Assembly: GCA_031263295.1 (NCBI GenBank)
Contig: JAISGC010000055.1
Coordinates: 1-47,889 of the forward strand
Length of the DNA stretch: 47,889 nucleotides
Direction of reading: 5' to 3'
Source: Rickettsiales bacterium
GTDB taxonomy: Bacteria; Pseudomonadota; Alphaproteobacteria; Rs-D84
In this document: piece after piece, positions 1-47,889 of the stretch
Position numbering within the stretch: position 1 is the first letter of the stretch
Layout of the letters: each line of letters starts with the position of its first letter
The notes under the pieces: generated by a model
Databases searched by the model: none
The model's input: the letters and a program-made list of their open reading frames with translations, nothing else
What the model was told of the DNA's origin: nothing
Position numbers and translations under genes: made by a program

Positions 1-1
1 G

Positions 2-769
2 AATATGCTCGGCGCCATCGCCGAGAACGATCGCTTCAAGCGCTCGAACCTGAATCTGTTCGAAATCGGCGTGGTTTTCGACGGCGTCGAGCCCGGGCAA
101 CAGCATAACGAATTGATTATTGCACGCACCGGCGGCGTACCGCCGCTGTCATCATCTGGCGCTGTTCCAGTTGGAAACTTTGGCGCCAATTTGGGAATCA
201 AACACGGCGTTCCTGCGACGATTTATTCCGTGCGCGAAGATTTGCTCGCGCTGTTTCCGGGCGCCGTTGTCGAGAACGATCCGTCGCCCGAAAAATGGGC
301 GCATCCGTTCCGCGCGGGACGCCTGCTCGTTGACGGGAAAGTCGTCGCGGTGTTTGCCGAGCTATCTCCGTTTGTTGCGAAAAAGTTCGGGATAAAAACG
401 AATGTCGAGATTGGGATTGTGCATAACGGCGACGCGCTGCCTGGTGGGGCGAGTTTCGATGAAACTCGCCGTCCGGCGAAGCCGGACAACAAATATTCGC
501 TCGCCGAGTTCCCGATGATAACGCGCGACTTCGCGTTCATAACGGATGCGGCGGCGGACGCTTTGATGGCGGCGGCGCGCGGCGCGGACGCCCGCATTTG
601 CGAGACGAATATCTTCGATGTCTTCGCTATGCCCGACGGCGCGCGCTCGGTCGCGTTGGAGATTGTGATTCAGCCCGATAGCAATTTGTCGGACGCGGAT
701 TTATTGGCGATACAAAACAAAGTTATTGTTGCCGCCGAAGCCCTTGGCGCAAAGTTGAGGGATAAATAA
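2..769 (+). CDS. pheT: phenylalanine--tRNA ligase beta subunit, C-terminal fragment (gene starts left of window)
   Basis: ORF is open at the left edge. The tail ..ITRDFAF..NIFDVF..GARSVALEIVIQP..LSDADL..GAKLRDK fits the C-terminal FDX-ACB pattern of PheT. Stop TAA at 767-769. Confidence 0.8.
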   Translation, partial: NMLGAIAENDRFKRSNLNLFEIGVVFDGVEPGQQHNELIIARTGGVPPLSSSGAVPVGNFGANLGIKHGVPATIYSVREDLLALFPGAVVENDPSPEKWAHPFRAGRLLVDGKVVAVFAELSPFVAKKFGIKTNVEIGIVHNGDALPGGASFDETRRPAKPDNKYSLAEFPMITRDFAFITDAAADALMAAARGADARICETNIFDVFAMPDGARSVALEIVIQPDSNLSDADLLAIQNKVIVAAEALGAKLRDK

Positions 770-775
770 TTTTTT

Positions 776-919
776 AATGAATAAATAATAATGAATAAAG
801 AATAAATACCCCACCCAAGTTTTGCTAGGGCTCGCGTCGCTCGCCAAGCAAAACTTTCCCGCCCCGCTCCGCGGGGCAGGAAGGAGCGCGTTCGCACTCC
901 TCCAATTATTCTTTATTCT
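776..919. repeat. compound palindrome with AATGAAT-type heptad arms enclosing an E1 element
   Basis: aatgaataaataataatgaataaagaataaat (776-807) is complementary to attattctttattc (905-918). The right arm also encodes the last codons (..ENKE*) of the minus-strand gene ending at 906. Confidence 0.6.
809..880 (+). repeat. E1 GC-rich palindromic element, copy 1 (intergenic)
   Basis: ccccacccaag-ttttgc-..ctcgccaa-gcaaaa-ct..cccgcccc-gctccgc-ggggcagg. Same layout as 10860-10932 and the reverse complement of 38117-38189, with compensatory stem changes. Confidence 0.8.
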
Positions 920-2999
920 CGACGCACAACCCCCACGCGGAGTTCGCGCCGACGCGGCTGTCGAACTCGCCGCTTTTCTGAACGCCGTCGTGATCCATCT
1001 GAGCATCGGAATATTCCGCGAGCGTCCGGCTCTTCCATACCGAGCCCAGGTTCTTGCATTCATTCGACAGCTCGCCGTCCATTTTTAATTTGATGTCGTC
1101 CATCAGCATCGACAGAATCTTTTCGACCTCGTTCGGCAAATCCGACGCGTCGGACCGGATGCACACATCGCGAGCCTTGGCGCGCATAACCGCATAGAGC
1201 GAATTGCCGCCGTCCTTCATCCCGGACGCGCCGTCGTCGCCGAGCGCGATCTCCGGATCCTCGCGCAGTCCCGGCCGATAGAACCGGCACTGATACGGGT
1301 ATCCGTGCGCGTTGTCGTTGATGGGACTGCACACAGTTTCGGCATATTGGCGCAAGTATTTGTCGCAGTCGTTCTCCAATTTCATAGTCTGCGTTTCTTT
1401 GACGAAATCGCGCAGCTTCTGCAATCCCGGAGGTCCGCCGCCATAGAGTATCGCGCAGGTTTCGAGTTTCTGGTGGCAGAGTTCCTCGGTCAGACTTATC
1501 TGCTGCGCGCCGACATTTTCCTGGCTGATGTCGTTCGCGAACTGGCGCAATTGATCCAGCTTTTCGTCATAGCAATCCGAGACCGTCGTGACGCATTCGT
1601 TCCTGACCTTGTTCACGGCGTCGAGCTGGCGCTGCGACAAATCGATGAGCGTCTGGCGCAAGTACTCGTCCCAGACATAGTCCGCGACATCGCGGCATTT
1701 GTCGAGCGCGGCCGCCGCCGCGGGCTTCTTGTCGTCGAGCATACTGACATAGGTCGCGTTCGAGTTGTTGCGCAAAGTATCGCCCGAGAGCGAAATCTGT
1801 TTTTCGAGCATATAAAAGTCCGGCGTGTAAATCGGCTCGCCAGTCGCGGCGTTCAGAAACCGGCCCGACGGGTCGACGCATTTGGCGTTGTTCGCGCCGC
1901 AGGCCGCATCGCCAAACATATCGGTCCGCACATTGGTCAGACACTGGTTTATCGCATCCGAATTATGCGCGTCATAGCTTTCCAATCGCGCCGCGGCGAG
2001 CGCGCCCGCCGCATCTTTCGCCGCGGTATTCGCCTCGCGCTGCTTGCCGTCAAGCTGGTCCGCGTATATCTGGCAGTCCTGCTCGATATACATTCCGTAT
2101 GCGCTGACTATCATCTGGAATGTCGCGCCGCCGTGCGCGCAGCCCGACATTTCCGCGCATTGCGCGTGCACCGCGTTATAGAGCGCCGTAGATTCCAGGC
2201 TCGCAATATCGGCGCCGCCAATCATATCGGTGGTCGACCAGATGTTGGTCGCACTGTTCATCCGCGCGCCGGAATCGGCGCTTTTGGTCGACAGAACATC
2301 CGTGATTCCGGTCAGGGCGGCGGCCGATGTCGACTTGTCCTCTTTTAATCCCAGCTCGCCGTCGGCCGCGTTATACATGGACTTGACCTCATTCGGCTTC
2401 ATTCCGACGACCGCAAGATTGTTGTCCTGGAAAGTCTGAATCATTCCGGCCGCGGCCGAGAAATTACGCTCGCGCGTGCGCATTTCTTCAAGCCGCGCCG
2501 AGCAGGTGCAGCGCCTATATTGCTCGTTGCGCAAGGCGCAGAACTGGTCCATACAGGAAAAATACGCATCGCGGCAAATCGCATAGTCCGCGCCGAGCAA
2601 CTCGGGATTGTCGATGATGCCGGTGGTCGCGGCGGCCCGCACCGCCACAGCCCGCTTTGCGGGCGGCGGCGCGGGGTTCGCGGTTCGTGGCTCGTGGTTA
2701 GATTTTATTTTTGTGAGGGCTGCGGCCCGCGCGGTTGCGGCCTTGGTCGCCGGCGCGCGGATGATGGCGCTATTTGTCGCGGCGCGCACGGAGACCGGTT
2801 TCGGCGTCGCATTCTTTATTGTTGCGGCGGCGCGGGCGGAAGTATTTTTAGTCGGAACCGCCGCGGCGCGCGCCTGTATCGTCTGCGTCGCGCGCGGAGT
2901 AGTCGCATTGGCCGCGGCGCGATTGCGCGCGGTCGTCCTGTCCGCGGCAAACAGCGGCGCGGATAAAAGCACCAGCGCAAAGGGCAGAATCTTTTTCAT
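906..2999 (-). CDS. large secreted Cys-rich protein, paralog A (function unknown)
   Basis: ORF 906..3044. Likely start is ATG 2999 (MKKILPFALVLLSAPLFAA signal peptide, TAAGGA upstream, TGGTATAAT just before). Ala/Arg/Thr-rich low-complexity N-region, then CRDAYFSCMDQFCALRNEQYRRCTCS and many conserved Cys. Clear paralog of 44852..47224. Confidence 0.8.
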   Translation of the reverse strand: MKKILPFALVLLSAPLFAADRTTARNRAAANATTPRATQTIQARAAAVPTKNTSARAAATIKNATPKPVSVRAATNSAIIRAPATKAATARAAALTKIKSNHEPRTANPAPPPAKRAVAVRAAATTGIIDNPELLGADYAICRDAYFSCMDQFCALRNEQYRRCTCSARLEEMRTRERNFSAAAGMIQTFQDNNLAVVGMKPNEVKSMYNAADGELGLKEDKSTSAAALTGITDVLSTKSADSGARMNSATNIWSTTDMIGGADIASLESTALYNAVHAQCAEMSGCAHGGATFQMIVSAYGMYIEQDCQIYADQLDGKQREANTAAKDAAGALAAARLESYDAHNSDAINQCLTNVRTDMFGDAACGANNAKCVDPSGRFLNAATGEPIYTPDFYMLEKQISLSGDTLRNNSNATYVSMLDDKKPAAAAALDKCRDVADYVWDEYLRQTLIDLSQRQLDAVNKVRNECVTTVSDCYDEKLDQLRQFANDISQENVGAQQISLTEELCHQKLETCAILYGGGPPGLQKLRDFVKETQTMKLENDCDKYLRQYAETVCSPINDNAHGYPYQCRFYRPGLREDPEIALGDDGASGMKDGGNSLYAVMRAKARDVCIRSDASDLPNEVEKILSMLMDDIKLKMDGELSNECKNLGSVWKSRTLAEYSDAQMDHDGVQKSGEFDSRVGANSAWGLCVENKE

Positions 3000-3065
3000 A
3001 AAATCCTTACCCGGATTATACCATATTTTAGGGGCGGGGGACAAGAGACGAGGGACTAGGAGTTA

Positions 3066-3229
3066 GGGATTATTCCAGAGAGCAATTCCCCTTCGCAGGC
3101 GTTGCGGGTGCCCCGCGTAGCGGGGCGGGGTAGTGGAAATAAAAATTATTTTTACCCCTACCCCGTCCGCCGCTTCGCGGCGGCCAGCCCTTCCCTTTGG
3201 GAAGGGGAATTGCGCTCTGGAATAATCCC
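3066..3229. repeat. compound inverted repeat (ATTATTCCAGAGCGC..TTCCCC family) with nested hairpins
   Basis: gggattattccagagagcaattcccc (3066-3091) pairs with ggggaattgcgctctggaataatccc (3204-3229). Inner palindromes ggggcggggtag../..cccctaccccg. Flanked by AGGGACT-type and CTCAAAC-type heptads. The same arm recurs at 47851-47889 and partly at 19815-19830. Confidence 0.75.
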
Positions 3230-3254
3230 ACTCAAACTCAAACCTGAACTCAAA

Positions 3255-5084
3255 CTAGCCCTTGATTATCTTCTCAATCTCCTCGCGGGTCAGGGTCTCG
3301 CGGGCCAACAGCTCATCGGCAAGGCGCTTCATCTTCGCGCGGTTTTTGACCAACACCGCGCGGGCGCGCTTGTAAGACGCCGCCATCCAGTCCGCGACCT
3401 CGGCATCGACCAATCGCGCCGTATCGTCGGAGGCATTTTCCAAATATCCGCGGCCCCATCCGTCGACCTGATTCACCGAAACCATTCCGACCTTCGGCGA
3501 CAATCCCCATGCGGTTATCGCGCGGCGGGCCAGGCGCGAGGCCTGCGCAATATCGTTCTCGGCGCCGGTCGTGATTTGGTCCGCGCCGAAAAATATTTCT
3601 TCGGCCGCCCGTCCCGCCAGCGAGATTTCGAGATCGGCGCGAATCTCCGCCAGCGTCAGGGACACCTTGTCGTCGACGGGCAAATACTGCACCATACCGA
3701 GCGCGCGGCCGCGCGGCAGAATCGTCGCCTTGTGAATCGGGTCGACCAGACCCGCGTGCGATACGGACAGCATCGCGTGCCCGGCCTCGTGATAGGCAGT
3801 GCGCCGCAAATCCTCGCCGCGCATTTTTTTATCCTTTCGCGGCCCCATCAGAATCTTGTCGCGCGCCTCGTCTATATCGGCGTCATTGACCGCGGTCCGG
3901 CCCGCGCGCGCCGCATTCAGCGCCGCCTCGTTCAATAAATTATTCAGGTCGGCGCCGGAAAATCCGGTCGTGCCGCGCGCCGCCGCATCCAGGGAAACGG
4001 ATTTGTCGAACTTCATTTTCTTCGCATAGAGTTCCAGAATCGCAAGGCGCCCCGCGCGGTCGGGCAGCTCGATATAAACCTGCCGGTCGAAGCGCCCCGG
4101 CCGCAGCAGCGCGGCGTCGAGCATATCGGGTCGGTTCGTCGCCGCGACTATTATCAGATTCGCGTCCGACGAAAAGCCGTCCATTTCAATCAGCAGCTGG
4201 TTCAGCGTCGCCTCCCTGTCGCTGTCGGTGTGGACGCTGCGGCCGCGCGCCGCGCCGATGGCGTCGATTTCGTCAATGAATAAAATCGACGGAGAATGCT
4301 CGCGCGCGATGTCGAAAAAGTCTTTGATTTTCTGAACGCCGAGGCCGACGATTATTCCCGAAAAGTCCGAGCCCGACACCGCATAGAAAGGCACGCCCGC
4401 CTCGCCCGCTATGGCTTTCGCAAGCAATGTTTTGCCCGTGCCGGGCTCGCCCGAAAGCAAGACGCCGCGCGGGACCCGCGCGCCGAGGTCTTTGTATTTT
4501 TTCGGATGTTTCAGAAAGTCGACAACCTCGGAGACTTCCTTTTTGACGGACTCGATGCCCGCGACATCGGCAAACTTGACGCCGGTTTTGCCCGATACGA
4601 TTTTGGTCTTGCTGCCGAACATTCCGCCTATGCCGCCGCCGCGCATCGACCGCATTCCGCGGAACAGCCACCATATGAACAGCACGCTGATGATTGTCGG
4701 AATCCAGTCCGAAAGCGCCGCCCATCCGCGGCTGTCGTCGACCTTGACGACCGCGCCCGACGCGGCGATGCGCTGCAAGAGCGCCGGGTCGGCCGGAACC
4801 TTGGCGACATATTTCGTCCCGTCCGCGAACTCGCCCGACGCGTCCGCGCCGTTCAGCGAAAATGTTTTAAGCTGCTTGGTCTCGCTCGCCGTCATAATTT
4901 CGGAAAATGTTTTTTCGGCCGGCTTCGCCGCCTCGTCTCTGCGCCCGTCGATAATCGAGCGCCCGACCAGGACTATGAATATTATTACGAACAGCGTCAA
5001 GAATCCGTTGCCGCCGCCCTTTCCGGCCGCGCGAACTTTCATATTCGTATCGACCGCGTTTTGTTTCAACTGCGCCTTTGCCAT
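3255..5084 (-). CDS. ftsH: ATP-dependent zinc metalloprotease FtsH
   Basis: Walker A GEPGTGKTLLAKAIAGEAGVPF, AAA second region, HEAGHA zinc motif and an N-terminal TM. Start taken at ATG 5084 (MAKAQLKQ, AAAGGGA upstream) rather than the ORF-track start 5111. Confidence 0.95.
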   Translation of the reverse strand: MAKAQLKQNAVDTNMKVRAAGKGGGNGFLTLFVIIFIVLVGRSIIDGRRDEAAKPAEKTFSEIMTASETKQLKTFSLNGADASGEFADGTKYVAKVPADPALLQRIAASGAVVKVDDSRGWAALSDWIPTIISVLFIWWLFRGMRSMRGGGIGGMFGSKTKIVSGKTGVKFADVAGIESVKKEVSEVVDFLKHPKKYKDLGARVPRGVLLSGEPGTGKTLLAKAIAGEAGVPFYAVSGSDFSGIIVGLGVQKIKDFFDIAREHSPSILFIDEIDAIGAARGRSVHTDSDREATLNQLLIEMDGFSSDANLIIVAATNRPDMLDAALLRPGRFDRQVYIELPDRAGRLAILELYAKKMKFDKSVSLDAAARGTTGFSGADLNNLLNEAALNAARAGRTAVNDADIDEARDKILMGPRKDKKMRGEDLRRTAYHEAGHAMLSVSHAGLVDPIHKATILPRGRALGMVQYLPVDDKVSLTLAEIRADLEISLAGRAAEEIFFGADQITTGAENDIAQASRLARRAITAWGLSPKVGMVSVNQVDGWGRGYLENASDDTARLVDAEVADWMAASYKRARAVLVKNRAKMKRLADELLARETLTREEIEKIIKG

Positions 5085-5182
5085 TATAATCCCTTTATAT
5101 CTGGTCCCCAACCCCTAAAAACTCTTGCATTCCACCCGTTCGCCGTGCTATATGATATGGGAAAACCAAAGGAAAAGTCAAG

Positions 5183-6601
5183 ATGTCATTACAGAAACTC
5201 CGCGACGCCAGCGAAACGGTTTGGGCGAAATTACTGATGGGAATACTGATATTCTCGTTCGTGGGCTGGGGCGCGGCGAACTGGATACTGGGCGAGGCCT
5301 CGGTCGGCGGGGCGTTGCTCCGCGTCGGCGGCGAATCCATATCGGCCGAAGAGTTCGACAGGGAGCGCTCGCGCCAAATCGCGCAGATGGGCAAAGAAAT
5401 GCAGCGCCAAATCTACGCCGATAAAACGACCCAAAAATACTTCACGGGCCAGGTCATATCGAACCTGACGACCCGGCTCTTGTTGGAGCAGCACGCGTCT
5501 AACTTGGGGCTCGCGGTATCGCCGTCGCGGGTCGCGAACATTATAAAGGGTTCGCCGGAGTTCTGGGAAAACGGGGCTTTCTCGACAGACAAGTTCGACG
5601 CCGTCCTGGATATGAACGGCATAACCGAGAAATATTTCGCCGATACTTTGCGCAGGCAGGAACTGCGCGAGATGATTCTGTCGTCCTTGGGGGCCCAGCC
5701 CGCGACGCCGAACTTCGTCGCGACCGCGATTTACAACTCGCGCAACCAAACGCGGAAAATCGAATACTCGGCGATAAAGTTCGACGCGTTCAAGGCCGCG
5801 GGAACGCCGACCGAGGACGACCTGCGCATAGTCTATTCCAAAAATCCGAAGCTGGTGCCCGAGTTCCGCACGATTTCATATGTGATTGTCGGCGCGAAGA
5901 TGGCGAACGCGGAATCGTTCGACCGCGGCTTCGAGTCGGCGCGCAGCATAGAGGATATGCTGGCCGCAGGCGATTCGATACGCGACGCGGCCAAAAAGAT
6001 GCGCGCGAACTATCGCACATTCGACCCTATGACAATCCAAAAGCGCACGACCAGCGGCGCCATGGTCGGCGACTCGCTTCTGACCGAAGAAATGATGCAG
6101 AAATTGTTCTCGATGGAGCAGGGTTTGGAGAGCGAAATAATGGAGGCGAAAAACGGATTCGTGATTTGGCGGGTCGAGAAAATAGACCCGGCGCGCGCGA
6201 CGCCGTTCGGCGAACGCCGCACGGAACTGACCGCTCTGTGGCGCAGGGGCGAGCAGGAAAAGCAGGCCTATGCGAGAGCCAACGAGATTGTGGTCGATGG
6301 GAAAAAACTTGCGGTGTCGGCGACTATCGGACGGGCGGCGGGCGCGCCGCTCGAAGTGCTCGCGGCGGCATTTCAACAAGACCCGGGCCGCGCGAAAATC
6401 ACGGCGGCCGACGGAGTTTTCTATGTCGTGAAAGTCCTGGAAGAAATCCAGCCGAAGCCGAGCGCCGCCAAGATAAAAGAGATAGCGGCCGAGATGCGCT
6501 CACAGGTCTCGCGCCAGATTCTGGACGATTACTCGGGATACTTGTCGCGCAAATATCCCGTCCGCCCGAACGAGAGGATGATGAGAAGGTTGTTTCAGTA
6601 A
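5183..6601 (+). CDS. PpiD-like periplasmic chaperone (SurA N-terminal-domain protein)
   Basis: N-terminus MSLQKLRDASETVWAKLLMGILIFSFVGWG resembles the PpiD membrane anchor and SurA_N region. SD AAGGAAAAG upstream. No clear parvulin motif recognised. Confidence 0.6.
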   Translation: MSLQKLRDASETVWAKLLMGILIFSFVGWGAANWILGEASVGGALLRVGGESISAEEFDRERSRQIAQMGKEMQRQIYADKTTQKYFTGQVISNLTTRLLLEQHASNLGLAVSPSRVANIIKGSPEFWENGAFSTDKFDAVLDMNGITEKYFADTLRRQELREMILSSLGAQPATPNFVATAIYNSRNQTRKIEYSAIKFDAFKAAGTPTEDDLRIVYSKNPKLVPEFRTISYVIVGAKMANAESFDRGFESARSIEDMLAAGDSIRDAAKKMRANYRTFDPMTIQKRTTSGAMVGDSLLTEEMMQKLFSMEQGLESEIMEAKNGFVIWRVEKIDPARATPFGERRTELTALWRRGEQEKQAYARANEIVVDGKKLAVSATIGRAAGAPLEVLAAAFQQDPGRAKITAADGVFYVVKVLEEIQPKPSAAKIKEIAAEMRSQVSRQILDDYSGYLSRKYPVRPNERMMRRLFQ

Positions 6602-6689
6602 GGACTAGGATTAGGACTAGGACTGGAAATCGTTATAGTGTCGCGGCGCAATAACAAGTTCCACCTAGTCCTAATCCTAATCCTAGTCC
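6601..6689. repeat. hexad-arm hairpin element H1 (AGGACT/AGGATT units)
   Basis: aggactaggattaggactaggactgg (6601-6625) pairs with ccacctagtcctaatcctaatcctagtcc (6661-6689). The loop contains gcgcaataacaag. It sits exactly between the ppiD-like stop and the ftsY ATG. Confidence 0.9.
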
Positions 6690-6692
6690 CAA

Positions 6693-7469
6693 ATGAGTTT
6701 TATAAAACGAATCTTCGGCAAGAAAGTCAACGACGATTTGGAAGAAATCCTGATCGCCGCCGACATCGCGCCGGATGCGGCGAAAGAGCTCGCGAAGTCG
6801 GCGGATGAAAAAGACCTGCGCGAAAAATTACTAAAATACGCCCGCCGCCTTGAACCTGATACCAATTCCCTGATACCTGATACCCTTTTAATAGTCGGCG
6901 CGAACGGCGCGGGCAAAACGACGACCATCGGCAAACTGGCCGCGCGATGGGCGGGCGAAAACCGCCGCGTAGTCATAGGCTCGGGCGATACTTTCCGCGC
7001 CGCCGCGACCGAGCAGTTGGACATTTGGGCCGAGCGCGCGGGCGCCGAAGTCATCCACGGAACCGAACCCGCGGCCGTCGCGTATAAAACTTTGGAAACA
7101 GACGCGGATGTGAAAATAATCGACACGGCGGGCCGACTTCATAACCGCCAAGACCTGATGGACGAGCTTGCGAAAATCGTCCGCGTTATGAAAAAGCTGG
7201 ACCCGTCGGCGCCGAGCGATACCTGGCTTGTCTTGGACGGCAGCCACGGCCAGAACGCATTGGCGCAGATAGAGTTCTTCAACCGCGCCGCGCCGCTGAC
7301 GGGACTGATTGCGACGAAGATGGACGGGACGGGGCGCCAGGGATTTTTGATAACATACGCCGCGCGCGAAGCCCATCCTCTGCCCGTCATATTCACGGGC
7401 TGGGGCGAGCGCGCCGAAGACCTCCGCCCCTTTTCTGCCGAAGATTTTGTGAATAGAATATTGGACTAG
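6693..7469 (+). CDS. ftsY: signal recognition particle receptor FtsY (compact, no acidic A domain)
   Basis: GANGAGKTTTIGKLA P-loop, DTAGRLHN, TKMDGT motifs of the SRP GTPase NG domain. Stop TAG 7467-7469 lies inside the repeat arm. Confidence 0.9.
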   Translation: MSFIKRIFGKKVNDDLEEILIAADIAPDAAKELAKSADEKDLREKLLKYARRLEPDTNSLIPDTLLIVGANGAGKTTTIGKLAARWAGENRRVVIGSGDTFRAAATEQLDIWAERAGAEVIHGTEPAAVAYKTLETDADVKIIDTAGRLHNRQDLMDELAKIVRVMKKLDPSAPSDTWLVLDGSHGQNALAQIEFFNRAAPLTGLIATKMDGTGRQGFLITYAAREAHPLPVIFTGWGERAEDLRPFSAEDFVNRILD

Positions 7470-7549
7470 GACTAGGATTAGGACTAGGTGTGACTCGCGA
7501 TTGCGCCACAACGCAATAACAACCTCCACCTAGTCCTAATCCTAGTCCT
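7463..7549. repeat. hexad-arm hairpin element H2
   Basis: ggactaggactaggattaggactaggtg pairs with cacctagtcctaatcctagtcc. Loop carries acgcaataacaac. Lies between convergent ftsY and the CPA2 antiporter gene. Confidence 0.9.
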
Positions 7550-7556
7550 AAAACTC

Positions 7557-9242
7557 TTATGAGTTTTGATAATTATCCTTCCGCATCGCCGATTGGACGC
7601 GGTTGATTTCGCGCTCGGAGATTCCGAGTTCCGACATAACGCCGCGCCCCAGCAAGAACGAAGACTCGATTGTCTCGGGCAATGCGACGCGCGCGCCTTC
7701 GGCCAATAATGTCTTTGATTCGTCCAGGTTCCGGGCGCGCGCGAAAATCCGGACATTCTTGGCGGCGCGAATCGCGGCGCGAACGGTTTTCTTCGCAACC
7801 GCCGCATTGTCGAGCGCGATTATCAGCGCCTTGGCGCCGCGCGGCCGCAGCCCGAAGCCCGCCAGGACATCGCTTCGCGTGGTATCTCCGTAATAGACGG
7901 CGAATCCGCGCTCGCGGCCGGACAATACGCGGTCTATGTTCATATCGATGGCGAGATACGGCACCTTTTCGGCGACCAGCATTTTCGCGATGGTCACTCC
8001 GACGCGCCCGAATCCGCAGATTATGACCGCCGGGCGCGCGGGCATTTCAAGATTGTATTTTTTGGCCTTGGCCGCGGAATATAAACTGCCGCGCCCGCTC
8101 AGCCAGTCGTATAGCAACAGGGCCGCGCCGGAGACAATCATCGACAGCATTATGACGGCGATAAGAATCTCGGCATGCGCGTTCGGAATCGAGTCGAACT
8201 TCGCCGCGCGAAGGGTCTGCAAAACCAACAGGCCGAACTCGCCGCCCTGCGCCAGAATCAGCGCTATGACCAGGGCCGCGCGCGCGCGCACTCCGCGCAT
8301 TCCGGCGACGATGTAAATAATCGCGAACTTCAATGCCACCAGCGCCGCCGCGCCGACCAAAATCAGCATCCAGTGTTCGCCCATCAGCTCCACATCCAAT
8401 CCCATCCCGAGCGTTATGAAAAACATCGCGCCGAATAAAGTCTGATAGGGCGCGATGTCGGCGCGCACCTGATACTGATAGAGGCTTTCCGAGAACAGCA
8501 TTCCCGCGACAAACGCCCCGATTCCGACCGGCAGGCCCAGCGCCGCGAATCCCGCGCCGCAGGCCGCGATGGTCAGCAGCACCGCCAGCAAAAACGCGAC
8601 CGGCGACTTTATGCGCGCCACTATTTTCATAAAGGGATTCATAACTACGCGCGCCAGAATTATGACGCCGATACTCAGCATCAGGGTCATAACCGAAACA
8701 TCGATTATTTCCGCGCCAAAGTTCGGAACCTTGCCCGCGAAAACCGGCATCATCGCCAATAGAGGCACCGCGAGCAGCCCTTGGAACAGCAGAATCGAAA
8801 ATGTCTGGCGCCCAAGCCGCGCGGACAACTCGTTGCGGTCGGCCAAGGATTGCAGATTCGCGGACGACGACGACATGGTCAGAATCAGCGCGATCATAAT
8901 CGCGGGCGACAACGGCCACGGCGTGATGAAATAGAGAACCGGAAACAGCGCGGCCGCAACCGCCAGCACCTCGGCCGCGCCGAGCCCGAAGATATGGCGC
9001 CGCATAGACCACAGGCGCTTGAAGTTCAGTTCGAGCCCGAGCGCGAACCACAAAAACATCATTCCGAGTTCGCTCATATAATCAAGGCCGCTGTTGCCCG
9101 CGCCGCCAAATAAACCGAGGGCGCCCGGCCCGGCGATAATTCCGGCCGCGAAAAACGCCAGCATAGGGTTGAGTTTAATCCGCCGCGCCAAATACGACAG
9201 CCCCAGCGCCAGCCCAAGAAAATACAAAACGGAAAGATTCAT
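7557..9242 (-). CDS. CPA2-family K+/H+ antiporter with C-terminal RCK/TrkA-N domain (KefB/KefC-like)
   Basis: About 12 hydrophobic segments followed by a Rossmann-like VIICGFGRVGVTIAKML domain, as in Kef-type glutathione-gated K+ efflux proteins. Confidence 0.8.
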   Translation of the reverse strand: MNLSVLYFLGLALGLSYLARRIKLNPMLAFFAAGIIAGPGALGLFGGAGNSGLDYMSELGMMFLWFALGLELNFKRLWSMRRHIFGLGAAEVLAVAAALFPVLYFITPWPLSPAIMIALILTMSSSSANLQSLADRNELSARLGRQTFSILLFQGLLAVPLLAMMPVFAGKVPNFGAEIIDVSVMTLMLSIGVIILARVVMNPFMKIVARIKSPVAFLLAVLLTIAACGAGFAALGLPVGIGAFVAGMLFSESLYQYQVRADIAPYQTLFGAMFFITLGMGLDVELMGEHWMLILVGAAALVALKFAIIYIVAGMRGVRARAALVIALILAQGGEFGLLVLQTLRAAKFDSIPNAHAEILIAVIMLSMIVSGAALLLYDWLSGRGSLYSAAKAKKYNLEMPARPAVIICGFGRVGVTIAKMLVAEKVPYLAIDMNIDRVLSGRERGFAVYYGDTTRSDVLAGFGLRPRGAKALIIALDNAAVAKKTVRAAIRAAKNVRIFARARNLDESKTLLAEGARVALPETIESSFLLGRGVMSELGISEREINRVQSAMRKDNYQNS

Positions 9243-9264
9243 GGTTGTTCCTTTTTCTGGCGAT

Positions 9265-9273
9265 ATTATATCA
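9265..9273 (-). promoter_or_regulatory. extended -10 (TGATATAAT) upstream of the antiporter gene
   Basis: Minus strand reads ttatGATATAATatcgccagaaaAAGGAAcaaccATG. No convincing -35; that position falls in the H5 arm. Confidence 0.35.
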
Positions 9274-9281
9274 TAAAAGTT

Positions 9282-9367
9282 TAATGACTAATGACTAATA
9301 ACTAATGTCTAATTTCTAATGAGCGGCAATTAGTAATTAGACATTAGTTATTAGTCATTAGTCATTA
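9282..9367. repeat. heptad-arm hairpin element H5 (TAATGAC units)
   Basis: taatgac taatgac taataac taatgtc taatttc taatgag - cggc - complementary arm aattagtaattagacattagttattagtcattagtcatta. About 32 perfectly paired nt. Located in a divergent promoter region. Confidence 0.9.
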
Positions 9368-9456
9368 AAAAAAAGTCCTTGCGTCAAGTTTGCGGTTTTT
9401 GCTAATCTTGCCCGGACGAGGGAAATTGAGAGATTACCCGATAAGGAGTTTTTATT

Positions 9457-10584
9457 ATGAGTTTGGAGTTTTCGGTTTTCAGACAGGCGCTGGTTTCGGC
9501 GCTCGGGCATATGCAGTCCATAATTGAAAAGCGCAATACCTTGCCGATTCTGTCGAATGTCAAGATCGAGGCCGGGGCCGACCTGGTCCTGACCGCGACG
9601 AATGTCGACCTTGAATTGATAGAGCATGTCGCGGCCGATGTTTTGTCCGGCGGCGCGATAACGATACCGGTCCAGATGTTTTACGACCTTGTGCGGAAAT
9701 TGCCCGAGGACGCGGAAATCAAGGTGAAATTGTCCGACGCGGGCGAGTTTGTCGTCTCGTCGGGGCGCTCGGTCTTCAAGTTCCAGACTATGCCCGCGGA
9801 CAACTTCCCGATGATGGTCGCGCCGACCGCGGTCGTAAAGTTCCAGATGAACACGGACGACCTTGCGCGCCTGATAAACCAGACGAAGTTCGCGATTCCG
9901 GCGGACGATGTGCGCTATCACTTGGGCGGAATATATTTCCATATAGACGATAAAAAACTGACCGCGGTCGCGACCGATTCGCAGAGGCTGGCGCTGTGCT
10001 CGATGCCCGCGCCCGCCGGCGCCGAGGCTATGCCGTCGGTTATTCTGCCGCGCCGCTTGGTCGCGGAGGTCGCGAACCTTCTCGGCGATGTGAAGGTCGA
10101 CGATGTGGTGGTCGAGTTGTCCGATACCAAGGCGCGCTTCACGATTGGCGCGGCGACCTTGACCAGCAAGCTGGTTGACGCGCAGTATCCGAACTATAAA
10201 ATTGTAATTCCGAAGAACAACGAGAAAATCGCGACGATGAACACCAAGCAATTCGTGCATGCGATAGACCTTGTGTCCGCCGCGAGCAGCGACAAGACGA
10301 AGACCGTTCAGCTGGGATTCTCTATGAATAAACTGGTCGCGTCGGTGTCCAGCAAAGACGACGGCAATTCGGTCTCGGGCGCGGAGGAATTGGATATTGA
10401 ATACAACAGCGATGATTCGTTCCAGATTCTGTTCAACCTGCGTTTTTTGCTGGACATAGCGAACCAGGTCGACGGCGGGGACAAAGTGTCCTTGGCAATG
10501 CAGGACGCGCTATCGCCCACGCTGATTCGCTCGGCGGCGAAAGACACGGATTCGATGTTCATCCTGATGCCGATGCGGATTTAA
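9457..10584 (+). CDS. dnaN: DNA polymerase III beta sliding clamp
   Basis: 375 aa. MSLEF..FRQALVSALGHMQSIIEKRNTLPILSNVKIEA.. and the C-terminal ..MFILMPMRI are typical of DnaN. SD TAAGGAG upstream; candidate promoter TTGCGT-18-TAATCT. Confidence 0.95.
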   Translation: MSLEFSVFRQALVSALGHMQSIIEKRNTLPILSNVKIEAGADLVLTATNVDLELIEHVAADVLSGGAITIPVQMFYDLVRKLPEDAEIKVKLSDAGEFVVSSGRSVFKFQTMPADNFPMMVAPTAVVKFQMNTDDLARLINQTKFAIPADDVRYHLGGIYFHIDDKKLTAVATDSQRLALCSMPAPAGAEAMPSVILPRRLVAEVANLLGDVKVDDVVVELSDTKARFTIGAATLTSKLVDAQYPNYKIVIPKNNEKIATMNTKQFVHAIDLVSAASSDKTKTVQLGFSMNKLVASVSSKDDGNSVSGAEELDIEYNSDDSFQILFNLRFLLDIANQVDGGDKVSLAMQDALSPTLIRSAAKDTDSMFILMPMRI

Positions 10585-10590
10585 TGGGAT

Positions 10591-10760
10591 GCCTGGTGGG
10601 GCGAGTTTTGATAAAACTCGCCAATTGCAAATTGGAAGGGGGCGAAGCCCCTCTGACAATTTGCAATTAAATTGAAAGCGATTTTCTTTTTATTTTCTCC
10701 GGGGCTTCGCCCCATCGAAAATAAAAAGGGTGTGTTTTACCAAACCACACCCCACCAGGC
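10591..10760. repeat. composite nested palindromic element bounded by gcctggtgggg / ccccaccaggc
   Basis: Contains hairpins ggcgagtttt-gat-aaaactcgcc, aattgcaaattg..caatttgcaatt, tttttatttt..ggggcttcgcccc..aaaataaaaa and ggtgtg..cacacc. The right half recurs at 44755-44844. Confidence 0.75.
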
Positions 10761-11868
10761 TCGACCAAAAAAACAACTGCCAACTAAAAAAAACTCCGTT
10801 TCCAAAAAGAAAACCGCCGCCAAAAAAACGGCGGTTAAAAAACGCGCAGTCAAAAAAAGCCCCCACCCAAGAGTTGCTACGGCTCGCTCCGCTCGCCAAG
10901 CAACTCTATCCCGCCCCCGCAAGCGGGGGCAGGAAAAGCGTTCGACGCGCCGTAAGATTATTCTCTATTCTCTGTTCTCTGTTCTCTTTTCTCTTAGTCT
11001 CTTATTCTCTTATTCTCTATTTATCCGCCCGGCGTGGACGGGCGGCGAATACATCGTCGCAAGCGGCGCGTCCGTATCGCGCGTTGTCGCGGACCTGAAC
11101 CAGGGCGATATTTTCAAGTTTTTAATCCGCGCGCGCGGCGGCCGGGTGATGGCAGGAACCTATGACATTCCCGAAAGCGCCAGCGTCTGGCGCCTGGCTC
11201 GGATGCTGTCCTTGGGCGAGATCGCGAGCGCATCGATTACTATCCCCGAGGGCCTGACCAGCAAACAAATCGCGCTGCTGCTGGGGGCGGCGCACGAATA
11301 CAAAGACGGCGAATTATTTCCCGACACCTATTCGATTCCAAAGGGTTCCGACCCGGCGCAGGTCATCGATATGATGAAGAAAAAAATGGACCGCGTGCGC
11401 GAGAACTGGGAACGGGCGGGCCGCCGTTTGCCCGCTCCGTTAAAAGACTGGAACGAGGTCATGACGCTCGCGTCGATTGTCCAAAAGGAAACGCCGCGCG
11501 CGTCCGAAATGCCGGTTGTCGCGTCGGTCTATCTGAACCGGCTGCGAAAAAAAATGCGGTTGCAGGCGGACCCGACGGTCGTCTATGCGATAACGGGCGG
11601 GCTCGGCGATATGCAGGGGCGCCCGCTGTTTTCCAAACACTTGCAGACCGCGAGCCCGTATAACACTTACCGCAACGCGGGTCTGCCGCCCGCGCCGATC
11701 GCGAATGTCGGAATGGACGCGATCGCGGCGGTGCTGAATCCGGCGGACACGAATTATTTATACTTCGTCGCAGACGGCACCGGCGGCCATAGTTTCAGCC
11801 GCACCCTCGACGAGCACAACGCCAATCGCAGCGTCTGGCGACGGATTAAAAAAAAGAACAATGAATGA
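10672..11868 (+). CDS. mltG: endolytic murein transglycosylase MltG (YceG); true start uncertain
   Basis: YceG domain: TIPEGLTSKQIA, LFPDTY, ASIVQKETPRASEMPVVASVYLNRL, SPYNTYRNAGLPPAPI. The first ~115 codons of the ORF are made of repeat elements. There is no in-frame ATG before the TM segment, so the start is TTG 10672 or an unidentified alternative. Confidence 0.85.
   Translation: MKAIFFLFSPGLRPIENKKGVFYQTTPHQARPKKQLPTKKNSVSKKKTAAKKTAVKKRAVKKSPHPRVATARSARQATLSRPRKRGQEKRSTRRKIILYSLFSVLFSLSLLFSYSLFIRPAWTGGEYIVASGASVSRVVADLNQGDIFKFLIRARGGRVMAGTYDIPESASVWRLARMLSLGEIASASITIPEGLTSKQIALLLGAAHEYKDGELFPDTYSIPKGSDPAQVIDMMKKKMDRVRENWERAGRRLPAPLKDWNEVMTLASIVQKETPRASEMPVVASVYLNRLRKKMRLQADPTVVYAITGGLGDMQGRPLFSKHLQTASPYNTYRNAGLPPAPIANVGMDAIAAVLNPADTNYLYFVADGTGGHSFSRTLDEHNANRSVWRRIKKKNNE
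10860..10932 (+). repeat. E1 element, copy 2 (in frame inside the mltG 5' ORF)
   Basis: cccccacccaag-agttgc-..ctcgccaa-gcaact-ctatcccgccccc-gcaa-gcgggggcagg, translated as ..SPHPRVATARSARQATLSRPRKRGQ.. Confidence 0.8.
10958..11031 (+). repeat. ATTCTCT/GTTCTCT heptad tract encoding the MltG membrane anchor
   Basis: attctct attctct gttctct gttctct tttctct tagtctc ttattct cttattc is translated ILYSLFSVLFSLSLLFSYSLFI, the only hydrophobic segment ahead of the YceG domain. Confidence 0.8.
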
Positions 11869-11871
11869 CGC

Positions 11872-12020
11872 GCGGTGTTCCCCTCCTTTGGAGGGGTGCC
11901 GCCGAAGGCGGCGGGGTGGTGGCGAAGGTCTGCACTGCCTGCTGCAAGTACCACCCCGTCATTTTTTTGCTTTGCAAAAAAATGCCACCCCTCCAAAGGA
12001 GGGGAACACCACCCCACCGC
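11872..12020. repeat. R1 REP-like inverted repeat (GGTGTTCCCCTCCTTTGGAGGGGTG arms)
   Basis: Left arm gcggtgttcccctcctttggaggggtg, right arm cacccctccaaaggaggggaacacc. Inner ggggtggt..accacccc and the palindrome tttttttgctttgcaaaaaaa. Confidence 0.85.
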
Positions 12021-12054
12021 ATTGTCCCGTTATCACCCGTTATAATTTTTGTAT

Positions 12055-12081
12055 TTGACATCCGCCCGCATTTGCTATAAT
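12055..12081 (+). promoter_or_regulatory. sigma70-like promoter of the OMP gene
   Basis: TTGACA (12055-12060) and TATAAT (12076-12081). Spacer is only 15 nt (16 if the -35 is read as TTTGAC). AAAAGGAG SD before ATG 12116. Confidence 0.45.
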
Positions 12082-12115
12082 CGCCGCAGGGAAAAACTAA
12101 AAAAGGAGTTCCTTC

Positions 12116-12679
12116 ATGAAAAGACTGATACTGACATCGCTCTCGGCAATGCTGCTTGCGACGGCCGCGAACGCGGGCGCCTATATCGGCGGAAGCTTCA
12201 ACACGAATATGAACGAAAAGTTCACCTATGACGGCAAGTCCTACGACGGCCCGAAAGTCGAGTTCTTCGACAATATCGATCTGGCCGTGTTCCTTGGATA
12301 CAAATTGGAAAACGGGCTGCGCTTGGAGGCCGACTTTATGCGCTCCGCGCTGCACCGCAAAGATGTCGACTTCGCCGATTCGTTCGATGTCGAGTTCGGA
12401 TTGGGTCAGGCGCGCGCGCTGTATGACATCAAGACGAACGGCAAGTTCACGCCATACATCGGCGTCGGGGTGGACAATCTGCTGATTGAGAAAGGCTATC
12501 GCTCGTTCGACGGCGCGTTGGTCGCCGGATTGCAGTTCGCGCTGGATGCGAAAGTGTCGTTGGATCTGCAATACCAGCTGGGCCTGGGCTACGAGTCCAA
12601 ATGGCAAAACCAGCCGGGCAACGAATGGTGGGGCGATATGTTCAGCGTCGTGAAATTGGGACTTGGATACAAGTTCTAA
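12116..12679 (+). CDS. small beta-barrel outer-membrane protein (OmpA-like/opacity-type barrel)
   Basis: Signal peptide MKRLILTSLSAMLLATAANA, alternating amphipathic strands, C-terminal ..LGLGYKF aromatic beta-signal. Confidence 0.75.
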   Translation: MKRLILTSLSAMLLATAANAGAYIGGSFNTNMNEKFTYDGKSYDGPKVEFFDNIDLAVFLGYKLENGLRLEADFMRSALHRKDVDFADSFDVEFGLGQARALYDIKTNGKFTPYIGVGVDNLLIEKGYRSFDGALVAGLQFALDAKVSLDLQYQLGLGYESKWQNQPGNEWWGDMFSVVKLGLGYKF

Positions 12680-12689
12680 AAATCGCGAT

Positions 12690-12715
12690 AAAATCGCCCT
12701 CCGGGGCGATTTTTA
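12690..12715. terminator. bidirectional intrinsic terminator
   Basis: aaaatcgccc-tccg-gggcgattttt: 7-bp GC stem with an A-run before and a T-run after, between convergent genes. Confidence 0.75.
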
Positions 12716-12737
12716 ATTCATAATTCATAATCGGTCG

Positions 12738-13136
12738 CTATGCCATAAACTGCATCAAAAATTGCGGAATTGTCAGCTGGAACCCGCAGCCCAAGGCGCA
12801 TTGCGCAGTGGTTGTGCAGACGCCCGGATTATTCATCAAAATAGGGCGTCCTGCGGCGGGATATGTCATAGTGCACAGGCAATCCCCATTCGCCGTGCAG
12901 CTTGCGGTGCCGCGGACATGCCTGCCGGTGCAGGCGACGGATGTCGAGCCTGTGACCTGGCTGGCCGCGGGGTTATCCCAGGTTGCGCCAGCCTTGCATC
13001 CGGCGCCGAGCGAGTACTCTCCGCTGTCGCCGTTCCATGTGACGGTCTGCGTCGAACTCAACACGCAGAGCTTCGCGGCGTCGGCTTCGCCGCCGGTGGA
13101 AAACGCCAGCATTGCAATGGCAATAAGTTTTTTCAT
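12738..13136 (-). CDS. small secreted Cys-rich protein, family member A
   Basis: Signal peptide MKKLIAIAMLAFS.., 10 Cys. Shares motifs with 16834..17322 (GDCLCTMTYP vs GDICMCKMTWP; CALGCG vs CASLCGC). SD CAGGGAG. Confidence 0.75.
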   Translation of the reverse strand: MKKLIAIAMLAFSTGGEADAAKLCVLSSTQTVTWNGDSGEYSLGAGCKAGATWDNPAASQVTGSTSVACTGRHVRGTASCTANGDCLCTMTYPAAGRPILMNNPGVCTTTAQCALGCGFQLTIPQFLMQFMA

Positions 13137-13164
13137 AATTTTTCTCCCTGTTTTTGTTTTTTAT

Positions 13165-13321
13165 GCGATGCCTTCCGCGCGGTGTTCCCCTCCTTTGGAG
13201 GGGTGGGCGGGCAACGGCCGGGGTGGGTCTGGTGAAAGGCAGTGCCGTTGTTCGACACCCCCCCGCCGCCCTGCGGGCGGCACCCCTCCAAAGGAGGGGA
13301 ACACCGCGCGAAAGGCATCGC
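13165..13321. repeat. R1 REP-like inverted repeat, inserted in the leader of the Cys-rich gene
   Basis: gcgatgccttccgcgcggtgttcccctcctttggaggggtg ... cacccctccaaaggaggggaacaccgcgcgaaaggcatcgc. It is absent from the homologous leader at 16754-16833. Confidence 0.85.
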
Positions 13322-13376
13322 ATTGTCGGGAAACTTTGGGGCGCAAGCCCGGCGAAGCGCCGAAGGCGCGAAGACG

Positions 13377-13441
13377 GGTCGGGGGGTAGAAATATCATAT
13401 TGAGAATGATCCCACGAGATTGCTCTGCGCGGCCCCCGACC
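13377..13441 (-). promoter_or_regulatory. candidate three-way-junction leader RNA, copy L1
   Basis: Minus strand: GGUCGGGGG-[CCGCG..CGUGG]-[AUCAU..AUGAU]-CCCCCCGACC. Homologous to 16686-16753 with stems kept and loops changed. Confidence 0.5.
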
Positions 13442-13471
13442 ATAGCGGGCCGGTCGCATTGACCGGGTGCA

Positions 13472-13584
13472 TAAAAAAAACGGCCTCCGCCGTTATGTTT
13501 TTACGCTCGGATTACGACGCATAAAGCGCGCCGCTCAATATGGGATTTTCTACTTCCCAGAACGCAAGTTTCCCAACTTGGTTC
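13472..13584 (-). ncRNA. candidate small RNA / leader module with its own terminator, copy 1
   Basis: Starts just downstream of the promoter at 13591-13619. Contains hairpin CCAAGUUGGGAAACUUG and the box CGUCGUAAUCCGAGCGUAAAAAC, and ends in AACGGCGGAGGCCGUU + U8. Homologous to 16553-16666. Confidence 0.5.
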
Positions 13585-13590
13585 CCTATC

Positions 13591-13619
13591 ATTATAGATG
13601 TTATGCATTTTTTTGTAAA
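13591..13619 (-). promoter_or_regulatory. sigma70-like promoter TTTACA-17-TATAAT
   Basis: Minus strand ccctTTTACAaaaaaatgcataacatcTATAATgat. Nearly identical context to the promoter at 16518-16546. Confidence 0.65.
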
Positions 13620-13626
13620 GGGATTT

Positions 13627-13729
13627 TTAACGACCAACTACTAACGACTAGTGACTAGTGGCAGCGCGACGGCGGGCACCCCACTAGTCACTAGTCGTTA
13701 GTCACTAGTCGCTAGTAGTTAGTCGTTAA
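13627..13729. repeat. heptad-arm hairpin element H6 (CTAGTGA/CTAACGA units)
   Basis: ttaacgaccaactactaacgactagtgactagtgg - loop - ccactagtcactagtcgttagtcactagtcgctagtagttagtcgttaa. The right arm carries two extra heptads. Confidence 0.85.
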
Positions 13730-13733
13730 AAAA

Positions 13734-14501
13734 TTATTTCAGCACCGCGCGGATGCGTTGCGCGGCGTCGCCGTTATACTTGAACAAGTCCTTGAAGTCC
13801 GCGTCTTTCGGCCACCTGCGTCGCAGGTCCCCGGTTATCTCGCCGTTTTCCGCATTCTCTTCCAAGAGATCCGCAAACTGCGCGCCCGCGATGTAGCAGT
13901 TGGAATTGTTCGCGGTCCTGCAAATCTCGGCGACATCTGCGTAAATCGCGACCGCGTCCGGCAGCCGCCCGATGCGAACGAAAACCTCCGCCTTTTTCAC
14001 CAGCGAATAGACATCGCGCGAGCGCCCCGGTATCGCCAAATATTTTTCATAAATCTCTATCTCCTTGTCGGCCATTCCGTGCAGGCGAAAAAACTCGGCG
14101 CGCTCCTTCCAATAAAATCCGACGCGCTGCGATATGTCGGTCAGCTGCGAGTTCAGGCCGCGTAACGAATCGGCGACCTGCAATTCCGAAATCGCGCGCG
14201 CGAAATATTTGCGCTTCGCGTCCTCGCCGCAGGCCTCCAACGAGAGGCGATTCAGAATCTTGGCGCGTTCCAAATAGTCCGACGCGCCGTCGCTGCCGAG
14301 TTTTTTCAGCTGCGATTCCAAGACCGAAACGACGCGGTCGCAAGCGGGCGCGGTCGGGTCGATGGATTCGGCCGCCGCGGTCGGCGATGATTTTTCGCGA
14401 TGCAAAAAGAACGGCGCAATCAAGAAAAACTCAATCGATAAAACCAGCGCGGCGAACAATCCGCCCAGCGCCCACTTTTTCCATTTTGATGTCTTTTTCA
14501 T
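13734..14501 (-). CDS. membrane-anchored TPR-like repeat protein
   Basis: Start taken at ATG 14501 (AAAAGGAGGGAG SD; MKKTSKWKKWALGGLFAALVLSIEFFLIA anchor). Helical-repeat body (..AEFFRLHGMADKEIEIYEKYLAI..VFVRIGRLPDAVAIYADV..). The ORF-track extension to 14561 runs into repeat D. Confidence 0.6.
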   Translation of the reverse strand: MKKTSKWKKWALGGLFAALVLSIEFFLIAPFFLHREKSSPTAAAESIDPTAPACDRVVSVLESQLKKLGSDGASDYLERAKILNRLSLEACGEDAKRKYFARAISELQVADSLRGLNSQLTDISQRVGFYWKERAEFFRLHGMADKEIEIYEKYLAIPGRSRDVYSLVKKAEVFVRIGRLPDAVAIYADVAEICRTANNSNCYIAGAQFADLLEENAENGEITGDLRRRWPKDADFKDLFKYNGDAAQRIRAVLK

Positions 14502-14517
14502 AACTCCCTCCTTTTTA

Positions 14518-14632
14518 GGGTTCGCGTGATAATCGCCCATCTCGACGCGTTTTTCACCCACTCGCGTATTCTTATACGCTTCGGGGTGAAAAACGCATCG
14601 ACCTGAACGATTCTGACGCGAACACCTCGCTG
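14518..14632. repeat. D element, ~115-nt rod-like imperfect palindrome, copy 1
   Basis: Reverse-complement match to 42787-42900 along its whole length, with compensatory changes in two internal stems. Confidence 0.85.
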
Positions 14633-14641
14633 TTCCTCTCT

Positions 14642-14664
14642 AAAAAATCGCTTCGCGATTTTTC
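14642..14664 (-). terminator. intrinsic terminator downstream of aspS
   Basis: Minus strand aaaaatcgc-gaa-gcgatttttt, preceded by AGGGACT-type heptads that begin at the aspS TAG stop. Confidence 0.55.
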
Positions 14665-14691
14665 TAGTCCCTTGTCCCTAATCCCTAGTCC

Positions 14692-16452
14692 CTACTTTTT
14701 ACGCACTTGTATATGCGCGTCGCGGAGCTGCTGCTCCGAGACCTCCGACGGCGAACCCATCAGCAAATCCTGGCCCCGCTGGTTCGCAGGAAATGCGACC
14801 TGTTCCCGTATCGCATCGTTGCCGACGATTTGCGAGATGATGCGCTCCAAGCCGAATGCGCAGCCCCCGTGCGGCGGCACGCCATAACCGAACGCCGAAT
14901 AAAGCCCGCCGAACTTTGTCTTCACTTCATCTTCGGACAGCCCGACGACCTCGAACAATTTCAGCATAACCGGCCGCGAATAATTGCGCAGACCGCCCGA
15001 ACAAATCTCGTGCCCGTTCAGGACCATATCGTATTGCCACGCCTTTAATTTCATAGGCTCCGACAGGTCGAGATTTTCGAGATCGCCCTGCGGCCGCGAG
15101 AAAGGATTATGTCCGAACGCGATTCCGTTCGGCGCGTTTTCGTCCGCCTCGAAAAACGGGAAGTCTTCAATCCAGCACAGGCGGAACTCGTTCGCGTCAA
15201 TCAGCCCAAGGTCTTCGCCGAACCGCGCGCGCAACTTTCCAGCCGCCTTGGCCGCGGCGTCGATTTTTTCGCAGATGAAAAACACGCTGTCGCCGTCGGC
15301 AAGCCCGCACACACTTTTGATTTTCTCAACGCGCGCGGCGTCCAACTTTTTCGCAACCGGGCCTTTCGCGCCCGCCGCGTCAAATACAATATAACCAAGA
15401 CCCGCCAGCCCGAGTTCTTCGGTCGCGAATCCTTCCGTTTTATCAAACCAAGACCGCGGCTTGTCCGCCGTTTTCGGCGCGGGCACCGCGCGCACGACGC
15501 TTCCGCTCGCGACCGCGTTCGCAAAGATTCCAAAGTCGGACCCGGCGAAAATATCAGACACATCCGAAATCAAAATCGGATTGCGCAGGTCCGGCTTGTC
15601 GGTTCCGTATTTCAGCATCGCGTCGTCAAATGCGATGTGCGGAATCTCGGCCGCAATTTTCGCATCGGGACGAAACGCCTTCAATAATTCCGGAATAATT
15701 TCGTCGCCGAGCGCGTGCACATCGGACTGCTCGACAAACGACATTTCTATATCCAACTGATAAAACTCCAACATTCTATCCGCGCGAAGGTCCTCGTCCC
15801 GCATACAGGGCGCGATTTGGAAATATTTGTCGAAGCCCGCGATTTGGAGCAGTTGCTTGAACTGCTGCGGCGCCTGGGGCAGCGCATAGAATTGCCCGTG
15901 GTGCAGCCGCGACGGGACCAGGAAATCCCGTGCGCCTTCGGGCGACGACACGGTTAAAATCGGCGTCTGAAACTCCGAGAATCCGAGCGACCACATTTTA
16001 TCGCGCAGCCACTTCATAATCTTGTTGCGCAGCAAAATATTTTTGTGCAATGTCTCGCGCCGCAAATCCAGGAAGCGATATTTGTATCGAATATCCTCGC
16101 CGACTTCGTCCTCGCCGAAGACCTGGAACGGCAGCGGATCGGCGGCCGAAAGTATATCGAACTTTTCGACTTTGATTTCGATTCCGCCGGTCGGGAGCTT
16201 GGGATTGATTTGGTCCGCCGCGCGGGCGACAACCGCGCCCGTTATGCGAATGACCGATTCGGGATGGACTTTTTCTATGTCGGCCGGGTCGCCGAAAACG
16301 CATTGCGTGATGCCGTAATTGTCGCGAAGGTCCACAAACAAAAGCCCGCCGTGATCGCGCACGCGATGCACCCAGCCCGACAATACGACCGATTGGCCCG
16401 CGGCCTTTGCCGTCAATTCCCCGCAACTATGAGTCCTGTAAATATTCGACAT
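14692..16452 (-). CDS. aspS: aspartate--tRNA ligase
   Basis: 586 aa. N-terminal OB fold (GWVHRVRDHGGLLFVDLRD) and class II motifs (FYQIAPCMRDEDLRADR, GGLRNY, GVPPHGGCAFGLERI). Confidence 0.95.
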   Translation of the reverse strand: MSNIYRTHSCGELTAKAAGQSVVLSGWVHRVRDHGGLLFVDLRDNYGITQCVFGDPADIEKVHPESVIRITGAVVARAADQINPKLPTGGIEIKVEKFDILSAADPLPFQVFGEDEVGEDIRYKYRFLDLRRETLHKNILLRNKIMKWLRDKMWSLGFSEFQTPILTVSSPEGARDFLVPSRLHHGQFYALPQAPQQFKQLLQIAGFDKYFQIAPCMRDEDLRADRMLEFYQLDIEMSFVEQSDVHALGDEIIPELLKAFRPDAKIAAEIPHIAFDDAMLKYGTDKPDLRNPILISDVSDIFAGSDFGIFANAVASGSVVRAVPAPKTADKPRSWFDKTEGFATEELGLAGLGYIVFDAAGAKGPVAKKLDAARVEKIKSVCGLADGDSVFFICEKIDAAAKAAGKLRARFGEDLGLIDANEFRLCWIEDFPFFEADENAPNGIAFGHNPFSRPQGDLENLDLSEPMKLKAWQYDMVLNGHEICSGGLRNYSRPVMLKLFEVVGLSEDEVKTKFGGLYSAFGYGVPPHGGCAFGLERIISQIVGNDAIREQVAFPANQRGQDLLMGSPSEVSEQQLRDAHIQVRKK

Positions 16453-16517
16453 AAAATAAACCTTTTAACCAGCCGAGCATACAAAAGAAAAATTGGTTCT
16501 GCAAATATAAAAAGCCC

Positions 16518-16546
16518 TTTACAAAAAATCGCAAACCTTTTATAAT
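16518..16546 (+). promoter_or_regulatory. sigma70-like promoter TTTACA-17-TATAAT
   Basis: ccctTTTACAaaaaatcgcaaaccttTATAATgtg. Paralogous to 13591-13619. Confidence 0.65.
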
Positions 16547-16552
16547 GTGAAA

Positions 16553-16666
16553 CGAACCAAGTTGGGAAACTTGGATCAAGGGCCGTGAGAAGCCTTCTTA
16601 AAGCGGTGCGTCGTTTTCGCATCGTAATCCGCGCATAAAAACCTTGACCGCGTGCGGTCTTTTTTT
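16553..16666 (+). ncRNA. candidate small RNA / leader module with its own terminator, copy 2
   Basis: Hairpin CCAAGU-UGGGAA-ACUUGG (16557-16574), box CAUCGUAAUCCGCGCAUAAAAAC, terminator GACCGC-GU-GCGGUC + U7 (16646-16666). Confidence 0.5.
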
Positions 16667-16685
16667 ATGCGCCAATCCCCGTTAT

Positions 16686-16753
16686 GGTCGGGGGGCCGCG
16701 ATAAGTAATTTCGCGGGATCATTACTTTAAGATGATTTCTCAACCCCCTGATC
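16686..16753 (+). promoter_or_regulatory. candidate three-way-junction leader RNA, copy L2
   Basis: P1 GGUCGGGGGG/CCCCCUGAUC, P2 CCGCGA..UCGCGG, P3 AUCAU..AUGAU. Lies 80 nt upstream of the Cys-rich gene start. Confidence 0.5.
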
Positions 16754-16833
16754 GCATCAAGATTTCCCAATGACGCCGCGCCGGACACCAATCATCCGGC
16801 ACGGCCAATAAAAACAAAACAGGGAGAACTCTC

Positions 16834-17322
16834 ATGAAAAAACTATTCGCGATTCTTGCAATCGCAACGACGGCGGCCCCGGCCGCGAAGATGTGCCTGC
16901 GGCACATATACAGTGTCAACGGATACAAATACGCATACAACAACCAGAACGGGGCGTTCGTCCTCGCCGCCGGAAACTGCCGCGGAACGGCGAGCAGCCA
17001 ATGCGGCGGCTATCCGCAAAGCGCGACATATGCGGGCGTCGGCGCGCCGACCGGATACGACTGCGACAATATTTTCGCGGCGGGCATATCGGCCTGCGTA
17101 GGAACCGGAAATGAGCCGACCCAGGACGCCGCCACCGGCGACATCTGCATGTGCAAAATGACCTGGCCGAAGGAATCGAATTGGATTTACGCGGCGACTC
17201 AGCCTTGGTCGACCGGCTATCCGGATTATTGCAGGCAGAACTGCGCGTCGCTGTGCGGATGCCATATGTATAACTCCGCCGCGCCGAACGCGTTCACATC
17301 GGCGATGTTCAGCGGGATATGA
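16834..17322 (+). CDS. small secreted Cys-rich protein, family member B
   Basis: Signal peptide MKKLFAILAIATTAAPAA, 12 Cys, SD CAGGGAG. Shares motifs with 12738..13136. Confidence 0.75.
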   Translation: MKKLFAILAIATTAAPAAKMCLRHIYSVNGYKYAYNNQNGAFVLAAGNCRGTASSQCGGYPQSATYAGVGAPTGYDCDNIFAAGISACVGTGNEPTQDAATGDICMCKMTWPKESNWIYAATQPWSTGYPDYCRQNCASLCGCHMYNSAAPNAFTSAMFSGI

Positions 17323-17352
17323 TTCAGCGCCGCGTTGGTCGAAAAACAACCA

Positions 17353-17382
17353 TTAGACACGCGCGGTTAAACTTTGTATAAT
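17353..17382 (+). promoter_or_regulatory. promoter TTAGAC-18-TATAAT, 7 nt from the ftsE ATG (leaderless candidate)
   Basis: caTTAGACacgcgcggttaaactttgTATAATtcccgaaATG. No SD is possible in the 7-nt gap. Confidence 0.5.
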
Positions 17383-17389
17383 TCCCGAA

Positions 17390-18139
17390 ATGGAAAGCGG
17401 GAATATTATCTCTTTTATGGATGTCGGCACGCGCTACGAGGCCGGGCCCGAGATTCTGTCCAATGTGTCCTTCAACATAAACGCGGGCCAGTTTTTTTTC
17501 CTGACTGGGAAATCCGGCGCCGGGAAAACCACCCTGCTCCGTCTGATTTATCAGTTGCACAAGCAGACGCGCGGCCAGATTCGCCTGTTCGGGAAAAACA
17601 CCGCCAGTCTGACGCCCGACGACCTGGTAATTCTTCGTCGCAAGATGTCGATTGTGTTTCAGGAATATTCGCTGATTTCGCATTTGTCCGTCTTCGACAA
17701 TGTGGCGCTACCGCTGCGGGTGCGCGGGCATCCGGAGGCCGAGGTCTTGCCGACGGTTCTAAAAACTTTGCAGTGGGTGGGCCTCGAAAAATACGCGAAC
17801 GCGCGCCCGCTGTCATTGTCGGGCGGCCAGCAGCAAAAGGTCGCGGTCGCGCGCGCGGTCATAACCCGCCCGCGGATTTTATTGGCGGACGAGCCGACGG
17901 GCTCGCTCGACGACGATTCCGCGCACAAGCTGATGGACCTGTTCGTGAAAATGAAAGACAGCTATGGATGCGCGGTTGTGATTGCGACGCACAGCCAAAA
18001 CTTGATGGGCGCGTATGACTTTCACCGGATACGGGTCGAGAACGGCGCGGTGCGCTTTGCGAACGCGGGCGACGACGCGCGCGCCTTCGGCGAGGACTAC
18101 TTCGCGGATCTCTCCAAACGATTTTCGGATATAATATAA
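17390..18139 (+). CDS. ftsE: cell-division ABC ATPase FtsE-like
   Basis: Walker A GKSGAGKTTLLRLI, signature LSGGQQQKVAVARA, Walker B ILLADEPTGSLD. FtsE-like N-terminus. No ftsX follows. Confidence 0.75.
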   Translation: MESGNIISFMDVGTRYEAGPEILSNVSFNINAGQFFFLTGKSGAGKTTLLRLIYQLHKQTRGQIRLFGKNTASLTPDDLVILRRKMSIVFQEYSLISHLSVFDNVALPLRVRGHPEAEVLPTVLKTLQWVGLEKYANARPLSLSGGQQQKVAVARAVITRPRILLADEPTGSLDDDSAHKLMDLFVKMKDSYGCAVVIATHSQNLMGAYDFHRIRVENGAVRFANAGDDARAFGEDYFADLSKRFSDII

Positions 18140-18150
18140 AGGAGTAAAAA

Positions 18151-19149
18151 ATGAACAAAATATTTGCGGTGTTGGGCGGGGTCGGGGCGCTATGGTTCGG
18201 GCGAGACTTGTTGCTACCCATAATAACGGCGGTGTTTTTGTGGTATCTGACCATCGCCATCGGCTCTTACTATCGGCGCATCCTTAAAATAGGATGGCTG
18301 TCAAACGCGGCGGCGGGCGCGTCCTTGCTCGGCGTCGTCTGGGGATTCATCGAGCTGATTCGCCCGATGCTGTGGGACCTCTATAAACAGGCGCCGCAGA
18401 TTGCCGAAGGCGGCAAGCATCTTATCGCCGAGCTCTCCGAAATCGTCGGGACCGAGATTTCCTTCGCGGGCCTGCCGACATTACAGGAATCGATTATGGC
18501 CGCGGGCAACTCCTTGGCCTCGGGCGGCGCGGTTCTGGCCATGATAATAATCTATATGATTTTCATTTTCATAGAACAGGGTTCGTTCCCGAAAAAACTC
18601 CGCGCATTGTTCCCGCAGAATAAGCAGTTTGGAAAGGCGAGCTTCATACTGCACGCTATTGATTCCCAGATGAAAAAATATCTCGGCGTCAAGACCTTCG
18701 TGTCGCTGCTGCAAGGCTTCGCGTTTTATCTGTGCCTGGCGGTAATCGGGGTGCCGTTCGCAGCTCTATGGGGTTTCGGGCAGTTCCTGCTGAACTATAT
18801 TCCGACATTCGGCTCCATCGCGGCTACAACTCTGCCGATGCTCTATTCGTTCGCGATAAACGGCGACATAACCGATGTGATTCTTATCGGAATCTCGGGC
18901 GCGATTGTGAACTTGATATTCGGAAATATTCTGGACCCGAAGCTGACGGGCAAATCCTTGAACCTGTCGCCGCTGGCGATACTGGTCAGCCTGATATTCT
19001 GGGGGATGCTGTGGGGCAGCCTGGGGATGTTCTTCTCGGTTCCGATTTTGGTCGGCATCTATGTCGCGGCCGCCCAGTTCGAATGCACGCGCTGGATAGC
19101 AGTTCTGTTGTCCGCGGACGGACAGATACCGGATAAGAATGAAGAGTAG
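18151..19149 (+). CDS. AI-2E family (PerM/UPF0118) transporter
   Basis: Polytopic. Conserved tail ..NYIPTFGSIAATTLP..ILDPKLTGKSLNLSPLAILVSLIFWGMLWGSLGMFFSVPI. The TAG stop lies in the H7 arm. Confidence 0.8.
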   Translation: MNKIFAVLGGVGALWFGRDLLLPIITAVFLWYLTIAIGSYYRRILKIGWLSNAAAGASLLGVVWGFIELIRPMLWDLYKQAPQIAEGGKHLIAELSEIVGTEISFAGLPTLQESIMAAGNSLASGGAVLAMIIIYMIFIFIEQGSFPKKLRALFPQNKQFGKASFILHAIDSQMKKYLGVKTFVSLLQGFAFYLCLAVIGVPFAALWGFGQFLLNYIPTFGSIAATTLPMLYSFAINGDITDVILIGISGAIVNLIFGNILDPKLTGKSLNLSPLAILVSLIFWGMLWGSLGMFFSVPILVGIYVAAAQFECTRWIAVLLSADGQIPDKNEE

Positions 19150-19267
19150 AGAATAAGAGAAACGCAAACGCTTCGCGTTTGCAGAGAATAAGAGAATAGA
19201 ATTTGCTATCGCGCAATAACTTTATTTCAAGCTCAATTCTCTTATTCTCTCATTCTCTTATTCTCTA
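19146..19267 (+). repeat. heptad-arm element H7 (AGAGAAT units), non-coding copy
   Basis: agagaataagagaa-[cgcaaacgcttcgcgtttgc]-agagaataagagaataga - loop with gcgcaataac - attctcttattctctcattctcttattctct. Confidence 0.9.
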
Positions 19268-19277
19268 AAAATGGATT

Positions 19278-19808
19278 ATGATACTTTCTGGCCTACGAAT
19301 TCTTTTTTCGCCTTACGCATTGCCCGCGGTAATTTTCGCGGCGGGGTTTCTGGCGTTCAAGGCCGCGGTGCCCGAATGCGGGGCAATTGCGCCGGATGCG
19401 CAGATGTTCGTGCTGACCGGGGATGCGCGGCGGATTCCGTTCGCGCTGAAAATGCTCGACGATTATCCGAAGAGAAAATTATTCGTCATAGGCGCCGGGA
19501 CGCCCGCGATAGAAACGCCGCATCAGAACAGAATCGAAATCGAGAACAAATCGAAATCGACATACGAGAACGCGATTGCGATAAAACATATCGCGCGTAA
19601 AAAACTGCTGACATCGATTGTCGTTATAACGACCAGCGATCATATCAACCGGGCCATGTATCTGGCGCGGCGTCAGATGCCGATTATGAGCATCACCGCC
19701 TGCCCGGTGCCTCTATCGGGAATGCCCGCGGCGAAACGCCTGGACCGCTGGCTGACGGAATATGTGAAGTTTATCGGAACGATGCTGGGGATCAATTCCA
19801 AGGCATAA
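19278..19808 (+). CDS. DUF218 (YdcF/ElyC-like) protein
   Basis: N-terminal TM, then ..FVLTGDARRIPFALKML..KLFVIGAG..STYENA.. as in DUF218 envelope proteins. Confidence 0.65.
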   Translation: MILSGLRILFSPYALPAVIFAAGFLAFKAAVPECGAIAPDAQMFVLTGDARRIPFALKMLDDYPKRKLFVIGAGTPAIETPHQNRIEIENKSKSTYENAIAIKHIARKKLLTSIVVITTSDHINRAMYLARRQMPIMSITACPVPLSGMPAAKRLDRWLTEYVKFIGTMLGINSKA

Positions 19809-19865
19809 CTTTTATGAGGTTATTCCAGAGCGCTTTCCTAATCCCTAGTCCTAATCCTAGTCCTT

Positions 19866-19890
19866 AAAAATGCCCCGAAGGGGCATTTTT
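19866..19890. terminator. bidirectional intrinsic terminator
   Basis: aaaaatgcccc-gaa-ggggcatttttt between convergent genes. It overlaps the TAA stop of the minus-strand OMP gene. Confidence 0.75.
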
Positions 19891-20801
19891 TATATCATCG
19901 CTTTCAGGCCGATGCGCCAGAACGCCTCGTTCGTGTCGAAGTCTTTTATGAACGAGCCGCTGCTGTCCTTTTTGCCGCAGCGCGGATCGCTCGGGCAAGT
20001 AAGCGCCTTTTGGTTTATATCCGTCCGGCTGATGTCGCCCAACCACAGGCTCTCGTGCCGGATGCCCGCCGCCAGGGTCAGAGCCGCCGTGTCCACAAAC
20101 GCCCACTCATAGTTCAGGGTCGCGCTCATCGACGCCAGCCCCAGGCCATATGTGTCGATTTTTATGCCCGTCATCCCGGACGAGTTCCGCCAGTCCATCT
20201 GGTTATAGAGCACGCCCGCGCCGATTGACGCGTCCAATGACATCTTCGAGCGGTTGCCGCGATAGAAATCGAATGTTCCGCCGTAATAGGCAACCAGGGT
20301 GTTGATGTCGACGATTTCGTCCTTCCAATGGTTGGTCGCGTTCAGGTCCAATTGATTCGACGGCGGAGTCGTCGCCTTCAAGGACTTCTTGCCGGTGCGG
20401 TCCAGCTCGATGCGCGAATAGCGAACGCCCCAGCGCGTGTCGACGCGCTCGTATTTGGACAGGTTCTTCCAGGCGTCGAAGCCGTAGTATTTCGTATCGA
20501 CCTTTCCGTTCGACCACGAGTTCAGAGATATGTTCATATCGTCGTCGCTCTGATAGCCGCCGCCCATAGCATACCAGAAGTTGAGGCCCCAGTTCTTTTT
20601 CTCGACGCCGAACTCGGCGCCCGAGAGATTGACATCGCGCCAGGTCAGGATGCTGCCCGCGTTGTTTTTAAGCGCGACTTCGAGCCGCGGGGCGATGCCC
20701 TGGGCCGAGAGTTTGAGCTTGTCGTCAGCGGGCGCGTCGTAAAATCCGGCGTTCGCCGCCGCGGGCAGCATCACAGCCGCCGCGAGAATATAGTTTTTCA
20801 T
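19890..20801 (-). CDS. putative outer-membrane beta-barrel protein (303 aa)
   Basis: Signal peptide MKNYILAAAVMLPAAANA, Gly/Tyr/Trp-rich alternating strands, AAGGA SD. No family recognised. Confidence 0.6.
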   Translation of the reverse strand: MKNYILAAAVMLPAAANAGFYDAPADDKLKLSAQGIAPRLEVALKNNAGSILTWRDVNLSGAEFGVEKKNWGLNFWYAMGGGYQSDDDMNISLNSWSNGKVDTKYYGFDAWKNLSKYERVDTRWGVRYSRIELDRTGKKSLKATTPPSNQLDLNATNHWKDEIVDINTLVAYYGGTFDFYRGNRSKMSLDASIGAGVLYNQMDWRNSSGMTGIKIDTYGLGLASMSATLNYEWAFVDTAALTLAAGIRHESLWLGDISRTDINQKALTCPSDPRCGKKDSSGSFIKDFDTNEAFWRIGLKAMI

Positions 20802-20817
20802 TTTGGAATCCTTTTTT

Positions 20818-20912
20818 AAGGACTAGGATTAGGACTAGGACTAGGTGGAGCCCGTTGTTGCGCCGAAGCGCGATAACAAGCCACACCTAGTCCTAGTCCT
20901 AATCCTAGTCCT
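20818..20912. repeat. hexad-arm hairpin element H3
   Basis: aaggactaggattaggactaggactaggtgg pairs with ccacacctagtcctagtcctaatcctagtcct. Loop carries gcgcgataacaag. Confidence 0.9.
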
Positions 20913-20917
20913 GCATT

Positions 20918-21520
20918 TTAGAACGCATACCTTGCGCCGAGGGTGAGCGTCATGTCGGTATAGTCGAACGCGGCGCCGGATTTCGCCTTGGTGTCGACGC
21001 TCGTCAGGCGCAGCCCGAGATCCGCGGTCCATTTTTCATTGACCGAGTATGACGCGCCGATTGCGCCGGCCCAAGCGAACGAGCCCTCGATTTTCGGATC
21101 GATCTTTTGGCCGAAGGCCTTGACCGAATAAGACGGCATCGCGTATCCGACGCCGAGTCCGACGAACGGCTTGACCTTCCAGTCTTTCGCGCCGAAGTCG
21201 TTATAAAGATGTATCATCGCCAGCGACTGGCCCAATGTGGTCGTCGCGCCGTTTTGTTTTTTGCTGCCGGTCAGGTAATCGAACGACAGCTCGCCGCGAA
21301 CGCTCGACGACAAAAGCCCGTCGGAGGCGCGGGTAAATCCGACGAACGCGCCCGCGCCCATCGAGTTTATGTTCAGGTCCTTGCTGCCGTGATTGCCGTC
21401 TATGGACGCGACGCCGTATCCGAGACGCGCGCCGGCATAGCCCTGTTTTTCAGGAGCAGCATACGCCGCCGTTGACAGCATAACAGCCGCCAGCGACGGC
21501 AGCGCCAAGTAATGTTTCAT
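20918..21520 (-). CDS. small beta-barrel outer-membrane protein
   Basis: Start taken at ATG 21520 (AAAGGA SD; MKHYLALPSLAAVMLSTAAYA). Ends ..LTLGARYAF. Confidence 0.75.
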   Translation of the reverse strand: MKHYLALPSLAAVMLSTAAYAAPEKQGYAGARLGYGVASIDGNHGSKDLNINSMGAGAFVGFTRASDGLLSSSVRGELSFDYLTGSKKQNGATTTLGQSLAMIHLYNDFGAKDWKVKPFVGLGVGYAMPSYSVKAFGQKIDPKIEGSFAWAGAIGASYSVNEKWTADLGLRLTSVDTKAKSGAAFDYTDMTLTLGARYAF

Positions 21521-21656
21521 GATATATCCTTTGTTATATTGTTGAGAAAAAGGAATGTTTGCCTTTTTCATTGAGGATTATAGCAACTGGATTTTAGGTT
21601 GGCAACAAAAATAAACGCTTTTTATCGCCATCGATTTATGATAAAATAATCGCGAG

Positions 21657-21977
21657 ATGAAAAAACTGCTATTTCTTTTGCCGATGGTTGTTCCCTTCGC
21701 GGGGATGGCCAAGTATAACTGCACGATAAAATACACCAGCTGCAACGAGCAGGCGATACGCAATATCCAGGATCCGGGCGGCCAGAACAAGGTCTGCAAG
21801 CGCAGCTGCACGCCGACGCCCGCCAGCAACTGCGCGCCCGATTCCTGCACGCCGCAGGGAAACCAATGCACAAATTGGAGCACGATTTTGAACAACTGCA
21901 AGACGAAGCCAGCAGCCGAGGTTCTTGGATGCATAGTCAAGGCGGTTCAGGATGTTCCGCAAACGGCAACTTGGTAA
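21657..21977 (+). CDS. small secreted Cys-rich protein C (10 Cys, not obviously related to A/B)
   Basis: Signal peptide MKKLLFLLPMVVPFAGMA. Mature region has spaced Cys (NCT..SCN..VCKRSCTP..NCAPDSCTP..QCT..NCK..GC). Confidence 0.6.
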   Translation: MKKLLFLLPMVVPFAGMAKYNCTIKYTSCNEQAIRNIQDPGGQNKVCKRSCTPTPASNCAPDSCTPQGNQCTNWSTILNNCKTKPAAEVLGCIVKAVQDVPQTATW

Positions 21978-21979
21978 AT

Positions 21980-22009
21980 AACGGCGCTTCGGCGCCGATT
22001 TTTATTTTG
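21980..22009 (+). terminator. intrinsic terminator
   Basis: cggcgc-ttcg-gcgccg followed by atttttatttt, directly after the stop at 21977. Confidence 0.75.
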
Positions 22010-22029
22010 CAAGGGAATACCGCCCAGCT

Positions 22030-22423
22030 GGTGTTCCCCTCCTTTGGAGGGGTGGCCGCGAAGGGCGGCGGGGTGGTGCTTGTCGCTGGCACCGCCAAAA
22101 CCAAAACGATTTCCGAAGGAAATCGTCATACCGGCGAAGGCCGGTATCCACTGCTTTCACGCAAGCCATAACTTATAAATTATAACAAGCCTTCTGGCAG
22201 TGGATCCCGGGTCGACAATCCACCCGGATTGTCTCCGTGCCGGGATGACGAGTTCTTTATGTTATTGCAAAATAGTGAATGTAAGGTTTATAGACCCTAT
22301 CCCCGCCTACGCGGGGATGACAAAAGTTTGCTTTGCAAACTTTTGTTTTGGTTTAGCCAGTGCAAATGTGAAGCACCACCCCGCCCCGCTTCGCGGGGCA
22401 CCCCTCCAAAGGAGGGGAACACC
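22030..22423. repeat. R1 inverted repeat whose arms are split by nested insertion of other elements
   Basis: ggtgttcccctcctttggaggggtg (22030-22054) and cacccctccaaaggaggggaacacc (22399-22423) are about 345 bp apart. The interval holds a GTCAT-family composite element (22098-22354). Confidence 0.75.
22098..22354. repeat. GTCAT(A/T)CC-family composite palindromic element
   Basis: aaaccaaaac-[gatttccgaaggaaatc]-gtcataccggcgaaggccggtatcc ... ccccgcctacgcggggatgac-[aaaagtttgctttgcaaactttt]-gttttggttt. Same layout as 38646-38837. Confidence 0.7.
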
Positions 22424-22490
22424 CGCGTGAAGGCATTGCCACTCTTTCGCTCTTGCATTCCATCCCTAAATCTAATACCATACCGCGGCT

Positions 22491-23513
22491 ATGAACGAAG
22501 CGATCGTCGCGTCCGCGATAACAACTTTCAACAACGCGGCCCTGTGGGGCCCGGCTTTCCTGTGGTCCGCGGTCCTGATGCTGCCGGTTTATTTGGCGGC
22601 CGCAATGGTCGCGGGCGATCTGCTGTCATATTTTTTCCCGCTGAAAAAGGCGCGCGATTTTTGTTTCGCCTGGTGGTTCGAGGGCGCGGCCATAGTCTGG
22701 CTGGTGTTCGGACACGGAAACTGGGAGGTCTTGCGCGACGGGGCGGGATTTTTGCCCTATATCGTCGCGGGCGCGCTGTTTTTATTGTGCAGGGATGCGG
22801 CCGCGAGGCTCCGCGAATGGAACCCGCGCGCGCCGAAATCCTGGCGCCGGTTCGATTCCAAAACCAGAAAGTGGCTGAAACTCGCAATTCTTCTGGTCGC
22901 GGTCGCGATTATCGGAGCGTCCGCGTCGCCGCGATATTATTACCAGGCCTTGCAGATTGCGGCGACTCTGTTCGGCACGGCGGCGGGATTCTGGTCGCGT
23001 CGGCCCTACGGCCCGATTCCGGGGACTATGTTTATGATGGCGCTTTTGACGACGGCGGTCGCGATGCAGCCCGAATATTTCCGCTTCGGCCAATTGGGGC
23101 GCTTGTCCTTGGCGCACCTCGGCGCGCTGGCCGCGATAATCGGATTGGCGGCGCTGTGTTTCGTCCTGCGCAATTTCAATCCGTCGGGATTTGTCCGGGA
23201 CAACCACTATAAATATATCAAGTGGTTTATGCGGCTGTGCGTTCTGCTCGCGTTTATTCTGTTTGTGATGACCGAGTCGGTGCCGGTGCTGCTGGGCCTT
23301 GGGGCGGCGGTCGCGATGACGGCATGGTTCGCGGTCAAGCACGCGGCCAAGGGGACCATTGTCGCGCCTTTGTCGGAAAATGTCTGGGCCGCGATGCTGA
23401 TTCTGTTCGGCGTGATAACCGGGATGCCCCTTGTCGCGATTATCGGAATCCTGTGTTGGAAAAACAACGCCGCCAGGAATTGGGCGAAAAATTTGATTGC
23501 GATTATGAAATAA
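22491..23513 (+). CDS. polytopic inner-membrane protein, function unknown
   Basis: 340 aa with about 9 hydrophobic segments. No motif recognised. Confidence 0.6.
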   Translation: MNEAIVASAITTFNNAALWGPAFLWSAVLMLPVYLAAAMVAGDLLSYFFPLKKARDFCFAWWFEGAAIVWLVFGHGNWEVLRDGAGFLPYIVAGALFLLCRDAAARLREWNPRAPKSWRRFDSKTRKWLKLAILLVAVAIIGASASPRYYYQALQIAATLFGTAAGFWSRRPYGPIPGTMFMMALLTTAVAMQPEYFRFGQLGRLSLAHLGALAAIIGLAALCFVLRNFNPSGFVRDNHYKYIKWFMRLCVLLAFILFVMTESVPVLLGLGAAVAMTAWFAVKHAAKGTIVAPLSENVWAAMLILFGVITGMPLVAIIGILCWKNNAARNWAKNLIAIMK

Positions 23514-23537
23514 TTTTGTAGAATCCCCGCGGCGGGC

Positions 23538-23592
23538 GGCGGACGGATGCCAGCGGGTCAGGCGGGAACGAGCAGCCCAGCATCCGTCCGCC
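23538..23592. repeat. 13-bp stem hairpin after the membrane-protein gene
   Basis: ggcggacggatgc ... gcatccgtccgcc with a 29-nt loop. No U-tract. Confidence 0.6.
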
Positions 23593-23605
23593 ATGCCGCC
23601 ATGCT

Positions 23606-23700
23606 GAAAGTTCAATTTGCAAAGTGCAAAGTTCAATTGGATTTTATGTTCGCGTAGCGAACGCATAAATTGAACTTTGCACTTTGATAATTGCACTTTT
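23606..23700. repeat. heptad-arm hairpin element H12 (TGCACTT/TTGAACT units)
   Basis: gaaagttcaatttgcaaagtgcaaagttcaat - [tatgttcgcgtagcgaacgcata] - attgaactttgcactttgataattgcacttt. The same units form the Slt signal peptide at 36202-36238. Confidence 0.85.
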
Positions 23701-23751
23701 ATATTGCGCCTTCTCGATTTTTCCGCTACCCTGCCGCAAACAGGATTTCCT

Positions 23752-24648
23752 ATGAAAGCAATGGTCATTGAAAAAAAGAAAAAGCGCGGGTGGCTGTCCG
23801 AATGGGTTCACACCATTTTCTGGGCGGGCCTCATCGCCATAGCCTTCCGCTCCATTTTATTGGAGCCGTTCAATATTCCGTCCGGCTCGATGATTCCGAC
23901 GCTCGCGGTCGGCGATCACTTGTTCATCACGAAGTGGAGCTATGGTTATTCGCGCTTTTCGTTTCCGTTCGGATCGTGGAATATTTTCGGCGGGCGATTC
24001 TTCCAATTCGGCCAACCAAAGCGCGGCGACATCATCGTATTCCGCAAGCCCGACGACACCATCGAATATGTCAAGCGCCTGATTGGTATGCCGGGCGAGA
24101 CCATTCAGATGAAGGCCGGGCGTCTTTTCATCAACGGCGTTATGGTCATGCGCGAAAATCCGCGGCGATACATTATCGCGAATATTTCCGAGGAATATAA
24201 AGATTCGTATCAGTTCGCCGACCTTGTGATTCGCCGCGGCGCGGTTTATAAAGACAATGCGCCCGTCGACTTCGACTGGACGATAGAATACAAGGATCGC
24301 GGGCTGTGCCGCCGCGCGCCGAGCGAATGCATAGTCGAGGAAGGAATCGAATACGACGAGATTCTACCCGATGGCCGCGTGCATAAAATCGTCGAGATTT
24401 CCGATATGGATTTGCTCGATAACACGCCGCCGTTCTTGGTCCCCGACGGGCACTATTTTATGATGGGCGACGACCGCGACCGGTCGGCCGACAGCCGCGT
24501 GGATATGCTGGGGCCCATCCCGCGCGATAATTTATTGGGCCGCGTTTGGACGATATTTTATTCGCACAATTATTATTCGCCGCTTTTGTGGGTCTGGGAC
24601 TGGGTCTGGAAAATGCGTTGGGATCGGTTCGGATTGTCGCCGAGATGA
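23752..24648 (+). CDS. lepB: signal peptidase I
   Basis: SGSMIPTL, GDHLF, RGDIIVF, VKRLIGMPGE and GDDRDRSADSR boxes. Start taken at ATG 23752 (MKAMVIEKKKK..). Confidence 0.95.
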   Translation: MKAMVIEKKKKRGWLSEWVHTIFWAGLIAIAFRSILLEPFNIPSGSMIPTLAVGDHLFITKWSYGYSRFSFPFGSWNIFGGRFFQFGQPKRGDIIVFRKPDDTIEYVKRLIGMPGETIQMKAGRLFINGVMVMRENPRRYIIANISEEYKDSYQFADLVIRRGAVYKDNAPVDFDWTIEYKDRGLCRRAPSECIVEEGIEYDEILPDGRVHKIVEISDMDLLDNTPPFLVPDGHYFMMGDDRDRSADSRVDMLGPIPRDNLLGRVWTIFYSHNYYSPLLWVWDWVWKMRWDRFGLSPR

Positions 24649-25262
24649 AAAAATTAAACTATGATTTTAAGAAGCCGGAACTGCTCGAACTCGCGCTGAC
24701 GCAATCGGGCGCGAACGCGCGCGCGAACAACGAACGCTTGGAGTTCCTGGGCGACCGGGTTCTCGGGCTCGCGGTCGCGGACCTTCTCTATAATATGTAT
24801 CCGGGCGAGACCGAGGGCGAATTGGCGCGGCGCCAGGCCGCATTGATTTCGGCCAAAACTCTGGCGCCGATTGCGACGGGGCTCGGGCTCAAAATCAAGC
24901 ACGGGCATATGACCGGCGGCAAGATGGAGAATGTTCTGGCCGATGCGGTGGAATCGGTCATAGCGGCGGTCTTTTTGGACGGCGGATGGGCGGCCGCGAA
25001 AAAGTTCGTCGACGGGATTTGGAATGAAATCGCCGCCGCCGATAGCGCCGCGCCGAAAGACCCGAAGACAAAATTGCAGGAAATGGCCCAGCATTCGGGC
25101 GACGGCAAATTGCCGGAATACGAGTTTTTAGAGCCGAGAAGAAAGCAGTTCGTCGTGCGCGTTTCCGTGGTCGGAAAATCGGCCGAGGGCATCGGCGCGT
25201 CGAAAAAATCGGCGACAATCGCCGCAGCCGAAGCGTTGCTTAAAAAATTATCTGATAAATAA
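24645..25262 (+). CDS. rnc: ribonuclease III
   Basis: NERLEFLGDRVLGLAVADLLY signature plus a C-terminal dsRBD. ATG 24645 overlaps the lepB TGA (ATGA). Confidence 0.95.
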   Translation: MKKLNYDFKKPELLELALTQSGANARANNERLEFLGDRVLGLAVADLLYNMYPGETEGELARRQAALISAKTLAPIATGLGLKIKHGHMTGGKMENVLADAVESVIAAVFLDGGWAAAKKFVDGIWNEIAAADSAAPKDPKTKLQEMAQHSGDGKLPEYEFLEPRRKQFVVRVSVVGKSAEGIGASKKSATIAAAEALLKKLSDK

Positions 25263-26126
25263 ACTCGCGATTTCCCAGTGGGACGAACCGCGGAATTGGT
25301 CGAGCGCGACGGCGCGGACGCAATGCAGGCCGCAGCCCGCGTTCGGGCCGCCCGATTCAAGAATCTTTTTGTCCGTCAGCCAAGTTGTCGGATTGCACGA
25401 TATATAAATCACAATCGGCGCATTGGATTTTGCAATTTCCCGGCATTGGGGCTCGGCGCCCGCGCGCGGAGGGTCAAGAACTATCGTTTCATATTTATTC
25501 AGCGCGGGCGCGCGAAGCGGATTTTTATTCAGGTCGCGAACGATATTTTTTCCCGAATCGAAAATGTCGAACCGCGCGGCATCAAGCCTGCGGGTCAGCG
25601 AGCCGTTGCCGGAGAATAAATCGGCCGTGCGTCCCTTCGCGGCGCCAGCGACAAAATCCGACAGATATTTTTCGCTCTCGGTTGTCGGCTGCAAAAATCC
25701 GTTCGGACGAAAATCCGCGCGAGCGGCGCCTGCGATAATTTTTCCATTCCAAGAAACGCACGCCGCGCGCGCGTTTATTTTCGGATTGATTTTCACCGCC
25801 GAATTAAAATCGATTTCAATTCCGTCGGAAAGTTTTGTAATCAGCGCCCTTCCTGCGACGGGAAGCGCTATGTCGGCAATCGCCGCATTGATGTCGTCAT
25901 CCAACAGCGGGCATTTATCAATCGCGACGATGTCGTTGCTATGGCGCGCGAAGAACCCTACCGCGCCGGGCCCAATCTGAAACTCCGCGCGGCGCCGCGG
26001 CGCGTCAATCCAAACCACTTCGTCCGGGGTGAACGGCAATAGCTTTAATTTTTCAGATCTATATTCCGGCGCGGCAAAGTCAACCGTGCATCCTCCGCAT
26101 CGACCAAAGAACGGACACGCGGCCAT
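25248..26126 (-). CDS. RumA/TrmA-type SAM-dependent RNA (uracil-5) methyltransferase without TRAM domain
   Basis: N-terminal Cys cluster CPFFGRCGGC..C, DPPRAG motif, C-terminal IYISCNPTT. The 3' end overlaps rnc by 15 nt (convergent). Confidence 0.75.
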   Translation of the reverse strand: MAACPFFGRCGGCTVDFAAPEYRSEKLKLLPFTPDEVVWIDAPRRRAEFQIGPGAVGFFARHSNDIVAIDKCPLLDDDINAAIADIALPVAGRALITKLSDGIEIDFNSAVKINPKINARAACVSWNGKIIAGAARADFRPNGFLQPTTESEKYLSDFVAGAAKGRTADLFSGNGSLTRRLDAARFDIFDSGKNIVRDLNKNPLRAPALNKYETIVLDPPRAGAEPQCREIAKSNAPIVIYISCNPTTWLTDKKILESGGPNAGCGLHCVRAVALDQFRGSSHWEIASLFIR

Positions 26127-26128
26127 AA

Positions 26129-26806
26129 TCAGAAACTAATCCGCAATGATGCCGACACATTGTGCGACACAGGCGTGAAGTTTTTAACGGCGTCGAGCTC
26201 GTTGGGCAGCCAGCGGATGAATCTGTATGCGAGCCCCAGCGCCAATGAGCGATTGATTTCGACCGACACGCCGCCGATTAAATTATACGCGATGGGGGAA
26301 TATTTTGTTTTATCTGCGCCGACCCACTCAATTTCGCCCGCGCCGACGCCGAAGCCGACGAACGGGACGAACGGGTTGGTCTTGAACATCTGATATTCCG
26401 GGGACAATTTCGCGTCGAATATAAAGTTCGCGAATCCCCAGTGCCCGTCGCCGCGAATGTCGCCGTAATCCTCGCGCAGATTCAGATAGCTCGCCTCGAC
26501 CCGGAACGACCGCGCCAGCCGCAGCCCGACCGCAGCCGAAAAGCCGTCCATTGAATCGGCCTTCATTCCGCCCGCCGCATCCGCGAAATGCATATTCCAT
26601 CCGCCCTCGATATAGAATCTCTTCAAGGGCTCGGCCCCGGCCTGATAATCCTCCGGCTCGCCGTCGCGCGCGACGACATACTGGACATCGGCTTTGGCGG
26701 CAAAGCCGACAAAGCAAGAGAATAAGAGAATAAGAGAATAAGAGAATGGAGCGAAACGCAACCGCATCGCTTTAATTTTTTGCAAAAACATTGTAATGAA
26801 CTCCAT
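26129..26806 (-). CDS. beta-barrel outer-membrane protein (tandem paralog 1)
   Basis: MEFITMFLQKIKAMRLRFAPFSYSLILLFSCFVGFAAKA signal, ends ..SASLRISF. ATG and h-region lie in the arms of element H8. Confidence 0.75.
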   Translation of the reverse strand: MEFITMFLQKIKAMRLRFAPFSYSLILLFSCFVGFAAKADVQYVVARDGEPEDYQAGAEPLKRFYIEGGWNMHFADAAGGMKADSMDGFSAAVGLRLARSFRVEASYLNLREDYGDIRGDGHWGFANFIFDAKLSPEYQMFKTNPFVPFVGFGVGAGEIEWVGADKTKYSPIAYNLIGGVSVEINRSLALGLAYRFIRWLPNELDAVKNFTPVSHNVSASLRISF

Positions 26807-26853
26807 TCTCTTATTCTCTGCAAATGCGAAGCATTTGCGTTCTCTTATTCTCT
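26717..26853 (-). repeat. heptad-arm element H8 (AGAGAAT units) spanning the 5' end of the OMP gene
   Basis: On mRNA: AGAGAAUAAGAGAAUGGAG pairs perfectly (19 bp) with CUCCAUUCUCUUAUUCUCU. Side hairpin GCAAAUGCUUCGCAUUUGC. Confidence 0.9.
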
Positions 26854-26856
26854 AAA

Positions 26857-27627
26857 TTAAAAACTGCTCCTCCACGACAAGGACGCGCCGAGCAAGCCGA
26901 AGGTATTGCGGCCGTCCTCGAATCCGGCGGGGCCGGTCATAAACTCGTATTTCGCGGAAAGGTCGATCGCGTTCGTCTCGGTCATCAGGAACGAAAATCC
27001 CGCCGCCGCGCGGCCGCCCGCGATAAAGCCGGAAAAGCCCGTCGCCGCGAAATCCGCGTATCCGCCCGCCGCTCCTATGCCGATGAACGGCACGACCCGG
27101 CGGCGATACATAATATCGCCGCGCATTCTGTATCTGCGGGCCAGGTCGAAATAAAGCATCGCGTCGCCGCCGTCGATGTTCGCCGTGCCGCTGCCCGCGC
27201 TCGGGCTATCGGTCCAACGCAAGTCCTGGTGCCACAGGGCCAGTTCGCCGCGGGCCCATGACGAAAAGTTCGCGCCGAGGGCGAAGCGCTCGAAAAATCC
27301 CCAGTCGTATTCGACGCCCTGCTTGATGCCGAAGTTCGCGCCGCCGCCAAGCCGCACATAGAAATCGGTCGGAATAAATACATCCTGATCCGTCTCGACC
27401 GGGCCCTTGTCATAGACCGCATTGCCAAGGCTTCCCGCGGCCGCGGGCTTTTTCGCGCGCACCGCGATATAGTCCAACCCGCGCGCCGTCTCGCTGGTGA
27501 AAGCATCGTAATTTGCCGCGCCTGCGGCGCCGCAAAGAGAGAATAAGAGAATAAGAGAATAAGAGAATGGGGCCCGACGCAGCCGCAACGCTTTAATTTT
27601 TAACAAAAACAATTTAATGATTTCCAT
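26857..27627 (-). CDS. beta-barrel outer-membrane protein (tandem paralog 2)
   Basis: MEIIKLFLLKIKALRLRRAPFSYSLILLFSLCGAAGA signal, ends ..LSWRSSF. The only in-frame ATG lies in the H9 arm. Confidence 0.75.
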   Translation of the reverse strand: MEIIKLFLLKIKALRLRRAPFSYSLILLFSLCGAAGAANYDAFTSETARGLDYIAVRAKKPAAAGSLGNAVYDKGPVETDQDVFIPTDFYVRLGGGANFGIKQGVEYDWGFFERFALGANFSSWARGELALWHQDLRWTDSPSAGSGTANIDGGDAMLYFDLARRYRMRGDIMYRRRVVPFIGIGAAGGYADFAATGFSGFIAGGRAAAGFSFLMTETNAIDLSAKYEFMTGPAGFEDGRNTFGLLGASLSWRSSF

Positions 27628-27674
27628 TATCTTATTCTCTGCGAACGCGAAGCGTTCGCATTCTCTTATTCTCT
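27536..27674 (-). repeat. heptad-arm element H9 (AGAGAAT units) spanning the 5' end of the OMP gene
   Basis: AGAGAAUAAGAUAAUGG pairs with CCAUUCUCUUAUUCUCU (16/17). Side hairpin GCGAACGCUUCGCGUUCGC. Confidence 0.9.
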
Positions 27675-27681
27675 AACTTTG

Positions 27682-27710
27682 TTGCATTCTAGCACGAAAA
27701 TCTTTATAAT
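27682..27710 (+). promoter_or_regulatory. promoter TTGCAT-17-TATAAT, 6 nt from the lpxI ATG (leaderless candidate)
   Basis: gTTGCATtctagcacgaaaatcttTATAATtgcaatATG. Confidence 0.6.
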
Positions 27711-27716
27711 TGCAAT

Positions 27717-28541
27717 ATGAAGGACAAAAAAATTGCGATTGTCGCGGGCTCGTTGAAACTGCCCGATTTGGTGGCCGAAGACCTGGCGCGCCAGGGCTAT
27801 GATGTCTTTTTCGTGGCCTTGAAGAACTTTTACGACGGCCTGCGGCGACCCGAACGCGGGCTGCGGCCCGATTTGACCATTCGCCTGGGCGCGCTGGGCA
27901 CGGCGATCCGCGAGTTCCGGAAACGCAACATAAAGCAGATGGTTATGGTCGGCGCGCTCGGCCATCCGAACATCGCCGACATAAGGCCCGACTGGGCGTC
28001 GATAAAGATTCTGGCGCGCATCATCAAGAATCAGCGCGGCGACGATTCTGTCCTCAAAACTCTGATTTCTGAAATCGAGCGCTTGGGCGTGCGGGTTTTG
28101 CCCGCGCATAAACTCTGTCCGGATTTGACATTCGACAAGGGCGTTTTAACGCGCAAACGGCCGACGGCGACGGATATAGCCGATATAAAGTTTGGGACAA
28201 AAGTTGCGAACGCAATCGGCAAACTGGATATTGGCCAATCTGTCGCGGTGCGCGGCGGGGTTCTCGCGGTCGAGGCGGCCGAGGGCACGCGCGAGATGCT
28301 CGCGCGGGTCGCCGACATTCGGCGCGGGCACAAAAAGACCGGCGGCGTTTTGGTCAAACTGGTCAAGCCGGGTCAGACGACAATCCTGGACATTCCGGCG
28401 GTCGGCGTTCAGACCATCGAAGACGCCGCGGCCGCGGGCCTGAACGGAATCGCCGTCAACTCGCGCGAATGCTGGGCCATAGAAAAAGACGCGATCATCG
28501 CCGCGGCGAACAAACGCCGGATGTTTATCACGGCCGAATGA
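27717..28541 (+). CDS. lpxI: UDP-2,3-diacylglucosamine diphosphatase LpxI (DUF1009)
   Basis: MKDKKIAIVAGSLKLP.., ..IGQSVAVRGGVLAVEAAEGTREML.., ..LVKLVKPGQTTILDIPAVG.. match my memory of LpxI. Confidence 0.8.
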   Translation: MKDKKIAIVAGSLKLPDLVAEDLARQGYDVFFVALKNFYDGLRRPERGLRPDLTIRLGALGTAIREFRKRNIKQMVMVGALGHPNIADIRPDWASIKILARIIKNQRGDDSVLKTLISEIERLGVRVLPAHKLCPDLTFDKGVLTRKRPTATDIADIKFGTKVANAIGKLDIGQSVAVRGGVLAVEAAEGTREMLARVADIRRGHKKTGGVLVKLVKPGQTTILDIPAVGVQTIEDAAAAGLNGIAVNSRECWAIEKDAIIAAANKRRMFITAE

Positions 28542-28597
28542 ATCCCCTCCAAAAATAAATATTTGCAATTTTTTTGACGCTGTGTAATAATTCCTCC

Positions 28598-28788
28598 GCA
28601 TCGGCGCAAGCCGCCGGTGTGGGGATTCTAAACCTCGATTCAATCGCGTCCGCAGGGACGATAAATGCTCCAACAACAGGTTGGAGTGTGTGAATATATC
28701 GAATAAACACGCAATTTACGATTGAATTGTTTAGAAACTCCAACCATCCTTCGCGGCGGCGCCGCTTCGGATGGCGGGCCGCTTTTTA
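28598..28788 (+). ncRNA. candidate structured RNA / 5' leader ending in an intrinsic terminator
   Basis: Possible promoter TTGCAA-16-TAATAA (28564-28591). Long-range helix ucuaaac..auucaaucg / cgauugaau..uuuaga enclosing hairpins cgucc-gcag-ggacg and cuccaac-aacag-guuggag. Alternative pairing of guuggag with cuccaacc (28738-28745). GC stem + U5 at 28753-28787. Confidence 0.35.
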
Positions 28789-28818
28789 TGGCGGTTTTTT
28801 GTGGTCAAAAAAGGTGAA

Positions 28819-30207
28819 ATGATGCAGGACTATAAAAGAGTTTTTAAGTTGTTCGGGATTATTCCCGCGCTGCGCGTGCGGAAAAGCGCGCATAGGTTCG
28901 AGATAAGATTATTGTGCTTTATTCCGTTTGTAAAACTATCGAAGAAGGGCCGCCGCCGAATGATAATCCTGTTCGGATTTCTTCCGCTGGCCCGCTGGCG
29001 CGCCGGGGCGAAGGTCGCGTCTATGCCGGAAATGATAAAATCCCTGACGACGGCAGTTGCGGAAAACAAGACGGCGCTGAAAAAACTCGACAACTATAAC
29101 ACGCGCGCCGGAATGTCGCGTTTTTTGGAATTGCCCGCCCGAAGAAACAGCGTGCTGGTTCTCGATTTTACAAACGGACATCTTGAAGTTCTGGCCAGCG
29201 TGGTCCACTATTTTCTCGAACTCGGATACAATGTCGACATAGGCCTGACGCCGGAGAATATCGCAAACGACGGAATCGATTGCTTTAATTTCCCGACCGA
29301 CCGCGTGCGGGTCGTGTCCGTCGATGAGAAAACCAGATATTCGCCGCTCTTTACCAGAGGATTCCTGCGCTATGACTGGATTTTTCTAAACACGAGTGAT
29401 GTATATTCAGCCAAAGAACATAATGCGGTTGATTATGTTAAAAAATATTGCTGGCAATATTATAAAAACAATCTTTATTTCATAACGCATGGCAATTCGG
29501 AATGGAGGGAAAAAATCCCCCCGAAAATCGCGCGCGAACTGCTGCCGTTCGATTGGAAGATACATCGGTTCCCGATTTACGGGCATATATCGAACTATCT
29601 TTCGCCGACTTGGTTCGCGCCGGTCGCCAAGGATTCGCCGAAGAACAAAACAACGCGGTTTTTTATCGCGGGCGGCATTCAGAATAAAAATAAGGAGCGG
29701 CGCGACCACAATATTCTTTTTGACGCGCTGATGCGCAATGGCAATCTTCGCGTCGTAGTAATAGGACGACGCGAAAATCAGAGCGAAAGCCTGGTGATAC
29801 CGGATGAATTGAAGGAGACGCTTGATTTCTGCGGAACCCTGACATATCGGCAGATGTATCAGGAATTGAACAAATCGGACTTCATATTGTCCGGCTGCAA
29901 TGCCGACAATCCGGTGCAAAATTACGAGTATCTGAAAAATTGCGCGTCCGGAAATTACGGCCTGTCCATCGGATTCTCGAAGCCCTTGGTAATTCCGACA
30001 GAATACGCCAAGGCCGCCGGGCTTGACGCCTCGACCGCAATCGTTTATGACGGAGAGCGCGAAACTTTGGCCGACGCAATCGGCCGGGCCATAAAAATGA
30101 CGCCCGCCGAATACGCGTCTATGACAAAGAACATTTCCGAACTGCGCGCGCGCCTGCAATCGGAAACCATGGATAATTTCCGGCGCGTTTTCGGAGAAGC
30201 CAAATGA
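28819..30207 (+). CDS. hypothetical protein, possible glycosyltransferase
   Basis: Start taken at ATG 28819 (AAGGTG SD); the ORF-track start 28771 lies inside the terminator. N-terminal duplicated motif FGIIPALRVRK / FGFLPLARWR. Translationally coupled (ATGA) to the GT8 gene. No family recognised with confidence. Confidence 0.4.
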   Translation: MMQDYKRVFKLFGIIPALRVRKSAHRFEIRLLCFIPFVKLSKKGRRRMIILFGFLPLARWRAGAKVASMPEMIKSLTTAVAENKTALKKLDNYNTRAGMSRFLELPARRNSVLVLDFTNGHLEVLASVVHYFLELGYNVDIGLTPENIANDGIDCFNFPTDRVRVVSVDEKTRYSPLFTRGFLRYDWIFLNTSDVYSAKEHNAVDYVKKYCWQYYKNNLYFITHGNSEWREKIPPKIARELLPFDWKIHRFPIYGHISNYLSPTWFAPVAKDSPKNKTTRFFIAGGIQNKNKERRDHNILFDALMRNGNLRVVVIGRRENQSESLVIPDELKETLDFCGTLTYRQMYQELNKSDFILSGCNADNPVQNYEYLKNCASGNYGLSIGFSKPLVIPTEYAKAAGLDASTAIVYDGERETLADAIGRAIKMTPAEYASMTKNISELRARLQSETMDNFRRVFGEAK

Positions 30208-30992
30208 ACATCTTTTATTGCTCGGACGAGAATTATATGCCGATTACGCTGGCGAGCGTCAGGTCGCTGGTCGAGCATAACCCGAACGCGAATATTTTTA
30301 TAATCGTTCCGCCGGACGGGGTCGACGAAAAATGGCGCGGCCTGCTGCCGAAGGGAACGAAGATAATTCAGGCGCCTGCCGGGGCTATTTCTGCGCGCGC
30401 GGAAAATGCGTTCAGAATTCTTCCTGCTGCGGCTTATATGCGGCTGCTTATTCCGAAGCTATGCCCGAAAATCAATCGCGCGATTTATTTGGACTGCGAT
30501 ACGATAATCAGCGCTGACCTGACCGAGTTGTTTGATTTTGATTTGCGCGGCTCGGCCCTCGGCGCGGTTTATGACCAAGGGACGACGGATTGGATGAAAA
30601 AGCAGAATGCGGCGATGAGATTGAATGAGTTTCATCCGTTGATAAACAGCGGCGTGCTGCTGATGGATTGCAAAAAATGGCGCGACGAAAATATCGCCGA
30701 AAAAATATTGGCGCTAGATTCCGTGGTTCCTGATCGGCTGGACAACGACCAAGGTTTGATAAACAAATATTTTGCGGACAAGTTTTTGTGCGAGCTGCCC
30801 GTTGAATATAATTTTATGCTGTCTTCGATAATCTTTCACGATTGGGATCGCGGCGCGGACGCGGCGATTGTGCATTACACGGGACCGCATGCGAGGCCTT
30901 GGCTGGAAGAGACGCAAAATCCCAAGCTGGCGCCATATTTCGACCTGTGGAAAAAATATTCGGAGGGCGATGGCCCGCGGCCGCGGGCATAA
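30204..30992 (+). CDS. family 8 glycosyltransferase (LPS/LOS RfaJ/LgtC-like)
   Basis: MNIFYCSDENYMPITLASVRSL.., YLDCDTIISADLTELF (DxD), NSGVLLMD, HYTGPHARPW are typical GT8 motifs. Confidence 0.8.
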   Translation: MNIFYCSDENYMPITLASVRSLVEHNPNANIFIIVPPDGVDEKWRGLLPKGTKIIQAPAGAISARAENAFRILPAAAYMRLLIPKLCPKINRAIYLDCDTIISADLTELFDFDLRGSALGAVYDQGTTDWMKKQNAAMRLNEFHPLINSGVLLMDCKKWRDENIAEKILALDSVVPDRLDNDQGLINKYFADKFLCELPVEYNFMLSSIIFHDWDRGADAAIVHYTGPHARPWLEETQNPKLAPYFDLWKKYSEGDGPRPRA

Positions 30993-31005
30993 CATTATCC
31001 CGCAC

Positions 31006-31034
31006 TTGAAAACCTCAAATCTTTTCCCTATAAT
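31006..31034 (+). promoter_or_regulatory. promoter TTGAAA-17-TATAAT, 6 nt from the grpE ATG (leaderless candidate)
   Basis: cTTGAAAacctcaaatcttttcccTATAATgactctATG. Confidence 0.6.
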
Positions 31035-31040
31035 GACTCT

Positions 31041-31517
31041 ATGGAAAAAGAAACAAACATCAGCCCCGAGGTCGAAAAAGACGACTTCAAGGACAAATAT
31101 CTGCGCGCGATGGCCGAGTTAGAAAACACGCGCAAGCGCGCAAGCGTCGATGCCGAAAACGCCGCGCGCGCGCGCGCGATTTCCGTCGCGGCCGAGTTCC
31201 TGCCCTTGGTCGACGCCATCGACGCGGCCGCAACGCACGCGCCCGACGACGACGGAATCCGCAGTCTTAAAAAGGCATCCGACGGAACGCTTGCCAAACT
31301 CGGCATCGTTCGCGTCGAGACAACCGGCGCAATGATGAATCCGCAATTTCACAATGTCGTTATGACCGAGCCATCCGACGCGGCCGCCAACACTATCACG
31401 CGCGAAATGCAGTCGGGATTTATGTTCGGCGATGTCGTTCTGCGGCCCGCAATGGTTGCGGTCGCGGCCAATGCGGTCAATCAAAAAAAAGACGAAAGCG
31501 GTGAAGAAAAAATATAA
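31041..31517 (+). CDS. grpE: nucleotide exchange factor GrpE
   Basis: ..KDKYLRAMAELENTRKRA..AAEFLPLVDAIDAA.. and the C-terminal beta domain ..GFMFGDVVLRPAMV. Confidence 0.9.
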   Translation: MEKETNISPEVEKDDFKDKYLRAMAELENTRKRASVDAENAARARAISVAAEFLPLVDAIDAAATHAPDDDGIRSLKKASDGTLAKLGIVRVETTGAMMNPQFHNVVMTEPSDAAANTITREMQSGFMFGDVVLRPAMVAVAANAVNQKKDESGEEKI

Positions 31518-31665
31518 GTTCGACCTGTCGGACTTTTCCGTCCGGTGGGTCCAGACGATGCGCATTCTTGGGATTAAAATCATATTGAACCGCAGGAAGA
31601 AATTTGCAACAATCGAAGCCGCGGCGCGGTTCCTGCGCCAGAAATCGCGCGAATACACAAAATGA
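31501..31665 (+). CDS. possible small basic protein (start uncertain: GTG 31501 or ATG 31558)
   Basis: The only support is an open frame filling the grpE-ybgC gap and a TGA that overlaps the ybgC ATG (ATGA). Contains ..KKFATIEAAARFL.., a weak HTH-like motif. Confidence 0.25.
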   Translation: MKKKYKFDLSDFSVRWVQTMRILGIKIILNRRKKFATIEAAARFLRQKSREYTK

Positions 31666-32033
31666 AAAAACCGCATATTTTTCCGTTTATGGTTGCTTAT
31701 GCCGACACCGACGCGGGCGGGATCGTCTATCACGCACGCTATGTCGAGATAGCCGAGCGCGCGCGGATGGATTTGTTTTCAGGCGTCGATGACCCGGACG
31801 GCGGCTTTGTTATAAAAAAATTGCAGGTCGAATATATAAAGCCGCTGCGCCTTGGCGACCGGTTCGTCGTCGAGACAATCTTCACCGGGCACACGGCCGC
31901 GACCGCCGATGTCCGGCAGACATTCGTCAAAGACGGCGAGACTATGGCGGTGCTGACCGGCACGGCGGTCTATGTCGACGCAAACATCCGCCCGAAGAAG
32001 CTGACAAGCGTGTGGATGGAGTATATTGACTAG
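31662..32033 (+). CDS. ybgC: tol-pal-associated acyl-CoA thioesterase YbgC
   Basis: Hot-dog 4HBT motif ..VAYADTDAGGIVYHARYVEIAERAR.., located directly upstream of tolQ. Confidence 0.85.
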   Translation: MKKPHIFPFMVAYADTDAGGIVYHARYVEIAERARMDLFSGVDDPDGGFVIKKLQVEYIKPLRLGDRFVVETIFTGHTAATADVRQTFVKDGETMAVLTGTAVYVDANIRPKKLTSVWMEYID

Positions 32034-32072
32034 GCTAGACCAGAGAAATAAAAAACAAAAGGAAGCAAAAAT

Positions 32073-32534
32073 ATGAACAATCAATTCAGTTTAATATCGC
32101 TTTTCGTCGGCGGGGATTTCGCCGTCGTGTCGTCGTCCATAATTATGGTAATTATGAGCGTGATGTCCTGGGGCGTGATAATCGGAAAGACGCGCACTTG
32201 GGCGCGCGCGCGGCGCGCGAAAATAAATCGCGCGCTTCCGGTGGAAGAGATAATGAAGCCCTTCGATAAAAACCTCTGGTTCCTTTCGATGTGCTCGACC
32301 ACCGCGCCGTTCATAGGATTATTCGGAACCGTGTGGGGCGTGATGAACGCGTTTGCCTCCATCGGCGCCGCTAAATCCGTCAGCATCGCGGTCATTGCTC
32401 CGGGGCTGGCCGCGGCGCTCGGCACGACGGTCATCGGCCTTATCGTCGCGATTCCGGCGACGATAGCATATCAATATTTCTCCAAAAAATCCGATGACCT
32501 TTACAACGAGTTGACCGATGGCAAGACGAAATAG
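32073..32534 (+). CDS. tolQ: TolQ (MotA/TolQ/ExbB proton channel), unusually short (153 aa)
   Basis: ..STTAPFIGLFGTVWGVMNAF..LAAALGTTVIGLIVAIPATIAYQYF.. The cytoplasmic loop between TM1 and TM2 looks strongly shortened. Confidence 0.8.
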   Translation: MNNQFSLISLFVGGDFAVVSSSIIMVIMSVMSWGVIIGKTRTWARARRAKINRALPVEEIMKPFDKNLWFLSMCSTTAPFIGLFGTVWGVMNAFASIGAAKSVSIAVIAPGLAAALGTTVIGLIVAIPATIAYQYFSKKSDDLYNELTDGKTK

Positions 32535-32910
32535 GCGCGACGGCGCGATACAACTTACGCCGATGATCGATGTGATGGCGACATTGCTCGGCGTGTTTAT
32601 GTTCACGACGCCGATGATGACCAGCGGCATAGACTTGGATCTGCCCGCGGCGGGAAAATCCGCGGCGTCGTCGCCCGACCACGCGATGAAATTATCGGTC
32701 GATAAATCGGGACGCTATTATTTGGGCGAGGATGAGATGGCGCTTGATAAAATCATTCTGCGTCTGGCCGCGATGCGTGGCGAGAATCCGAAGCTCTCGG
32801 TTATGATTGCTGGCGACGGAGCCGCCGATTACGGCGCGGTGATGCGCGCGATGGGCGGCCTCAAAGACGCAGGCTTCGAGTCCGTATCGTTGGAGACGCG
32901 CGCGGAATAA
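32518..32910 (+). CDS. tolR: TolR (ExbD/TolR family)
   Basis: ..IQLTPMIDVMATLLGVFMFTTP.. plus a periplasmic domain. Overlaps the tolQ 3' end by 17 nt. Confidence 0.85.
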   Translation: MARRNRRDGAIQLTPMIDVMATLLGVFMFTTPMMTSGIDLDLPAAGKSAASSPDHAMKLSVDKSGRYYLGEDEMALDKIILRLAAMRGENPKLSVMIAGDGAADYGAVMRAMGGLKDAGFESVSLETRAE

Positions 32911-32913
32911 AAT

Positions 32914-33576
32914 ATGAAAGCGGCGCGAATATTTTCATTGGAGAATCTCGGGCTGTCGATTGCGGCGCACGCGGGGCTGGCGCTACTGGTCGTGGGTTTC
33001 GCGCTTGTCGCGCCGGTCGCGAAAGTCATCGCGCCGGACAGAATTAAAATCGAGCACATAGATCTTCGCGATGTGAAAATCACAGGGCTTGAAACCAAGT
33101 TGAGGAATCAGGAGGCCAAGGCCGCGTTGTCATCCCGCGGCAAGCGTAGTGAGACCGCGGGACCCAGGTCAAAATCGGCGAGCGCAGCGAGCACCAATAA
33201 AAAGCAAGCTCCGGTCGTGAAAACAATCAAAGTAAATCGCGAGGTCTTCTCGCCCGACAGAACTATGACGGTTTCGGTTATCGATGCATTGCGCATTGCG
33301 ATGACGCGGTGCTGGCAGATTGATCAAACGCGGCCGGGCTTGGACGGCATCCGCGCGGTCGCGCACATCAAATTATTTCCTAACGGCCGCGTGCAGAGTT
33401 TCTGGTTCGAGCAGGCGAGCCGCGCCGACACGGACGCAATCTTCGCCTATGTCCTGACGACGATAAAACTCGCCATCGACGCGTGCAATCCGTTCTCTAT
33501 GCTCCCCCGCGGAGAATACGACAAATGGAAATCGGTGCAATTGTCATTCTTCCCAACGGCAAAGACGATAGAATAA
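32914..33576 (+). CDS. tolA: TolA-like cell-envelope integrity protein
   Basis: N-terminal anchor, Lys/Ser-rich linker, C-terminal TolA/TonB_C-like region ..CWQIDQ..VAHIKLFPNGRV..ACNPFSMLP..W. Confidence 0.7.
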   Translation: MKAARIFSLENLGLSIAAHAGLALLVVGFALVAPVAKVIAPDRIKIEHIDLRDVKITGLETKLRNQEAKAALSSRGKRSETAGPRSKSASAASTNKKQAPVVKTIKVNREVFSPDRTMTVSVIDALRIAMTRCWQIDQTRPGLDGIRAVAHIKLFPNGRVQSFWFEQASRADTDAIFAYVLTTIKLAIDACNPFSMLPRGEYDKWKSVQLSFFPTAKTIE

Positions 33577-33578
33577 AA

Positions 33579-35197
<1,619 letters not shown>

Positions 35198-35377
35198 TTC
35201 TTTTTTATCGATTCTCCGTTCTCTGTTATTTGTTCTCTTTCTCATAAAAAGGTCCCTCCAAATCTGAGGGATGACCGGGGAGTTCTAAAATCAAATATGA
35301 AAAATGACCCCGCAGGCCTTCGGGTTTCCCCTGTTTCATAGCCAGCGGCTCCCCGGCCGAAGCGGGGGCATTGCGCA
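35198..35377 (-). promoter_or_regulatory. candidate riboswitch-like leader, motif copy A
   Basis: Minus strand: GGCCGGGGAGCCGCUGG ... GAACUCCCCGG (helix 35349-35356 / 35275-35282), then CCCUC-agauuug-GAGGG + U5. Related to 42116-42189. Confidence 0.4.
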
Positions 35378-35492
35378 ATAAAAAAAGACGCGGCGCGTCT
35401 GTCTTTTTTGCGTGCGGATAACCGACGCGCGAAGGCGCATCGTTTCATATTTGTGCTTTTAGAAGGCACCGAACTCACATCCCTGTGGATTC
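35378..35492 (-). ncRNA. candidate small RNA module, copy 3
   Basis: Downstream of the extended -10 promoter. Shares GCCUUCUAAAAGC and GUCGGUUAUCCGCACGCAAAAAA boxes with copies 1 and 2. Ends AGACGC-gcc-GCGUCU + U7; the stem is flanked by A- and T-runs, so it is bidirectional. Confidence 0.45.
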
Positions 35493-35498
35493 GGGGAG

Positions 35499-35527
35499 AT
35501 TATATCATAAAAAATAATGGGATGAAA
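35499..35527 (-). promoter_or_regulatory. promoter TTTCAT-17-TGaTATAAT (extended -10)
   Basis: Minus strand cacTTTCATcccattattttttaTGaTATAATctcc. Confidence 0.5.
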
Positions 35528-35624
35528 GTGTTTTTTGCGGATTGACGATATAATAACGACTAACTGCAACGCGACAATAAATGTTTGACCTACCGCCGCG
35601 CCGATGTTAGTCACTATTTTCCAT

Positions 35625-35653
35625 TTGATTTGCCGCGGCGGATTTGCTAACTT
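35625..35653 (+). promoter_or_regulatory. promoter TTGATT-17-TAACTT, 7 nt from the nrdR ATG (leaderless candidate)
   Basis: caTTTGATTtgccgcggcggatttgcTAACTTcgcgtctATG. Confidence 0.45.
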
Positions 35654-35660
35654 CGCGTCT

Positions 35661-36161
35661 ATGAAGTGCCCGTATTGCAACAGCCCGGAATCGCAGGTGA
35701 AAGATTCGCGTCCAGACGAGGGCGACGGAACCATCCGGCGCAGGCGCATCTGCGAAAAGTGCGGCGCGAAGTTCACCACGGTCGAGCGCGTCCAGTTGCG
35801 CGACTTGAAGGTGAAAAAGTCGTCCGGCGCAATCGAGCCTTTCTCGCGCGACAAGATTAAAAAATCCTTGTTCGTCGCGTGCCGAAAGCGCAACATTTCG
35901 GACGAGCAGATCGAGACGATAACAGCATCCCTGCATCGCCGCCTCGAAACGCAGGTTATGGACGACATAGTGCCGTCGGAAACCATCGGGGATATGGTCT
36001 CGGAATCATTGCTGGAACTGGACCCGGTCGCGTTCATCAGGTTCGCGAGCGTCTATAAAAAGTTCAGCAAGCTGTCCGAGTTCAAGAAAATCATAGCGCA
36101 GATTCCGGAGAAGGACGAAGCGCCCGCGCCGAAGCCGTTCAAGAACGGGAAATTATTTTAG
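35661..36161 (+). CDS. nrdR: transcriptional repressor NrdR
   Basis: MKCPYCNSPESQVKDSRP..RRRRICEKCGAKFTTVE zinc ribbon plus an ATP-cone. Start taken at ATG 35661. Confidence 0.95.
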   Translation: MKCPYCNSPESQVKDSRPDEGDGTIRRRRICEKCGAKFTTVERVQLRDLKVKKSSGAIEPFSRDKIKKSLFVACRKRNISDEQIETITASLHRRLETQVMDDIVPSETIGDMVSESLLELDPVAFIRFASVYKKFSKLSEFKKIIAQIPEKDEAPAPKPFKNGKLF

Positions 36162-36180
36162 GGACCAGGGGAAAGGAAAA

Positions 36181-37908
36181 ATGAAAAAACTTTTAACGAT
36201 TTTGATTGCACTTTGCACTTTGCAAATTGAACTTTGCGCGGCCGAGCCGTTGCCCACGATTTTGTCGGAGAACGACGCGGCGAATTACGCCAAGATTTTC
36301 TCGCTGCAAGACGCTGGCAAAATATCGGCGGCGGCGAAACTTGAAAAGGAACTCGAAAGCGACATCCTGATGGGCGAGGTTTTGTATCAAAGATATATGT
36401 CGAAAAATTACGCCTCCAAGGGTGTCGAGGTCGCCGAGTGGATGGAGAAATATTATAACCATCCGGGCGCGGAAACTATGTTCAAGCTGTCGATGCGGAA
36501 AAAAGTCTTGGCGCGCGAGGCGGCGCTGCCGACTATGGCGAGCGCGAAATACGACGGCGGCGCCTATTCCGAATCATGGACCACGCGGAAATATTCCGGC
36601 TCGACCGGCCGCGAAATCGGGCGATTCCAGGCGAACCTGAAACGGCGGAATCTCAAAACCTGCGCGACTATTTTGGAAAACAAAGGCGTCAAAACGAATG
36701 TGTCATGGACGGACTACGGGCGGCTGGCGGGGCGGCTCGCCTTCACTCTTTATAATGGCGGCGAGATGGAAGAGGCGACGAAATGGGGCGCGGTCGCGGC
36801 CGAACGCAACAGCGAGATTGGCCTGTGGACCATGGGTTTGTTGAGTTTTAAGAACGCGGACTTCGCGGCGGCGGAAAAATATTTCGCGGCGATGTTGGAG
36901 TTGGAGCACATCAATATGAACCGCAAGGTCGAGGCCGCATTCTGGGCGGGCCGTTCCGCGGACGAGGCCGACGACGGGCGCGCGGCGCGCAAACACTGGC
37001 GCTATGCGATGCAGAGGCCCGCGAGTTTTTACGGCGCTATGTCGGCGGCGGCGCTCGGGCGCGAGCCGGACTATGAGTTTTACGAAGATGTTATTTCGAG
37101 AGACGATATCGCCAATCTGATGAAGACGAAATACGGGCTGATTGCATTGGCCCTTTTGCAGGCCGGTCAGAACGAGCGGGCCGAGGGGCATCTGCGATAC
37201 TTGATTACGGACCGCGCGTCGGACGATTTGCTGCACGCGGTGCACGCGCTCGCGACCAGTGAGGAATTGCCGCGGACGGCGCTCGCGGTCGCGCCCATTA
37301 TAAAGGAGCGCGGGATTTTGGAAATCGACAGCAATGTGATCTTGTCGGCGCAGTTTCCGCTGCCGCAATGGGAGCCGCGCGGCGGCTGGGAAATAGACCG
37401 CGCGCTCTTGTTCGCAATCGCACGCCAGGAATCGCGATTTAAGACGAACGCGAAATCGCATGCGGGCGCGACGGGTCTTCTACAACTGATGCCGAAGACC
37501 GCAAAACTGACCGCGGTCAAAAGCGGAATCAAAATGAACTCGCTCGACCTGACCAACCCGGAGGACTCGATGTTCCTGGGCCAGCAGCATGTGCTCGATC
37601 TGTTCGCGCTTGAAAATGTCGACAACAATATTATAAAAATGCTGGTGTCATATAACGCGGGCAACGGGAACCTTCGCAAGTTCGAGCGGCGCTTCGAGAC
37701 GGACGATCCCCTGCTTTACATCGAAAGTTTCCACCTGCCCGAGACTCGCGGTTATATAAAAATCGTGATGTCGAACCTGTGGCTTTATCGCGCGCGTTTG
37801 GGCCAGCCGATGAGCAATCTGAACGATTTGGTTCACGGCCGCTGGCCGCGATACTCGGCGCATGATGACTACGCGAACCGGCGCAGCGAGGAAAAGAATA
37901 TAAATTAG
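36181..37908 (+). CDS. slt: soluble lytic murein transglycosylase (Slt70-like)
   Basis: Superhelical N-domain plus the SLT catalytic motif ..AIARQESRFKTNAKSHAGATGLLQLMPKTA.. The signal peptide MKKLLTILIALCTLQIELCAA is encoded by TGCACTT-type heptads. The TAG stop is in the H4 arm. Confidence 0.9.
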   Translation: MKKLLTILIALCTLQIELCAAEPLPTILSENDAANYAKIFSLQDAGKISAAAKLEKELESDILMGEVLYQRYMSKNYASKGVEVAEWMEKYYNHPGAETMFKLSMRKKVLAREAALPTMASAKYDGGAYSESWTTRKYSGSTGREIGRFQANLKRRNLKTCATILENKGVKTNVSWTDYGRLAGRLAFTLYNGGEMEEATKWGAVAAERNSEIGLWTMGLLSFKNADFAAAEKYFAAMLELEHINMNRKVEAAFWAGRSADEADDGRAARKHWRYAMQRPASFYGAMSAAALGREPDYEFYEDVISRDDIANLMKTKYGLIALALLQAGQNERAEGHLRYLITDRASDDLLHAVHALATSEELPRTALAVAPIIKERGILEIDSNVILSAQFPLPQWEPRGGWEIDRALLFAIARQESRFKTNAKSHAGATGLLQLMPKTAKLTAVKSGIKMNSLDLTNPEDSMFLGQQHVLDLFALENVDNNIIKMLVSYNAGNGNLRKFERRFETDDPLLYIESFHLPETRGYIKIVMSNLWLYRARLGQPMSNLNDLVHGRWPRYSAHDDYANRRSEEKNIN

Positions 37909-37996
37909 GACTAGGATTAGGACTAGGACTGGCATTCGTTATAGCGCTACAACGCAACAACAAACTTCACCTAGTCCTGATCCTAGTCCTGGTCCT
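37904..37996. repeat. hexad-arm hairpin element H4
   Basis: attaggactaggattaggactaggactgg pairs with cacctagtcctgatcctagtcctggtcc. Loop carries acgcaacaacaaa. The rnhB ATG follows 3 nt after the arm. Confidence 0.9.
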
Positions 37997-37999
37997 AAT

Positions 38000-38641
38000 A
38001 TGAAAACAATTCCAACCTTTGACCTTGAACGCGAGTGCGGCGGAATCGTCGCGGGCGTCGACGAGGCCGGGCGCGGCCCGCTGTGCGGTCCGGTCGTTGC
38101 GGCTGCGGTTGTTTTTCCTGCCCCCGCTTGCGGGGGCGGGATAGATTTCGTTAGCGAGCAACGCGAGCTTACGAAATCTTGGGTGGGGGCCCACCCGCTC
38201 ATTGCCGATTCCAAACAACTCACCGCGAAACAACGCGAGGCGGCGTTCGAATGGATAATCGCAAATTGCGCGGTCGGCGTCGGGCAATGCAGTCCCGCCG
38301 AAATCGACGAGATAAATATTTTGCAGGCGTCGTTGCTCGCGATGAAGCGCGCTATCGCCGCCCTGCCCCGCGCGCCTGATTTTTGTTTAATCGACGGGAA
38401 CAAAATGCCCGCGGATATTGTCGGCCGCGCGGTTGTAAAGGGCGATGCGAAATCTGTTTCTATTGCGGCCGCGTCCATTGTAGCGAAAGTCTCGCGCGAT
38501 AAAATTATGGCCGAACTCGCCCGCGACTTTCCGGAATACGGATGGGACAAGAACGCGGGCTATCCGACCCCGGCGCATTACTCCGCCATCGCCGCGCACG
38601 GCATAACGAAGCATCATCGAAAAACATTTAGATTAGTTTGA
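38000..38641 (+). CDS. rnhB: ribonuclease HII carrying an in-frame repeat-element insertion
   Basis: GVDEAGRGPLCGPVVAAAVVF ... DSKQLTAKQRE ... IDEINILQASLLAMKRA ... DGNK ... ASIVAKVSRD. About 30 residues separate AAAVVF from DSK, and most are encoded by element E1. Confidence 0.9.
   Translation: MKTIPTFDLERECGGIVAGVDEAGRGPLCGPVVAAAVVFPAPACGGGIDFVSEQRELTKSWVGAHPLIADSKQLTAKQREAAFEWIIANCAVGVGQCSPAEIDEINILQASLLAMKRAIAALPRAPDFCLIDGNKMPADIVGRAVVKGDAKSVSIAAASIVAKVSRDKIMAELARDFPEYGWDKNAGYPTPAHYSAIAAHGITKHHRKTFRLV
38117..38189 (-). repeat. E1 element, copy 3, in frame inside rnhB
   Basis: Reverse complement = cccccacccaag-atttcg-..ctcgctaa-cgaaat-ctatcccgccccc-gcaa-gcgggggcagg. Translated as PAPACGGGIDFVSEQRELTKSWVGA. 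Confidence 0.85.
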
Positions 38642-38645
38642 GTCG

Positions 38646-38837
38646 AAACCAAAACAAACCCCGAAGGGGTTTGTCATTCCCGCGCAGGCGGGAATAGGGC
38701 TTTCAACCTTATAACAACAGACTTGTTTCACATAATAATGTAAATGTGAAAGCAAGTAGTGACTGAATGTAAGGTTTAGAGCCCTATTCCCGCCTGCGCG
38801 GGAATGACAAAAAATCCTTTCAGGATTTTTTGTTTTG
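38646..38837. repeat. GTCATTCCCGCGCAGGCGGGAAT-family composite palindromic element
   Basis: aaaccaaaac-[aaaccccgaaggggttt]-gtcattcccgcgcaggcgggaatagggct ... agccctattcccgcctgcgcgggaatgac-[aaaaaatcctttcaggatttttt]-gttttg. Confidence 0.8.
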
Positions 38838-38869
38838 ACTTTGAGACAGCATTGAATATAATCGCAATC

Positions 38870-39508
38870 ATGAAAAAACTCCTGACCCTTGCAATGTCCT
38901 TCGCGCTTGCGGCATGCGCGTGGCCGCGGACGCCGACCGACGGAGATTTGTTCCGCGCGACGCGGCAGTTTCAGCCGGAACTCTTCGCGACCGGATCGCG
39001 CGGCGAGGTCGTCGTGAAAATGCACGACGATCAGACCAGCACCGGATGGTTCGGCAAAAAATACAGCAACATCCTGAACTATAAAAATGTAGCCAGCAAA
39101 GAGGCCGGATACCTTGAAATGAAAACCGGCGAGACGGAATACGCGACGGCGATGCTGCCCATCGGGGACTATGAGATAACCGGAATGAAACTGCTGTATG
39201 TCTGGACCGAGACGCAGCGCCAGGGCAATGTGACGATAACGACCACGCACATCGAGGAGCACGACGGCTTTATGGGCGCGGACAAGTTGGCGTTCTCGGT
39301 CCGCGCGGGGCGCGTGATTTATCTCGGCGACATCGCGCTGCACCTCGGCGACAACGCGGTCTCGAAAGACGATCGGTCGGTGAACAAGAGCACATACAAA
39401 ATCACGGACAAGTCCGCCGAGATTTCCGCGGACCAAAAGCGCGAGTGGGAAGAAGAGTTCGGGCGGCCGCTTGAAGTCGGGCTGATACGCAAGGGGGGCG
39501 CGAAATGA
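38870..39508 (+). CDS. lipoprotein, function unknown
   Basis: Start taken at ATG 38870. Lipobox MKKLLTLAMSFALAAC. The stop overlaps the next ATG (ATGA). Confidence 0.7.
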   Translation: MKKLLTLAMSFALAACAWPRTPTDGDLFRATRQFQPELFATGSRGEVVVKMHDDQTSTGWFGKKYSNILNYKNVASKEAGYLEMKTGETEYATAMLPIGDYEITGMKLLYVWTETQRQGNVTITTTHIEEHDGFMGADKLAFSVRAGRVIYLGDIALHLGDNAVSKDDRSVNKSTYKITDKSAEISADQKREWEEEFGRPLEVGLIRKGGAK

Positions 39509-39876
39509 AAAAAATTGCGATAGTTATTTTTGCGGCGGCGCTCGCCGCGTGCAGCGCGAAAGTCGGCAACCCGGCCATCGCGCGCACGGAATCTGGCATA
39601 TCGGACCAGATGGAAACGCTCGCGACCAAATCGCAGGTTCGCGCCGCGTTCGGCGCGCCGAATCTGTCGTTCGAGAAAGACGGCGTCGAGACATACGAAT
39701 ACAAAACCATCCGCGGAAACGGGCGGCATCACTGGCTGATTCCGGTCGTCGGATGGGTGATGGAATGGTGGCAGGACGATTATTCATACGGCGAAACGAA
39801 TCTGTTCGTCCGCTTCGACAAGAAGGACAATGTGTCGGGCTTCCAAGTCATCAAAACCGGCGGGACCGCGCGATAA
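39505..39876 (+). CDS. small lipoprotein, BamE/SmpA_OmlA-like
   Basis: Lipobox MKKIAIVIFAAALAAC, then ..TKSQVRAAFGAPN..YEYK..LFVRFDKKDNVSGFQV.., resembling the BamE fold pattern (from memory). Confidence 0.5.
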   Translation: MKKIAIVIFAAALAACSAKVGNPAIARTESGISDQMETLATKSQVRAAFGAPNLSFEKDGVETYEYKTIRGNGRHHWLIPVVGWVMEWWQDDYSYGETNLFVRFDKKDNVSGFQVIKTGGTAR

Positions 39877-41175
39877 ATGAATCAGGAAACGATATTTGTA
39901 AAGAACAGAAACGGATTCAATATATCGCTCCGTTTTACGCGGCCCGAAACGCAGACGGGCCTGGCGTTCATTCTGCACGGATTTTCCGGCGACAAGGACC
40001 AGCGCGAAATGCGCGCGCTGGAAGAAGAGTTTTCGAAGCGCGGCTATATGGTCGCGAACATCGACGCGACGAACTCCCTGAACGCAAGCGAGTGGACGCC
40101 GGCCGGCGCTTCGTTCACCGGACACTATAACGACCTTGAATATGTAATCGAATGGGCGCGCGGACAAGCCTGGTTTCAATCGCCTTTCGCATTGGCCGGA
40201 CATTCGATGGGCGCGGCGGCGGTTCTGCTGTATGCCGAAAATCATCCCGATAACGCGAATCTTTTAATTCCGATTTCGTTTCCGTGGCTGACCGGGGCGA
40301 GCAAAATAGCCCAGGACGACGACCCGGAAAAATATGCGGACTGGAAGGCGGCGGGATACTGGGACAAGGTTTCCGCATCGCGCGGCCGCACGCTCCGCGT
40401 CCCATATAATTTTATAGAGGATTTGCAGAATCACGACTTCGGCGCGAAGGCGGCGCGGATAACGGCGCCGACATTTCTGATTATCGGCGAATTGGAAAAA
40501 CCGCAGCGAATTACCGATAACAAAAAACTTTTCGATATGCTTCGTGTTAAAAAAGAATTCATAATCCTGCCGAACACGCCGCACGCGGTCGCGAAAACGG
40601 CCGAGAATGAAAAGGCATACAGGAATGCGCTCGCGCATATTCTGGATTCAAAAGCGGAGTTTATAGATATTTTTGACGAACACTGGAATCCAACGGGCGA
40701 GATACTGGAAAAGAACGAAGCGGAGCGCCAGAAGAAATGGCATCGCGCCGCGCATATTTGGATTGTGAATTCAAATGGCGAGGTGTTGCTTCAACTGCGC
40801 AGCCCGAATAAAAAATCGTCTCCGAACTGGTGGGATATTTCCGCAGCCGGACATGTGCGCGCGGGCGAGAGCGTAATCGACGCGGGTATTCGCGAGACGC
40901 GCGAAGAACTCGGAATAACAATCACGGGCGATGAATTGACACAGATATGGACGGACGAGTCGCCAACAAACCAGCATTTGCATACCTGGTTTATAATGAT
41001 GACGGACCTGCCGCCCGACGCCTTCACTTTCAACGACCACGAAGTGGCGGCGGTGAAATATGTTCCCTGGCGCAAAATCGCCGCTATGTCCGACGACGAA
41101 AAACGCGCAAATAAGATACTGCCGCACAAGGGATTTCTGCCGTTGTTCGAATATTTGGAAGATAAGGGATTATAA
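39877..41175 (+). CDS. alpha/beta-hydrolase - Nudix hydrolase fusion protein
   Basis: N-half: HGFSGD.., nucleophile elbow GHSMGA. C-half: perfect Nudix box GHVRAGESVIDAGIRETREELGI in an IDI-like context (WHRAAHIWIVNSNGEVLLQLRS). Confidence 0.8.
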   Translation: MNQETIFVKNRNGFNISLRFTRPETQTGLAFILHGFSGDKDQREMRALEEEFSKRGYMVANIDATNSLNASEWTPAGASFTGHYNDLEYVIEWARGQAWFQSPFALAGHSMGAAAVLLYAENHPDNANLLIPISFPWLTGASKIAQDDDPEKYADWKAAGYWDKVSASRGRTLRVPYNFIEDLQNHDFGAKAARITAPTFLIIGELEKPQRITDNKKLFDMLRVKKEFIILPNTPHAVAKTAENEKAYRNALAHILDSKAEFIDIFDEHWNPTGEILEKNEAERQKKWHRAAHIWIVNSNGEVLLQLRSPNKKSSPNWWDISAAGHVRAGESVIDAGIRETREELGITITGDELTQIWTDESPTNQHLHTWFIMMTDLPPDAFTFNDHEVAAVKYVPWRKIAAMSDDEKRANKILPHKGFLPLFEYLEDKGL

Positions 41176-41176
41176 A

Positions 41177-41539
41177 ATGAAGCTAAATCCTGTTTTGCAC
41201 GAAGAGGCGTATGCATTCGCGGCGGTGGACGACGGCTTGGCCGTCAAACTAATGCCGGACGCGGTGTGCGTGTTCAAGGAGGCCGAAGGCGCGACCATTG
41301 TTCTGCCGGAATCGGACGCCGCCAAGCACGGCCTGTCGTTCGGATTCCGCGCCGCATGGATTACGCTGGCGGCGGAGACTTCCTTGGACGGTCTGGGAAT
41401 AACCGCCGCGTTTTCCAAAGTCTTGGCCGACAACGGCATCAGCTGCAATGTTTTCGCGCCGATACATCACGACCACATATTCGTGCCGTTCGACAAGGGC
41501 GCAGAGGCCGTGCGATTGCTGGCGGGCATCGATATATAA
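41177..41539 (+). CDS. ACT-domain protein (ACT_7-like)
   Basis: Start taken at ATG 41177, 1 nt after the upstream TAA. ..AWITLAAETSLDGLGITAAFSKVLADNGISCNVFAPIHHDHIFVP.. resembles small ACT-domain proteins. Confidence 0.55.
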   Translation: MKLNPVLHEEAYAFAAVDDGLAVKLMPDAVCVFKEAEGATIVLPESDAAKHGLSFGFRAAWITLAAETSLDGLGITAAFSKVLADNGISCNVFAPIHHDHIFVPFDKGAEAVRLLAGIDI

Positions 41540-41564
41540 AGATGAAAAAATGCAACCGGCGAAG

Positions 41565-41642
41565 ATGTCGTTCATCGCATTTGACAAGTCCAATAATGTC
41601 GCCGGGTTTCAGGTCATAAAAACCGGCGGAACCGCGCGATAA
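41565..41642 (+). pseudogene. remnant duplicating the C-terminus of the lipoprotein gene 39505..39876
   Basis: MSFIAFDKSNNVAGFQVIKTGGTAR* compared with ..LFVRFDKKDNVSGFQVIKTGGTAR*. No signal peptide and no body of the protein. Confidence 0.6.
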
Positions 41643-41644
41643 GC

Positions 41645-42082
41645 CTAGCGGCACGCGGCGACGGAGTCAAGGAACGCCGCGACCTTTGCGCAGACATCAT
41701 CGGGGCAGTATTTCTTCAACTCGCCCCTGCGTAAATAATTCCTGCACGGGCGCGACGCGCACCGGTCGCAGGCGCCCCAGAAATCCACCGACAAAACCGA
41801 CCGGTCCGCCATCAGATAAATCCGGTCCGTGCCGCGCTCCAAGTCTTCGCGTATCGCATCGCCGAATATTTTCGGGCGAAATCCGAAATCGAACTCCGCG
41901 TGATTGCATGCGGCGAGAGCCGCGCCTATGCGCCGGGCCGCCGCGCATTTTTTCATGACCTCGCGCGGATCCGACACGCGCGGGCACCGCCCGCCATAGA
42001 CGCATGGGCGCGCGCCGTCGCAATGAATCGCGAACGAGATCGACCGCGACAAGGAAAACTGAATCGTCTGAAAGAGCTTCAT
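41645..42082 (-). CDS. Cys-rich hypothetical protein (possible metal/Fe-S binding), no signal peptide
   Basis: 145 aa with 11 Cys (..HCDGARPCVYGGRCP..WGACDRCASRPCRNY..CPDDVC..). GGGGA SD. Family not recognised. Confidence 0.55.
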   Translation of the reverse strand: MKLFQTIQFSLSRSISFAIHCDGARPCVYGGRCPRVSDPREVMKKCAAARRIGAALAACNHAEFDFGFRPKIFGDAIREDLERGTDRIYLMADRSVLSVDFWGACDRCASRPCRNYLRRGELKKYCPDDVCAKVAAFLDSVAACR

Positions 42083-42115
42083 AATATCCCCGCATAAAAA
42101 CCGCCGAGGAGGCGG

Positions 42116-42189
42116 CCGGGGAGTTCATAAATCATTTTGTCGGTGATTCCGCCGCTTTCGGCAAGGCCTTATGGCAAGCGGCTCCCCGG
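42116..42189 (-). promoter_or_regulatory. candidate riboswitch-like leader, motif copy B
   Basis: Minus strand GGCCGGGGAGCCGCUUGCC ... GAACUCCCCGG, followed by CCGCC-uccu-CGGCGG + U5 and then the GGGGA SD and ATG 42082. Confidence 0.4.
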
Positions 42190-42296
42190 CCAAGGCCAGG
42201 GACATAACGGCGCGAGCGCCGGACAAAATGAGCTTATGACAGCCCGAGCCTGCGTATCCTTGCAGGTTCGATTGGAATCATAGCATATTTTTCCGC

Positions 42297-42326
42297 TTTA
42301 CAAATAAAAAATGCGCGGTGTAGAAT
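42297..42326 (+). promoter_or_regulatory. promoter TTTACA-18-TAGAAT, 6 nt from the ATG (leaderless candidate)
   Basis: cTTTACAaataaaaaatgcgcggtgTAGAATgccggtATG. Confidence 0.55.
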
Positions 42327-42332
42327 GCCGGT

Positions 42333-42764
42333 ATGAAATCAAACAAAACGCAAACGGCGAAGATTGAAAAGCTGATTGACGGAGCGAAGGTCTCGTTCAT
42401 CGCGTCGGTGGACGGCGACGGATTTCCGAATATGAAGGCTATGCTGGCGCCGCGGCGACGCGACGGACTTCGCGAGTTTTGGTTCAGCACGAACACCAGC
42501 AGTCTGCGCGTTTCGCAGTTTCGCAAAAATCCCAAGGCCGCGGTTTATTTTTTCTCGAAAACAATTTTCGCTTACCAGGGCCTGATGCTGACCGGGACGA
42601 TGGAAGTTTTAGAAGACCAGGCGGCGAAGGACTCGATTTGGCAAACGGGCGACACGATTTATTATCCGCTGGGCCGGACCGATCCGGACTATTGCGTGTT
42701 GAAGTTCACGGCGCGCCGCGCGAGATATTATCGCAACTTCAAGTCGGAAAGTTTTGAGGTATAG
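42333..42764 (+). CDS. pyridoxamine 5'-phosphate oxidase-family (general stress protein 26-like) protein
   Basis: ..AKVSFIASVDGDGFPNMKAM..FWFSTNTSSLRVSQFRKNPKAAVYF..VLKFTARRARYY.. fits the split-barrel FMN-binding fold. Confidence 0.7.
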   Translation: MKSNKTQTAKIEKLIDGAKVSFIASVDGDGFPNMKAMLAPRRRDGLREFWFSTNTSSLRVSQFRKNPKAAVYFFSKTIFAYQGLMLTGTMEVLEDQAAKDSIWQTGDTIYYPLGRTDPDYCVLKFTARRARYYRNFKSESFEV

Positions 42765-42786
42765 CGCCTTACTTTTGCAAGGCTTA

Positions 42787-42900
42787 CAGCGAGGAGTTCG
42801 CGTCAGAATCGTTCAGGTCGATGCGCTTTCCGCCCCGAAGTGTATATCAATACACGAGTGGGCGGAAAACGCGTCGAGATGGGCGATTATCACGCGAACC
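42787..42900. repeat. D element, copy 2 (inverted relative to copy 1)
   Basis: The reverse complement aligns with 14518-14632. Stem pairs gttttccgccc/ggggcggaaagc here versus gtttttcaccc/ggggtgaaaaac there. Confidence 0.85.
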
Positions 42901-42907
42901 TTATAAA

Positions 42908-43108
42908 TTACGCCAATTTAAGATTGACGGCGGACTGACGACCCTTCTCTTCGGCGACATCGAACTCGACTGCCTGGTTGTCCGCCAAGGTCGACAGGCC
43001 CGCGGCTTGCAGCGCCGAGATGTGGACGAAAATGTCCTTGTTGCCGGTTTCCGGTTTAATGAATCCGAACGCCTTTTTCGCGTCGAACCATTTTACATTG
43101 CCTTTCAT
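42908..43108 (-). CDS. cspA: cold-shock protein CspA family
   Basis: MKGNVKWFDAKKAFGFIKPETGNKDIFVHISAL.. with RNP1/RNP2-like motifs. Start taken at ATG 43108. Long 5' UTR likely. Confidence 0.95.
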   Translation of the reverse strand: MKGNVKWFDAKKAFGFIKPETGNKDIFVHISALQAAGLSTLADNQAVEFDVAEEKGRQSAVNLKLA

Positions 43109-43384
43109 AATTATACCTTTGTTCTGTGTTGCCCCGAACGCAACCATTGCGGGCGGGCGGCGGATTTGCCCTGATACTCTTAAAAAAATCTGGCTTCTCA
43201 AAAGGGAGAGTTTTATAAAAAAGTAGCGATTGAATCAAACCAACCTGCGGTCATTATACAGGATGGAACGGCGGAATGCAAGGGGAAGAAAGCAATACTT
43301 GCGTTTTGAGGTAATTTATCAGTAAAATTAGGAATATTTATAAGATTTAATTGTAAATCATAAAAGTCAAAGGCATCATTCTCT

Positions 43385-44101
43385 ATGGAATCAGAAATAA
43401 TTTGGATTACAGTTGGCGTTATCGTTATGGCCTTTGTTTTCGCGAGCCTGATGTATATAACGCAACGCGAAAATACGCGCGCTCAGGAATTGTTGGAGTC
43501 CGTCACCACGGCAGAACGCGGCAACTGCTCGGAAAGAGATTTGGTATTGAAGCTACTAAAATCTGGAATACCGGCCGGGGCAATTTTTCACGACCTGTAT
43601 ATCAAAAAGTCGCATGGCTTTTCGCAAATAGACCTTGTTGTCGCAACAAAAGTCGGCATAATTGTATTTGAGGTAAAGGATTATAGCGGTTGGATTTTCG
43701 GCAGAGGCGATCAAAATAACTGGACGCAAGTTCTAGATTACGGGCGAGAAAAACACCGATTCTATAATCCAATAATGCAAAACAGCAAACACATTGCAGA
43801 ATTAAGAAGGCAGCTTTGGCGTGAGAAGGCGCCGTTTTATTCAATCGTGGTATTTTATGGAAATTGCGAATTACGCGATATAAGTTTTGTCCCTAACGGA
43901 ACATTCATAACCAAGGATTATCGAGTTTTAGATGCCATAAATGAAATCATTGAAAACAATAAGCCCGCCAACTATACGGACAAGCGCGAAGTTGTGCGTG
44001 TGTTGCGCGAAGCCGTTAAAAACGGCGACAATGCGGAAACGAAAGATCAGCATATAGAAAATGTCCGCGATATGTTGGGGAAAGACAGGGTGTTTGATTA
44101 G
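43385..44101 (+). CDS. membrane-anchored NERD (nuclease-related domain) protein
   Basis: N-terminal TM, then ..HDLYIKKSHGFSQIDLVVATKVGIIVFEVKDYSGWIFG..NWTQV..FYNPIMQNSKHIAELR.. matches the NERD pattern (from memory). The gene is AT-rich. Confidence 0.75.
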   Translation: MESEIIWITVGVIVMAFVFASLMYITQRENTRAQELLESVTTAERGNCSERDLVLKLLKSGIPAGAIFHDLYIKKSHGFSQIDLVVATKVGIIVFEVKDYSGWIFGRGDQNNWTQVLDYGREKHRFYNPIMQNSKHIAELRRQLWREKAPFYSIVVFYGNCELRDISFVPNGTFITKDYRVLDAINEIIENNKPANYTDKREVVRVLREAVKNGDNAETKDQHIENVRDMLGKDRVFD

Positions 44102-44568
44102 ACATTTTCTTTCTGCTCGCCAAGTAATGCTGCAACCAGCAGAATCAGCCAGACAAGCGGAGCCCAGAACAGCAACAGATTTAACCAAAATATTTTCTTT
44201 CCATTTTTATTATTACGAGCAGCTAACGAAGGCGCGAACAATATCAACAGAAAAATTGCTGCCCCCAATAATATAAGTAAATATATTCCAATATCCTCTG
44301 CGGTAATGTTAGAATTATATGAATTGTCCACATACGAATGCAAAGAAGTTCTTATAACAAACCCATCTCCTTTTATGCTTCTAACTTTCACCCATTCACC
44401 GACATAGTTTTCAACAAGGACTTTTTCATGTCTATTTAATTTTCCGACAATATTGCAATGCGTTCCCGCGCAGGAACGAATGTTTAAGACTTCGACATTT
44501 ACGATTGTGGCGGCAGTTGCGGACCTGACGATGCACAAGCAAAAAAATATAAAAAGTAATTTTTTCAT
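44098..44568 (-). CDS. SH3b domain - superinfection-immunity (Imm)-like membrane protein
   Basis: Signal/anchor, then SH3_3-like VLNIRSCAGTHCNIVGKLNRHEKVLVENYVGEWVKVRS..GFV. C-terminal FAPSLAARNNKNGKKIFWLNLLLFWAPLVWLILLVAAL resembles the Imm_superinfect motif (from memory). Confidence 0.6.
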   Translation of the reverse strand: MKKLLFIFFCLCIVRSATAATIVNVEVLNIRSCAGTHCNIVGKLNRHEKVLVENYVGEWVKVRSIKGDGFVIRTSLHSYVDNSYNSNITAEDIGIYLLILLGAAIFLLILFAPSLAARNNKNGKKIFWLNLLLFWAPLVWLILLVAALLGEQKENV

Positions 44569-44613
44569 TTTTTATCCGCGGCTTGCCGCCCGAAGCGGCG
44601 GAGCCGCGAAGGG

Positions 44614-44700
44614 TGGTGGCTTTGGCGGGGCTCGAACCCGCACGGTCGCAATGACCAAGGGATTTTAAGTCCCCAGCGTCTACCATTCCGCCACAAAGCC
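44614..44700 (-). tRNA. tRNA-Leu (anticodon UAA), CCA encoded
   Basis: GGCTTTG-TG-GCG-GAATGGTAGA-CGC-T-GGGGA-CTTAAAA-TCCCT-[long variable arm GGTC-ATTGC-GACC]-GCGGG-TTCGAGC-CCCGC-CAAAGCC-A-CCA. Full cloverleaf, class II. Confidence 0.9.
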
Positions 44701-44709
44701 TGTTCTTAT

Positions 44710-44738
44710 ATTTTACGCGATTTTTTTATTATTTGCAA
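44710..44738 (-). promoter_or_regulatory. promoter TTGCAA-17-TAAAAT for tRNA-Leu
   Basis: Minus strand aTTGCAAataataaaaaaatcgcgTAAAATataagaacagGGCTTTG. Confidence 0.5.
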
Positions 44739-44754
44739 TAAAGCGATGGACAAT

Positions 44755-44844
44755 TATTTTTTATTTTCTCCGGGCCTTGGGTCTGCGACCCCGGCCCATC
44801 GAAAATAAAAAAGGTGTGTTTCATCGAAACACACCCCACCAGGC
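44755..44844. repeat. right-half copy of the composite element seen at 10591-10760
   Basis: attttttattttctccgggcc..ggcccatcgaaaataaaaaaggtgtgtttcatcgaaacacaccccaccaggc. Confidence 0.75.
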
Positions 44845-44851
44845 TCTGGAA

Positions 44852-47224
44852 TCATTGCACCGGAACGATTTTGCATGTATCGGTATTAGTATCCCATCTG
44901 CCGCCGCCGATTTCTTCGCAGAGCTTCTGATACCCGCCCATCAGGTTGATTATAGTCTGCTGGCCCGAAGGGTCGAATTGTTTTGTGTCAGGGTTCAGGC
45001 ACGCGACATCCGCGCGCTGGACCAAGGCCTCATACACGCTGCCCGTGCCGAAAAACGGCCGGCTTCCGCAGGCGTCCGCAGACCAGCTTCCCGCCGCAAT
45101 CACGCGCGCCTTTTTCGCGGCTATTTGCGCCTGGGTGCAGTTGCCTTCGCTGTCGGGAGTGTCGCAAGACCCGTCGTCGTAATAGCACAGGTCGGCCATA
45201 TATCTTTTTAATTCTGATTCGCACATTGTCGAGACCTTGGTGTCGTCGACGGTTTCCACAAACGCGCGCAAGGCCGCGAGCCCGCACTTTTTGTTCTGCG
45301 CGTCCGAGACCTGACCGGTGTCCGAGACCACGCATCCGTCGCTGTCGCCGTAAAGCGCGGCGCAGGCCAGCACCTTGTCCGAGCACATCGAGCTGGCGGC
45401 GCGCACGCCGATTCCGGCCGAGGCGCTTTGGACCGCGGTCGACATCGCCTCGTCGCCCTTCACCTCGGCGAACATATTCAGATCGCCGGTCTGCTTGTTA
45501 TAGCATTGCGTCATCATCGAGACGCAGTTGTCTTTCACGGACTCGATTTTATCGTCCTGGGCCTGCGCGATTTCAATCAGCGCCTGCTGCTTGAAGGCGG
45601 CCCAGACCGCATCGGAATCGTCCTTGCAGGTGTTCAGCGCCGAGGCCGCGCGGCTGCGCAGTTTATCCAGATTATCCAGGAAAACCTTGTTCGCGGTATC
45701 GTTCAGATTGTTCAGATTTATCTGGTCTTTCAGCTTGAAGAGCTGCGGCGAGTAAATCGGCTCGCCGGTGGTCGCGCTGATGTAAAGCCCGGTGAAGTCG
45801 AGGCAGCGCTCCCATTTCGGACCGCAGGCATAGGGGTCCTGAATCTCGGTCCGGACGGCGGCGATGCACTGGTTGACCGACGCCGAATTGTGCGCGCGAT
45901 AGTCTTCGAGGCGCGCGGCGGTCATCGCATTGTTCGCCTCGCGGATTGTGGATTCGAGGGCTTGGCGCTGGGCATCCAAGCTTTTCTCATAGGCGCTGCA
46001 ATCCTGGGAAATCAAAATAGTGTAAGCGCTCGCGACCATATTCGCCGAGGCCTGGTTGTTCGCGCAGGATGAAGACACGGACATACACTGCGAATAGACC
46101 GCGTCGTAAAGGGCCTTGCCCTCCAAAGTATCGAGATTGACCGCATTGGTCGAGCCGCGATTGTTTCCGTTCGATGCCGTCGCGAAAGGATCGGTCGATG
46201 TCGAGCCGCCGCCCCAAATGTCGCCAGACGATGTGTTGAAGTTCAGATTCAACGACGATCCGCCGCCGAGGACTTTTTGCGCGGCCGAGCTCGACGAAGT
46301 CGTCGCCGGGACATCGGAGGCCTTTTTCGTTCCGGCCAAAAGCGCGTTGATATTTTCGAGCATCGCGGCCGACGCGGACTTGTCGGTCTTCAATGCGGAC
46401 TCGCCCTCGCTGGCGGTCGACATCGCGTTCGCCTCGTCCGCGGTCAGTCCGATTGCATAGAGGTTCTGGTCGTTGAATTGCAGAATCATTTGCTTGGCGG
46501 CGTCGAAGGCCTCCTCGCGGTCGCGGAAACTGCGGAACTTGTCCGAGCACAGGCACCGGCGGTAGACATCGGACTTCAAGCCGCAGAACTGGTCCATGCA
46601 GGCGAAATACGCCTCGCGGCACTGATTATATTCCGGGCCCATCGAGGCGGTGTTGGTGAAGAGAGCCGTTGCGCGCGCATTGTTCGGAGCATTGACCACG
46701 CCGCCGATTGCGGCCGCGCGCGCGCGCGCGGGTCCTCCGGCGCCCTTTGCAGGCGCGCCGCGTCCGGCGCGAACGCCGCCCATAACCGCGGCGCGCGCGG
46801 CGGTCGCCGAGCGAGCGGTCGCGGCCGAGCCGCGCATCGGTCCGGCGATGACGCCGCCACCGGCATTGCCGCGCGGCACCATCGCCGAGCGCGAAGACGC
46901 GGCGGGCGCGCGGGTAATCTGAATTGCTGAACGGCCGACTTGCGGGCCGCTGCCTGCGTTCAGGCCGCCGTTATTGATTGGGACGGCGCGGGTCAGGCCG
47001 CGCTCGGGGACTATGACGCCGCGGCTGGTTGTCGAGCGATTGGACTTGGTGTTTTGTTCGAGAATCTCGCGCTGTTCGGCCTCTTTGTCGCCGCGCCCCG
47101 TCAGGCTGGCGGCCTTGGAAGTCGTGGCGGTCGCGGCCCCGCGCGGATTCGGGCGCGCGTTGTCGGCGGCGAAACCCGCGTGGCAAAACGCGGCCGCAAA
47201 CGCAAAGGCAATAATTTTTCTCAT
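44852..47224 (-). CDS. large secreted Cys-rich protein, paralog B (function unknown)
   Basis: Start taken at ATG 47224 (MRKIIAFAFAAAFCHAGFA). Arg/Ala/Gly-rich N-region, then CREAYFACMDQFCGLKSDVYRRCLCS, with collinear conserved Cys and motifs shared with 906..2999 (ARLE(D/S)Y(R/D)AHNS, ATGEPIY(S/T)P). Confidence 0.8.
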   Translation of the reverse strand: MRKIIAFAFAAAFCHAGFAADNARPNPRGAATATTSKAASLTGRGDKEAEQREILEQNTKSNRSTTSRGVIVPERGLTRAVPINNGGLNAGSGPQVGRSAIQITRAPAASSRSAMVPRGNAGGGVIAGPMRGSAATARSATAARAAVMGGVRAGRGAPAKGAGGPARARAAAIGGVVNAPNNARATALFTNTASMGPEYNQCREAYFACMDQFCGLKSDVYRRCLCSDKFRSFRDREEAFDAAKQMILQFNDQNLYAIGLTADEANAMSTASEGESALKTDKSASAAMLENINALLAGTKKASDVPATTSSSSAAQKVLGGGSSLNLNFNTSSGDIWGGGSTSTDPFATASNGNNRGSTNAVNLDTLEGKALYDAVYSQCMSVSSSCANNQASANMVASAYTILISQDCSAYEKSLDAQRQALESTIREANNAMTAARLEDYRAHNSASVNQCIAAVRTEIQDPYACGPKWERCLDFTGLYISATTGEPIYSPQLFKLKDQINLNNLNDTANKVFLDNLDKLRSRAASALNTCKDDSDAVWAAFKQQALIEIAQAQDDKIESVKDNCVSMMTQCYNKQTGDLNMFAEVKGDEAMSTAVQSASAGIGVRAASSMCSDKVLACAALYGDSDGCVVSDTGQVSDAQNKKCGLAALRAFVETVDDTKVSTMCESELKRYMADLCYYDDGSCDTPDSEGNCTQAQIAAKKARVIAAGSWSADACGSRPFFGTGSVYEALVQRADVACLNPDTKQFDPSGQQTIINLMGGYQKLCEEIGGGRWDTNTDTCKIVPVQ

Positions 47225-47305
47225 TTCCTTTTGCAATTATAACACAATCGCCCGGCGGGAAAAAGTGAAATAGTGAACCCGTTGCGCGACGGCGGATTGT
47301 TTCGC

Positions 47306-47334
47306 TTGCGCGCGCGGACGCGATTGATTAAAAT
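47306..47334 (+). promoter_or_regulatory. promoter TTGCGC-17-TAAAAT, 7 nt from the lnt ATG (leaderless candidate)
   Basis: cTTGCGCgcgcggacgcgattgatTAAAATcgcgggtATG. Confidence 0.4.
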
Positions 47335-47341
47335 CGCGGGT

Positions 47342-47889
47342 ATGAAAATAATTTCCTGTATTTTGATGGCTGGACTTGGGGCGGCGGGGTCGCTCGCGTT
47401 CGCGCCGTTTGGCTGGTGGCCTATGGCGATTGCGTCGATCGGCGCGGCGTATTATATCTGTGTGTTTCATCGAAACACGCACCGCCGGGCATCCCTGGCC
47501 ATGTTCTGGGGAGCTGGCTGGTGCGTGGCGAATTTTTATTGGACGGCGAGCGCGATTCCGCAGGTTGGATTGCGGTTCGCGGTGTGGGGGATTCTGGCGG
47601 CGCTCGGCGCAGTGGTTTTCGGAATGCCGTTTATGGCGGCCGCAAGACAATCGGCCGGATGGCGGCGGGCATTGGTGTTCGCGACCGGCGCCGCGGGCGC
47701 GCTTTACATTCGCGAGGTTTTGATAAATCCGTGGAATCCGCTGGCGAACATAGCATTGGGCGCGCCGGGTCTTGCGGCGTCTATGTCGGTTGTCGGGGCG
47801 ATTGGCCTGACATTTGTGATTGCCGGTTGCGTGGCGGCAGTTATCGAGGCGATTATTCCAGAGCGCGATTCCCCTTCTCCCCTTGGGGA
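47342..47889 (+). CDS. lnt: apolipoprotein N-acyltransferase, N-terminal part (runs off the right edge; absent from the ORF track)
   Basis: My own translation from ATG 47342 is open to the window end: MKIISCILMAGLGAAGSLAFAPFGWWPMAIASIGAAYYI..FWGAGWCVANFYW.. This is the typical Lnt N-terminal TM region. It contains two repeat-derived segments. Confidence 0.7.
   Translation, partial: MKIISCILMAGLGAAGSLAFAPFGWWPMAIASIGAAYYICVFHRNTHRRASLAMFWGAGWCVANFYWTASAIPQVGLRFAVWGILAALGAVVFGMPFMAAARQSAGWRRALVFATGAAGALYIREVLINPWNPLANIALGAPGLAASMSVVGAIGLTFVIAGCVAAVIEAIIPERDSPSPLG
47460..47489 (+). repeat. hairpin fragment of the 10591/44755 element family inside lnt
   Basis: gtgtgtttcatcgaaacacgcaccgccggg compared with ggtgtgtttcatcgaaacacaccccaccagg (44813-44843). 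Translated as CVFHRNTHRRA. Confidence 0.6.
47851..47889 (+). repeat. ATTATTCCAGAGCGC..TTCCCC element arm inside lnt (cut by the window edge)
   Basis: attattccagagcgcgattccccttctccccttgggga compared with the reverse complement of 3190-3229, attattccagagcgcaattccccttcccaaaggga. Translated in frame as IIPERDSPSPLG. Confidence 0.7.

Follow-up and report, generated by a model that had tools for sequence, protein, structure and literature searches.

Eleven loci in the window, by which we mean the whole stretch of 47,889 nt analysed here, form hairpin elements of 90-146 nt whose arms are made of tandem 6-8-nt units. These elements are the hairpin (inverted-pair) form of known short-tandem-repeat arrays, a form that is here unusually diverse, and they are recent and lineage-specific. 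On balance, we lean towards the explanation that they are palindromes grown by slippage and copied by fold-back, mainly selfish or neutral, and tolerated at gene boundaries. What is newer than the palindromes themselves, whose kind is known, is the use of arrays as the cores of signal peptides and transmembrane segments. This offers a concrete and testable way in which the growth of repeats gives rise to, or reshapes, the targeting segments of proteins.

The focal palindrome and the census of the window

The focal palindrome is located between two divergent genes, a kefC-like gene (start 9242, minus strand) and dnaN (start 9457, plus strand).

9280 to 9369, no strand assigned: T9282, the focal palindrome, with arms 9280-9320 and 9329-9369 and the 8-nt loop GAGCGGCA

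The hairpin that the earlier note had reported at 9282 is real. Its arms measure 41 nt each, are 98% complementary and contain six TAATGAC-type units apiece, with a GC content of 24% for the element. The predicted fold of the single-stranded DNA reaches -35.9 kcal/mol, compared with -5.4 +/- 1.8 kcal/mol for shuffled sequences (z = -16.7; 0 of 200 shuffles as good). Units 1-4 are mirrored identically in both arms, including the variants TAATAAC and TAATGTC. A BLAST search of T9282 against phages gave no match, a search in which the low-complexity filter may mask the arms. The palindrome directly adjoins the extended -10 element of the kefC-like promoter, a position that would suit an array of DNA-level protein-binding sites (operators, nucleoid-protein sites or iterons), acting for example on local supercoiling between the kefC and dnaN promoters. 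The short iterated and strongly conserved units are consistent with such a role, as are the distribution of CTAG, which is about 20-fold depleted outside the elements and concentrated inside them, and the heptamer repeats of Nostoc, which changed reporter regulation by LexA and NtcA (bioRxiv 10.1101/2022.06.06.494920). However, so large a set of unrelated unit types would require numerous binding proteins, most of the elements are placed at gene 3' ends, and the close relative keeps the same promoters without the elements; we therefore regard this role as very improbable.

The build of tandem units, a loop or GC mini-hairpin, and complementary units is real and far above chance, since the window holds 23 clusters of close inverted 12-mers, compared with a mean of 1.24 and a maximum of 5 in 100 first-order shuffles. 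Arrays with a period of 5-9 nt number about 29-31 in the 48-kb window, and first-order shuffles gave 0 runs. Taken together, the arrays of the window use 19 distinct units; 12 of the arrays have a period of 7 and 14 a period of 6. The architecture that had been claimed for 15 listed loci holds for 11 of them (6601, 7463, 9282, 13627, 19146, 20818, 23606, 26717, 27536, 35144 and 37904), with arms of 21-51 nt that are 78-98% complementary, but the other four (776, 3040, 3231 and 14665) are not hairpins of complementary arrays. The latter correspond to the following single arrays.

775 to 806, no strand assigned: single heptamer array rich in AT (AATGAAT/AAAGAAT), immediately following the pheT stop and beside a GC module; no hairpin
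3051 to 3072, no strand assigned: single AGGGACT/AGGGATT array, one flank of a different palindrome (3066-3229)
3229 to 3254, no strand assigned: single ACTCAAA-type array, adjoining the ftsH stop (3255-3257, minus strand) and not complementary to the array at 3051
14664 to 14694, minus strand: single array without a partner; the aspS mRNA reads UAG-GGACUAGGGAUUAGGGACAAGGGACUAG, then a canonical terminator (14640-14662)

Loci 3040 and 3231 are thus two non-complementary arrays that flank a different palindrome of 165 nt, and four GGG tracts occur only in the single array at 14664-14694. The purine-rich arm is the 5' arm in all 11 hairpins, nine of which either have a stop codon a few nucleotides away or are part of a 5' leader. 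As previously described, the elements are found between tandem, convergent and divergent genes; the arrays of the 18 parts listed in this text are intergenic, except five that encode hydrophobic N-terminal segments. The proposal that the units place stops in several frames stands for the 7-nt types, which have stops in all six frames (5-6 per frame in T9282, 3-6 per frame at 13627), but not for the 6-nt type or for the pyrimidine strand of the AAGAGAAT arrays.

Assembly or amplification artefacts (chimeric fold-back reads) have to be considered, since MDA or library chimeras can yield perfect palindromes and the window is a metagenome-assembled contig. The probability of this is nevertheless practically negligible. 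The elements are internal, with intact genes on both flanks, and an independent assembly, Logan contig L125, is 100% identical to 35992-37936, so that it reproduces the SLT gene, the arm of the element at 37904 and the start of its core before ending inside this element. Furthermore, an identical arm is present in the relative L116, which comes from a different sample and assembly, and in-frame arrays are found inside conserved genes in two genomes.

Unit types, dispersed copies and reuse as coding sequence

The hairpin types are built on the units TAATGAC, AACGACT, AAGAGAAT, AAAGTGC and AGGACT. Each locus had been thought to carry its own flavour; several unit types are indeed present, but the hexamer (H), AAGAGAAT (E) and TTGCACT types are multi-copy. 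Counted within this one 48-kb contig of the genome, the H type comprises four full and three half copies with a conserved core, the E type occupies five loci and the TTGCACT type two.

6599 to 6696, no strand assigned: H6601, AGGACT/AGGATT palindrome with the conserved core, filling the spacer from the stop of a ppiD-like gene (6599-6601) to the ftsY start (6693)
7463 to 7552, no strand assigned: H7463, hexamer palindrome between the convergent ftsY (stop 7467-7469, in the first unit) and kefC-like gene (stop 7557-7559)
20818 to 20912, no strand assigned: H20818, hexamer palindrome between the stop of an OMP gene (20918-20920, minus strand) and the start of the next gene (20801, minus strand)
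37904 to 37999, no strand assigned: H37904, hexamer palindrome occupying exactly the interval from the SLT stop (37906-37908, part of its first unit) to the rnhB start (38000)
19836 to 19864, no strand assigned: half H copy (CCTAAT/CCTAGT units), then a canonical terminator; 27 nt are 100% identical to the H20818 arm
13624 to 13732, no strand assigned: C13627, heptamer palindrome (AACGACT/AGTGACT, CTAG-rich) with a GC core, adjoining the stop (13734-13736) of a 275-aa gene on the minus strand
19146 to 19266, no strand assigned: E19146, AAGAGAAT-type palindrome with a GC mini-hairpin (19162-19183), between the AI-2E transporter stop (19147-19149) and the start of a DUF218 gene
23607 to 23699, no strand assigned: G23606, palindrome of AAAGTTC/AATTTGC/AAAGTGC units with the GC mini-hairpin GTTCGCGTAGCGAAC, following a 340-aa gene and preceding lepB

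The four H copies have common arms of 3.5-4.5 units each, a core that is about 75% identical, and unrelated flanks, the nearly invariant arms being more conserved than the cores. In H20818 the arms are mirrored perfectly and the RNA fold reaches -77 kcal/mol; its BLAST search against plasmids, where the low-complexity filter may mask the arms, gave no match. Two extra units (14 nt) are present in one arm of C13627. E19146 shows a 94% match with the E copies in the leaders of the OMP genes described below, and the mini-hairpins keep perfect pairing despite sequence change (GCAAAC/GTTTGC, GCAAAT/ATTTGC and GCGAAC/GTTCGC). For G23606, 28 nt of the arm are 100% identical in L116, where they flank the orthologous gene on its opposite side, yet the genes of L116 are only about 78% identical at the nucleotide level. 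An arm that is identical across genomes with about 22% nucleotide divergence, as well as the higher conservation of arms than of cores, would not be predicted by pure neutrality and points, from sequence comparison, to constraint (e.g. protein recognition) or ongoing homogenisation.

No alignable similarity was found between the cores of different flavours. Only the build is common to them, and a single superfamily with common ancestry, as the earlier note had put forward, is contradicted by these unrelated cores. The hexamer pattern was rejected as evidence of relatedness: a GTDB scan for AGGAYT repeated 3.5 times gave more than 115 loci in many phyla, mostly single AGGATT arrays and none with the H arrangement, and the viral scan for AGGAYT gave at least 120 matches. 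As the pattern is unspecific and partly coding, it was not used. A metagenome scan with the H core plus arm returned 0 matches, and one with the conserved TTGCAAAG arm returned four, roughly as many as chance would give, of which a single one came from a distant relative.

The stop-free strand of the arrays encodes the signal-peptide or transmembrane cores of five proteins, namely MltG, SLT, two OMP paralogues and one secreted protein. The loci 26717 and 27536, previously taken as plain elements, are in fact the 5' leaders and signal-peptide coding regions of tandem outer-membrane-protein paralogues.

26716 to 26856, no strand assigned: E26716, whose purine arm (26716-26747) encodes on the minus strand the signal-peptide core FSYSLILLFS of an OMP gene
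27538 to 27676, no strand assigned: E27538, paralogous copy of E26716, whose arm (27538-27568) encodes FSYSLILLFS, the remainder being 5' leader
35144 to 35245, no strand assigned: E35144, weaker AGAGAAC-type palindrome, whose arm (35144-35177) encodes the signal-peptide core of the gene 34388-35245 (minus strand)
10958 to 11018, plus strand: ATTCTCT/GTTCTCT array in the mltG coding sequence, encoding the only transmembrane helix of MltG, IILYSLFSVLFSLSLLFSYSLFI
36205 to 36237, plus strand: TTGCACT array in the SLT coding sequence, encoding the signal-peptide core LIALCTLQIELC; 97% identical to the G23606 arm

The complementary arms of E26716 (26807-26819 and 26839-26853) and its mini-hairpin (26820-26838) lie in the 5' leader of the OMP gene. 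E27538 belongs to the neighbouring OMP-like gene, in a region divergent with lpxI, and the two copies are 87% identical over 139 nt. E35144 is the weakest hairpin (-31 kcal/mol). The mltG array has about nine units in the window and about seven in the close relative L250, and the mltG gene of L251 has a conventional helix instead of the array. In annotation, such arrays give wrong start-codon calls and spurious ORFs.

Relatives, mobility and the transcript level

The 19 kb read of a close relative (78-85% nucleotide identity) contain 0 hairpins and only two arrays, compared with 11 hairpins in the 48 kb of the window. Since the elements are absent at this degree of identity, they proliferate quickly. 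Array density is 0-0.8 per 10 kb in more distant relatives, compared with 6.1 in the window, and in about 120 kb of relatives none of the flavours was found except TTGCAAAG. The close relative does carry mini-palindromes of one unit (L122, 4091-4132; L116, 2336-2390). Filled and empty sites differ by simple insertion. The empty ppiD/ftsY site in the more distant relatives L118/L119 reads TAA-C-ATG, with a 1-nt spacer, and at SLT/rnhB the two genes overlap in relatives with 75, 71 and 61% SLT identity (the overlap being ATGA-type), and a 25-nt spacer is present in one with 66% SLT identity. An 18-nt target duplication considered at the SLT/rnhB site was withdrawn, because closer relatives show the simple ATGA overlap as the ancestral state. 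These comparisons provide a dated picture of palindrome spread. The placement of the elements, exactly at gene boundaries and synteny breaks, bears on the reshaping of compact genomes by small palindromes and on the splitting of formerly coupled genes.

Homology with the close relative stops 1-4 nt from the hairpin edges (9277|9280, 9368|9369, 37900|37904 and 37997|37999); around T9282 it ends at 9277 in L116 and picks up again at 9368 in L250. The four edge junctions are not adjacent in the close relative, i.e. they are synteny breaks. The hairpins are thus associated with rearrangement breakpoints at these four junctions, a small number, and the association is confounded by a generally high rearrangement rate.

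It could be proposed that the elements are non-autonomous transposons, counterparts of MITE or Foldback elements, whose units are iterated sites for a transposase or an HUH/RAYT-type enzyme encoded elsewhere. Multi-copy families whose arms are conserved, whose cores vary more and whose flanks are unrelated would be expected from this, as would sites that are filled in the window and empty in relatives, an arm sequence conserved across diverged genomes, and recent proliferation. We consider it an unlikely origin all the same. The four H copies have no target-site duplication, and their flanks have no common direct repeat. As had been stated before, no RAYT or transposase is encoded among the about 48 proteins of the window; these include no integrase either, and the window contains no insertion sequence. 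Nor was an integron attC context found, the flanking genes being housekeeping genes in mixed orientation with no integrase in the window. To serve at least seven unrelated unit types, several enzymes would be required, or a single enzyme that reads structure only, and the single-copy flavours, the half copies and the one-unit mini-palindromes of the relative would fit growth in place at least equally well.

Another proposal would be that the elements are selected at the RNA level, as stem-loops in 3'-UTRs or within operons that protect the upstream mRNA, reduce read-through or preserve translational coupling, the multi-frame stops acting as translation insulators. In the coupling variant, the base of the stem brings stop and start codons together. 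Accordingly placed are the nine hairpins near a stop codon or in a 5' leader, and H6601 and H37904 stand exactly where once-coupled genes had a 1-nt spacer and an overlap, respectively; the stems are highly stable, the 7-nt types have stops in all six frames, and the mini-hairpins stay perfectly paired as their sequence changes. DNA-level copying of palindromes would, however, also yield perfect pairing. Moreover, T9282 and E27538 lie between divergent promoters, relatives at 78-85% nucleotide identity with the same genes lack the elements, and other places in the window have canonical terminators that are in use. RNA-level selection was also rejected as a candidate when the sense and antisense strands were compared, since neither stability nor G-U counts were biased (three elements more stable in sense, five less and one about equal). 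This lack of a systematic stability advantage for the sense strand argues for an origin at the DNA level rather than at the RNA level, and we judge selection as RNA elements quite unlikely.

A reading as simple terminators does not hold either. U-tracts, which the earlier note had found to be lacking in most of the elements, are absent from the hairpins, and the downstream sequence is A-rich or mixed. The terminator scan does not flag the hairpins, its only hit among the elements being the inner mini-hairpin of E19146, and it is not enriched over the window (39 sites, compared with 31 +/- 6 in shuffles). With the Rfam 15 covariance models, only a tRNA-Leu reached the gathering score in the window, and the E-value mode otherwise gave only spurious miRNA-hairpin matches, far below gathering.

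Proposed mechanism and known repeat families

We propose that slippage and fold-back copying generate the palindromes as follows. Arrays would gain and lose units by replication slippage, in line with the differences in unit number between the C13627 arms, among the H copies and between the mltG arrays of the window and L250. Intrastrand fold-back copying (template switching) would then create and refresh the mirror symmetry; such copying makes the variant units follow one another identically in the two arms, as is seen in T9282. The H, E and TTGCACT flavours have been copied whole, arms and core together, to several loci without target-site duplication, possibly through a hairpin-recognising enzyme acting in trans or through recombination between arrays. 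Copies would persist where they are harmless, i.e. after stops, between promoters and, through the stop-free pyrimidine strand, in signal-peptide and transmembrane segments; units with TAG, TAA or TGA directly after stop codons would close the reading frame at once. The adjacency of most copies to stop codons could also reflect function rather than tolerance. When transcribed, the stems are predicted to have about -31 to -77 kcal/mol (most of them -45 or stronger), with no U-tract, and their expected effect would be operon punctuation or a 3'-exonuclease barrier, as with REP, rather than intrinsic termination. Finally, palindromic repeats mark and may promote rearrangement breakpoints.

The earlier note had not recognised this kind of repeat, which has in fact been described: intergenic arrays of heptamers, a genome using several types of unit, are known as STRR, long simple sequence repeats or TAACTGA repeats (PMC4679880), and inverted pairs are known in Xanthomonas (PMC4692102). 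In the latter, 70-75 convergent heptamer-array pairs per genome, capable of forming stem-loops, lie near stop codons (Rehm et al. 2015, PMC4692102). The GGGAATC arrays are about 90% intergenic, at a mean of 28 nt from the upstream stop, and rare between divergent genes, and their unit number differs between related genomes (PMC4692102). As at the 11 loci here, two tandem arrays stand close together on opposite strands and are able to form a stem-loop. However, Xanthomonas has one G-rich, quadruplex-capable unit with four units preferred, whereas here there are at least seven unit types, unrelated to one another and of period 6, 7 or 8, mostly AT-rich with stop codons and not of the GGGNATC type. 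In addition, the arms are long here (25-50 nt) and often surround a GC mini-hairpin, and some types are dispersed families with a conserved core.

Long simple sequence repeats, as Mrazek 2007 is summarised in PMC4679880, are tandem 5-11-nt units among which heptamers are prominent, with a non-coding bias. STRR resemble the present arrays in that one genome uses several types of unit, that non-coding DNA is favoured and that the arrays adjoin start or stop codons. Some units are also similar: TAATGAC is a rotation of the Nostoc GACTAAT (GAC(C/T)AAT), and AGGGA(C/T)T resembles the Nostoc GGGGA(C/T)T. Other known repeats are TTTTGAA in Nostoc and TAACTGA in Beggiatoaceae (PMC4679880), the latter putting stops in all three frames as TAATGAC does here. 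However, STRR have been described mainly as direct arrays, inverted in 1/170 sets according to MacGregor, whereas the palindromic form dominates here, the host is an alphaproteobacterial MAG and not a cyanobacterium, and the arrays are absent from close relatives. The present data therefore extend STRR-like arrays, best known from cyanobacteria, Xanthomonas and Beggiatoaceae, to an uncultured alphaproteobacterium, and their hairpin form to several phyla. Indeed, the same architecture with other units was found at loci of Anaerolineae, Planctomycetota, Gemmatimonadota and Akkermansia. It may be imagined, as a doubtful extension, that palindromes with arms of tandem units form a distinct cross-phylum class of self-propagating fold-back elements, which would spread without target-site duplication, seed breakpoints and supply hydrophobic segments through their stop-free strand. 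If so, signal peptides and membrane anchors would time and again be newly made or exchanged through this strand.

REP/BIME, Correia and ERIC are small dispersed palindromes at gene boundaries, which are co-transcribed, believed to act as barriers at mRNA 3' ends and linked to rearrangements. Like the present elements, REPs are without target-site duplications, whereas Correia and other MITEs possess these as well as defined terminal inverted repeats. To our knowledge, none of the REP/BIME, Correia, ERIC and MITE-like repeats has arms of tandem 6-8-nt units. REPs are imperfect palindromes that measure 20-40 nt, carry a conserved GTAG or CGTC tag at one end and go together with a RAYT gene (PMC3733652). 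The elements of the window, at 90-146 nt compared with 20-40 nt, have no REP-like shared end tag, their ends being AGGACT.., TAATGAC.. and AAGAGAAT... In eukaryotes, Foldback and Galileo elements have long inverted arms of short tandem subrepeats, varying in number, around a variable middle (PMC3573991 and PMC3688188). They are, however, of kilobase scale, mobilised by a transposase and flanked by target-site duplications, and the likeness to the present elements is in form only.

A Neisseria-like identity, to which a dRS3-like repeat at 38670-38811 had pointed, was rejected, since the search for DNA uptake sequences found none. Rickettsia palindromic elements (RPEs) are palindromes of unique sequence, about 100-150 bp long, whose arms are not tandem units, and they are set apart from the present elements by this description. 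There is some likeness in the Rickettsiales-labelled host and in the small repeats that are inserted in frame within coding regions, here other repeats in rnhB and mltG and the arrays in signal peptides.

Hairpin elements and their families

The hairpins are real and statistically extreme, with 23 clusters of close inverted 12-mers across the window against 1.24 (maximum 5) in shuffled sequences. The focal element, T9282, has the form that the earlier note gave it: arms of 41 nt (9280-9320 and 9329-9369), 98% complementary and each composed of six TAATGAC-type units, enclose an 8-nt loop, and the fold reaches -35.9 kcal/mol as single-stranded DNA (z = -16.7 against shuffles) and about -52 kcal/mol as RNA. 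An independent Logan assembly reproduces the SLT gene and the start of the element at 37904 at 100% identity, and a 28-nt arm of the G type is 100% identical in an independent sample, that of the close relative, where it flanks the orthologous gene on its other side. An assembly artefact is therefore excluded, its probability being negligible. Eleven of the 15 loci listed by the earlier note proved to be tandem-arm hairpins; of the other four, 776 is a lone array without a hairpin, 3040 and 3231 are non-complementary arrays on either side of another palindrome, and 14665 is a lone array beside a terminator.

Tandem-arm types and related arrays in the window
6599-6696, 7463-7552, 20818-20912, 37904-37999: four full copies of the hexamer type H, AGGACT/AGGATT arms nearly invariant
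19836, 14664, 3051: three half or related single arrays of type H
19146, 26716, 27538, 35144, and inside mltG at 10958: AAGAGAAT type (E)
23607-23699, and inside the SLT gene: TTGCACT/AAAGTGC type (G)
9282: TAATGAC type, single copy
13627: CTAG-rich type (C), single copy

By sequence comparison, the elements are several families and not one: the build is common to the flavours, the ancestry apparently not. The proposal of a single unrecognised superfamily is not upheld, the cores of different flavours not being alignable, and the flavour does not differ at each locus, since the H, E and G types each recur. The four full H copies have in common a core (..GTTAT.GCG-loop-CGCAATAACAA..CCACC) of ~75% identity, with unrelated flanks, and the GC mini-hairpin of the E type changes in sequence while perfect pairing is kept. 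The variant units of T9282 follow the same order in both arms (GAC, GAC, AAC, GTC), the arms of H20818 are perfectly mirrored, and one arm of C13627 is longer by 14 nt, or two units, which points to two processes, fold-back copying at the level of the palindrome and slippage of units. In 11 of 11 window hairpins the 5' arm is the purine-rich one, on both strands; the significance of this polarity is weak because these represent ~5 independent families, and hairpins from the other phyla examined often show the reverse.

Gene boundaries and relatives

H6601 occupies the complete spacer from the ppiD-like stop to the ftsY start, and H37904 that from the SLT stop to the rnhB start. A stop codon lies within the first unit of H7463, H37904, E19146 and the lone array after aspS, while C13627, H20818 and E26716 start 1-5 nt past one; the genes on either side of T9282 and of E27538 are divergent. 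Stop-containing units of 7-nt period had been said to place stops in all three frames, which is true of the 7-nt types (all six frames, with 5-6 stops per frame at 9282); the 6-nt type and the AAGAGAAT pyrimidine strand do not do so. The view that the elements are not simple terminators is borne out, as U-tracts are missing downstream of all the hairpins and a terminator scan of the window flagged none of them as a whole, only the inner mini-hairpin of E19146; canonical terminators are present at other sites. It can be surmised that the transcribed stems, being very stable, probably act in a REP-like manner, as operon punctuation or 3'-end barriers. That the elements are selected RNA elements is quite unlikely: folding of both strands gave no systematic sense-strand advantage, which disfavours RNA-level selection as the source of complementarity.

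Relatives at ~60-75% protein identity have empty sites where the window has elements, and their density of short-period arrays is 0-0.8 per 10 kb, that of the window 6.1. In L118/L119, ppiD and ftsY are joined by TAA-C-ATG only; between SLT and rnhB there is an ATGA-type overlap (L124), longer overlaps (L123, L117) or a 25-nt gap (L120). The close relative (ENA sample ERZ28639336; L116, L122, L250), whose genes are 78-85% identical to the window in nucleotides, has zero tandem-arm hairpins and two arrays only over 19 kb; it carries mini-palindromes of a single unit at comparable sites (L122 4091-4132; L116 2336-2390). Its homology ends 1-4 nt from the hairpin edges (9277/9280, 9368/9369, 37900/37904, 37997/37999), and the flanking blocks are not adjacent there; the focal hairpin is therefore lineage-specific and sits exactly at a synteny break. 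This hairpin is flanked by the kefC-like promoter, whose extended -10 element L116 retains, and by the conserved region upstream of dnaN, which begins with an A8 run. That the elements are true transposons we regard as unlikely; no target-site duplications were found at the elements. An apparent 18-nt duplication at the SLT-rnhB junction was withdrawn after comparison with closer relatives.

Origin and parallels in other phyla

We lean towards the hypothesis that the elements are selfish or neutral DNA palindromes made of slippage-prone units. Slippage would expand and shrink the arrays, intrastrand template switching would generate the mirror symmetry, some flavours would be copied whole to new gene boundaries by a route that leaves no target duplication, and copies would survive at sites where they are harmless. 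Insertions at or within last codons would be tolerated because a unit with a stop codon ends the upstream reading frame immediately. The main facts left unexplained by a purely neutral model are that arms are better conserved than cores and that one arm is identical across diverged genomes. That the elements are protein-binding arrays we consider very improbable.

Among long simple sequence repeats, tandem heptamers form the commonest class, with a patchy phyletic distribution (Mrazek 2007, as cited in PMC4679880), and TAACTGA arrays adjoin start codons in Beggiatoaceae, cyanobacteria and Bacteroidetes (PMC4679880). In Xanthomonas, Rehm et al. (PMC4692102) found arrays of GGGAATC, ~90% of them intergenic and at ~28 nt from the ORF upstream; the same study describes GGGGA(C/T)T arrays in Nostoc. 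Heptamer arrays between divergent genes were rare in all three genomes, and per Xanthomonas genome there were 70-75 cases in which two arrays converge and could form a stem-loop. The GAC(C/T)AAT and TTTTGAA heptamers of Nostoc lie close to start codons (bioRxiv 10.1101/2022.06.06.494920), and GACTAAT is a rotation of the window unit TAATGAC.

Inverted pairs of period-6 or period-7 arrays of the same build were found in 16 of 115 other-phylum loci fetched via the hexamer pattern, which is unspecific and also gave at least 120 viral matches. Their units include the following.

CGTATTG: Anaerolineae MAG
AGAGGTC: Planctomycetota MAG
ATCGGG: Akkermansia
GAAATT, around a GC hairpin: Gemmatimonadota MAG

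In the Anaerolineae MAG JALWZT01 the array density is 12.4 per 10 kb, and 24 distinct units occur. Together with the 16 loci, this makes the architecture and the multiple flavours per genome a general, little-described trait of repeat-rich genomes. The elements are STRR, or long-simple-sequence-repeat, arrays in inverted-pair form, unusually diverse and recent, that behave like REP or MITE. JALWZT01 also contains a composite dispersed element (L007, L008, L013, L017, L024, L065, L073), in which a conserved linker (GAGGAT..CAGGCCGAGGTTAGGCGCGAGCAGGAGT) leads from an (AGGATT)n array to a heptamer array with a different unit, namely AGTNATC, ACGTCAA or TACGCAT.

Coding-region arrays, other repeats and host DNA

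The stop-free pyrimidine strand of the arrays codes for hydrophobic N-terminal segments.

10958-11018: sole transmembrane helix of MltG, IILYSLFSVLFSLSLLFSYSLFI
26716-26747, 27538-27568: FSYSLILLFS, part of the signal peptide in each of two tandem OMP paralogues
35144-35177: signal peptide of the 285-aa protein of gene 34388-35245
36205-36237: SLT signal peptide LIALCTLQIELC

The mltG array is similar in the close relative, with fewer units, and the 85%-DnaN relative has a conventional helix; an array codes for the SLT signal peptide in the window and its 88% relative only. Each OMP-paralogue array has its complementary arm in the 5' leader. The coding-region arrays are heptamers or octamers; the window and its close relative differ in unit number, and the corresponding segments are conventional in more distant relatives.

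Small GC-rich palindromic repeats of other kinds are inserted in frame in coding regions and resemble Rickettsia palindromic elements in behaviour. Window 38113-38145 (rnhB) equals 10905-10937 (N-terminal tail of mltG), and repeats of this kind also lie at L122 4250-4376 and L250 1600-1700. The rnhB loop after AAAVVF carries insertions that differ between the window and L122; in more distant relatives this loop is short. In the lysine-rich MltG tail, the repeat modules of the window are not those of L250. Further repeats and candidate elements were observed.

11869-12011, 13176-13323, 22029-22081, 22371-22423: dispersed repeat GGTGTTCCCCTCCTTTGGAGGGGTG, six occurrences forming three inverted pairs that enclose 75-340 nt
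14519-14633, 42786-42900: a ~100-nt element, itself a palindrome, in two inverted copies with 91% identity over 115 nt; a gene for a 275-aa membrane protein lies downstream of one copy, and a cold-shock protein gene adjoins the other
38654-38812, 22276-22346 (also L122 9477-9547 and L251 3278-3479): GTCATTCCCGC(G/C)..GCGGGAATGAC, large inverted pairs common to window and relatives, like Neisseria dRS3 in form; Neisseria DNA uptake sequences are absent from the window
13470-13619 (-), 16518-16670 (+): paralogous candidate small-RNA genes, each with an 11/12 sigma-70 promoter match (TTTACA-17-TATAAT), shared blocks AACCAAGTTGGGAAACTTG and GCGTCGTAATCCG and a terminator; no Rfam match; locus conserved in the close relative (L250 3295-3422)
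35270-35412, 42110-42250 (once in a relative, L122 5960-6100): conserved structured intergenic sequence GGGGAGTT...GGCTCCCCGGCC..., no Rfam match

The gene content of the window (pheT, ftsH, ppiD-like, ftsY, kefC-like, dnaN, mltG, aspS, lepB, lpxI, grpE, tolQR, nrdR, SLT, rnhB and one tRNA-Leu) is that of ordinary chromosomal DNA, in a complete contig of a metagenome-assembled genome; GC is ~55%, with very CG-rich coding regions. The cumulative GC skew minimum at ~16000-18000 adjoins an AT-richer spacer of 381 nt (16453-16833) that separates divergent genes, and may mark the replication-origin region. At 42000-44700, adjoining the tRNA-Leu, GC falls to 0.48; this stretch, which codes for one NERD-domain nuclease-like and one SH3/superinfection-immunity-like protein, is possibly a small, acquired islet. 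Arrays occupy 3% of the sequence and contain 30 of the 39 CTAG sites; outside the elements CTAG is ~20-fold under-represented (9 observed against ~177 expected). GATC is depleted (69 against 182 expected) and TCGA enriched (316).

Follow-up and report, generated by a model that had tools for sequence, protein, structure and literature searches.

Roughly one ninth (about 11%) of the N-terminal hydrophobic segments encoded by a small termite-gut alphaproteobacterium, a ‘Rickettsiales’ MAG (0.99 Mb assembled, GC 54.6%), are written in short tandem arrays. These arrays lie inside open reading frames (ORFs), are copies of the genome's own palindrome arms and have taken the place of ordinary leaders of about equal length. 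We consider it probable that arms of selfish repeats, tolerated or exapted, overwrote the h-regions of envelope proteins and are now, as we predict, ordinary Sec signals or membrane anchors. In a window of 47,889 nucleotides, the whole stretch of DNA that was analysed, the lytic transglycosylases MltG and Slt and a 269-aa secreted protein had been proposed from the letters alone to have their N-terminal hydrophobic segments encoded by tandem 7-nt units. TRF and shuffled sequences bore this out, the units being of 7 and 8 nt: the patterns TTCTCTNTTCTCTNTTCTCT (up to 2 mismatches) and TTGCACTTTGCACTTTGCA (up to 3 mismatches) gave 6 and 5 matches in the window, with 0.00 and 0.02 expected from shuffles, which rejects chance periodicity.

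About 550 short arrays of 6–8-nt units are scattered across the genome, 420 TRF rows having period 7; these periods are strongly in excess and concentrated in few unit families. The usual array has about four units (about 30 nt), most arrays are paired as palindromes, and the units, of about a dozen flavours, are AT-rich (for example AAGAGAAT, AACAGAG, AATGAGC and AAAGTGC). As neither 7 nor 8 nt is divisible by three, the pyrimidine-rich strand is read in three phases successively. In several flavours this strand is free of stops, as the sequence-only reading had stated with Leu, Phe, Ser, Tyr and Ile as the encoded residues, and its product is a peptide of Leu, Phe, Ser, Ile, Tyr, Cys and Val with a mean Kyte-Doolittle hydropathy of 1.5–2.2. 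A single arm gives 10–11 residues, about as long as the h-region of a Sec signal peptide, and two arms end to end give 20–22, the size of a transmembrane helix. For the opposite AGAGAAT strand a TAA every 7 nt had been claimed; there is indeed a stop every 7 nt, but it is TAG, and TAA is found in the 8-nt unit AAGAGAAT instead. The purine strand of the AGAGAAC variant contains no T and therefore no stop, and can be translated into an n-region rich in Arg, Glu, Asn and Gln. The same units had also been reported as non-coding hairpin arms, and two hairpins of the window do carry them:

19146..19267, no strand assigned: AGAGAAT(A)-flavour palindrome, non-coding, flanked by ORF 18151-19149 and ORF 19278-19808
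23606..23707, no strand assigned: TTGCACT-flavour palindrome, also non-coding, with a left arm almost identical to the Slt leader

The stop codon of the upstream gene often lies in the left arm of such a palindrome.

The mltG gene contains three kinds of repeat:

10672..11868, plus strand: mltG, longest ORF, YceG-family lytic transglycosylase (Pfam YceG, E 1e-75, at aa 129-386)
10672..10760, plus strand: dispersed repeat of about 80 nt holding both candidate mltG starts, 22 HSPs in total
10859..10945, plus strand: dispersed GC-rich palindrome, read in frame as residues about 63-91, part of the cytoplasmic tail of MltG
10957..11025, plus strand: the one transmembrane anchor of MltG, IILYSLFSVLFSLSLLFSYSLFI, encoded by an array of five 7-nt and then three 8-nt units

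Residues 96-118 of MltG, IILYSLFSVLFSLSLLFSYSLFI, are encoded by ATTCTCT ATTCTCT GTTCTCT GTTCTCT TTTCTCT TAGTCTCT TATTCTCT TATTCTCT, units of the AACAGAG and AAGAGAAT families (TRF: 10958-11018, period 7, 8.1 copies, 87% matches). The array is about as long as two standard arms, and an inverted-repeat search found no inverted partner nearby. By eye and with a Kyte-Doolittle window the anchor is laid out as RRK, 22 hydrophobic residues and RP; the helix is rich in Ser and Tyr, yet its mean hydropathy is about 2.1. The start codon is uncertain, as the candidates TTG 10672 and GTG 10732 both lie without a clear Shine-Dalgarno sequence (SD) inside the dispersed repeat, for which 11 non-self HSPs of 86–98% identity were listed and which has matches elsewhere in the genome to ORF residues 3-30. 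The YceG profile begins at aa 129 and the ORF contains no canonical start (ATG, GTG or TTG) from about 10732 to 11145; therefore the true start is not downstream of the tract. The GC-rich element, with 83 blastn HSPs genome-wide (one at 38113-38145 of the window) and an inverted repeat at 10909-10934, is the only tested part that adds residues by comparison with orthologues, resembling an insertion of a Rickettsia palindromic element (RPE).

In slt the array is confined to the core of the signal peptide:

36181..37908, plus strand: slt, soluble lytic transglycosylase, ATG 36181 preceded by GGAAAGGA (Pfam SLT, E 2e-21)
36202..36238, plus strand: signal-peptide h-region of Slt, ILIALCTLQIELC, encoded by an array that copies a single hairpin arm

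The leader MKKLLTILIALCTLQIELCAA is laid out, by the same means as for MltG, as MKK / LLTILIALCTL / QIELCAA|EP, and its core holds Gln and Glu (LQIELC). TRF placed the array at 36206-36237 (period 7, 4.6 copies, 76% matches), and no inverted partner was found in the inverted-repeat search. The core and the reverse-complemented non-coding arm 23606-23640 agree in 30 of 31 bases and have their unit variants in the same irregular order, which argues for copying and not for local slippage. Since the conserved mature end EPLPTILSE directly follows the leader, the Slt start does not lie downstream of the tract either; downstream start codons, raised earlier as an objection, are thus ruled out for both transglycosylases.

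The third gene carries a whole palindrome, as opposed to the solo arms, coding for the hydrophobic segment only, of MltG and Slt:

34388..35245, minus strand: conserved secreted protein without Pfam domain, 285 aa from ATG 35245, 269 aa from ATG 35197
35144..35177, minus strand: pyrimidine-rich 3' palindrome arm, encodes an 11-residue h-region (TRF, 75% matches)
35208..35238, minus strand: purine-rich 5' palindrome arm, basic n-region RKRTNNRERRI if translation starts at 35245

Its leader spans 35144-35197 (minus strand) in 7- and 8-nt units and reads, again by eye and Kyte-Doolittle window, MSNRK, a 13-residue h-region and CGEAVA|AP. The inverted repeat 35147-35177/35208-35238 is 77% complementary and the RNA fold (-35.6 kcal/mol, z -2.4) has the internal ATG in its loop; ATG 35245 has GGAGG 9 nt upstream.

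These genes are not isolated cases. Genome-wide, with crude gene calls made from the longest ORF and a codon score, an array overlapped 38 of 299 first hydrophobic segments versus 5 of 451 other hydrophobic segments (Fisher p = 1.6e-11); about 8 of the 38, namely the over-extended ORFs MnmE, UDG, FabH and C73_28526 and arrays of other periods, were set aside, which leaves about 30. The carriers include, by Pfam, POTRA (BamA), TolB, S41, M23+LysM, LolA, MltA and SLT_2 proteins, as well as MltB and outer-membrane barrels. Paralogy as the cause of the shared leaders was rejected, as the mature parts have no common blastp hit at 1e-5. Dispersed multi-copy palindromic arrays sit in frame inside ORFs that remain undisrupted. 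Only repeat types with a stop-free strand coding for hydrophobic residues serve as leaders, the strands used being of the ATTCTCTT, GCTCATT, CTCTGTT, ATTCTTT and GCACTTT types. The 155 arrays that are closed on both strands (five abundant flavours) form the same hairpins and head no gene; because of this the second suggestion of the sequence-only reading, that the repeats themselves derive from leaders, is disfavoured. Of 32 leader arrays 24 belong to a complete palindrome as its 3' arm, and solo arms without partner are found in MltG, Slt, TolB, BamA and MltB. Two neighbouring outer-membrane protein (OMP) genes begin with a whole cassette:

26716..26877, minus strand: full cassette of about 160 nt at the head of an OMP gene, made up of a left arm, a mini-hairpin, a left arm whose last triplet is ATG, an n-region and (ATTCTCTT)x4
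27538..27679, minus strand: second copy of the same cassette, at the head of the adjacent OMP gene

More than 20 near-full-length copies of this cassette (77–87% identity) are present in this genome (G000) and none in 30 relatives.

Comparison with relatives shows what the arrays have replaced. Of 31 relatives searched, 30 yielded an MltG orthologue; in the orthologues examined a single transmembrane helix comes after a Lys-rich tail, and this helix is non-repetitive in G002–G004 and six other genera. The Slt leader is non-repetitive in G002, G003 and G005–G008, with orthologues starting MKK and sharing the mature end (A)EPLPTILSE, and orthologues of the 285-aa protein, present in five of eight family members searched, have non-repetitive leaders in G004, G006 and G008. 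In TolB, 80% identical to that of G004, the flanks ATGAAAAAACT... and ...GCG GAR TTR AAG are kept and the h-region alone is replaced, at nearly equal leader lengths of 20 and 19 aa. As the leaders of MltG, Slt and TolB are about as long as those of their orthologues, this is replacement and not insertion. The alignment of orthologues proposed earlier thus revealed ordinary, non-repetitive leaders of similar length at the same place in most relatives, and therefore the repeat-coded state is derived. The leader-forming flavours tested are absent from four congeners: TTCTCTN x3 has 40 matches in this genome and none in the four, and the TTGCACT type has 51 and none. In the congener G001 the leaders of MltG, Slt and the 285-aa protein are repeat-coded too, in its own private units; CTTCATT (129 matches) and ATTGTTM (41) occur in G001 only. 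The ordinary leaders of orthologues, the private units and the identity between Slt core and hairpin arm together support the repeated exaptation of repeat arms that the sequence-only reading had put forward. A search of metagenome contigs for the same species gave a best match of 52% identity to MltG, and a scan of genome contigs found no relative above 85% DnaN identity, the top four apparently being the four congeners. The Pfam family Y1_Tnp (RAYT/IS200) had no match in the incomplete genomes G000–G004, and matched 6 of 14 control genomes.

A double arm would now encode the single N-in anchor of MltG, and in Slt a solo arm would form the h-region, with the native MKK n-region kept before it and the cleavage region after it. 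A whole palindrome stands at the 5' end of the 269/285-aa gene, its 3' arm giving the h-region and, if the SD-preceded ATG 35245 is used, its purine arm the basic n-region. Solo arms may have entered by ectopic conversion or template switching, and other copies may have come as whole-cassette insertions. The array-coded peptides are predicted from their sequence to act as ordinary Sec/SRP targeting signals, although the Gln and Glu of the Slt core and the Ser/Tyr-rich MltG helix count against this, and arms would persist because h-regions need hydrophobicity only. Neutral tolerance may be a better description than adaptation; still, tolerance by itself does not account for arrays being 28 times as frequent in N-terminal as in internal hydrophobic segments.

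A different function has been established for similar repeats: the arrays could be contingency loci in which a unit gained or lost by strand slippage changes the reading frame and turns envelope proteins on or off. Unit lengths that are not multiples of three fit this, as does the location of the arrays, which is that of the opa repeats (PMC3960869). Furthermore, in an M23 peptidase of this genome (C31:14387-15285, minus strand) the cassette ATG is out of frame with the conserved mature end DCGVRGV by one 7-nt unit, with intact leaders in the orthologues, and the Slt orthologue of G001 would need one more CTTCATT unit to be in frame. These two cases, neither of them in MltG, Slt or the 269-aa gene of G000, tell us that the arrays are mutable and leave room for switching. 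We nevertheless judge switching as their role to be unlikely. The arrays of the three genes are imperfect (87% matches with indels in MltG, 76% in Slt, 75% in the 269-aa gene) with mixed 7- and 8-nt units, and therefore poor slippage substrates; copy number stays tightly around four in coding and non-coding arrays alike (4.34 ± 0.91 units in leader arrays versus 4.28 ± 0.64 in others, with 8.1 in MltG), and the same arrays are mostly non-coding palindromes. An upstream in-frame start was found for 49 arrays versus 20 flagged without one, and only one of the 20 is a convincing frameshift. Switching off BamA, TolB, LolA or MltG, which presumably have essential or core envelope functions, would also be costly.

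Less likely still, the palindromes might primarily be regulatory RNA or DNA structures, such as upstream terminators or translational hairpins of secretome genes, with the leaders as a by-product. The preponderance of 3' arms of complete palindromes among leader arrays would agree with this, and so would the fold of the 269/285-aa gene with its ATG in the loop, the 160-nt cassette, whose ATG as last triplet of the left arm would be paired, and the stop codons that left arms often supply to upstream genes. However, the solo arms of MltG, Slt, TolB, BamA and MltB have no partner and thus no hairpin, the z-score of the fold is just -2.4, no T-run follows the arms, and flavours that are private to a species, with a cassette that the congeners lack, are unlike a conserved regulatory system. 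Very improbable, finally, and largely refuted is an artefact of composition or annotation, in which a T-rich second codon position mimics periodicity or the tracts belong to 5' UTRs. A few of the 38 overlaps are indeed ORFs over-extended across upstream hairpins (MnmE, UDG, FabH), but the near-zero expectation from shuffles, the rarity of arrays in other hydrophobic segments, leader units that belong to genome-private families, the near-identity of the Slt core to a hairpin arm, and domain limits and orthologue alignments that put the tracts inside the proteins all speak against it.

The overwriting of h-regions by repeat arms has partial precedents. In Neisseria opa genes the stretch that codes for the leader peptide contains CTCTT pentamer repeats (PMC3960869). 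As in the arrays described here, a pyrimidine-rich repeat that is not a multiple of three is translated as the hydrophobic part of the leader, and one unit shifts the frame. In opa, however, one perfect tract in one paralogous family switches at proven high frequency, whereas here about five flavours of 7–8 nt and about four units serve some 30 unrelated, largely housekeeping envelope genes, the tracts are neither long nor perfect, and most copies are non-coding palindromes. RPEs, reportedly described by Ogata and colleagues in 2000, are said to lie in frame inside protein-coding genes of Rickettsia. They too are dispersed selfish palindromes of a reduced-genome alphaproteobacterium that are translated inside unbroken ORFs, but they are 100–150-nt palindromes of unique sequence that add a surface segment to a protein, whereas here arms of tandem 7/8-mers replace an h-region or transmembrane helix at about equal length and with predictable function. 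Homology to RPE-1 to RPE-10 is unlikely because the units are private even among congeners. Random sequences are said to be tolerated as signal peptides of yeast invertase in a laboratory library (Kaiser and colleagues, 1987); such a library explains why an arbitrary hydrophobic peptide can be an export signal, and here the replacement is natural and genome-wide.

Heptameric simple repeats as such are known from Xanthomonas (GGGAATC) and Nostoc (GGGGAYT) (Rehm et al. 2015, PMC4692102); the terms ‘signal peptide’ and ‘transmembrane’ are absent from the text of that paper. The STRR repeats of cyanobacteria are likewise heptameric. Abundant 7-nt arrays, a preference for about four units and frequent inverted pairs are common to these genomes and ours, which differs in its many AT-rich flavours, in having no G-rich, quadruplex-forming GGGNATC unit and in its array-coded N-terminal segments. 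Besides these and opa, a full-text literature search found Haemophilus heptamer switches in promoters or UTRs and listed a paper on a coding sequence with a palindromic amphipathic repeat (PMC2996958); it found no report of heptamer arrays encoding signal peptides or anchors.

The genome can thus be regarded as a natural replacement experiment, with about a ninth of its N-terminal targeting segments, including those of BamA, TolB, LolA and MltG, swapped for near-identical repeat-derived peptides, and it measures how little sequence Sec signals and single-pass anchors need. Selfish simple repeats can remodel proteins by replacing a functional segment, beyond addition in the style of RPEs. A more far-reaching idea, which we put forward with considerable doubt, is that heptamer palindromes act generally as a supply of export signals that renews itself: each species would keep rewriting the h-regions of its secretome, sometimes whole 5' ends, from a private pool, the purine/pyrimidine palindrome would be pre-adapted to give a basic n-region plus an h-region, and slippage would turn dispensable envelope proteins on and off at a low level. 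If active and enzyme-driven, the process would amount to a new way for protein targeting to evolve, widespread in uncultured bacteria; if slippage is reversible, it could be an opa-like source of surface variation for the symbiont. For annotation there is a practical risk, as gene callers may mis-start such genes, repeat maskers may mask them, and one-unit frameshifts in a leader can look like pseudogenes. Turnover appears to be fast, since congeners have different private units in the same three genes.

The assembly holding this contig (called G000 in the following; 987 kb, 114 contigs, 54.6% GC, estimated 88% complete) has its nearest public relatives among termite-gut MAGs carrying the label 'Rickettsiales bacterium'. 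Three genes in the window have a leader, meaning a signal peptide or membrane anchor, that is built from short tandem units:

10672-11868, plus strand: mltG ORF, YceG domain at aa 129-386 (Pfam, E 1e-75)
36181-37908, plus strand: slt ORF, SLT domain, N-terminus MKKLLTILIALCTLQIELCAA
34388-35245, minus strand: ORF of the 269/285-aa protein (from ATG 35197 or 35245), hydrophobic 11-residue stretch encoded by 35144-35177

MltG residues 96-118 (IILYSLFSVLFSLSLLFSYSLFI) are encoded by five 7-nt units (ATTCTCT, ATTCTCT, GTTCTCT, GTTCTCT, TTTCTCT) and three 8-nt units (TAGTCTCT, TATTCTCT, TATTCTCT), which TRF reports as one array at 10958-11018 with 8.1 copies and 87% matches. This array is double-sized, and the 20-22 residues from its 8.1 units match a membrane-spanning helix in length, with RRK at the inner and RP at the outer border. 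Codons 8-19 of Slt are composed of TTGCACT/TTGCAAA/TTGAACT units. The two array patterns were found 6 and 5 times in the window versus 0.00 and 0.02 expected from dinucleotide-preserving shuffles of it, and from these counts and the reading of the units in the three genes we therefore regard the repeat coding of their leaders, as proposed in the sequence-only reading, as confirmed. Two details of that reading need mending: the stop codon in (AGAGAAT)n is TAG and not TAA, and in the variant AGAGAAC, which lacks the T, the purine strand is open as well.

The position of the domains and the orthologues indicate that the three tracts are translated. For MltG the only in-frame canonical starts are TTG 10672 and GTG ~10732; initiation at the ones that follow (GTG-ATG near 11146) would remove part of the YceG domain. 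In all 11 orthologues examined a cytoplasmic tail rich in Lys/Arg precedes a single TM helix in the corresponding position. In Slt the leader is followed immediately by the conserved mature end (A)EPLPTILSE, and most orthologues examined start with MKK or MKR. Orthologue alignments of the 285-aa protein begin at residues 18-19, within the leader, and as GGAGG precedes ATG 35245 by 9 nt, both palindrome arms of this gene may be translated. An artefact or mis-annotation is excluded for all three genes.

In order to see such arrays genome-wide, G000 was analyzed with TRF, giving 1280 rows with periods 7 (n=420), 6 (n=184) and 8 (n=147) all strongly over-represented. The arrays belong to about a dozen unit families and mostly lie between genes as inverted pairs, forming palindromes whose arms are tandem units. 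Using a crude gene call (longest ORF plus codon log-odds, 951 genes), an array overlaps the first N-terminal hydrophobic segment in 38 of 299 cases, versus 5 of 451 for all other hydrophobic segments (Fisher p = 1.6e-11). About 8 of the 38 are set aside as ORF over-extensions over 5' hairpins or arrays of other periods; the over-extended ORFs are those of proteins without an evident export signal (MnmE, UDG, FabH). At least two of the five 'internal' overlaps (BamA, MltA) are truly N-terminal. Pfam identifies the array-led proteins as BamA (POTRA), TolB, an S41 peptidase, an M23+LysM peptidase, LolA, MltA and MltB (SLT_2), and OMP barrels are also among them; their mature parts gave no blastp match to each other at 1e-5, and they are unrelated to one another. 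Many G000 contigs end inside AAGAGAAT palindromes (C18, C35, C73, C76, C16, C71, C79), and therefore the assembly under-counts these elements and truncates some leader-bearing genes.

As 3' arm of a full palindrome we found 24 of 32 leader arrays, many of them from a ~160-nt cassette with the order left arm, GCAAACGCTTCGCGTTTGC mini-hairpin, second left arm ending in ATG, n-region MELVKRFLLKIKALRLRRAP and (ATTCTCTT)x4. More than 20 near-full-length copies (77-87% identity) exist in G000 and none in 30 relatives, including the four congeners G001-G004. The other eight leaders (MltG, Slt, TolB, BamA, MltB and three others) are solo arms, in which repeat DNA is confined to the h-region, with a short n-region of native appearance (mostly MKK) kept before it and the cleavage region kept after it. 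At five G000 sites the gene upstream takes its final residues (..ENKRIRE) and its TAA stop from purine AAGAGAAT arms of palindromes, and thus one element can close one ORF and open the next:

C73:26360-26390
C76:2533-2564
C73:35876-35907
C107:6402-6432
C109:3485-3520

The orthologues speak for the direction of this change, as the leaders of all three window genes are mostly ordinary DNA in relatives: the sequence is non-repetitive for the MltG TM in G002-G004 and in six other genera, for the Slt signal peptide in G002, G003 and G005-G008, and for the leader of the 285-aa protein in G004, G006 and G008. TolB displays this replacement most cleanly. The G004 orthologue is 80% identical overall and both genes have common flanks (ATGAAAAAACT... 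upstream, ...GCG GAR TTR AAG GTC downstream), but the ~30 nt between them are ordinary in G004 versus (TCTGTTC)x4.5 in G000, and the leaders differ by one residue (20 versus 19 aa). The 'ordinary' h-region of G004 TolB (L145, contig C10) reads TTGTCTC TTGCCGC TTGTCTC and may itself be a decayed heptamer array, in which case repeat-coded TolB leaders would be older than apparent. The Slt core, compared with the left arm of the non-coding palindrome at 23606 in reverse complement, is identical at 30 of 31 positions, with the unit variants in the same irregular order, which points to copying and not to local slippage. TTCTCTN x3 (40 matches) and the TTGCACT type (51) are present in G000 versus absent from the four congeners. 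The MltG, Slt and 285-aa leaders of G001 are likewise repeat-coded in units found in G001 only, namely CTTCATT (129 matches; MltG and Slt) and ATTGTTM (41 matches; 285-aa orthologue), and FFILHSSFFI occurs in several further signal peptides of G001. Outside the genus, in G011 (L005, contig C12), the MltG TM FTFFTIFTLFTIF is independently repeat-coded, by the 9-nt unit TATTTTCAC x4.9 read in phase. Finally, leaders (ATTCTCTT 17, GCTCATT 5, CTCTGTT 3-4, GCACTTT 1-2, ATTCTTT 1) are restricted to unit families with a stop-free strand and a mean hydropathy of at least 1.5, and none of the 155 arrays closed on both strands (AACGACT, AATTATG, AATGACT, AACCCCT, ACTAGTC) heads a gene. Taken together, these data support the exaptation of repeat arms as export or anchor sequences and make the reverse, also considered initially, much less likely.

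A 7- or 8-nt unit is read through the three codon phases in turn, so that (ATTCTCT)3 gives ILYSLFS, a generic hydrophobic heptad. Arrays tend towards ~4 units (4.34 +/- 0.91 in leaders versus 4.28 +/- 0.64 elsewhere), which yield 10-11 residues and so a stretch as long as an h-region. In palindromic leaders the purine arm encodes Arg/Lys/Glu/Asn and the pyrimidine arm Leu/Phe/Ser, and a purine-first palindrome thus spells an n-region plus h-region. The peptides presumably serve as ordinary Sec/SRP signals or anchors, and the arrays probably persist because h-regions need hydrophobicity alone. Solo arms might have entered by ectopic conversion or template switching and cassettes by insertion; a Pfam profile search of the incomplete genomes G000-G004 found no Y1/RAYT transposase.

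The arrays do not strictly belong to any of three known classes of repeat that they resemble. Rickettsia palindromic elements are selfish palindromes translated in frame, a likeness to the arrays described here, which however replace a segment instead of inserting one. Heptamer repeats of Xanthomonas and Nostoc also have four units and are often inverted (PMC4692102), but they are G-rich and the units here AT-rich. A literature search brought up no earlier account of signal peptides or anchors encoded by heptamer arrays. The opa coding repeat is likewise translated into the core of a leader (PMC3960869), and opa-like phase variation, in which the arrays would act as switches, is the main rival explanation, although an improbable one. 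The unit lengths do shift the reading frame, and two leaders would need exactly one more unit to be in frame. In the G000 M23 peptidase (C31:14387-15285, minus strand), with the cassette-type leader MELVKMFSLKIKTQRLRRA plus GTTCTCT x3, the reading frame from the cassette ATG misses that of the conserved mature end DCGVRGV, and with one 7-nt unit more the signal peptide would be complete, while the leaders of its G003 and G004 orthologues are intact. In G001 Slt (L024, contig C36) the conserved ATG AAA AAA (MKK) is off the mature frame by one CTTCATT unit; the gene may be phase-OFF or a pseudogene, or the shift may be a consensus artefact. Against phase variation, the tracts of MltG, Slt and the 269/285-aa gene are imperfect, unlike opa, the copy number is ~4 everywhere, the majority of array copies is non-coding, and core envelope functions are among the carriers. 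Among the metagenome contigs searched, none from the same species was found for strain comparison. Palindromic leaders might act as regulatory hairpins, a role that is closed to MltG and Slt with their solo arms.

The cytoplasmic tail of MltG (10672-10945) is itself a mosaic of dispersed elements. Both candidate starts lie in a ~80-nt dispersed repeat (22 HSPs, the listed non-self ones with 86-98% identity), and a GC-rich palindromic element of ~85 nt, with 83 HSPs in the genome and another copy in RNase HII at 38113-38145, separates, in frame, the native Lys-rich tail from the TM. Adjoining the 285-aa gene, an ORF at 34032-34481 (minus strand) encodes a long G-x-y run like that of collagen and overlaps several tandem repeats of 9 and 18 nt (33952-34153).

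Follow-up and report, generated by a model that had tools for sequence, protein, structure and literature searches.

The window analysed here is the whole 47,889-nt stretch of a contig from a Rickettsiales bacterium. It carries a gene for a 162-aa Cys-rich secreted protein on the plus strand (16834-17322) and a coding sequence for a second Cys-rich protein on the minus strand (12738-13136), preceded by the leaders L2 and L1, respectively. The two leaders can be aligned from the promoter through the end of helix P1, and their RNA cores (L2 16553-16753 versus L1 13585-13377) are 71.6% identical. The coding sequences behind them share 54-56% nucleotide identity (about 50% in shuffled controls), and the two proteins share 28% identity across 85 aa (BLASTP E = 0.002). 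An earlier note on this DNA had described leader homology of ~320 nt that exceeds the conservation of the coding sequences, and these values bear it out. Its estimate of the extent of the upstream homology stands, but it did not recognize the upstream region and the three-way junction it had described as parts of a single fold.

The L2 promoter, TTTACA-17-TATAAT (16518-16546, plus strand), agrees with the sigma-70-type consensus at 11 of 12 positions, and transcription is predicted to start at ~16553. Hairpin A (CCAAGUU-GGGA-AACUUGG, 16554-16577), assigned by folding and stem covariation, has a GNRA loop; its distance from the promoter is the same in L1, in the homologues L006, L008, L001, and L038, and in members of homologue group II. 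Hairpin B (AGGGC-CGUGAGAA-GCCUU, 16579-16596) has a covarying stem and carries in its loop the 5′ strand of pseudoknot PK1 (UGAGAA, 16586-16591). The linker between hairpins B and C (CUUAAAG, 16597-16603) is the 5′ strand of pseudoknot PK2 and pairs with 16725-16731. Hairpin C (CGGUGCG-UCGUUUU-CGCAUCG, 16604-16624) was assigned by covariation and folding. Hairpin D (16631-16672), terminator-like and located inside the fold, was found by folding and a terminator scan; it consists of a basal GCGCAU/AUGCGC stem, A5 facing U7, and an apical GACCG-CGUG-CGGUC stem-loop followed by the U7 tract. The anti-P1 box UCCCCG (16676-16681), recognized by complementarity and conservation, has a potential partner in the CGGGG of the P1 5′ strand. 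The 3′ domain (16686-16753; covariance model score, 61.4 bits; E = 2.1e-12) corresponds to the previously described junction and comprises P1 (GGUCGGGGGG/CCCCCUGAUC, 16686-16695/16744-16753), P2 (16696-16701/16711-16716), P3 (GAUCA/UGAUU, 16717-16721/16733-16737), and the 3′ strands of PK2 (CUUUAAG, 16725-16731) and PK1 (UUCUCA, 16737-16742). On the 3′ side of P1, the box GAUUUCCCAA (16761-16770) has its complement in hairpin A, in the loop and the 3′ arm, where bases 16561-16569 (GUUGGGAAA) could pair with 16763-16771; as read from the sequence, it is also complementary over six pairs to the Shine-Dalgarno sequence GGGAGA. The conserved ribosome binding site (RBS) CAGGGAGAA (16820-16828) lies 5 nt before the ATG at 16834, and this RBS recurs in L1, L007, L008, and L038 and two times in L006.

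Leader L1 repeats this plan on the minus strand. Its promoter, TTTACA-17-TATAAT (13591-13619), is followed by a 5′ domain (13469-13584) with hairpin A (13560-13584), hairpin B (13542-13558) with the PK1 5′ strand GUAGAAA (13547-13553), the PK2 5′ strand AUAUUGAG (13534-13541), hairpin C (13515-13533), and the terminator-like hairpin D (13469-13506). The 3′ domain (13377-13441; 45.2 bits; E = 2.5e-8) contains P1 (GGUCGGGGG/CCCCCGACC, 13433-13441/13377-13385), P2 (13428-13432/13412-13416), P3 (13407-13411/13393-13396), and the 3′ strands of PK2 (CUCAAUAU, 13397-13404) and PK1 (UUUCUAC, 13386-13392). The box AAGUUUCCCGAC (13325-13336) can form 12 contiguous pairs with hairpin A at 13566-13577 (GUUGGGAAACUU), and the RBS CAGGGAGAA is at 13142-13150. 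The helices given in the earlier note recur in both leaders: P1, in which two G-U pairs of L2 are G-C pairs in L1; P2, which is CCGCGA/UCGCGG in L2 and CCGCG/CGUGG in L1; and P3, which is AUCA/UGAU in each. The note had also placed a repeat, R1, between the L1 junction and its gene, and a MITE-like inverted repeat does occupy 13163-13323, outside the RNA fold and ahead of the RBS. R1 is found at the same position in L008 and L007, and further copies in the window are at 11869-12010 and 22030-22439.

The 81-nt segments containing the junction fold as a three-way junction with z scores of −3.95 (L2) and −2.85 (L1), and none of 200 shuffled sequences folded as well. No occurrence of the 20-mer GAACCAAGTTGGGAAACTTG is expected in the window, and exactly two are seen. 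A covariance model of the junction matched the window copies with E values of 2.5e-8 to 1.6e-13, and its best match in 730 kb of unrelated genomes had an E value of only 0.14. A chance likeness between the junction copies is excluded. The 68-base junction is, however, only the 3′ half of a doubly pseudoknotted leader RNA of ~200 bases. The RNA measures ~200 nt in the lineage of the window and up to ~290 nt in other lineages, and its predicted 5′ end lies ~7 nt past a conserved sigma-70-type promoter. From 5′ to 3′, it consists of hairpin A (mostly with a GNRA loop), hairpin B, an 8-nt linker, hairpin C, the variable hairpin D, the anti-P1 box, and the P1/P2/P3 domain. PK1 (5-9 bp) joins the loop of hairpin B to the strand between P3 and the 3′ arm of P1 ("J3/1"), and PK2 (7-10 bp) joins the B-C linker to the P3 loop; PK2, P3, PK1, and P1 are contiguous on the 3′ side. 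What had been taken for the P3 loop and J3/1 of a self-contained junction are thus the 3′ strands of long-range helices, with partners ~130-150 nt upstream, in hairpin B and the B-C linker. Because PK1 and PK2 tie the upstream hairpins to the junction, the functional unit takes in everything from the conserved promoter to P1, hairpins A to D included.

The junction model also located two more copies on the minus strand (35273-35358 and 42114-42191), giving four in 48 kb. Copy 3 (35246-35506; 65.8 bits; E = 1.6e-13) has a −10 box (35499-35506); hairpins A (35471-35492), B (35453-35469), and C (35423-35442); a terminator-like hairpin D (35375-35411); an anti-P1 box (35362-35368); the 3′ domain (35273-35358); and a terminator (35246-35271). 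D and the terminator were both flagged by the scan. Its pseudoknots are UUCUAAAA/UUUUAGAA (PK1) and AAAUAUGAAA/UUUCAUAUUU (PK2), and the product of its gene (34388-35245, minus strand) is a secreted protein of ~269 aa, provided that the internal ATG that ends at 35197 serves as the start codon. The compact copy 4 (42096-42282; 51.4 bits; E = 6.9e-10) is without hairpin D and has a −10 box (42277-42282); hairpins A (42249-42266), B (42230-42245), and C (42208-42221); an anti-P1 box (42194-42202); the 3′ domain (42114-42191); and a terminator (42096-42116) that overlaps the P1 3′ strand by 2-3 nt (CC, or GCC if a G-U pair is counted). Its pseudoknots are UCAUA/UAUGA (PK1) and AUUUUGUC/GACAAAAU (PK2), and its gene (41645-42082, minus strand) encodes a 145-aa protein with no Pfam match.

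Pattern and model searches yielded 26 more copies in human-gut, rumen, and termite-associated contigs; the taxonomy of these contigs was established for L038 and the aspS relatives only. Five of 30 metagenome pattern matches (L124, L147, L128, L130, and L131) were judged by eye to be chance matches, being coding-like and without upstream similarity, and were left out of the model search. One weak model match, in L098 (E = 0.14), resembles coding sequence and was treated as noise, and the viral contigs gave no pattern match. The neighborhoods of the closest aspS relatives (L001 to L005) contained no leader adjoining aspS; L001 has a copy 2.4 kb from aspS, before an unrelated lipoprotein gene. 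Genome contigs were also searched with the RBS pattern AAACAGGGAGAAN{4,6}ATGAAAAAA, a far too common pattern that produced at least 109 matches; among the matches listed, only L038 was relevant. Strong RBSs and MKK starts are biologically enriched, which the chance estimate for this pattern ignores. The 162-aa protein was of little help as a query: a homologue search returned only the query itself, and an exhaustive search among 1.8 billion cluster representatives gave nine weak relatives (about ten relatives overall). A profile search recovered four of those nine, and their contigs gave only two full leaders because the assemblies break inside the leader. Breaks within the element are seen in the metagenome assemblies of L006 and L007, and in group III a palindrome flanks the element.

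Helices P1, P2, B, and C covary among the homologues, and none of 500 shuffles reached the observed covariation score. When the helices were slid as a control, paired cells dropped from 96-99% to 34-53%. At pair 153-163 of hairpin C, 12 sequences have UA and 10 have CG, and the stem of hairpin A appears as CGAGUC/GGCUUG in L008, CCGAU/AUCGG in L001, and UCCAA/UUGGG in L141. No covariation was seen in P3 in the homologue set, and invariance in P3 and in the P1 5′ arm is partly an effect of ascertainment, as the pattern behind most homologues fixed both P3 arms and the P1 5′ arm. G-U pairs are frequent in P1, and the structure is therefore strand specific. Together, these data support the junction as a conserved, structured, strand-specific RNA in gene leaders.

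The pseudoknots change in sequence in ~20 distinct homologues with complementarity kept. Pair counts were limited to groups II and III because helix lengths differ between groups. Within these groups, five of nine PK2 pairs change on both sides, with up to four pair types, as do four of five PK1 pairs; on an unfitted MAFFT alignment of 13 sequences, PK2 was 100% paired. Duplex energies were compared across all groups (20 sequences) and were −5.1 kcal/mol for cognate and −0.4 kcal/mol for non-cognate strands in PK1, and −7.4 and −0.6 kcal/mol, respectively, in PK2; none of 2,000 permutations was as low, and swapped-partner controls for PK1 and PK2 gave nothing. Among the four copies in the window, the pseudoknot sequences are orthogonal to one another, each strand binding its cognate partner best by predicted duplex energy. 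Three copies that were caught by the model and missed by the pattern keep both pseudoknots with new sequences and add compensations in P1 (U-A to C-G and A-U to U-A). The structure of the fold is accordingly well supported.

A same-strand gene lies behind, and a promoter ahead of, all four window copies and all homologues with enough flanking sequence, with promoters and starts predicted. The earlier note had reserved the possibility of copies scattered outside leaders; all copies found are in leader position, and the element is therefore not a scattered repeat. Nor is it confined to the two Cys-rich paralogs of that note, as unrelated genes follow two further copies in the window and dozens outside it. 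Where no repeat has been inserted, the first long ATG-initiated frame begins 16-119 nt past P1 (16-77 nt in most), and the spacer is largely occupied by a terminator. The downstream products are mostly exported and include autotransporters, SodC, a BspA-type LRR protein, Cys-rich secreted proteins, and lipoproteins; many of the genes are short (66-190 aa), and several others encode very long autotransporters.

The terminator scan flagged 16646-16659 (followed by TTTTTTT), 13494-13479, 35400-35386, and 35271-35253. A GC-rich hairpin with a U-tract is present in hairpin D of L1, L2, and copy 3 and in the post-P1 hairpins of copies 3 and 4, all of which are predicted terminators; that of copy 4 (GCCGCC-UCCUC-GGCGG plus U5) was seen by folding and missed by the scan. 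Hairpin D of the low-GC homologues is an ordinary hairpin without a U-tract. In most members of groups II and III, in copy 4, and in L001, the P1 3′ strand and the terminator overlap by 2-4 nt, and sequestering the P1 3′ strand weakens the predicted terminator energy in these from about −8 kcal/mol to a value of −2 to −5 kcal/mol (−8.3 to −3.9 kcal/mol in copy 4). In L136, a C-to-U change in the shared bases is matched by a G-to-A change in the 3′ arm of the terminator. The overlap is absent in copy 3 and L038, and L1, L2, L006, and L008 have no terminator after P1 and carry a candidate anti-Shine-Dalgarno box there instead. A box of the anti-P1 type lies directly upstream of P1 in all groups. 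In copy 4, a compensatory change preserves its complementarity (CCCUGG pairing with CCGGGG), and RNAalifold selects the anti-P1 hairpin in groups II and III. When the match of the downstream box to hairpin A was tested by within-group permutation, the outcome was 17-62/5,000; this complementarity was not seen in group III.

The earlier note could name no Rfam family, and none fits. At the gathering threshold, Rfam 15 returned one tRNA only in the whole window and tRNAs only in 15 homologous loci. At E ≤ 10, it returned only miRNA and snoRNA model noise on other hairpins in 13100-17000 and nothing meaningful in the L119 and L143 elements. ARAGORN found only a tRNA-Leu (44614-44700) in the window; the element is not a tRNA or tmRNA. 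A literature search gave no description of this motif, though absence there is no proof. Candidates set aside were tmRNA, RNase P, 6S, and SRP RNAs (no conserved motifs, a multicopy element, and negative ARAGORN and Rfam results); a leader peptide starting from the conserved UAUGG (frame lengths differ, and substitutions are compensatory and not synonymous); an 11-nt GNRA receptor at UAUGG (which lacks its partner strand); and a role of the P1 3′ strand as the anti-Shine-Dalgarno sequence of group I (it fits L2 only).

A "riboswitch-like or protein-binding regulatory RNA," the function offered in the earlier note, still seems the best functional guess. As an explanation of the whole, we favor by a modest measure a cis-regulatory leader of ~200 nt, doubly pseudoknotted, that would act as a two-state switch. 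The anti-P1 box and the P1-terminator overlap suggest an ON-type attenuator. In the first state, the anti-P1 box would hold the P1 5′ strand, and the freed P1 3′ strand would complete the terminator stem, stopping transcription. In the second, the full pseudoknotted fold, stabilized by some ligand or protein, would let P1 close, removing the bottom 2-4 bp of the terminator beside the U-tract and allowing read-through into the gene. L1 and L2 keep the fold without a post-P1 terminator, and the fold must therefore act independently of that terminator. We infer that the post-P1 terminator was lost in these leaders, where output is probably translational, through a UUUCCC box that has two possible partners, the Shine-Dalgarno sequence and hairpin A, and could pair with one or the other; control at the terminator-like hairpin D may replace this output or act alongside it. 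This output step of L1 and L2, whether translational, at D, or both, is the weakest part of the proposal. In the lineage of the window, hairpin D, which resembles a strong intrinsic terminator, also counts against the switch by its position between the pseudoknot partners, where termination would prevent the fold in cis. The shortness of the P1-terminator overlap (2-4 nt), its absence from copy 3 and L038, and the invariance of P3 speak against the switch as well.

A more specific form of this proposal, which we put forward tentatively and consider doubtful as it stands, is that of a new riboswitch class. Its aptamer would be the interlocked double pseudoknot of ~200 nt, one signal (intracellular, or envelope or host related, e.g., a second messenger) would coordinate the genes for a set of surface and secreted proteins (autotransporters, BspA-type LRR proteins, SodC, lipoproteins, and Cys-rich secreted proteins) in uncultured gut Alphaproteobacteria, and the window lineage would have been rewired with an internal terminator D and an anti-Shine-Dalgarno box. 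In this lineage, a 5′ fragment terminated at D could find its own mRNA in trans by means of the copy-specific pseudoknot sequences.

Less likely is a stand-alone noncoding RNA, bounded by a promoter and a terminator of its own, that acts in trans as a small RNA or has a structural or catalytic role; the genes would then be mere neighbors or be expressed by leaky read-through. In the window lineage, termination at D would release a 5′ fragment of ~110-120 nt (A to D) that could pair in trans, by its copy-specific PK1 and PK2 sequences, with the 3′ domain of its cognate mRNA. The promoter and canonical terminator that bound the element in groups II and III, a terminator clear of P1 in copy 3 and L038, the flagging of D as a terminator in L1, L2, and copy 3, the orthogonality of the window pseudoknots, and a size and double pseudoknot exceeding those of most riboswitch aptamers all agree with this explanation. 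Yet every copy lies directly ahead of a same-strand gene, usually with ≤77 nt from P1 to the start; four paralogous copies in 48 kb, each before a different gene, form the pattern of a cis element; and in L1, L2, L006, and L008, the missing post-P1 terminator makes the fold necessarily part of the mRNA.

Somewhat less probable again is a constitutive 5′ element, such as an mRNA stabilizer or processing structure, a self-cleaving ribozyme, or a processive antitermination RNA of the put or EAR type. It would account for a fold kept with and without a downstream terminator, and the terminator-like hairpins inside or right after the element do need read-through for the gene to be expressed. Processive antitermination serves long operons, and several of the downstream genes encode very long autotransporters, but many others encode only 66-190 aa. 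The conserved anti-P1 box and P1-terminator overlap point instead to alternative structures, and no Rfam model of put, EAR, or any ribozyme matched.

Very improbable is a DNA repeat, spread by mobility or kept by recombination, whose complementarities are DNA-level inverted repeats. The genome does have inverted repeats of the MITE type (R1), including one within leader L1, and the element is multicopy, with assembly breaks (L006 and L007) and the group III palindrome. Its many G-U pairs, however, would be A-C mismatches on the opposite strand; copies in the same genome are not identical repeats and have diverged to ~70% identity with compensatory changes; orientation to promoter, terminator, and gene is invariant; and terminal inverted repeats, target-site duplications, and a transposase were not seen, nor were viral-contig matches. 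Equally improbable is an autonomous three-way junction of 65-68 nt with an unpaired J3/1 and an ordinary P3 loop as the ligand- or protein-binding unit: the isolated segment does fold (z = −2.9 to −4.0), with covarying P1 and P2, but every homologue has upstream segments that can pair with its P3 loop and J3/1, and these pairings covary perfectly; the spacing between the promoter and the conserved upstream domain is fixed; and as a complete description this junction is refuted by the pseudoknot tests.

If confirmed, the regulatory leader favored here would represent a large RNA fold absent from Rfam, in which a set of 5′ hairpins is linked to a junction by two interlocking pseudoknots, and a leader common to many surface and secreted genes, of the kind expected to mediate host contact, in poorly known uncultured gut, rumen, and termite-associated bacteria. 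As a candidate orphan riboswitch or attenuator, it would invite a search for ligands, its natural compensatory variants would provide material for structural work, and it could serve as a marker for regulon annotation in metagenome-assembled genomes, where protein homology yields almost nothing.

Among known systems, MITE and REP repeats (e.g., R1) are likewise multicopy, intergenic, and rich in self-complementarity; the leader RNA differs from them in strand specificity with G-U pairs, compensatory divergence, fixed leader orientation, and its promoter and RBS context. The put RNA of phage HK022 and EAR of Bacillus are structured promoter-proximal RNAs with terminators to pass, some before long surface-structure genes. 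They have no sequence or fold similarity to the leader RNA, and alternative pairings like those of the leader RNA are not a feature of put or EAR. The c-di-GMP-I and -II riboswitches occur as multicopy leaders ahead of adhesin, secreted-protein, and other surface-related genes. The analogy is at the level of the regulon only, as the architecture is entirely different and no model matched. The raiA motif, OLE, ROOL, GOLLD, and HEARO RNAs share a pseudoknotted fold of 200-300 nt, supported by covariation and restricted to lineages or environments. Those RNAs are generally free-standing genes or lie in mobile or prophage contexts, whereas the RNA described here, in which cmscan found none of these families, occurs in every case as the leader of a gene and is present as several paralogs in one genome. 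With the SAM-I, THF-I, and cobalamin riboswitches, which attenuate transcription and whose aptamers have both a multi-helix junction and a long-range pseudoknot, it shares a position in the 5′ untranslated region right after a (here predicted) promoter, a P1 3′ strand that in most members runs into a predicted terminator, a candidate competing anti-P1 segment, a fold arranged around junction and loop pseudoknots, and peripheral helices of variable length (here, the distal part of P2 and hairpin D). It differs from them in having no Rfam match and a terminator overlap of just 2-4 nt that is missing in some copies. Its genes encode exported and surface proteins and not a metabolic pathway, for which reason no ligand can be guessed, and in the leader RNA two interlocked pseudoknots tie a separate 5′ hairpin domain to the junction.

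The junction RNA described in the earlier note is real and larger than reported: it belongs to a new family of multi-copy leader RNAs with two pseudoknots, and this structure is strongly supported. As claimed, the upstream regions of the two Cys-rich genes at 12738 to 13136 (minus strand; leader L1) and 16834 to 17322 (plus strand; leader L2) align from the promoter through the end of helix P1, and the leaders are conserved above the coding sequences (71.6% identity between RNA cores versus 54 to 56%; shuffled controls, 50%). The helices of the junction (13377 to 13441 in L1, 16686 to 16753 in L2) were found as described, including two G-U pairs of L2 replaced by G-C pairs in L1. Folded in isolation, each segment forms the three-way junction, and none of 200 shuffles folds as well. 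The MITE-like inverted repeat R1 (13163 to 13323) does sit between the L1 junction and its ribosome-binding site (RBS). What had to be revised is the reading of J3/1, the strand linking P3 to the 3′ arm of P1, and of the P3 loop as simple junction parts; both are 3′ strands of long-range helices, PK1 and PK2. L1 and L2 start with a near-consensus predicted promoter (TTTACA-17-TATAAT), followed by hairpins A (GGGA loop), B, and C and then by long hairpin D, which has a GC-rich tip followed by U7-8 and a base formed by an A-tract paired to that U-tract. D was called as an intrinsic terminator by a terminator scan. Beyond D lie a short C-rich box, then the junction, then a UUUCCC box, and finally a conserved RBS (CAGGGAGAA-N5-ATG).

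The G+C content of the window is 55%. Its aspartyl-tRNA synthetase (14692 to 16452, minus strand) shares at most 74% protein identity with sequences of metagenome-assembled genomes (MAGs) labelled "Rickettsiales bacterium" or "Alphaproteobacteria bacterium" and 66 to 68% with Candidatus Enterousia, an alphaproteobacterial genus whose placement is uncertain. The small Cys-rich products behind L2 (162 aa) and L1 (132 aa) carry signal peptides, and no Pfam domain was found in either; they share 28% identity across 85 residues and come from a very small family, with about 10 cluster representatives in 1.8 billion. A third small Cys-rich open reading frame (ORF) with a signal peptide (21657 to 21977, plus strand; 106 aa) weakly resembles the 132-aa protein (tblastn E value, 0.007); its upstream region is short, unrelated, and devoid of the leader RNA.

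Protein-based routes yielded two more full leaders, L008:1410-2137, which also has an R1-type insertion, and L006:520-795, as well as contigs ending inside the leader. BLAST found a divergent copy in L001 ahead of an unrelated lipoprotein gene. A metagenome scan with a junction pattern, which fixed the P1 5′ arm and P3 and by which most homologues were ascertained, returned 30 loci, 25 of which were judged true homologues (human-gut, rumen, and other contigs; G+C, 31 to 46%); viral contigs gave no match. A covariance model of the 3′ domain recovered all earlier homologues and three new copies: copy 3 (35271 to 35363, minus strand; E value, 1.6e-13) and copy 4 (42112 to 42196, minus strand; 6.9e-10) in the window and L038:4588-4675 in a goat-omasum alphaproteobacterial MAG. 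The window thus holds four copies, and because the three new ones fall outside the scan pattern, they are free of its bias. In 730 kb of unrelated genomes, the model gave no credible hit. Two metagenome contigs (L006:1-20, L007:1-70) begin 20 to 70 nt 5′ of Cys-rich family genes, in the conserved leader or R1 region; assemblies evidently break at this repeat, so counts of the copies in MAGs will be too low. A search of Rfam with the window copies and low-GC members, proposed in the earlier note, gave no match even at E values up to 10. We found no prior description of the motif in the literature, which does not prove that none exists.

As read from the alignment, J3/1 (5 to 9 nt) is complementary to the hairpin B loop (PK1) and the P3 "loop" to the 7- to 10-nt B-C linker (PK2). 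The strands vary in almost every homologue, and complementarity is kept. The PK1 and PK2 strands (5′/3′) are UGAGAA/UUCUCA and CUUAAAG/CUUUAAG in L2, GUAGAAA/UUUCUAC and AUAUUGAG/CUCAAUAU in L1, UUCUAAAA/UUUUAGAA and AAAUAUGAAA/UUUCAUAUUU in copy 3, and UCAUA/UAUGA and AUUUUGUC/GACAAAAU in copy 4; among homologues elsewhere, they are UUCAUC/GAUGAA and UAUUGCUGU/ACAGCAAUA in L119, UCGAAA/UUUCGA and UAUCGUCUU/AAGACGAUA in L125, and AUCUCA/UGAGAU and AUGCGUU/AACGCAU in L143. In 20 distinct sequences, with segments set by homology and not by complementarity, cognate duplex energies were −5.1 kcal/mol for PK1 and −7.4 kcal/mol for PK2, versus −0.4 and −0.6 kcal/mol for non-cognate duplexes (0 of 2,000 permutations as low in each case). 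The cognate advantage was absent when partners were swapped (B loop against P3 loop, linker against J3/1). In a plain MAFFT alignment of 13 sequences from homologue groups II and III, 100% of PK2 cells were paired, and 5 of 9 PK2 pairs (up to four pair types) and 4 of 5 PK1 pairs changed on both sides; when the partners were shifted by 1 to 3 columns, pairing fell from 99% to 34 to 49%. A low-coverage contig (L142:4259-4647) joins an L119-class 5′ domain to an L122-class 3′ domain, which leaves PK2 mismatched (UAUUGUCUU versus AACUAGAUA); the contig is a chimeric assembly or else a natural recombinant with a broken pseudoknot.

The covariation anticipated in the earlier note was present in P1 and P2, and also in B and C; P3 (RAUCA/UGAUU) is conserved without it, the three unbiased copies included. 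The many G-U pairs in P1 assign the structure to the transcribed strand. PK2, P3, PK1, and P1 on the 3′ side and PK1, the B 3′ arm, PK2, and C on the 5′ side are contiguous with zero spacers, so the fold is compact and interlocked. Hairpin D, at the periphery, varies: it is missing from copy 4 and is an ordinary hairpin in low-GC members. It is terminator-like (A-tract, GC hairpin, U7-8 tract) in L1 (13469 to 13506), L2 (16631 to 16672), copy 3 (35375 to 35411), L006:620-672, and L008:1528-1596. This form, restricted to the GC-rich lineage, resembles a bidirectional intrinsic terminator embedded between two halves that the fold needs.

All copies lie on the same strand as a gene behind them, and the products, where classifiable, are exported or surface-located. 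They comprise Cys-rich secreted proteins (L1, L2, L006, L008, L119), autotransporters (L122, L138, and L135, the last assigned by its close similarity to the L122 beta-domain), a periplasmic Cu/Zn superoxide dismutase (L134), a BspA-type LRR protein (L136), and several lipoproteins, assigned by signal sequences. Exceptional or unclassified products are a 66-aa protein (L125 class) and a 145-aa protein after copy 4. In the L138 autotransporter (gene at L138:7270-9700), the passenger starts with a eukaryote-like domain of the ubiquitin family (Pfam PF00240; E value, 3.4e-26; also Rad60-SLD), which is unusual in a bacterial surface protein. An ORF with collagen-like G-x-y repeats (34032 to 34481, minus strand) lies directly 3′ of the gene behind copy 3.

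R1 (core, GGTGTTCCCCTCCTTTGGAGGGG ... CCCCTCCAAAGGAGGGGAACACC) also occurs at 11869 to 12010, 22030 to 22078, and 22374 to 22439 of the window, at L008:1745-2100, and at L007:1-35. It occupies the identical position, between leader RNA and RBS, in three leaders of different genomes, and two cases contain a nested insertion. Near-perfect long palindromes of TAGT/ACTA-type words lie directly 5′ of leader promoters in three genomes (window 13630 to 13730, L008:1300-1410, L038:4330-4420); they may act as insulating terminators or form a further family of repeats. The palindrome TTAATTGCAATTAA occurs at the promoter −35 region and again just 3′ of the terminator at L122:2440-2810 and in L135, L119, L120, and other group III loci. 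Members of the L122 class have the RNA and palindrome joined straight to the middle of an autotransporter beta-domain and lack the passenger, whereas L135 has a full autotransporter gene. This suggests that the palindrome is a site of recombination or cassette exchange.

An sRNA, either free-standing or in two pieces, is a possible alternative because the predicted promoter and terminator boundaries and hairpin D would fit it, although the invariable leader position and the copies lacking any 3′ terminator point to cis action. Another possibility is a constitutive element for stabilisation, processing, or antitermination. The G-U pairs, the compensatory divergence, and the fixed orientation speak against a DNA-level repeat.

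L1, L2, L006, and L008 have no terminator 3′ of P1 and carry the UUUCCC box 8 to 45 nt 3′ of it. The box is complementary to the hairpin A loop and 3′ arm over 9 to 12 bp, with matching differences between copies (within-group permutations, 17 to 62 of 5,000; GC-rich set). This complementarity recurs in L038 and L143 and was not seen in group III. The box can also make six pairs with the Shine-Dalgarno (SD) sequence GGGAGA. From these pairings, an anti-SD and anti-anti-SD switch is possible in L1/L2-type copies, as is control at terminator-like hairpin D.

For homologues in groups II and III, as well as L001 and copy 4, the P1 3′ arm continues straight into a predicted intrinsic terminator, the stems of which covary (e.g., CCACCU/AGGUGG, CCGCCU/AGGCGG, AUCGCCUUA/UGAGGCGAU). 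The last P1 bases are part of its bottom 2 to 4 pairs beside the U-tract, and sequestering them lowers its computed stability from about −8 kcal/mol to −2 to −5 kcal/mol. The spacer between P1 and the first long ATG-initiated reading frame measures 16 to 119 nt (16 to 77 nt in most members), much of it filled by the terminator. The C-rich box (CCCCGA type) 5′ of P1 is able to pair with the 5′ arm of P1. This hairpin is favoured by RNAalifold in groups II and III, and copy 4 has a compensatory change in it. Judged from sequence, the layout is plausibly that of an ON-type attenuator, in which the full fold would close P1 and weaken the terminator and the alternative anti-P1 hairpin would free the P1 3′ arm to complete it.

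Follow-up and report, generated by a model that had tools for sequence, protein, structure and literature searches.

Two tandem genes for exported proteins lie on the minus strand of a 47,889-nt stretch of DNA (contig JAISGC010000055.1, assembly GCA_031263295.1) that was analysed as a whole and is referred to here as the window. The host MAG has a GC content of about 55% and about 1000 genes, and it is labelled only 'Rickettsiales bacterium', an uncultured organism. Both genes begin within copies of a palindromic repeat, the element, which also occurs elsewhere in the window. The features of this locus, together with an intergenic copy and an RNase III gene, are the following.

19148..19266, plus strand: element copy 3, subfamily A, 119 nt, intergenic
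24546-25262: RNase III gene rnc
26129..26806, minus strand: gene 1, an OMP beta-barrel protein of 225 aa, annotated from the ATG in the repeat arm
26687..26710, minus strand: GC-rich hairpin in the c-region codons of gene 1, directly 3' of the element, -14.3 kcal/mol
26717..26853, minus strand: 137-nt element copy 1 of subfamily A, at the head of gene 1 (from sequence, fold and inverted repeat)
26853..26840, minus strand: outer 5' arm of copy 1
26838..26820, minus strand: side hairpin of copy 1
26819..26805, minus strand: inner 5' arm of copy 1, with the annotated ATG at 26806..26804
26804..26748, minus strand: loop of copy 1
26747..26717, minus strand: 3' arm of copy 1, four TATTCTCT units
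26857..27627, minus strand: gene 2, an exported protein of 256 aa, annotated from the arm ATG (MDR1027217.1)
27512..27536, minus strand: GC-rich hairpin in the c-region codons of gene 2, TTTGCGGCGCC-GCA-GGCGCGGCAAA, -16.1 kcal/mol
27538..27674, minus strand: 137-nt element copy 2 of subfamily A, at the head of gene 2 (from sequence and fold)
27674..27661, minus strand: outer arm of copy 2
27659..27641, minus strand: side hairpin of copy 2
27640..27626, minus strand: inner arm of copy 2, with the annotated ATG at 27627..27625
27625..27569, minus strand: loop of copy 2
27568..27538, minus strand: 3' arm of copy 2
27686..27715, minus strand: putative sigma-70-like promoter, TTGCAA-18-TAGAAT with TG ahead of the -10 hexamer, by consensus match only

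Gene 1 matches PF13505 (E = 1e-8, 35.9 bits against a cut-off of 28.7), and its product is identical to the public protein P0001, a 'porin family protein' with the JGI name 'opacity protein-like'. Gene 2 has no match in Pfam, NCBIfam or PDB. Compared with the gene 1 family by hhalign, it gave a weak match (probability 45%, E = 2e-4) over its C-terminal half, which ends in ..SF, and the AlphaFold single-sequence model of the mature protein was unusable (pLDDT 30.6). The product of gene 2 is a putative OMP as well. The public annotation gives it as the 256-aa product from the arm ATG. In-frame alternatives for the start of gene 1 are ATG at codons 6 (26791) and 14 (26767), and for gene 2 TTG at codons 6, 8 and 14 (27588). 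The claim that the arm ATG is the sole in-frame ATG of gene 2 stands, yet all three of these in-frame TTG codons lie in the loop.

The repeat unit is the octamer AGAGAATA (TRF period 8), and the AGAGAAT heptad proposed in the initial annotation has to be given up. The element is 109-137 nt long, 137 nt in the OMP copies of subfamily A, and its arms are four AGAGAATA units on the 5' side and four TATTCTCT units on the 3' side, with a GC side hairpin as an extra part in subfamily A. The two outermost units find pairing partners as well, in the last two units of the 3' arm, so that the whole element folds as a three-way junction made of an outer stem of 14 bp, a side hairpin of 8 bp and an inner stem of 17-20 bp. 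The outer arms, AGAGAATAAGAGAA and TTCTCTTATTCTCT, are terminal inverted repeats at the exact ends of the element, and all three intact copies of the window show this same architecture, sharply bounded. In the RNA fold of copy 1 the inner stem is a perfect 20 bp, next to the 14-bp outer stem, and the folds of copies 1, 2 and 3 have energies of -66.8, -65.7 and -50.8 kcal/mol (z = -7.4, -6.9 and -5.7). When up to two mismatches are allowed, the 15-mer occurs 18 times in the window against 0.03 expected, and the pattern that includes the hairpin occurs three times against none expected, numbers well above chance.

The pairing first described for the two genes was reproduced in each part. The gene 1 arms AGAGAATAAGAGAATGGAG and CTCCATTCTCTTATTCTCT are 100% complementary over 19 nt at a spacing of 49 nt, the gene 2 arms pair at 16 of 17 positions with a single mismatch due to AGATAAT, and the side hairpins GCAAATGC-TTC-GCATTTGC and GCGAACGC-TTC-GCGTTCGC are both perfect 8-bp stems with compensatory differences. 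The side hairpin of copy 3, GCAAACGC-TTC-GCGTTTGC, is likewise a perfect 8-bp stem; two base pairs vary among the three copies and are always changed on both strands of the stem. Copy 3 itself had been described as a non-coding copy with the same architecture and no ATG, which is what was found. It starts inside the TAG that ends an AI-2E transporter gene, has ATA instead of ATG at the junction, a spacing of 41 nt, an in-frame stop and a loop of unrelated sequence, and it is followed by TAA and then by the start of a YdcF/DUF218 membrane-protein gene (19278). Copy 1 begins 4 nt past the stop codon of gene 2, and the putative promoter would place a transcription start about 5 nt upstream of copy 2. 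No Rfam family matched at the element, no direct repeat that would indicate a target-site duplication is common to the flanks of the three copies in the window, and no ORF of the window carries a transposase or RAYT domain. The element could have spread by transposition or by gene conversion.

Between copies 1 and 2, only 1 of 60 nt has changed in the arms against 12 of 57 in the loops (Fisher test, p = 8e-4); the side-hairpin stems show 4 changes in 16 nt, each of them compensatory. The difference between arms and loops implies a constraint that acts on the nucleic acid and not on the peptide, although arm conservation could instead reflect a selected RNA function. All six intact DNA copies have exactly 4 + 4 units, and all five genic ones have an ATG at the arm junction and are in frame, with whole-codon spacings of 60, 60, 42, 42 and 45 nt between junction and 3' arm; three of the six were reached by protein search, which biases the set towards genic, in-frame copies. 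A T/A pair in L018 was considered as a further compensatory change and rejected, because the C found there in L019b does not pair and the site is a third codon position, in a codon for Leu. The GC hairpin that follows the 3' arm was rejected as a part of the element.

Two further, derived copies in the window had been missed by the initial annotation, a one-arm array and a decayed copy.

10958..11018, plus strand: degenerate one-arm TATTCTCT/TGTTCTC array inside the MltG (YceG) gene (10672..11868)
about 35140..35255, minus strand: decayed subfamily-B copy forming the N-terminus of a 285-aa ORF (34388..35245)

The array in MltG encodes residues 96-116, ILYSLFSVLFSLSLLFSYSLF, ahead of the YceG domain at residues 129-386, and no canonical start lies between the two. 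From its position and hydrophobicity, this segment is expected to be the membrane anchor of the enzyme. The decayed copy consists, in order, of the SD sequence GGAGGG, an ATG, a decayed purine arm (RKRTNNRERRI), a loop, a decayed pyrimidine arm and CGEAVAA/PEY, and it aligns with the L018 module at the head and at the tail. It still encodes a signal peptide, while most of the stem is gone (leftover stem 14 bp, z = -1.9). This argues that the stem is not kept by selection in coding copies.

The reading of the element within the two OMP genes had been correctly described: both annotated ATGs (26806 and 27627) lie within the 5' arm, the loop is translated as ..KIKA(M/L)RLR(F/R) and the 3' arm as (A)PFSYSLILLFS. 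The h-region is thus FSYSLILLFS from the 3' arm, which comes after a net-positive n-region from the loop, and DNA outside the element supplies just 7-8 uncharged residues of the 20-residue h/c stretch. Six module N-termini were scored (genes 1 and 2 and P0007-P0010), and all have a net charge of +3 to +6 followed by 20-21 uncharged residues; the signal peptides here were called from charge, hydrophobicity and orthologue alignment. Between the element and the conserved mature N-terminus of gene 1 (DVQYVV, aligned to EVKYIV) no ATG, GTG or TTG occurs in frame, the next start being M72. Gene 2 likewise has no in-frame start downstream of the element before the mature region.

A relative, L001, has the same gene order of LpxI, the gene 2 orthologue, the gene 1 orthologue and a tRNA methyltransferase. 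Here both genes have short, plain MKK-type signal peptides with neither element nor array. The N-terminus is MKKYCLLFLTSCLFSLPALA/EVKY in the gene 1 orthologue P0002 and MKKIFVFFSLLIFCAGSAGA/KYDAF in the gene 2 orthologue (9279-9977), where the slash marks the start of the mature part, and the mature N-termini align with those of the window, AKA/DVQY with ALA/EVKY and GAA/NYDAF with AGA/KYDAF. As the leaders of the relative are plain and free of the element, the element appears to have replaced ancestral leaders. This means that working signal peptides were replaced, as opposed to new genes arising. The comparison also bears on the GC-rich hairpins in the c-region codons, which must be ancestral and lie outside the element because the element-free orthologues have them too, at the same place in the orthologue of gene 1 and as TTTGCGCCGGC-AGC-GCCGGCGCAAA (-24.4 kcal/mol) in that of gene 2.

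Outside the locus, 1.84 billion representative proteins were searched exhaustively with a profile, and the module turned up in the source MAG and one JGI sample alone. With the members added by a later homology search, intact module proteins number nine in the MAG and three in the sister sample. At least seven of those in the MAG are encoded on contigs other than that of genes 1 and 2. The module is N-terminal and is joined to unrelated mature parts, in a DUF2155 protein, LBL46_02075 and a Cys-rich family. In the Cys-rich family a region of about 100 nt upstream is conserved too, and its module may have been inherited by gene duplication rather than acquired independently. A word-index protein search with the 42-aa module gave no candidates. 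Scanning a genome collection that excludes the source MAG for the 5' architecture yielded nothing but plain arrays of AGAGAATA microsatellites in unrelated taxa, and metagenome scans of a collection excluding the source samples gave no match for the side-hairpin pattern or the inner-stem pattern, the scan pattern having been verified on the window. The proposal that a dispersed repeat, rather than unique DNA, provides the start of translation and the central part of the export signal is upheld by these findings, as no in-frame start lies between the element and the mature N-termini, the leaders of L001 are element-free and the module sits on unrelated secreted proteins.

The composition of the arms explains why a repeat of this kind is able to serve as a leader. 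The array (TATTCTCT)n is free of stops and gives the same hydrophobic peptide, (YSLILLFS)n, from all three frames. Its complement carries TAA in each frame, and the purine-rich arm, with TAA removed, reads as Arg, Lys, Glu and Asn. In coding orientation the palindrome would therefore already have the shape of a signal peptide, with the charged part first and the hydrophobic part after it. In the two OMP genes, the repeat would have taken the place of an ancestral leader of the order SD, ATG, MKK and hydrophobic stretch, and would now be fused in frame to the c-region and cleavage site that each gene has of its own. The repeat would then encode the start codon, the basic n-region by way of its loop and, through its 3' arm, about 10 of about 20 hydrophobic residues.

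The reading favoured here, at a probability of roughly 0.7, is that of a lineage-specific RPE/MITE-like palindromic repeat that has become part of the 5' ends of exported-protein genes, replacing the leaders of the OMP genes, with the RNA junction mainly a by-product. This would be an unusually clean natural case of a non-coding palindromic repeat turned into a functional part of a protein. The purine arm followed by the pyrimidine arm translates into a charged and then a hydrophobic segment, the order found in a Sec signal peptide, and the 8-nt period makes the reading independent of frame. Such a signal-peptide-like reading explains why this family, among the several palindromic families of the genome, is tolerated in genes, and only at the 5' ends of those for exported proteins. 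It follows that start-codon annotation and signal-peptide prediction call for caution in repeat-rich genomes of this sort. The highly conserved leader on otherwise fast-diverging secreted proteins is also a possible secretome marker for an uncultured lineage.

The best-surviving alternative takes the arm ATG as the true start and the 17-20-bp stem as a selected throttle or thermosensor that limits envelope proteins until it is opened. The annotated arm AUG is indeed wholly paired in the predicted ensemble of both genes, the arms are much better conserved than the loops, the pairing of the side hairpin survives through two-sided changes, the junction ATG is present in every genic copy and not in the intergenic one, and the public annotation starts both genes at this codon. 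The thermosensor part of this proposal failed on folding at several temperatures, as the probability of the arm AUG being unpaired is 0.00 at 20, 30, 37 and 42 °C in both genes, and a start that stays fully paired over this range is not a thermometer. Real RNA thermometers have weak stems that are able to melt. A nested stem of about -66 kcal/mol is far past those known and would nearly abolish initiation instead of tuning it. Conservation of the arms and covariation of the hairpin are equally expected of a repeat maintained at the DNA level, as in REP/RAYT systems or the inverted repeats of MITEs, and the decayed copy has lost its stem yet kept its signal peptide.

The position of the start also speaks against a throttle. 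No SD sequence precedes the arm AUG (duplex -2.9 kcal/mol), whereas the in-frame starts in the loop are 0.2-0.8 unpaired, and four subfamily-A genes keep a start codon at codon 14 (ATG, TTG and ATG) or, in the fourth of them, at codon 13 (ATG). A start at codon 14 would give a canonical signal peptide of 25-26 residues. In subfamily B an SD-AUG upstream of the stem is about 0.9 unpaired, and this exposed site just upstream of the stem is where translation would begin. For subfamily A, the exposed loop start at codon 14 is the somewhat favoured site of initiation and the paired arm AUG a tentative second. A selected throttle or sensor in the stem is, all points considered, unlikely. Under the favoured reading of an incorporated repeat, the three-way junction of the RNA would mainly follow from palindromic DNA that is kept uniform at the nucleotide level, and would not be a dedicated sensor. 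A probable side effect of the stem is that it lowers or modulates expression, or attracts cleavage by RNase III.

A bolder version of the repeat hypothesis sees the family as an actively spreading, self-contained secretion cassette of about 110-137 nt, comprising a ribosome entry site, a start codon and a Sec signal peptide, that overwrites the 5' ends of envelope and secreted genes, with the conserved hairpin placing at least nine genes under one shared post-transcriptional control, for example by RNase III, a helicase or a repeat-binding protein. If true, this would be a regulon made by a mobile repeat inside coding sequence; it is a speculative proposal, slightly less likely still than the throttle.

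Another possibility is an RNA element like REP/BIME or Correia repeats that serves mRNA processing or stability, as a protective stem-loop or an RNase III site, and whose use as coding sequence is incidental. The predicted transcription start just before copy 2 would produce a 5'-terminal stem-loop, copies 1 and 3 are placed between cistrons, after the gene 2 stop and within the upstream stop codon respectively, and the window contains an RNase III gene. The perfect helices of at least 20 bp are of the kind cut by RNase III in Correia elements (PMC10969869). Cleavage in the inner stem would, however, sever the coding sequence from all candidate starts, and a copy may lose its stem, as the decayed one shows. 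Furthermore, neither the restriction to genes for exported and membrane proteins nor the fixed orientation is explained by a role in RNA processing, which makes it improbable as the main function of the element.

The similarity of gene 1 to Opa proteins raises the question of a contingency locus, in which the non-triplet TATTCTCT array would switch surface proteins on and off by slipped-strand mispairing. Four perfect repeats of an 8-nt unit lie within the leader codons of an Opa-like OMP, many carriers of the module are surface or secreted proteins, and the array is stop-free and hydrophobic in every frame, like the CTCTT of opa genes (PMC3960869). Against this, the intact copies are uniform in unit number and the genic ones are all in frame, opa genes have nothing that corresponds to the palindromic partner arm, and the array also occurs in MltG, a housekeeping cell-wall enzyme for which on/off switching is judged unlikely. 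Four units are, moreover, a low number for high-frequency slippage. Phase variation by this array is thus very unlikely.

That the element is only a non-coding 5' UTR, with ORFs that seem to run through the stop-free pyrimidine arm by annotation artefact, agrees with the truly non-coding nature of copy 3 and with the arm being open in all frames, so that any downstream ORF extends back into it, but this is largely refuted by the missing starts between element and mature region in both genes, by the 7-8 uncharged residues that would remain before the cleavage site without the arm, which is too short for the h-region of a signal peptide, and by the confinement of junction ATG and whole-codon spacing to genic copies.

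The incorporation of repeats into proteins has been described in several systems. The RPEs of Rickettsia are inserted in frame into ORFs of the genome (Ogata et al. 2000, as cited in PMC10969869 and PMC2229807). They resemble the element, by description only, in being dispersed palindromic repeats of 100-150 bp with the potential for long stem-loops, here in a Rickettsiales-labelled genome, and in occurring both as intergenic copies and as in-frame, gene-fused copies whose repeat-encoded peptide joins the protein; of the copies in the window, one is intergenic and four are genic, two of these intact and two derived. The element differs from RPEs in that it forms the N-terminus and gives both start codon and signal peptide, in that its arms are tandem octamers with a strict purine/pyrimidine asymmetry, and in that its host, at about 55% GC, is not Rickettsia.

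Another parallel is YPO1552 of Yersinia, whose signal peptide is partly formed by the 168-bp MITE YPAL/RU-2 (Delihas 2007, as cited in PMC2229807). In both cases, which are likened by architecture and not by sequence homology, a palindromic mobile repeat with a hydrophobic ORF is fused in frame to yield a predicted signal peptide or, in YPAL, a transmembrane motif. By contrast, use of the element is systematic, extending to at least nine genes of about 1000 in addition to decayed copies; it took the place of functional leaders in conserved OMP genes, gives the start codon as well, and has a hydrophobic reading that does not depend on frame. With respect to the criteria for MITEs, the element has terminal inverted repeats and is without a target-site duplication in the three window copies.

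The CTCTT arrays of Neisseria opa genes vary in repeat number and cause phase variation (PMC3960869). They share with the element a pyrimidine-rich, non-triplet tandem repeat in the leader region of a gene for an Opa-like beta-barrel OMP; in the element, however, every copy has exactly four units, the array makes up one of two palindrome arms and no frame-shifted copies were seen. The Correia/NEMIS, ERIC and REP/BIME repeats are co-transcribed as hairpins in 5' UTRs and intercistronic regions, where RNase III or RNase E cut them or where they mask translation signals (PMC10969869). While these repeats act from untranslated regions, the hairpin of the element covers the initiation region and the first 20-40 codons, and cleavage there would destroy the message. 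The case is therefore striking but precedented, as selfish repeats have been built into proteins before, and the closest cases are the RPEs, YPAL/RU-2 and the CTCTT arrays of opa.

At two adjacent minus-strand genes of the window, a palindromic repeat forms the 5' end of the coding sequence, and the arm ATG is the annotated start of both public proteins (P0001 for gene 1, MDR1027217.1 for gene 2). Further copies are intergenic, decayed or reduced to one arm:

26129-26806, minus strand, gene 1, an OMP_b-brl protein with a PF13505 match
26717-26853, minus strand, copy 1 of the element, at gene 1
26857-27627, minus strand, gene 2, C-terminus ..SWRSSF
27538-27674, minus strand, copy 2, at gene 2
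19148-19266, plus strand, copy 3, intergenic
35140-35255, minus strand, decayed subfamily-B copy, N-terminus of a 285-aa ORF and leading into PEY
10958-11018, plus strand, one-arm degenerate array inside MltG, residues 96-116 (ILYSLFSVLFSLSLLFSYSLF)

The initial annotation took both genes to encode OMPs. This holds for gene 1, while gene 2 is a probable case, as it has no match in family searches, shows a weak similarity to the family of gene 1 (hhalign probability 45%, E = 2e-4) and gives a single-sequence AlphaFold model of too low quality for use (pLDDT 30.6). In the window, which spans an entire 47,889-bp contig of a MAG labelled "Rickettsiales bacterium", the neighbours are housekeeping genes (lpxI, a tRNA U5-methyltransferase gene, rnc, lepB, dnaN, mltG, ftsH, ftsY, aspS and tolQ/R), with no transposase among the window genes.

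The origin of the leaders becomes apparent from L001, the syntenic contig of a related MAG, where LpxI, the orthologues of genes 2 and 1 and the methyltransferase follow in the same order as in the window. There, the N-termini read MKKIFVFFSLLIFCAGSAGA before KYDAF (gene 2 orthologue) and MKKYCLLFLTSCLFSLPALA before EVKY (gene 1 orthologue), and the octamer array is absent from L001, L002 and L003 even at 18/24 matches. The mature N-termini of the window proteins (..AKA followed by DVQYVV and ..GAA followed by NYDAF) align exactly with these orthologues. In both genes, no in-frame ATG, GTG or TTG lies between the element and the mature part, and non-element DNA encodes just 7-8 uncharged residues before the latter, so it is the element that must supply start codon, n-region and most of the h-region. 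The proposal that the repeat provides start codon and export signal is thereby borne out whichever in-element start is used, and, judging from the alignments, the element took the place of ancestral leaders in both genes. A separate GC-rich hairpin lies where the c-region and cleavage site of the signal peptide are encoded (27512-27536 and 26687-26710, minus strand) and also occurs in the element-free orthologues (L001, about 9311-9344 and 10037-10070), with different inner base pairs (e.g. GCGCC/GGCGC vs CCGGC/GCCGG). At -14 to -24 kcal/mol, these hairpins rank among the most stable few percent of the coding background; in a crude comparison of signal-peptide genes with others across the genome, the difference was not significant (p = 0.09).

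On the minus strand, copies 1 and 2 consist of two AGAGAATA units, a GC hairpin (8 bp, TTC loop) and two more units, the inner 5' arm ending in ..AGA(G/T)AATGG; an A/U-rich loop and CCATTCTCT follow, with four TATTCTCT units in total in the 3' arm. The repeat had thus been recognised correctly from sequence, except that its unit is an octamer and not a heptad, as the TRF period is 8. The inner arms are perfectly complementary over 19 nt in gene 1 and pair at 16/17 positions in gene 2, as first described. In RNAfold, an outer 14-bp stem also forms between the two initial and the two final units and, together with the inner arms and the side hairpin, makes the element a three-way junction. Predicted energies are -66.8 kcal/mol (z = -7.4) for copy 1, -65.7 kcal/mol (z = -6.9) for copy 2 and -50.8 kcal/mol (z = -5.7) for copy 3, which shares their architecture. 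The motif is far more frequent in the window than by chance (18 matches vs 0.03 expected; 3 vs 0 for the pattern including the hairpin). An alignment of the three copies gives sharp ends, with T before the first AGAGAATA and a final ATTCTCT, and no target-site duplication.

The coding capacity of such a repeat is a property of its arms. (TATTCTCT)n is stop-free and yields (YSLILLFS)n identically across three frames, while every frame of (AGAGAATA)n contains a TAA and is, apart from this stop, rich in Arg, Lys, Glu and Asn. When the purine arm comes first, the palindrome is therefore read as a charged and then a hydrophobic stretch, as in a signal peptide. Scoring of six N-termini (those of genes 1 and 2 and of P0007-P0010) gave this pattern throughout, with a net charge of +3 to +6 ahead of 20-21 uncharged residues. 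Six intact DNA copies were compared, three of them reached via proteins. Genic copies have a junction ATG in 5/5 cases and whole-codon spacing (60, 60, 42, 42 and 45 nt). Copy 3 has ATA at the junction, a spacing to the 3' arm that does not fit whole codons (41 nt), an in-frame stop and, after the arm, a TAA, in agreement with the earlier view of the copy at 19146-19267 as non-coding and without ATG.

Among 1.84 billion representative proteins, a profile built from the two N-termini (42 residues each) matched, besides genes 1 and 2 themselves, only four proteins, all with the module at residue 1:

P0008, 137 aa, DUF2155, N-terminus MELVKALLLKIKAMRFCCAVFSYSLILLFS..
P0010, 304 aa, no assigned type, N-terminus MKLIKALLQKIKMQRLLRATLFSYSLILLFS..
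P0007 and P0009, small Cys-rich proteins, N-terminus MKKRIRELENKRMDFEIKGKR.RTAAFSYSLILLFS..

With P0009 as query, a homology search brought in P0012 to P0017, which have an identical type of head. Of the proteins with the module, nine are from the same MAG (eight by LBL46_ locus tag or MDR1027xxx accession, gene 1 by the window contig) and three more from JGI sample 3300042612. The locus tags of the MAG reach at least LBL46_05080, which would correspond to ~1000 genes if they step by 5. By its sequence, the module recurs on unrelated, putatively exported proteins.

Some of these carry a second form, subfamily B, known at the DNA level from one copy on L018 and two on L019. Its 5' arm has four contiguous units and lacks the side hairpin, the in-frame TAA is abolished by a T in GAATTAGAG, and directly ahead of the arm there is an SD-ATG (GGGAG, 6-7 nt, ATG), so that the purine arm would be translated as KKRIRELENKR. 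The upstream AUG is predicted to be ~0.9 unpaired, and the hairpin of up to 36 bp begins ~6 nt inside the coding region. All subfamily-B genes examined have a member of a palindrome family, GGTGTTCCCCTCCTTTGGAGGGGTG..., ~40-60 nt upstream, and the entire ~100-nt 5' region is conserved among the paralogues.

In subfamily A, the form of copies 1-3, a thermosensor had been envisaged, which is not supported because the arm AUG is 100% paired at 20, 30, 37 and 42 °C alike. Initiation at this annotated codon is a credible but weaker contender, being paired and without an SD (duplex -2.9 kcal/mol), while the 45-48-nt loop contains accessible in-frame starts: at codon 14, counted from the arm ATG, ATG in gene 1, TTG in gene 2 and ATG in P0008, and at codon 13 ATG in P0010. 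Starts at this position would yield canonical leaders such as MRLRFAPFSYSLILLFSCFVGFAAKA, and gene 1 has GGAG 9 nt ahead of codon 6. We therefore favour a loop start, with a probability of about 55%. A promoter-like TTGCAA-18-TAGAAT would place the transcription start ~5 nt before copy 2, and copy 1 starts 4 nt past the gene 2 stop codon, so the whole structure is expected in the mRNA. There, the modelled structure may lower expression, protect the transcript 5' end or attract RNase III, whose gene, rnc, is located in the window. The copy at 35140-35255 aligns to the L018 module in head and tail, with a stem reduced to 14 bp and no significant fold (z = -1.9). It has retained its signal peptide despite losing the stem, which speaks against the stem as the feature selected in coding copies. 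The translational throttle proposed alongside the thermosensor is a weakened candidate. In MltG, the array directly precedes the YceG domain (129-386), with no canonical start codon between them.

Copy 2 gives rise, through its outer 5' arm, to an upstream ORF of 9 codons (ATG CGA ACG CTT CGC GTT CGC AGA GAA TAA; 27661..27632, minus strand) that crosses the side hairpin and is not in the frame of gene 2. Read from the other strand, the side hairpin plus the adjoining TTCTCTTATT resembles an intrinsic terminator by its score (26819-26839 and 27640-27660, plus strand) and might halt antisense or read-through transcription in the direction of lpxI. TATAAT occurs 5-7 nt upstream of ATG, without SD, at 27717 (lpxI), 20918..21571 (minus strand) and 17390, an arrangement which suggests leaderless mRNAs for several window genes.

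Copies 1 and 2 differ at 1/60 nt in the arms vs 12/57 nt in the loop (Fisher p = 8e-4). The compensatory changes reported for their side hairpins are real, as 4/16 stem positions differ, always on both sides of the pair. In the Cys-rich family, the module is ~94% identical and the mature parts ~40-60% or less. Nucleotide uniformity in codons free to vary suggests a force at the nucleic-acid level, which could be concerted evolution, propagation of the palindromic repeat or an RNA function, and not peptide selection; the data do not separate DNA-level from RNA-level causes.

At least four more palindrome families with arms of 6-7-nt tandem repeats are present, together with dispersed families without tandem arms:

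6595-6696, 7463-7550, 20819-20912 and 37906-37997, AGGACT/AGGATT arms
9280-9369, TAATGAC arms
13624-13732, ACTAGTG/ACGACTA arms
23607-23699, AAAGTGC arms
L018 834-903 and 3475-3548, L019 4144-4237, further tandem-armed palindromes
window 11874-12010, 13163-13323 and 38670-38811, L018 1182-1306 and 2772-2914, L019 2543-2735 and 3789-3841, the two families GGTGTTCCCCTCCTTTGGAGGGGTG... and TTTGTCATTCCCGCGCAGGCGGGAATAGGGC... without tandem arms

The tandem-armed families checked are located in intergenic gaps, which they fill almost exactly, with ORF ends or starts only a few nt away from the arms, at a density of ~1 element per 4 kb. TAATGAC and ACTAGTG carry stops in all frames of both strands and AGGACT/AGTCCT in one frame per strand; AAAGTGC is the exception, its units being stop-free on both strands. 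A ~104-nt palindrome with 50-nt arms (76-78% complementary) has two copies in opposite orientation (14520-14623 and 42796-42899), each overlapping a predicted ORF start region. An AT-rich island at about 43000-45000 (42-44% GC vs ~55% elsewhere), encoding a NERD-domain and an SH3_3 protein and adjoining a tRNA gene (44617-44700, minus strand), may be horizontally acquired. Plain AGAGAATA microsatellites of 5-12 units occur in unrelated genomes (L004-L017), including Rikenella, Photorhabdus, Proteus and Algoriphagus; in Algoriphagus L012, the array adjoins arrays of CTCCAATCT-like units across a GC hairpin.

Known repeats that enter genes or act on transcripts include the in-frame RPE insertions of Rickettsia and the Correia and ERIC elements with their RNase III or RNase E effects (PMC10969869). 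MITE ORF fusions with predicted transmembrane or signal-peptide motifs include the Yersinia YPAL/RU-2 repeat, and part of the YPO1552 signal peptide is formed by this MITE (PMC2229807); this MITE-derived signal peptide is the closest precedent. In opa genes, slippage of CTCTT repeats within the leader-peptide region causes phase variation (PMC3960869), and these repeats are similar in composition and location to the pyrimidine array of the element; here, by contrast, exactly 4 units are found in 6/6 intact copies and all genic copies are in frame. What is new is the scale, with at least 9 genes affected within a single small genome, the displacement of functional leaders in conserved OMP genes by a repeat, the donation of the start codon by that repeat, and the frame-independence of its octamer arms.

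Follow-up and report, generated by a model that had tools for sequence, protein, structure and literature searches.

The reading frame of rnhB in an uncultured alphaproteobacterium, entered by NCBI as 'Rickettsiales bacterium', contains a G+C-rich palindrome. This raises the question of what the palindrome is, how it came to lie within the gene of a conserved enzyme, and whether the gene is still intact. A first-pass annotation had likened it to the Rickettsia palindromic elements (RPEs), of which RPE-1 to RPE-10 are reportedly those of Ogata et al. 2000 and 2002, with Wolbachia palindromic elements alongside. We investigated the repeat, here called E1, across the whole 47.9-kb stretch of DNA that carries the gene (the window), in related contigs, and in the orthologues of RnhB.

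Copies of E1 in the window

E1 is a two-hairpin repeat of 73-74 nt. A covariance model found three copies in the window (Table 1), with E-values of 6e-15 to 2e-18, and no further significant copy. IUPAC patterns, one for each half of E1, matched the window at these three sites only, against 0-0.06 matches expected from shuffled sequences. The sequences themselves, the patterns and the model agree on the three sites that the first-pass annotation had listed. Copies 1 and 2 are 79% identical over 76 nt, and copies 2 and 3 are 88% identical over 56 nt. Copy 3 resembles the other two up to the edges of the unit and no further; copies 1 and 2 have an additional downstream module and an AT-rich simple-repeat arm in common. 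The neighbours of copy 1 are the convergent 3' end of pheT (stop at 769) and an ORF at 906-3044, and the copy is flanked by AT-rich inverted simple-repeat arms (779-806 and 906-918). All three copies are solo. The G+C content of E1 is 0.63-0.70, compared with about 0.55 for the window.

The double substitutions in helix 1 that had been proposed earlier (TTTTGC/GCAAAA, AGTTGC/GCAACT and ATTTCG/CGAAAT) were recovered in the three copies. The second G+C hairpin was also present in all three, one base pair shorter and with a different loop in copy 1. The results showed that E1 is, as claimed, a repeated palindromic element and not a sequence specific to one gene.

Table 1. E1 copies, host genes and other palindromic elements of the window, with the inserts at the same RnhB loop in orthologues
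Feature	Position in window	Strand	Context	Details
E1 copy 1	808-880	+	intergenic	covariance-model match, 78.7 bits
mltG CDS	10732..11868	+	hosts E1 copy 2	NCBI annotation P0122, 378 aa, GTG start at 10732
E1 copy 2	10860-10933	+	in frame inside mltG CDS	covariance-model match, 94.7 bits
Other palindromic element (families D8, I6/I7)	37907..37998	.	spacer between SLT-domain gene and rnhB	arms AGGACTAGGATTAGGAC.../...GTCCTAGTCCT
rnhB (RNase HII, 213 aa)	38000..38641	+	hosts E1 copy 3	PF01351; 100% identical to P0001, a 'Rickettsiales bacterium' protein that NCBI and JGI annotate as ribonuclease HII
E1 copy 3	38117-38189	-	inside rnhB, single 73-nt unit	covariance-model match, 94.4 bits, E 2.7e-18
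Other palindromic element (I11)	38670..38811	.	directly downstream of rnhB	42-nt arms, 95% complementary; terminal hairpin GTCATTCCCGCGCAGGCGGGAAT
L001 insert			RnhB loop of closest orthologue (68-72% identical)	130-nt multi-hairpin insert, z -6.4; matches window 438-490 and 44815-44854
L002 insert			RnhB loop of orthologue	near-perfect 125-nt palindrome, z -12.7; ends identical to window repeats 11878, 13185, 13278, 22034, 22397
L110 and L112 inserts			RnhB loop of orthologues	palindromic, one further family, matching each other; z -7.6 and -3.9
L111 insert			RnhB loop of orthologue	38-aa spacer, non-palindromic, z -0.56; first 19 nt identical to window element downstream of rnhB

Distribution, anatomy and covariation

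Motif and covariance-model searches yielded 29 E1 copies at E < 1e-5 in 12 related sources. A scan of species-representative genomes gave four stretches. Two of them contain E1 (two contigs of the MAG Gsp477_bin73), and the others are accidental matches in coding DNA rich in G+C; the collection scanned does not include the genome of the window. The isolate prefix Gsp477 denotes a Glyptotermes termite sample (PMC11707648), and at least one E1-bearing relative is a termite-gut MAG. A metagenome scan returned 103 stretches, with E1 in 7 contigs only, from three JGI data sets; about 95 others were chance matches in G+C-rich DNA, and one unrelated repeat family was also found. BLAST of E1 against PLSDB plasmids gave no match.

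The E1 unit measures 69-75 nt, and rare variants of 79-109 nt carry extra apical sequence. At its 5' end is a conserved C-rich tag, CCCCCACCCAAG. Helix 1, of 8-9 bp, closes an apical segment, which in some copies forms a small, imperfect hairpin of its own (often GCTCGC-NNN-GCTCGC) and in others is a wholly different insert. The linker after this hairpin, CTATCCC, is conserved, and the G+C hairpin 2 has the form CCCGCCCCC-loop-GGGGGCAGG; in about half of the copies AAA(A) then follows. Units occur singly, in head-to-head pairs or joined to other hairpin modules, and the 29 copies of related contigs include 11 head-to-head pairs of about 150-160 nt.

To assess base pairing, we compared paired cells in 17 aligned copies with two controls. 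The observed value was 94%, against 84% for column shuffles (0 of 500 reached it) and at most 47% for slid partners. Changes on both sides were seen in 10 of 21 pairs and, within helix 1, in 6 of 8, with no G-U intermediates. RNAalifold found helix 1 independently. More than eight unrelated helix 1 sequences occur across the copies, each of them complementary, and the version in rnhB (ATTTCG/CGAAAT) is also present in E1 inserts of RsmD. The covariation count partly reflects inheritance within subfamilies and not independent events. The stem covariation that had been noticed in three copies is nevertheless real and wider, since it holds over 17-29 copies from related contigs.

Comparison of E1 with known repeat classes

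E1 is a protein-coding palindromic repeat of a known RPE/REP-like class, found here outside Rickettsia. We consider it, with a probability of about 0.8, to be a non-autonomous selfish palindromic DNA repeat of this RPE/REP-like kind that has multiplied in the lineage.

RPEs are found in frame at positions exposed to solvent, and orthologous genes carry members of different RPE groups close to one site (PMC10969869, PMC3767692). The likeness proposed by the first-pass annotation holds for the in-frame insertion and for the different groups near one site. E1 is likewise a palindromic repeat of an alphaproteobacterium that lies between genes and in frame in intact housekeeping genes, where its inserts may occupy exposed loops. 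A single genome harbours several families of such elements, orthologues bear different ones near the same position, and both systems count truB and pheT among their host genes (PMC10969869, PMC3767692, PMC3733652). The anatomy differs, however. The E1 unit, with its two hairpins and tag, is about half as long as an RPE (70-75 nt vs 100-150 bp) and often dimeric, and only the head-to-head pairs reach RPE size. E1 is also G+C-rich in a genome of about 55% G+C, and it is likened to RPEs by behaviour, not by sequence; no RPE model in Rfam matches it.

REPs are imperfect palindromes of 20-40 nt with GTAG or CGTC at one end (PMC3733652). A narrower proposal is that E1 belongs to the REP/BIME type, and that a RAYT (an IS200/IS605-like HUH tyrosine transposase) whose gene lies outside the window copies it in the form of a single-stranded DNA hairpin. 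E1 shares with REPs its G+C-rich imperfect hairpins and its frequent, closely spaced head-to-head arrangement, as in BIMEs, and REPs too are documented inside repair and replication genes (PMC3733652), as E1 occasionally is. Hairpin 2 also contains a C/A mismatch that every one of the 17 aligned copies keeps (columns 53 and 73 do not vary) and that could tell the two strands apart. The pairs and the conserved mismatch are compatible with a hypothetical REP/RAYT-like single-strand mechanism. Yet neither GTAG nor CGTC is found at either end of the E1 copies, and the unit, with two hairpins and a conserved single-stranded tag, is 2-3 times longer than a REP. No RAYT gene was seen in the window and no Y1 transposase among its ORFs, nor did any window ORF of at least 120 aa (47.9 kb) contain a transposase domain. 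We regard this proposal as unlikely. It specifies the mobility step and not the insertion itself. Membership of E1 among the REPs as defined is ruled out by the missing tag and the wrong size.

Bacterial MITEs are sometimes intragenic and give in-frame fusions (PMC10969869). Like ERIC, Correia/NEMIS, RUP and Nezha, E1 is small, non-autonomous and strongly folded when transcribed. It was rejected as a MITE; a single unit lacks the terminal inverted repeats (15-30 bp), no target-site duplication was found at the flanks of the 29 copies, and there is no known parent insertion sequence.

Predicted folding of E1

The predicted folds of the three window copies have energies of -36 to -46 kcal/mol and z-scores of -3.1 to -5.5. 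Both strands fold well, and the two-hairpin fold of copy 3 has a z of about -5 on either strand. The reverse strand, which is the sense strand of rnhB, is more stable by about 6 kcal/mol because the C/A mismatch becomes G-U. Such stability, together with an rnc gene within the window, would suit a structured RNA useful to the host, for instance in stabilising mRNA, as a target of RNase III or in pausing translation, and the genic copies would be kept for that role. Against this, the orientation of E1 relative to transcription varies, being forward in mltG and reverse in rnhB, and paired units put both orientations into one mRNA. Helix 1 lacks G-U intermediates, as expected if the constraint acts at the DNA level or on both strands. 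E1 matched no family in Rfam, either at gathering thresholds over the whole window or in E-value mode over 37900-38900, where only tRNA and sub-threshold chance matches appeared. Neither hairpin is followed by a T-run. Taken together, these results make a structured-RNA function distinctly improbable. The possibility of an intrinsic terminator was rejected separately, as no T-run lies 3' of either hairpin in either orientation.

E1 in the coding sequences of rnhB, mltG and related genes

In rnhB, copy 3 is read in frame and stop-free as PAPACGGGIDFVSEQRELTKSWVGA, which makes up residues 40-64 (codons 38117-38191, + strand). The insert is preceded by the catalytic DEAGRG motif and followed by the DSK motif, so the peptide stands where the first-pass annotation had placed it. 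The spacer from F39 to D70 is 30 aa long, compared with 10 aa in E. coli RNase HII, which agrees with the length difference given earlier. In a HMMER alignment, residues 42-67 (26 residues) of the window RnhB face residues 38-42 (5 residues) of the E. coli enzyme, and residues 16-41 and 68-211 align with it at an E-value of 6.6e-42. The conserved RNase HII residues are intact, and all 68 columns that are invariant in an alignment of 25 orthologues are kept; a pseudogene had been named as grounds for doubt, and we found no sign of one. The insert is presumably translated, and the RnhB that bears it may retain RNase HII activity.

We then examined the insert in an AlphaFold2 model of RnhB, which has a mean pLDDT of 85 and a pTM of 0.85. 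The pLDDT falls below 50 only at residues 46-62 and at the last three C-terminal residues, and the blocks flanking the insert reach 92-95. Foldseek matched the model to E. coli RNase HII (7uwe_C) with a probability of 1.00, TM scores of 0.76/0.86 (0.86 target-normalised) and an rmsd of 2.2 Å; the model also superposes on the substrate-bound T. maritima enzyme. The modelling suggested at the outset thus produced a confident RNase HII fold with the insert as a loop of low confidence. Because the low-pLDDT segment lies between confident flanks, the insert appears to behave as an unstructured excursion from the loop before DSK. In this model E1 probably gives RnhB a disordered surface loop of about 25 residues with the catalytic core kept.

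In mltG, copy 2 encodes SPHPRVATARSARQATLSRPRKRGQE, which belongs to the cytoplasmic tail at the N terminus of the protein. The two in-frame start codons available (10672 and 10732) both precede the copy, the membrane helix and the YceG domain (aa 129-386, E 1e-75) lie downstream, and the NCBI CDS contains the copy. A separate observation at this gene is that the 8-nt simple repeat forming palindrome arms also encodes the membrane helix of MltG and two signal peptides.

Relatives, or the same MAG, contain further genic copies. A head-to-head pair lies in frame in TruB (L056), between the N- and C-terminal domains. A pair and a third unit lie in frame in an AddA/UvrD-like helicase (L105) with an open frame of 925 codons, and two pairs lie in frame in an RsmD-family methyltransferase of 312 aa (P0121, 'Rickettsiales bacterium'). 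The remaining copies of related contigs are upstream of or between genes. With rnhB and mltG, these genes extend the claim that in-frame, fold-preserving palindromes occur in housekeeping genes. A pooled NCBIfam scan for transposases in 66 ORFs of related loci listed the 25 commonest families, which were housekeeping ones such as SecDF and XerC/D. A concatenated E1-peptide query of the protein database found four proteins, namely the window RnhB, the window MltG, a UvrD-like fragment and P0121. All four come from the lineage under study and the DNA repeat accounts for them, so that peptide-level homology of the inserts was rejected.

E1 is read in three different frames across genes and also lies between genes. 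The frames used by genic copies (r0, f1 and f2) are open in 15, 21 and 24 of 28 copies, respectively, and the other three frames in 7-12. No copy among those examined disrupted a recognisable gene, as would be expected of copies that selection has spared.

The RnhB loop in orthologues

The spacer is 13-14 aa long in 88 of 117 close orthologues and 30-45 aa in seven. Removal of the 25 E1 codons would leave the loop of the window RnhB about 6 residues below the orthologue mode, indicating either a short ancestral loop or an event other than a clean insertion. Among the RnhB matches, of which the closest is 68-72% identical, no nearly identical genome offered an empty rnhB site for comparison.

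The inserts of the orthologues have no sequence relationship among one another, except that the insert of P0009 has the same peptide signature as that of L002 and that L110 matches L112 (Table 1). The first-pass annotation had held that long spacers of unrelated, non-palindromic sequence in close orthologues would speak against a palindromic element. At the DNA level, four of the five inserts (L001, L002, L110 and L112) are strongly palindromic, which removes most of this objection; L111 is not. The L111 spacer indicates that the RnhB loop can lengthen by other routes too, and it leaves the repeat nature of E1 unaffected. A sixth repeat family has only 19 nt in common with the start of the L111 insert, and these lie in the terminal hairpin of the element directly downstream of rnhB.

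On sequence comparison, five repeat families (E1 and four others) appear to have entered, or to have been kept in, the same few RnhB codons in six orthologues. The loop thus serves time and again as a place where repeats land or are tolerated. This is supporting context and not a first, since comparable cases are known for RPEs (PMC3767692) and for REPs, which occur inside genes and, in two species of Xanthomonas, at one and the same site of recB (PMC3733652).

The extension of the same loop in several orthologues could also mean that the 25 residues are an adaptive, lineage-specific loop of RNase HII under protein-level selection (e.g., partner binding), with the likeness to other sites being secondary; the rnhB frame does yield similar peptides (PAP.CGGG...E..EL..WG) in TruB, the helicase and RsmD. 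We find this highly improbable, because E1 is intergenic at 808-880 and takes another frame and orientation in mltG, its conservation tracks base pairing and not codons, the orthologue inserts are mutually unrelated, and AlphaFold2 assigns the insert no confident structure. That the insert is a metagenome mis-join at a repeat, or that rnhB was recently inactivated, is scarcely credible: the contig does come from a MAG and is crowded with repeats, but the frame is the same on both sides of a single complete unit, the catalytic and invariant residues are all kept, and the same kind of in-frame insert occurs in independent assemblies from other samples.

Proposed insertion and maintenance of E1, and its significance

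With E1 as a selfish repeat of the RPE/REP-like kind, the following course of events can be proposed. One unit would have landed in the rnhB codons of a surface loop, between the strand after DEAGRG and the DSK motif. Because the net change in length is a multiple of three and the E1 frame is stop-free, rnhB would still be read through. Genic copies would survive only where their length, frame and position in the protein are tolerated; we infer this tolerance because the copies are in frame, in loops and stop-free, and their host genes are intact. E1 would move in a transposition-like manner, and the helix covariation suggests that copying requires the hairpins. A single-stranded DNA or RNA hairpin needed for copying would then be the selected feature, and not the encoded peptide, since the visible constraint is on nucleic-acid pairing.

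Protein-coding palindromes have hitherto been seen as a peculiarity of Rickettsia (and Wolbachia), and an unrelated-looking, G+C-rich set points to a broader phenomenon. In the literature searched, we found no earlier description of protein-coding palindromes in this lineage and base composition. The individual E1 finding is explained by a known phenomenon; what stands out is how densely element families occur in this genome, and that RnhB is a hotspot for five of them. A loop with five elements in related organisms is a natural experiment on whether insertion is targeted or tolerated, and it also allows one to ask how much foreign sequence a conserved enzyme can absorb. E1 explains over-long housekeeping proteins in these MAGs, such as RnhB (213 aa) and RsmD (312 aa), and E1-bearing genes should not be annotated as pseudogenes or as novel domains.

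A bolder and rather doubtful reading is that this lineage, apparently gut-associated, hosts modular palindromic elements (E1 and at least four families) that are independent of RPEs and repeatedly enter the same positions of housekeeping proteins, with the RnhB loop as the clearest case. If this were true, repeated entry at one position would mean that integration is directed to certain DNA sequences or structures, or that such elements generally serve as raw material for new protein loops, and the role of palindromic elements could extend to membrane segments.

Lastly, the palindromic element upstream of rnhB includes the stop codon of the SLT-domain gene and ends 2 nt before the ATG of rnhB, and further copies of it lie at 6601, 7463 and 20819.

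Palindromic families within coding sequences

A third palindromic family, which has the ends GCCTGGTGGGG...CCCCACCAGGC with hairpins inside, was found in the window, and a relative is carried by L001, the DNA of an RnhB orthologue with a long loop spacer. Both candidate start codons of mltG fall within the window copy at 10591-10760, and PheT carries an in-frame 53-nt fragment of this family, 88.7% identical to the rnhB insert of L001, in the linker that joins its last two domains (aa 135-167). At the other end of mltG, the stop codon is followed 1 nt on by a palindrome of the second family, whose ends are GGTGTTCCCCTCCTTTGGAGGGGTG / CACCCCTCCAAAGGAGGGGAACACC. In relatives, we found the second family in frame in RnhB, where it is read as the peptide FPSFGGVAAQ...PPKEGN, and near the Walker A motif of an AddA/UvrD-like helicase.

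RsmD-family methyltransferases are usually roughly 190 aa long. P0121, a member of this family from a 9,106-bp contig of a 'Rickettsiales bacterium', has 312 aa. As read from its protein sequence, about 120 aa are element-encoded and enlarge the enzyme: there are two in-frame head-to-head pairs of the palindromic repeat E1, one of them just before the SAM-binding motif, and also a third-family piece. The peptide GVFYQKIPHQA in P0121 is related to the third family.

A further palindrome lies just 3' of rnhB. The RnhB loop region of the orthologue on L111 starts with 19 nt identical to the first 19 nt of this palindrome's terminal hairpin, and 'IPAQAG' is read at the RnhB loop in several other orthologues, possibly representing remnants of an old insertion by the same family.

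Repeat features in the window and in DNA stretches of other sources (L-numbers)
Feature	Source	Positions
Second palindromic family	window	11869-12010, 13163-13323, 22013-22440
Second family, relatives	L002; L105; L074	541-668; 6424-6535; 4739-4891
Third palindromic family	window	10591-10760, 44795-44854, 438-490
Third family, relative	L001	4249-4378, 8662-8709
Palindrome just 3' of rnhB, terminal hairpin GTCATTCCCGCGCAGGCGGGAATGAC	window	38670-38811
Stretches related to it	L111; L004; L062	1129-1147; 1968-2051; 1713-1731
Palindrome family of about 90 nt, hexamer arms	window	6601-6692, 7463-7550, 20819-20916, 37907-37998
Partial arm of this family	window	19844-19868
8-nt simple repeat (ATTCTCTT)n	window	10957-11020; 26717-26765 and 27538-27585 (minus-strand genes); 19148-19267
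E1 simple-repeat spacers/flanks	L030; L058	72-106, 6893-6928; about 10046-10090
Near-perfect palindrome, 41-nt arms, TAATGAC-type repeats	window	9280-9369
Weaker copy of it	window	13642-13707
122-nt inverted repeat pair	window	14512-14633 and 42786-42907
9-nt periodic tract, at least 19 units	window	34012-34240

Simple repeats as palindrome arms

Intergenic spacers of the window are filled by palindromes of about 90 nt, in which a 40-nt centre is flanked by arms made of hexamer simple repeats (AGGACTAGGATTAGGAC... / ...GTCCTAATCCTAGTCCT). The SLT-domain gene has its stop codon inside the copy at 37907-37998, whose end comes 2 nt ahead of the start codon of rnhB.

Translation of the 8-nt repeat yields hydrophobic segments of the FSYSLILLFS type. 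The MltG membrane helix is encoded by this repeat, as are the signal peptides of two outer-membrane beta-barrel proteins that are paralogues, and the arms of an intergenic palindrome (19148-19267) are built of it; membrane segments may be supplied by repeat-element arms.

In related contigs such as L030 and L058, head-to-head E1 units are often separated, and bordered on their outer 5' sides, by simple repeats of the TAGATAC/CTAGATA type, suggesting that E1 is a single module within larger composite palindromes. This arrangement is analogous to the AT-rich arms around the first E1 copy of the window.

Other repeats

A repeat (...GGCAGCCAAAAGGCTTCAGCGGAGCTCGCAAGGCTCGCTCCCGTCCCGTCCCGCCCCGCCCCCGACC...) was present in about 20 contigs (L019, L023-L025, L035, L043, L047, L050, L054, L068, L070, L072, L073, L077, L078, L081, L089, L092, L099, L101 and L109) from a few metagenomes, among them Ga0105053-55, Ga0335398 and Ga0209390. 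This repeat is unrelated to E1 and matches the E1 pattern by chance.

The near-perfect palindrome with TAATGAC-type repeats has the Kef-type transporter gene on one side and dnaN on the other. The arms of the 122-nt pair, 28 kb apart, are 90% complementary and each internally palindromic; this pair is another intergenic element family. The 9-nt periodic tract reads on the minus strand as collagen-like Gly-X-Y triplets and lies downstream of the ORF at 34388-35245 (minus strand).
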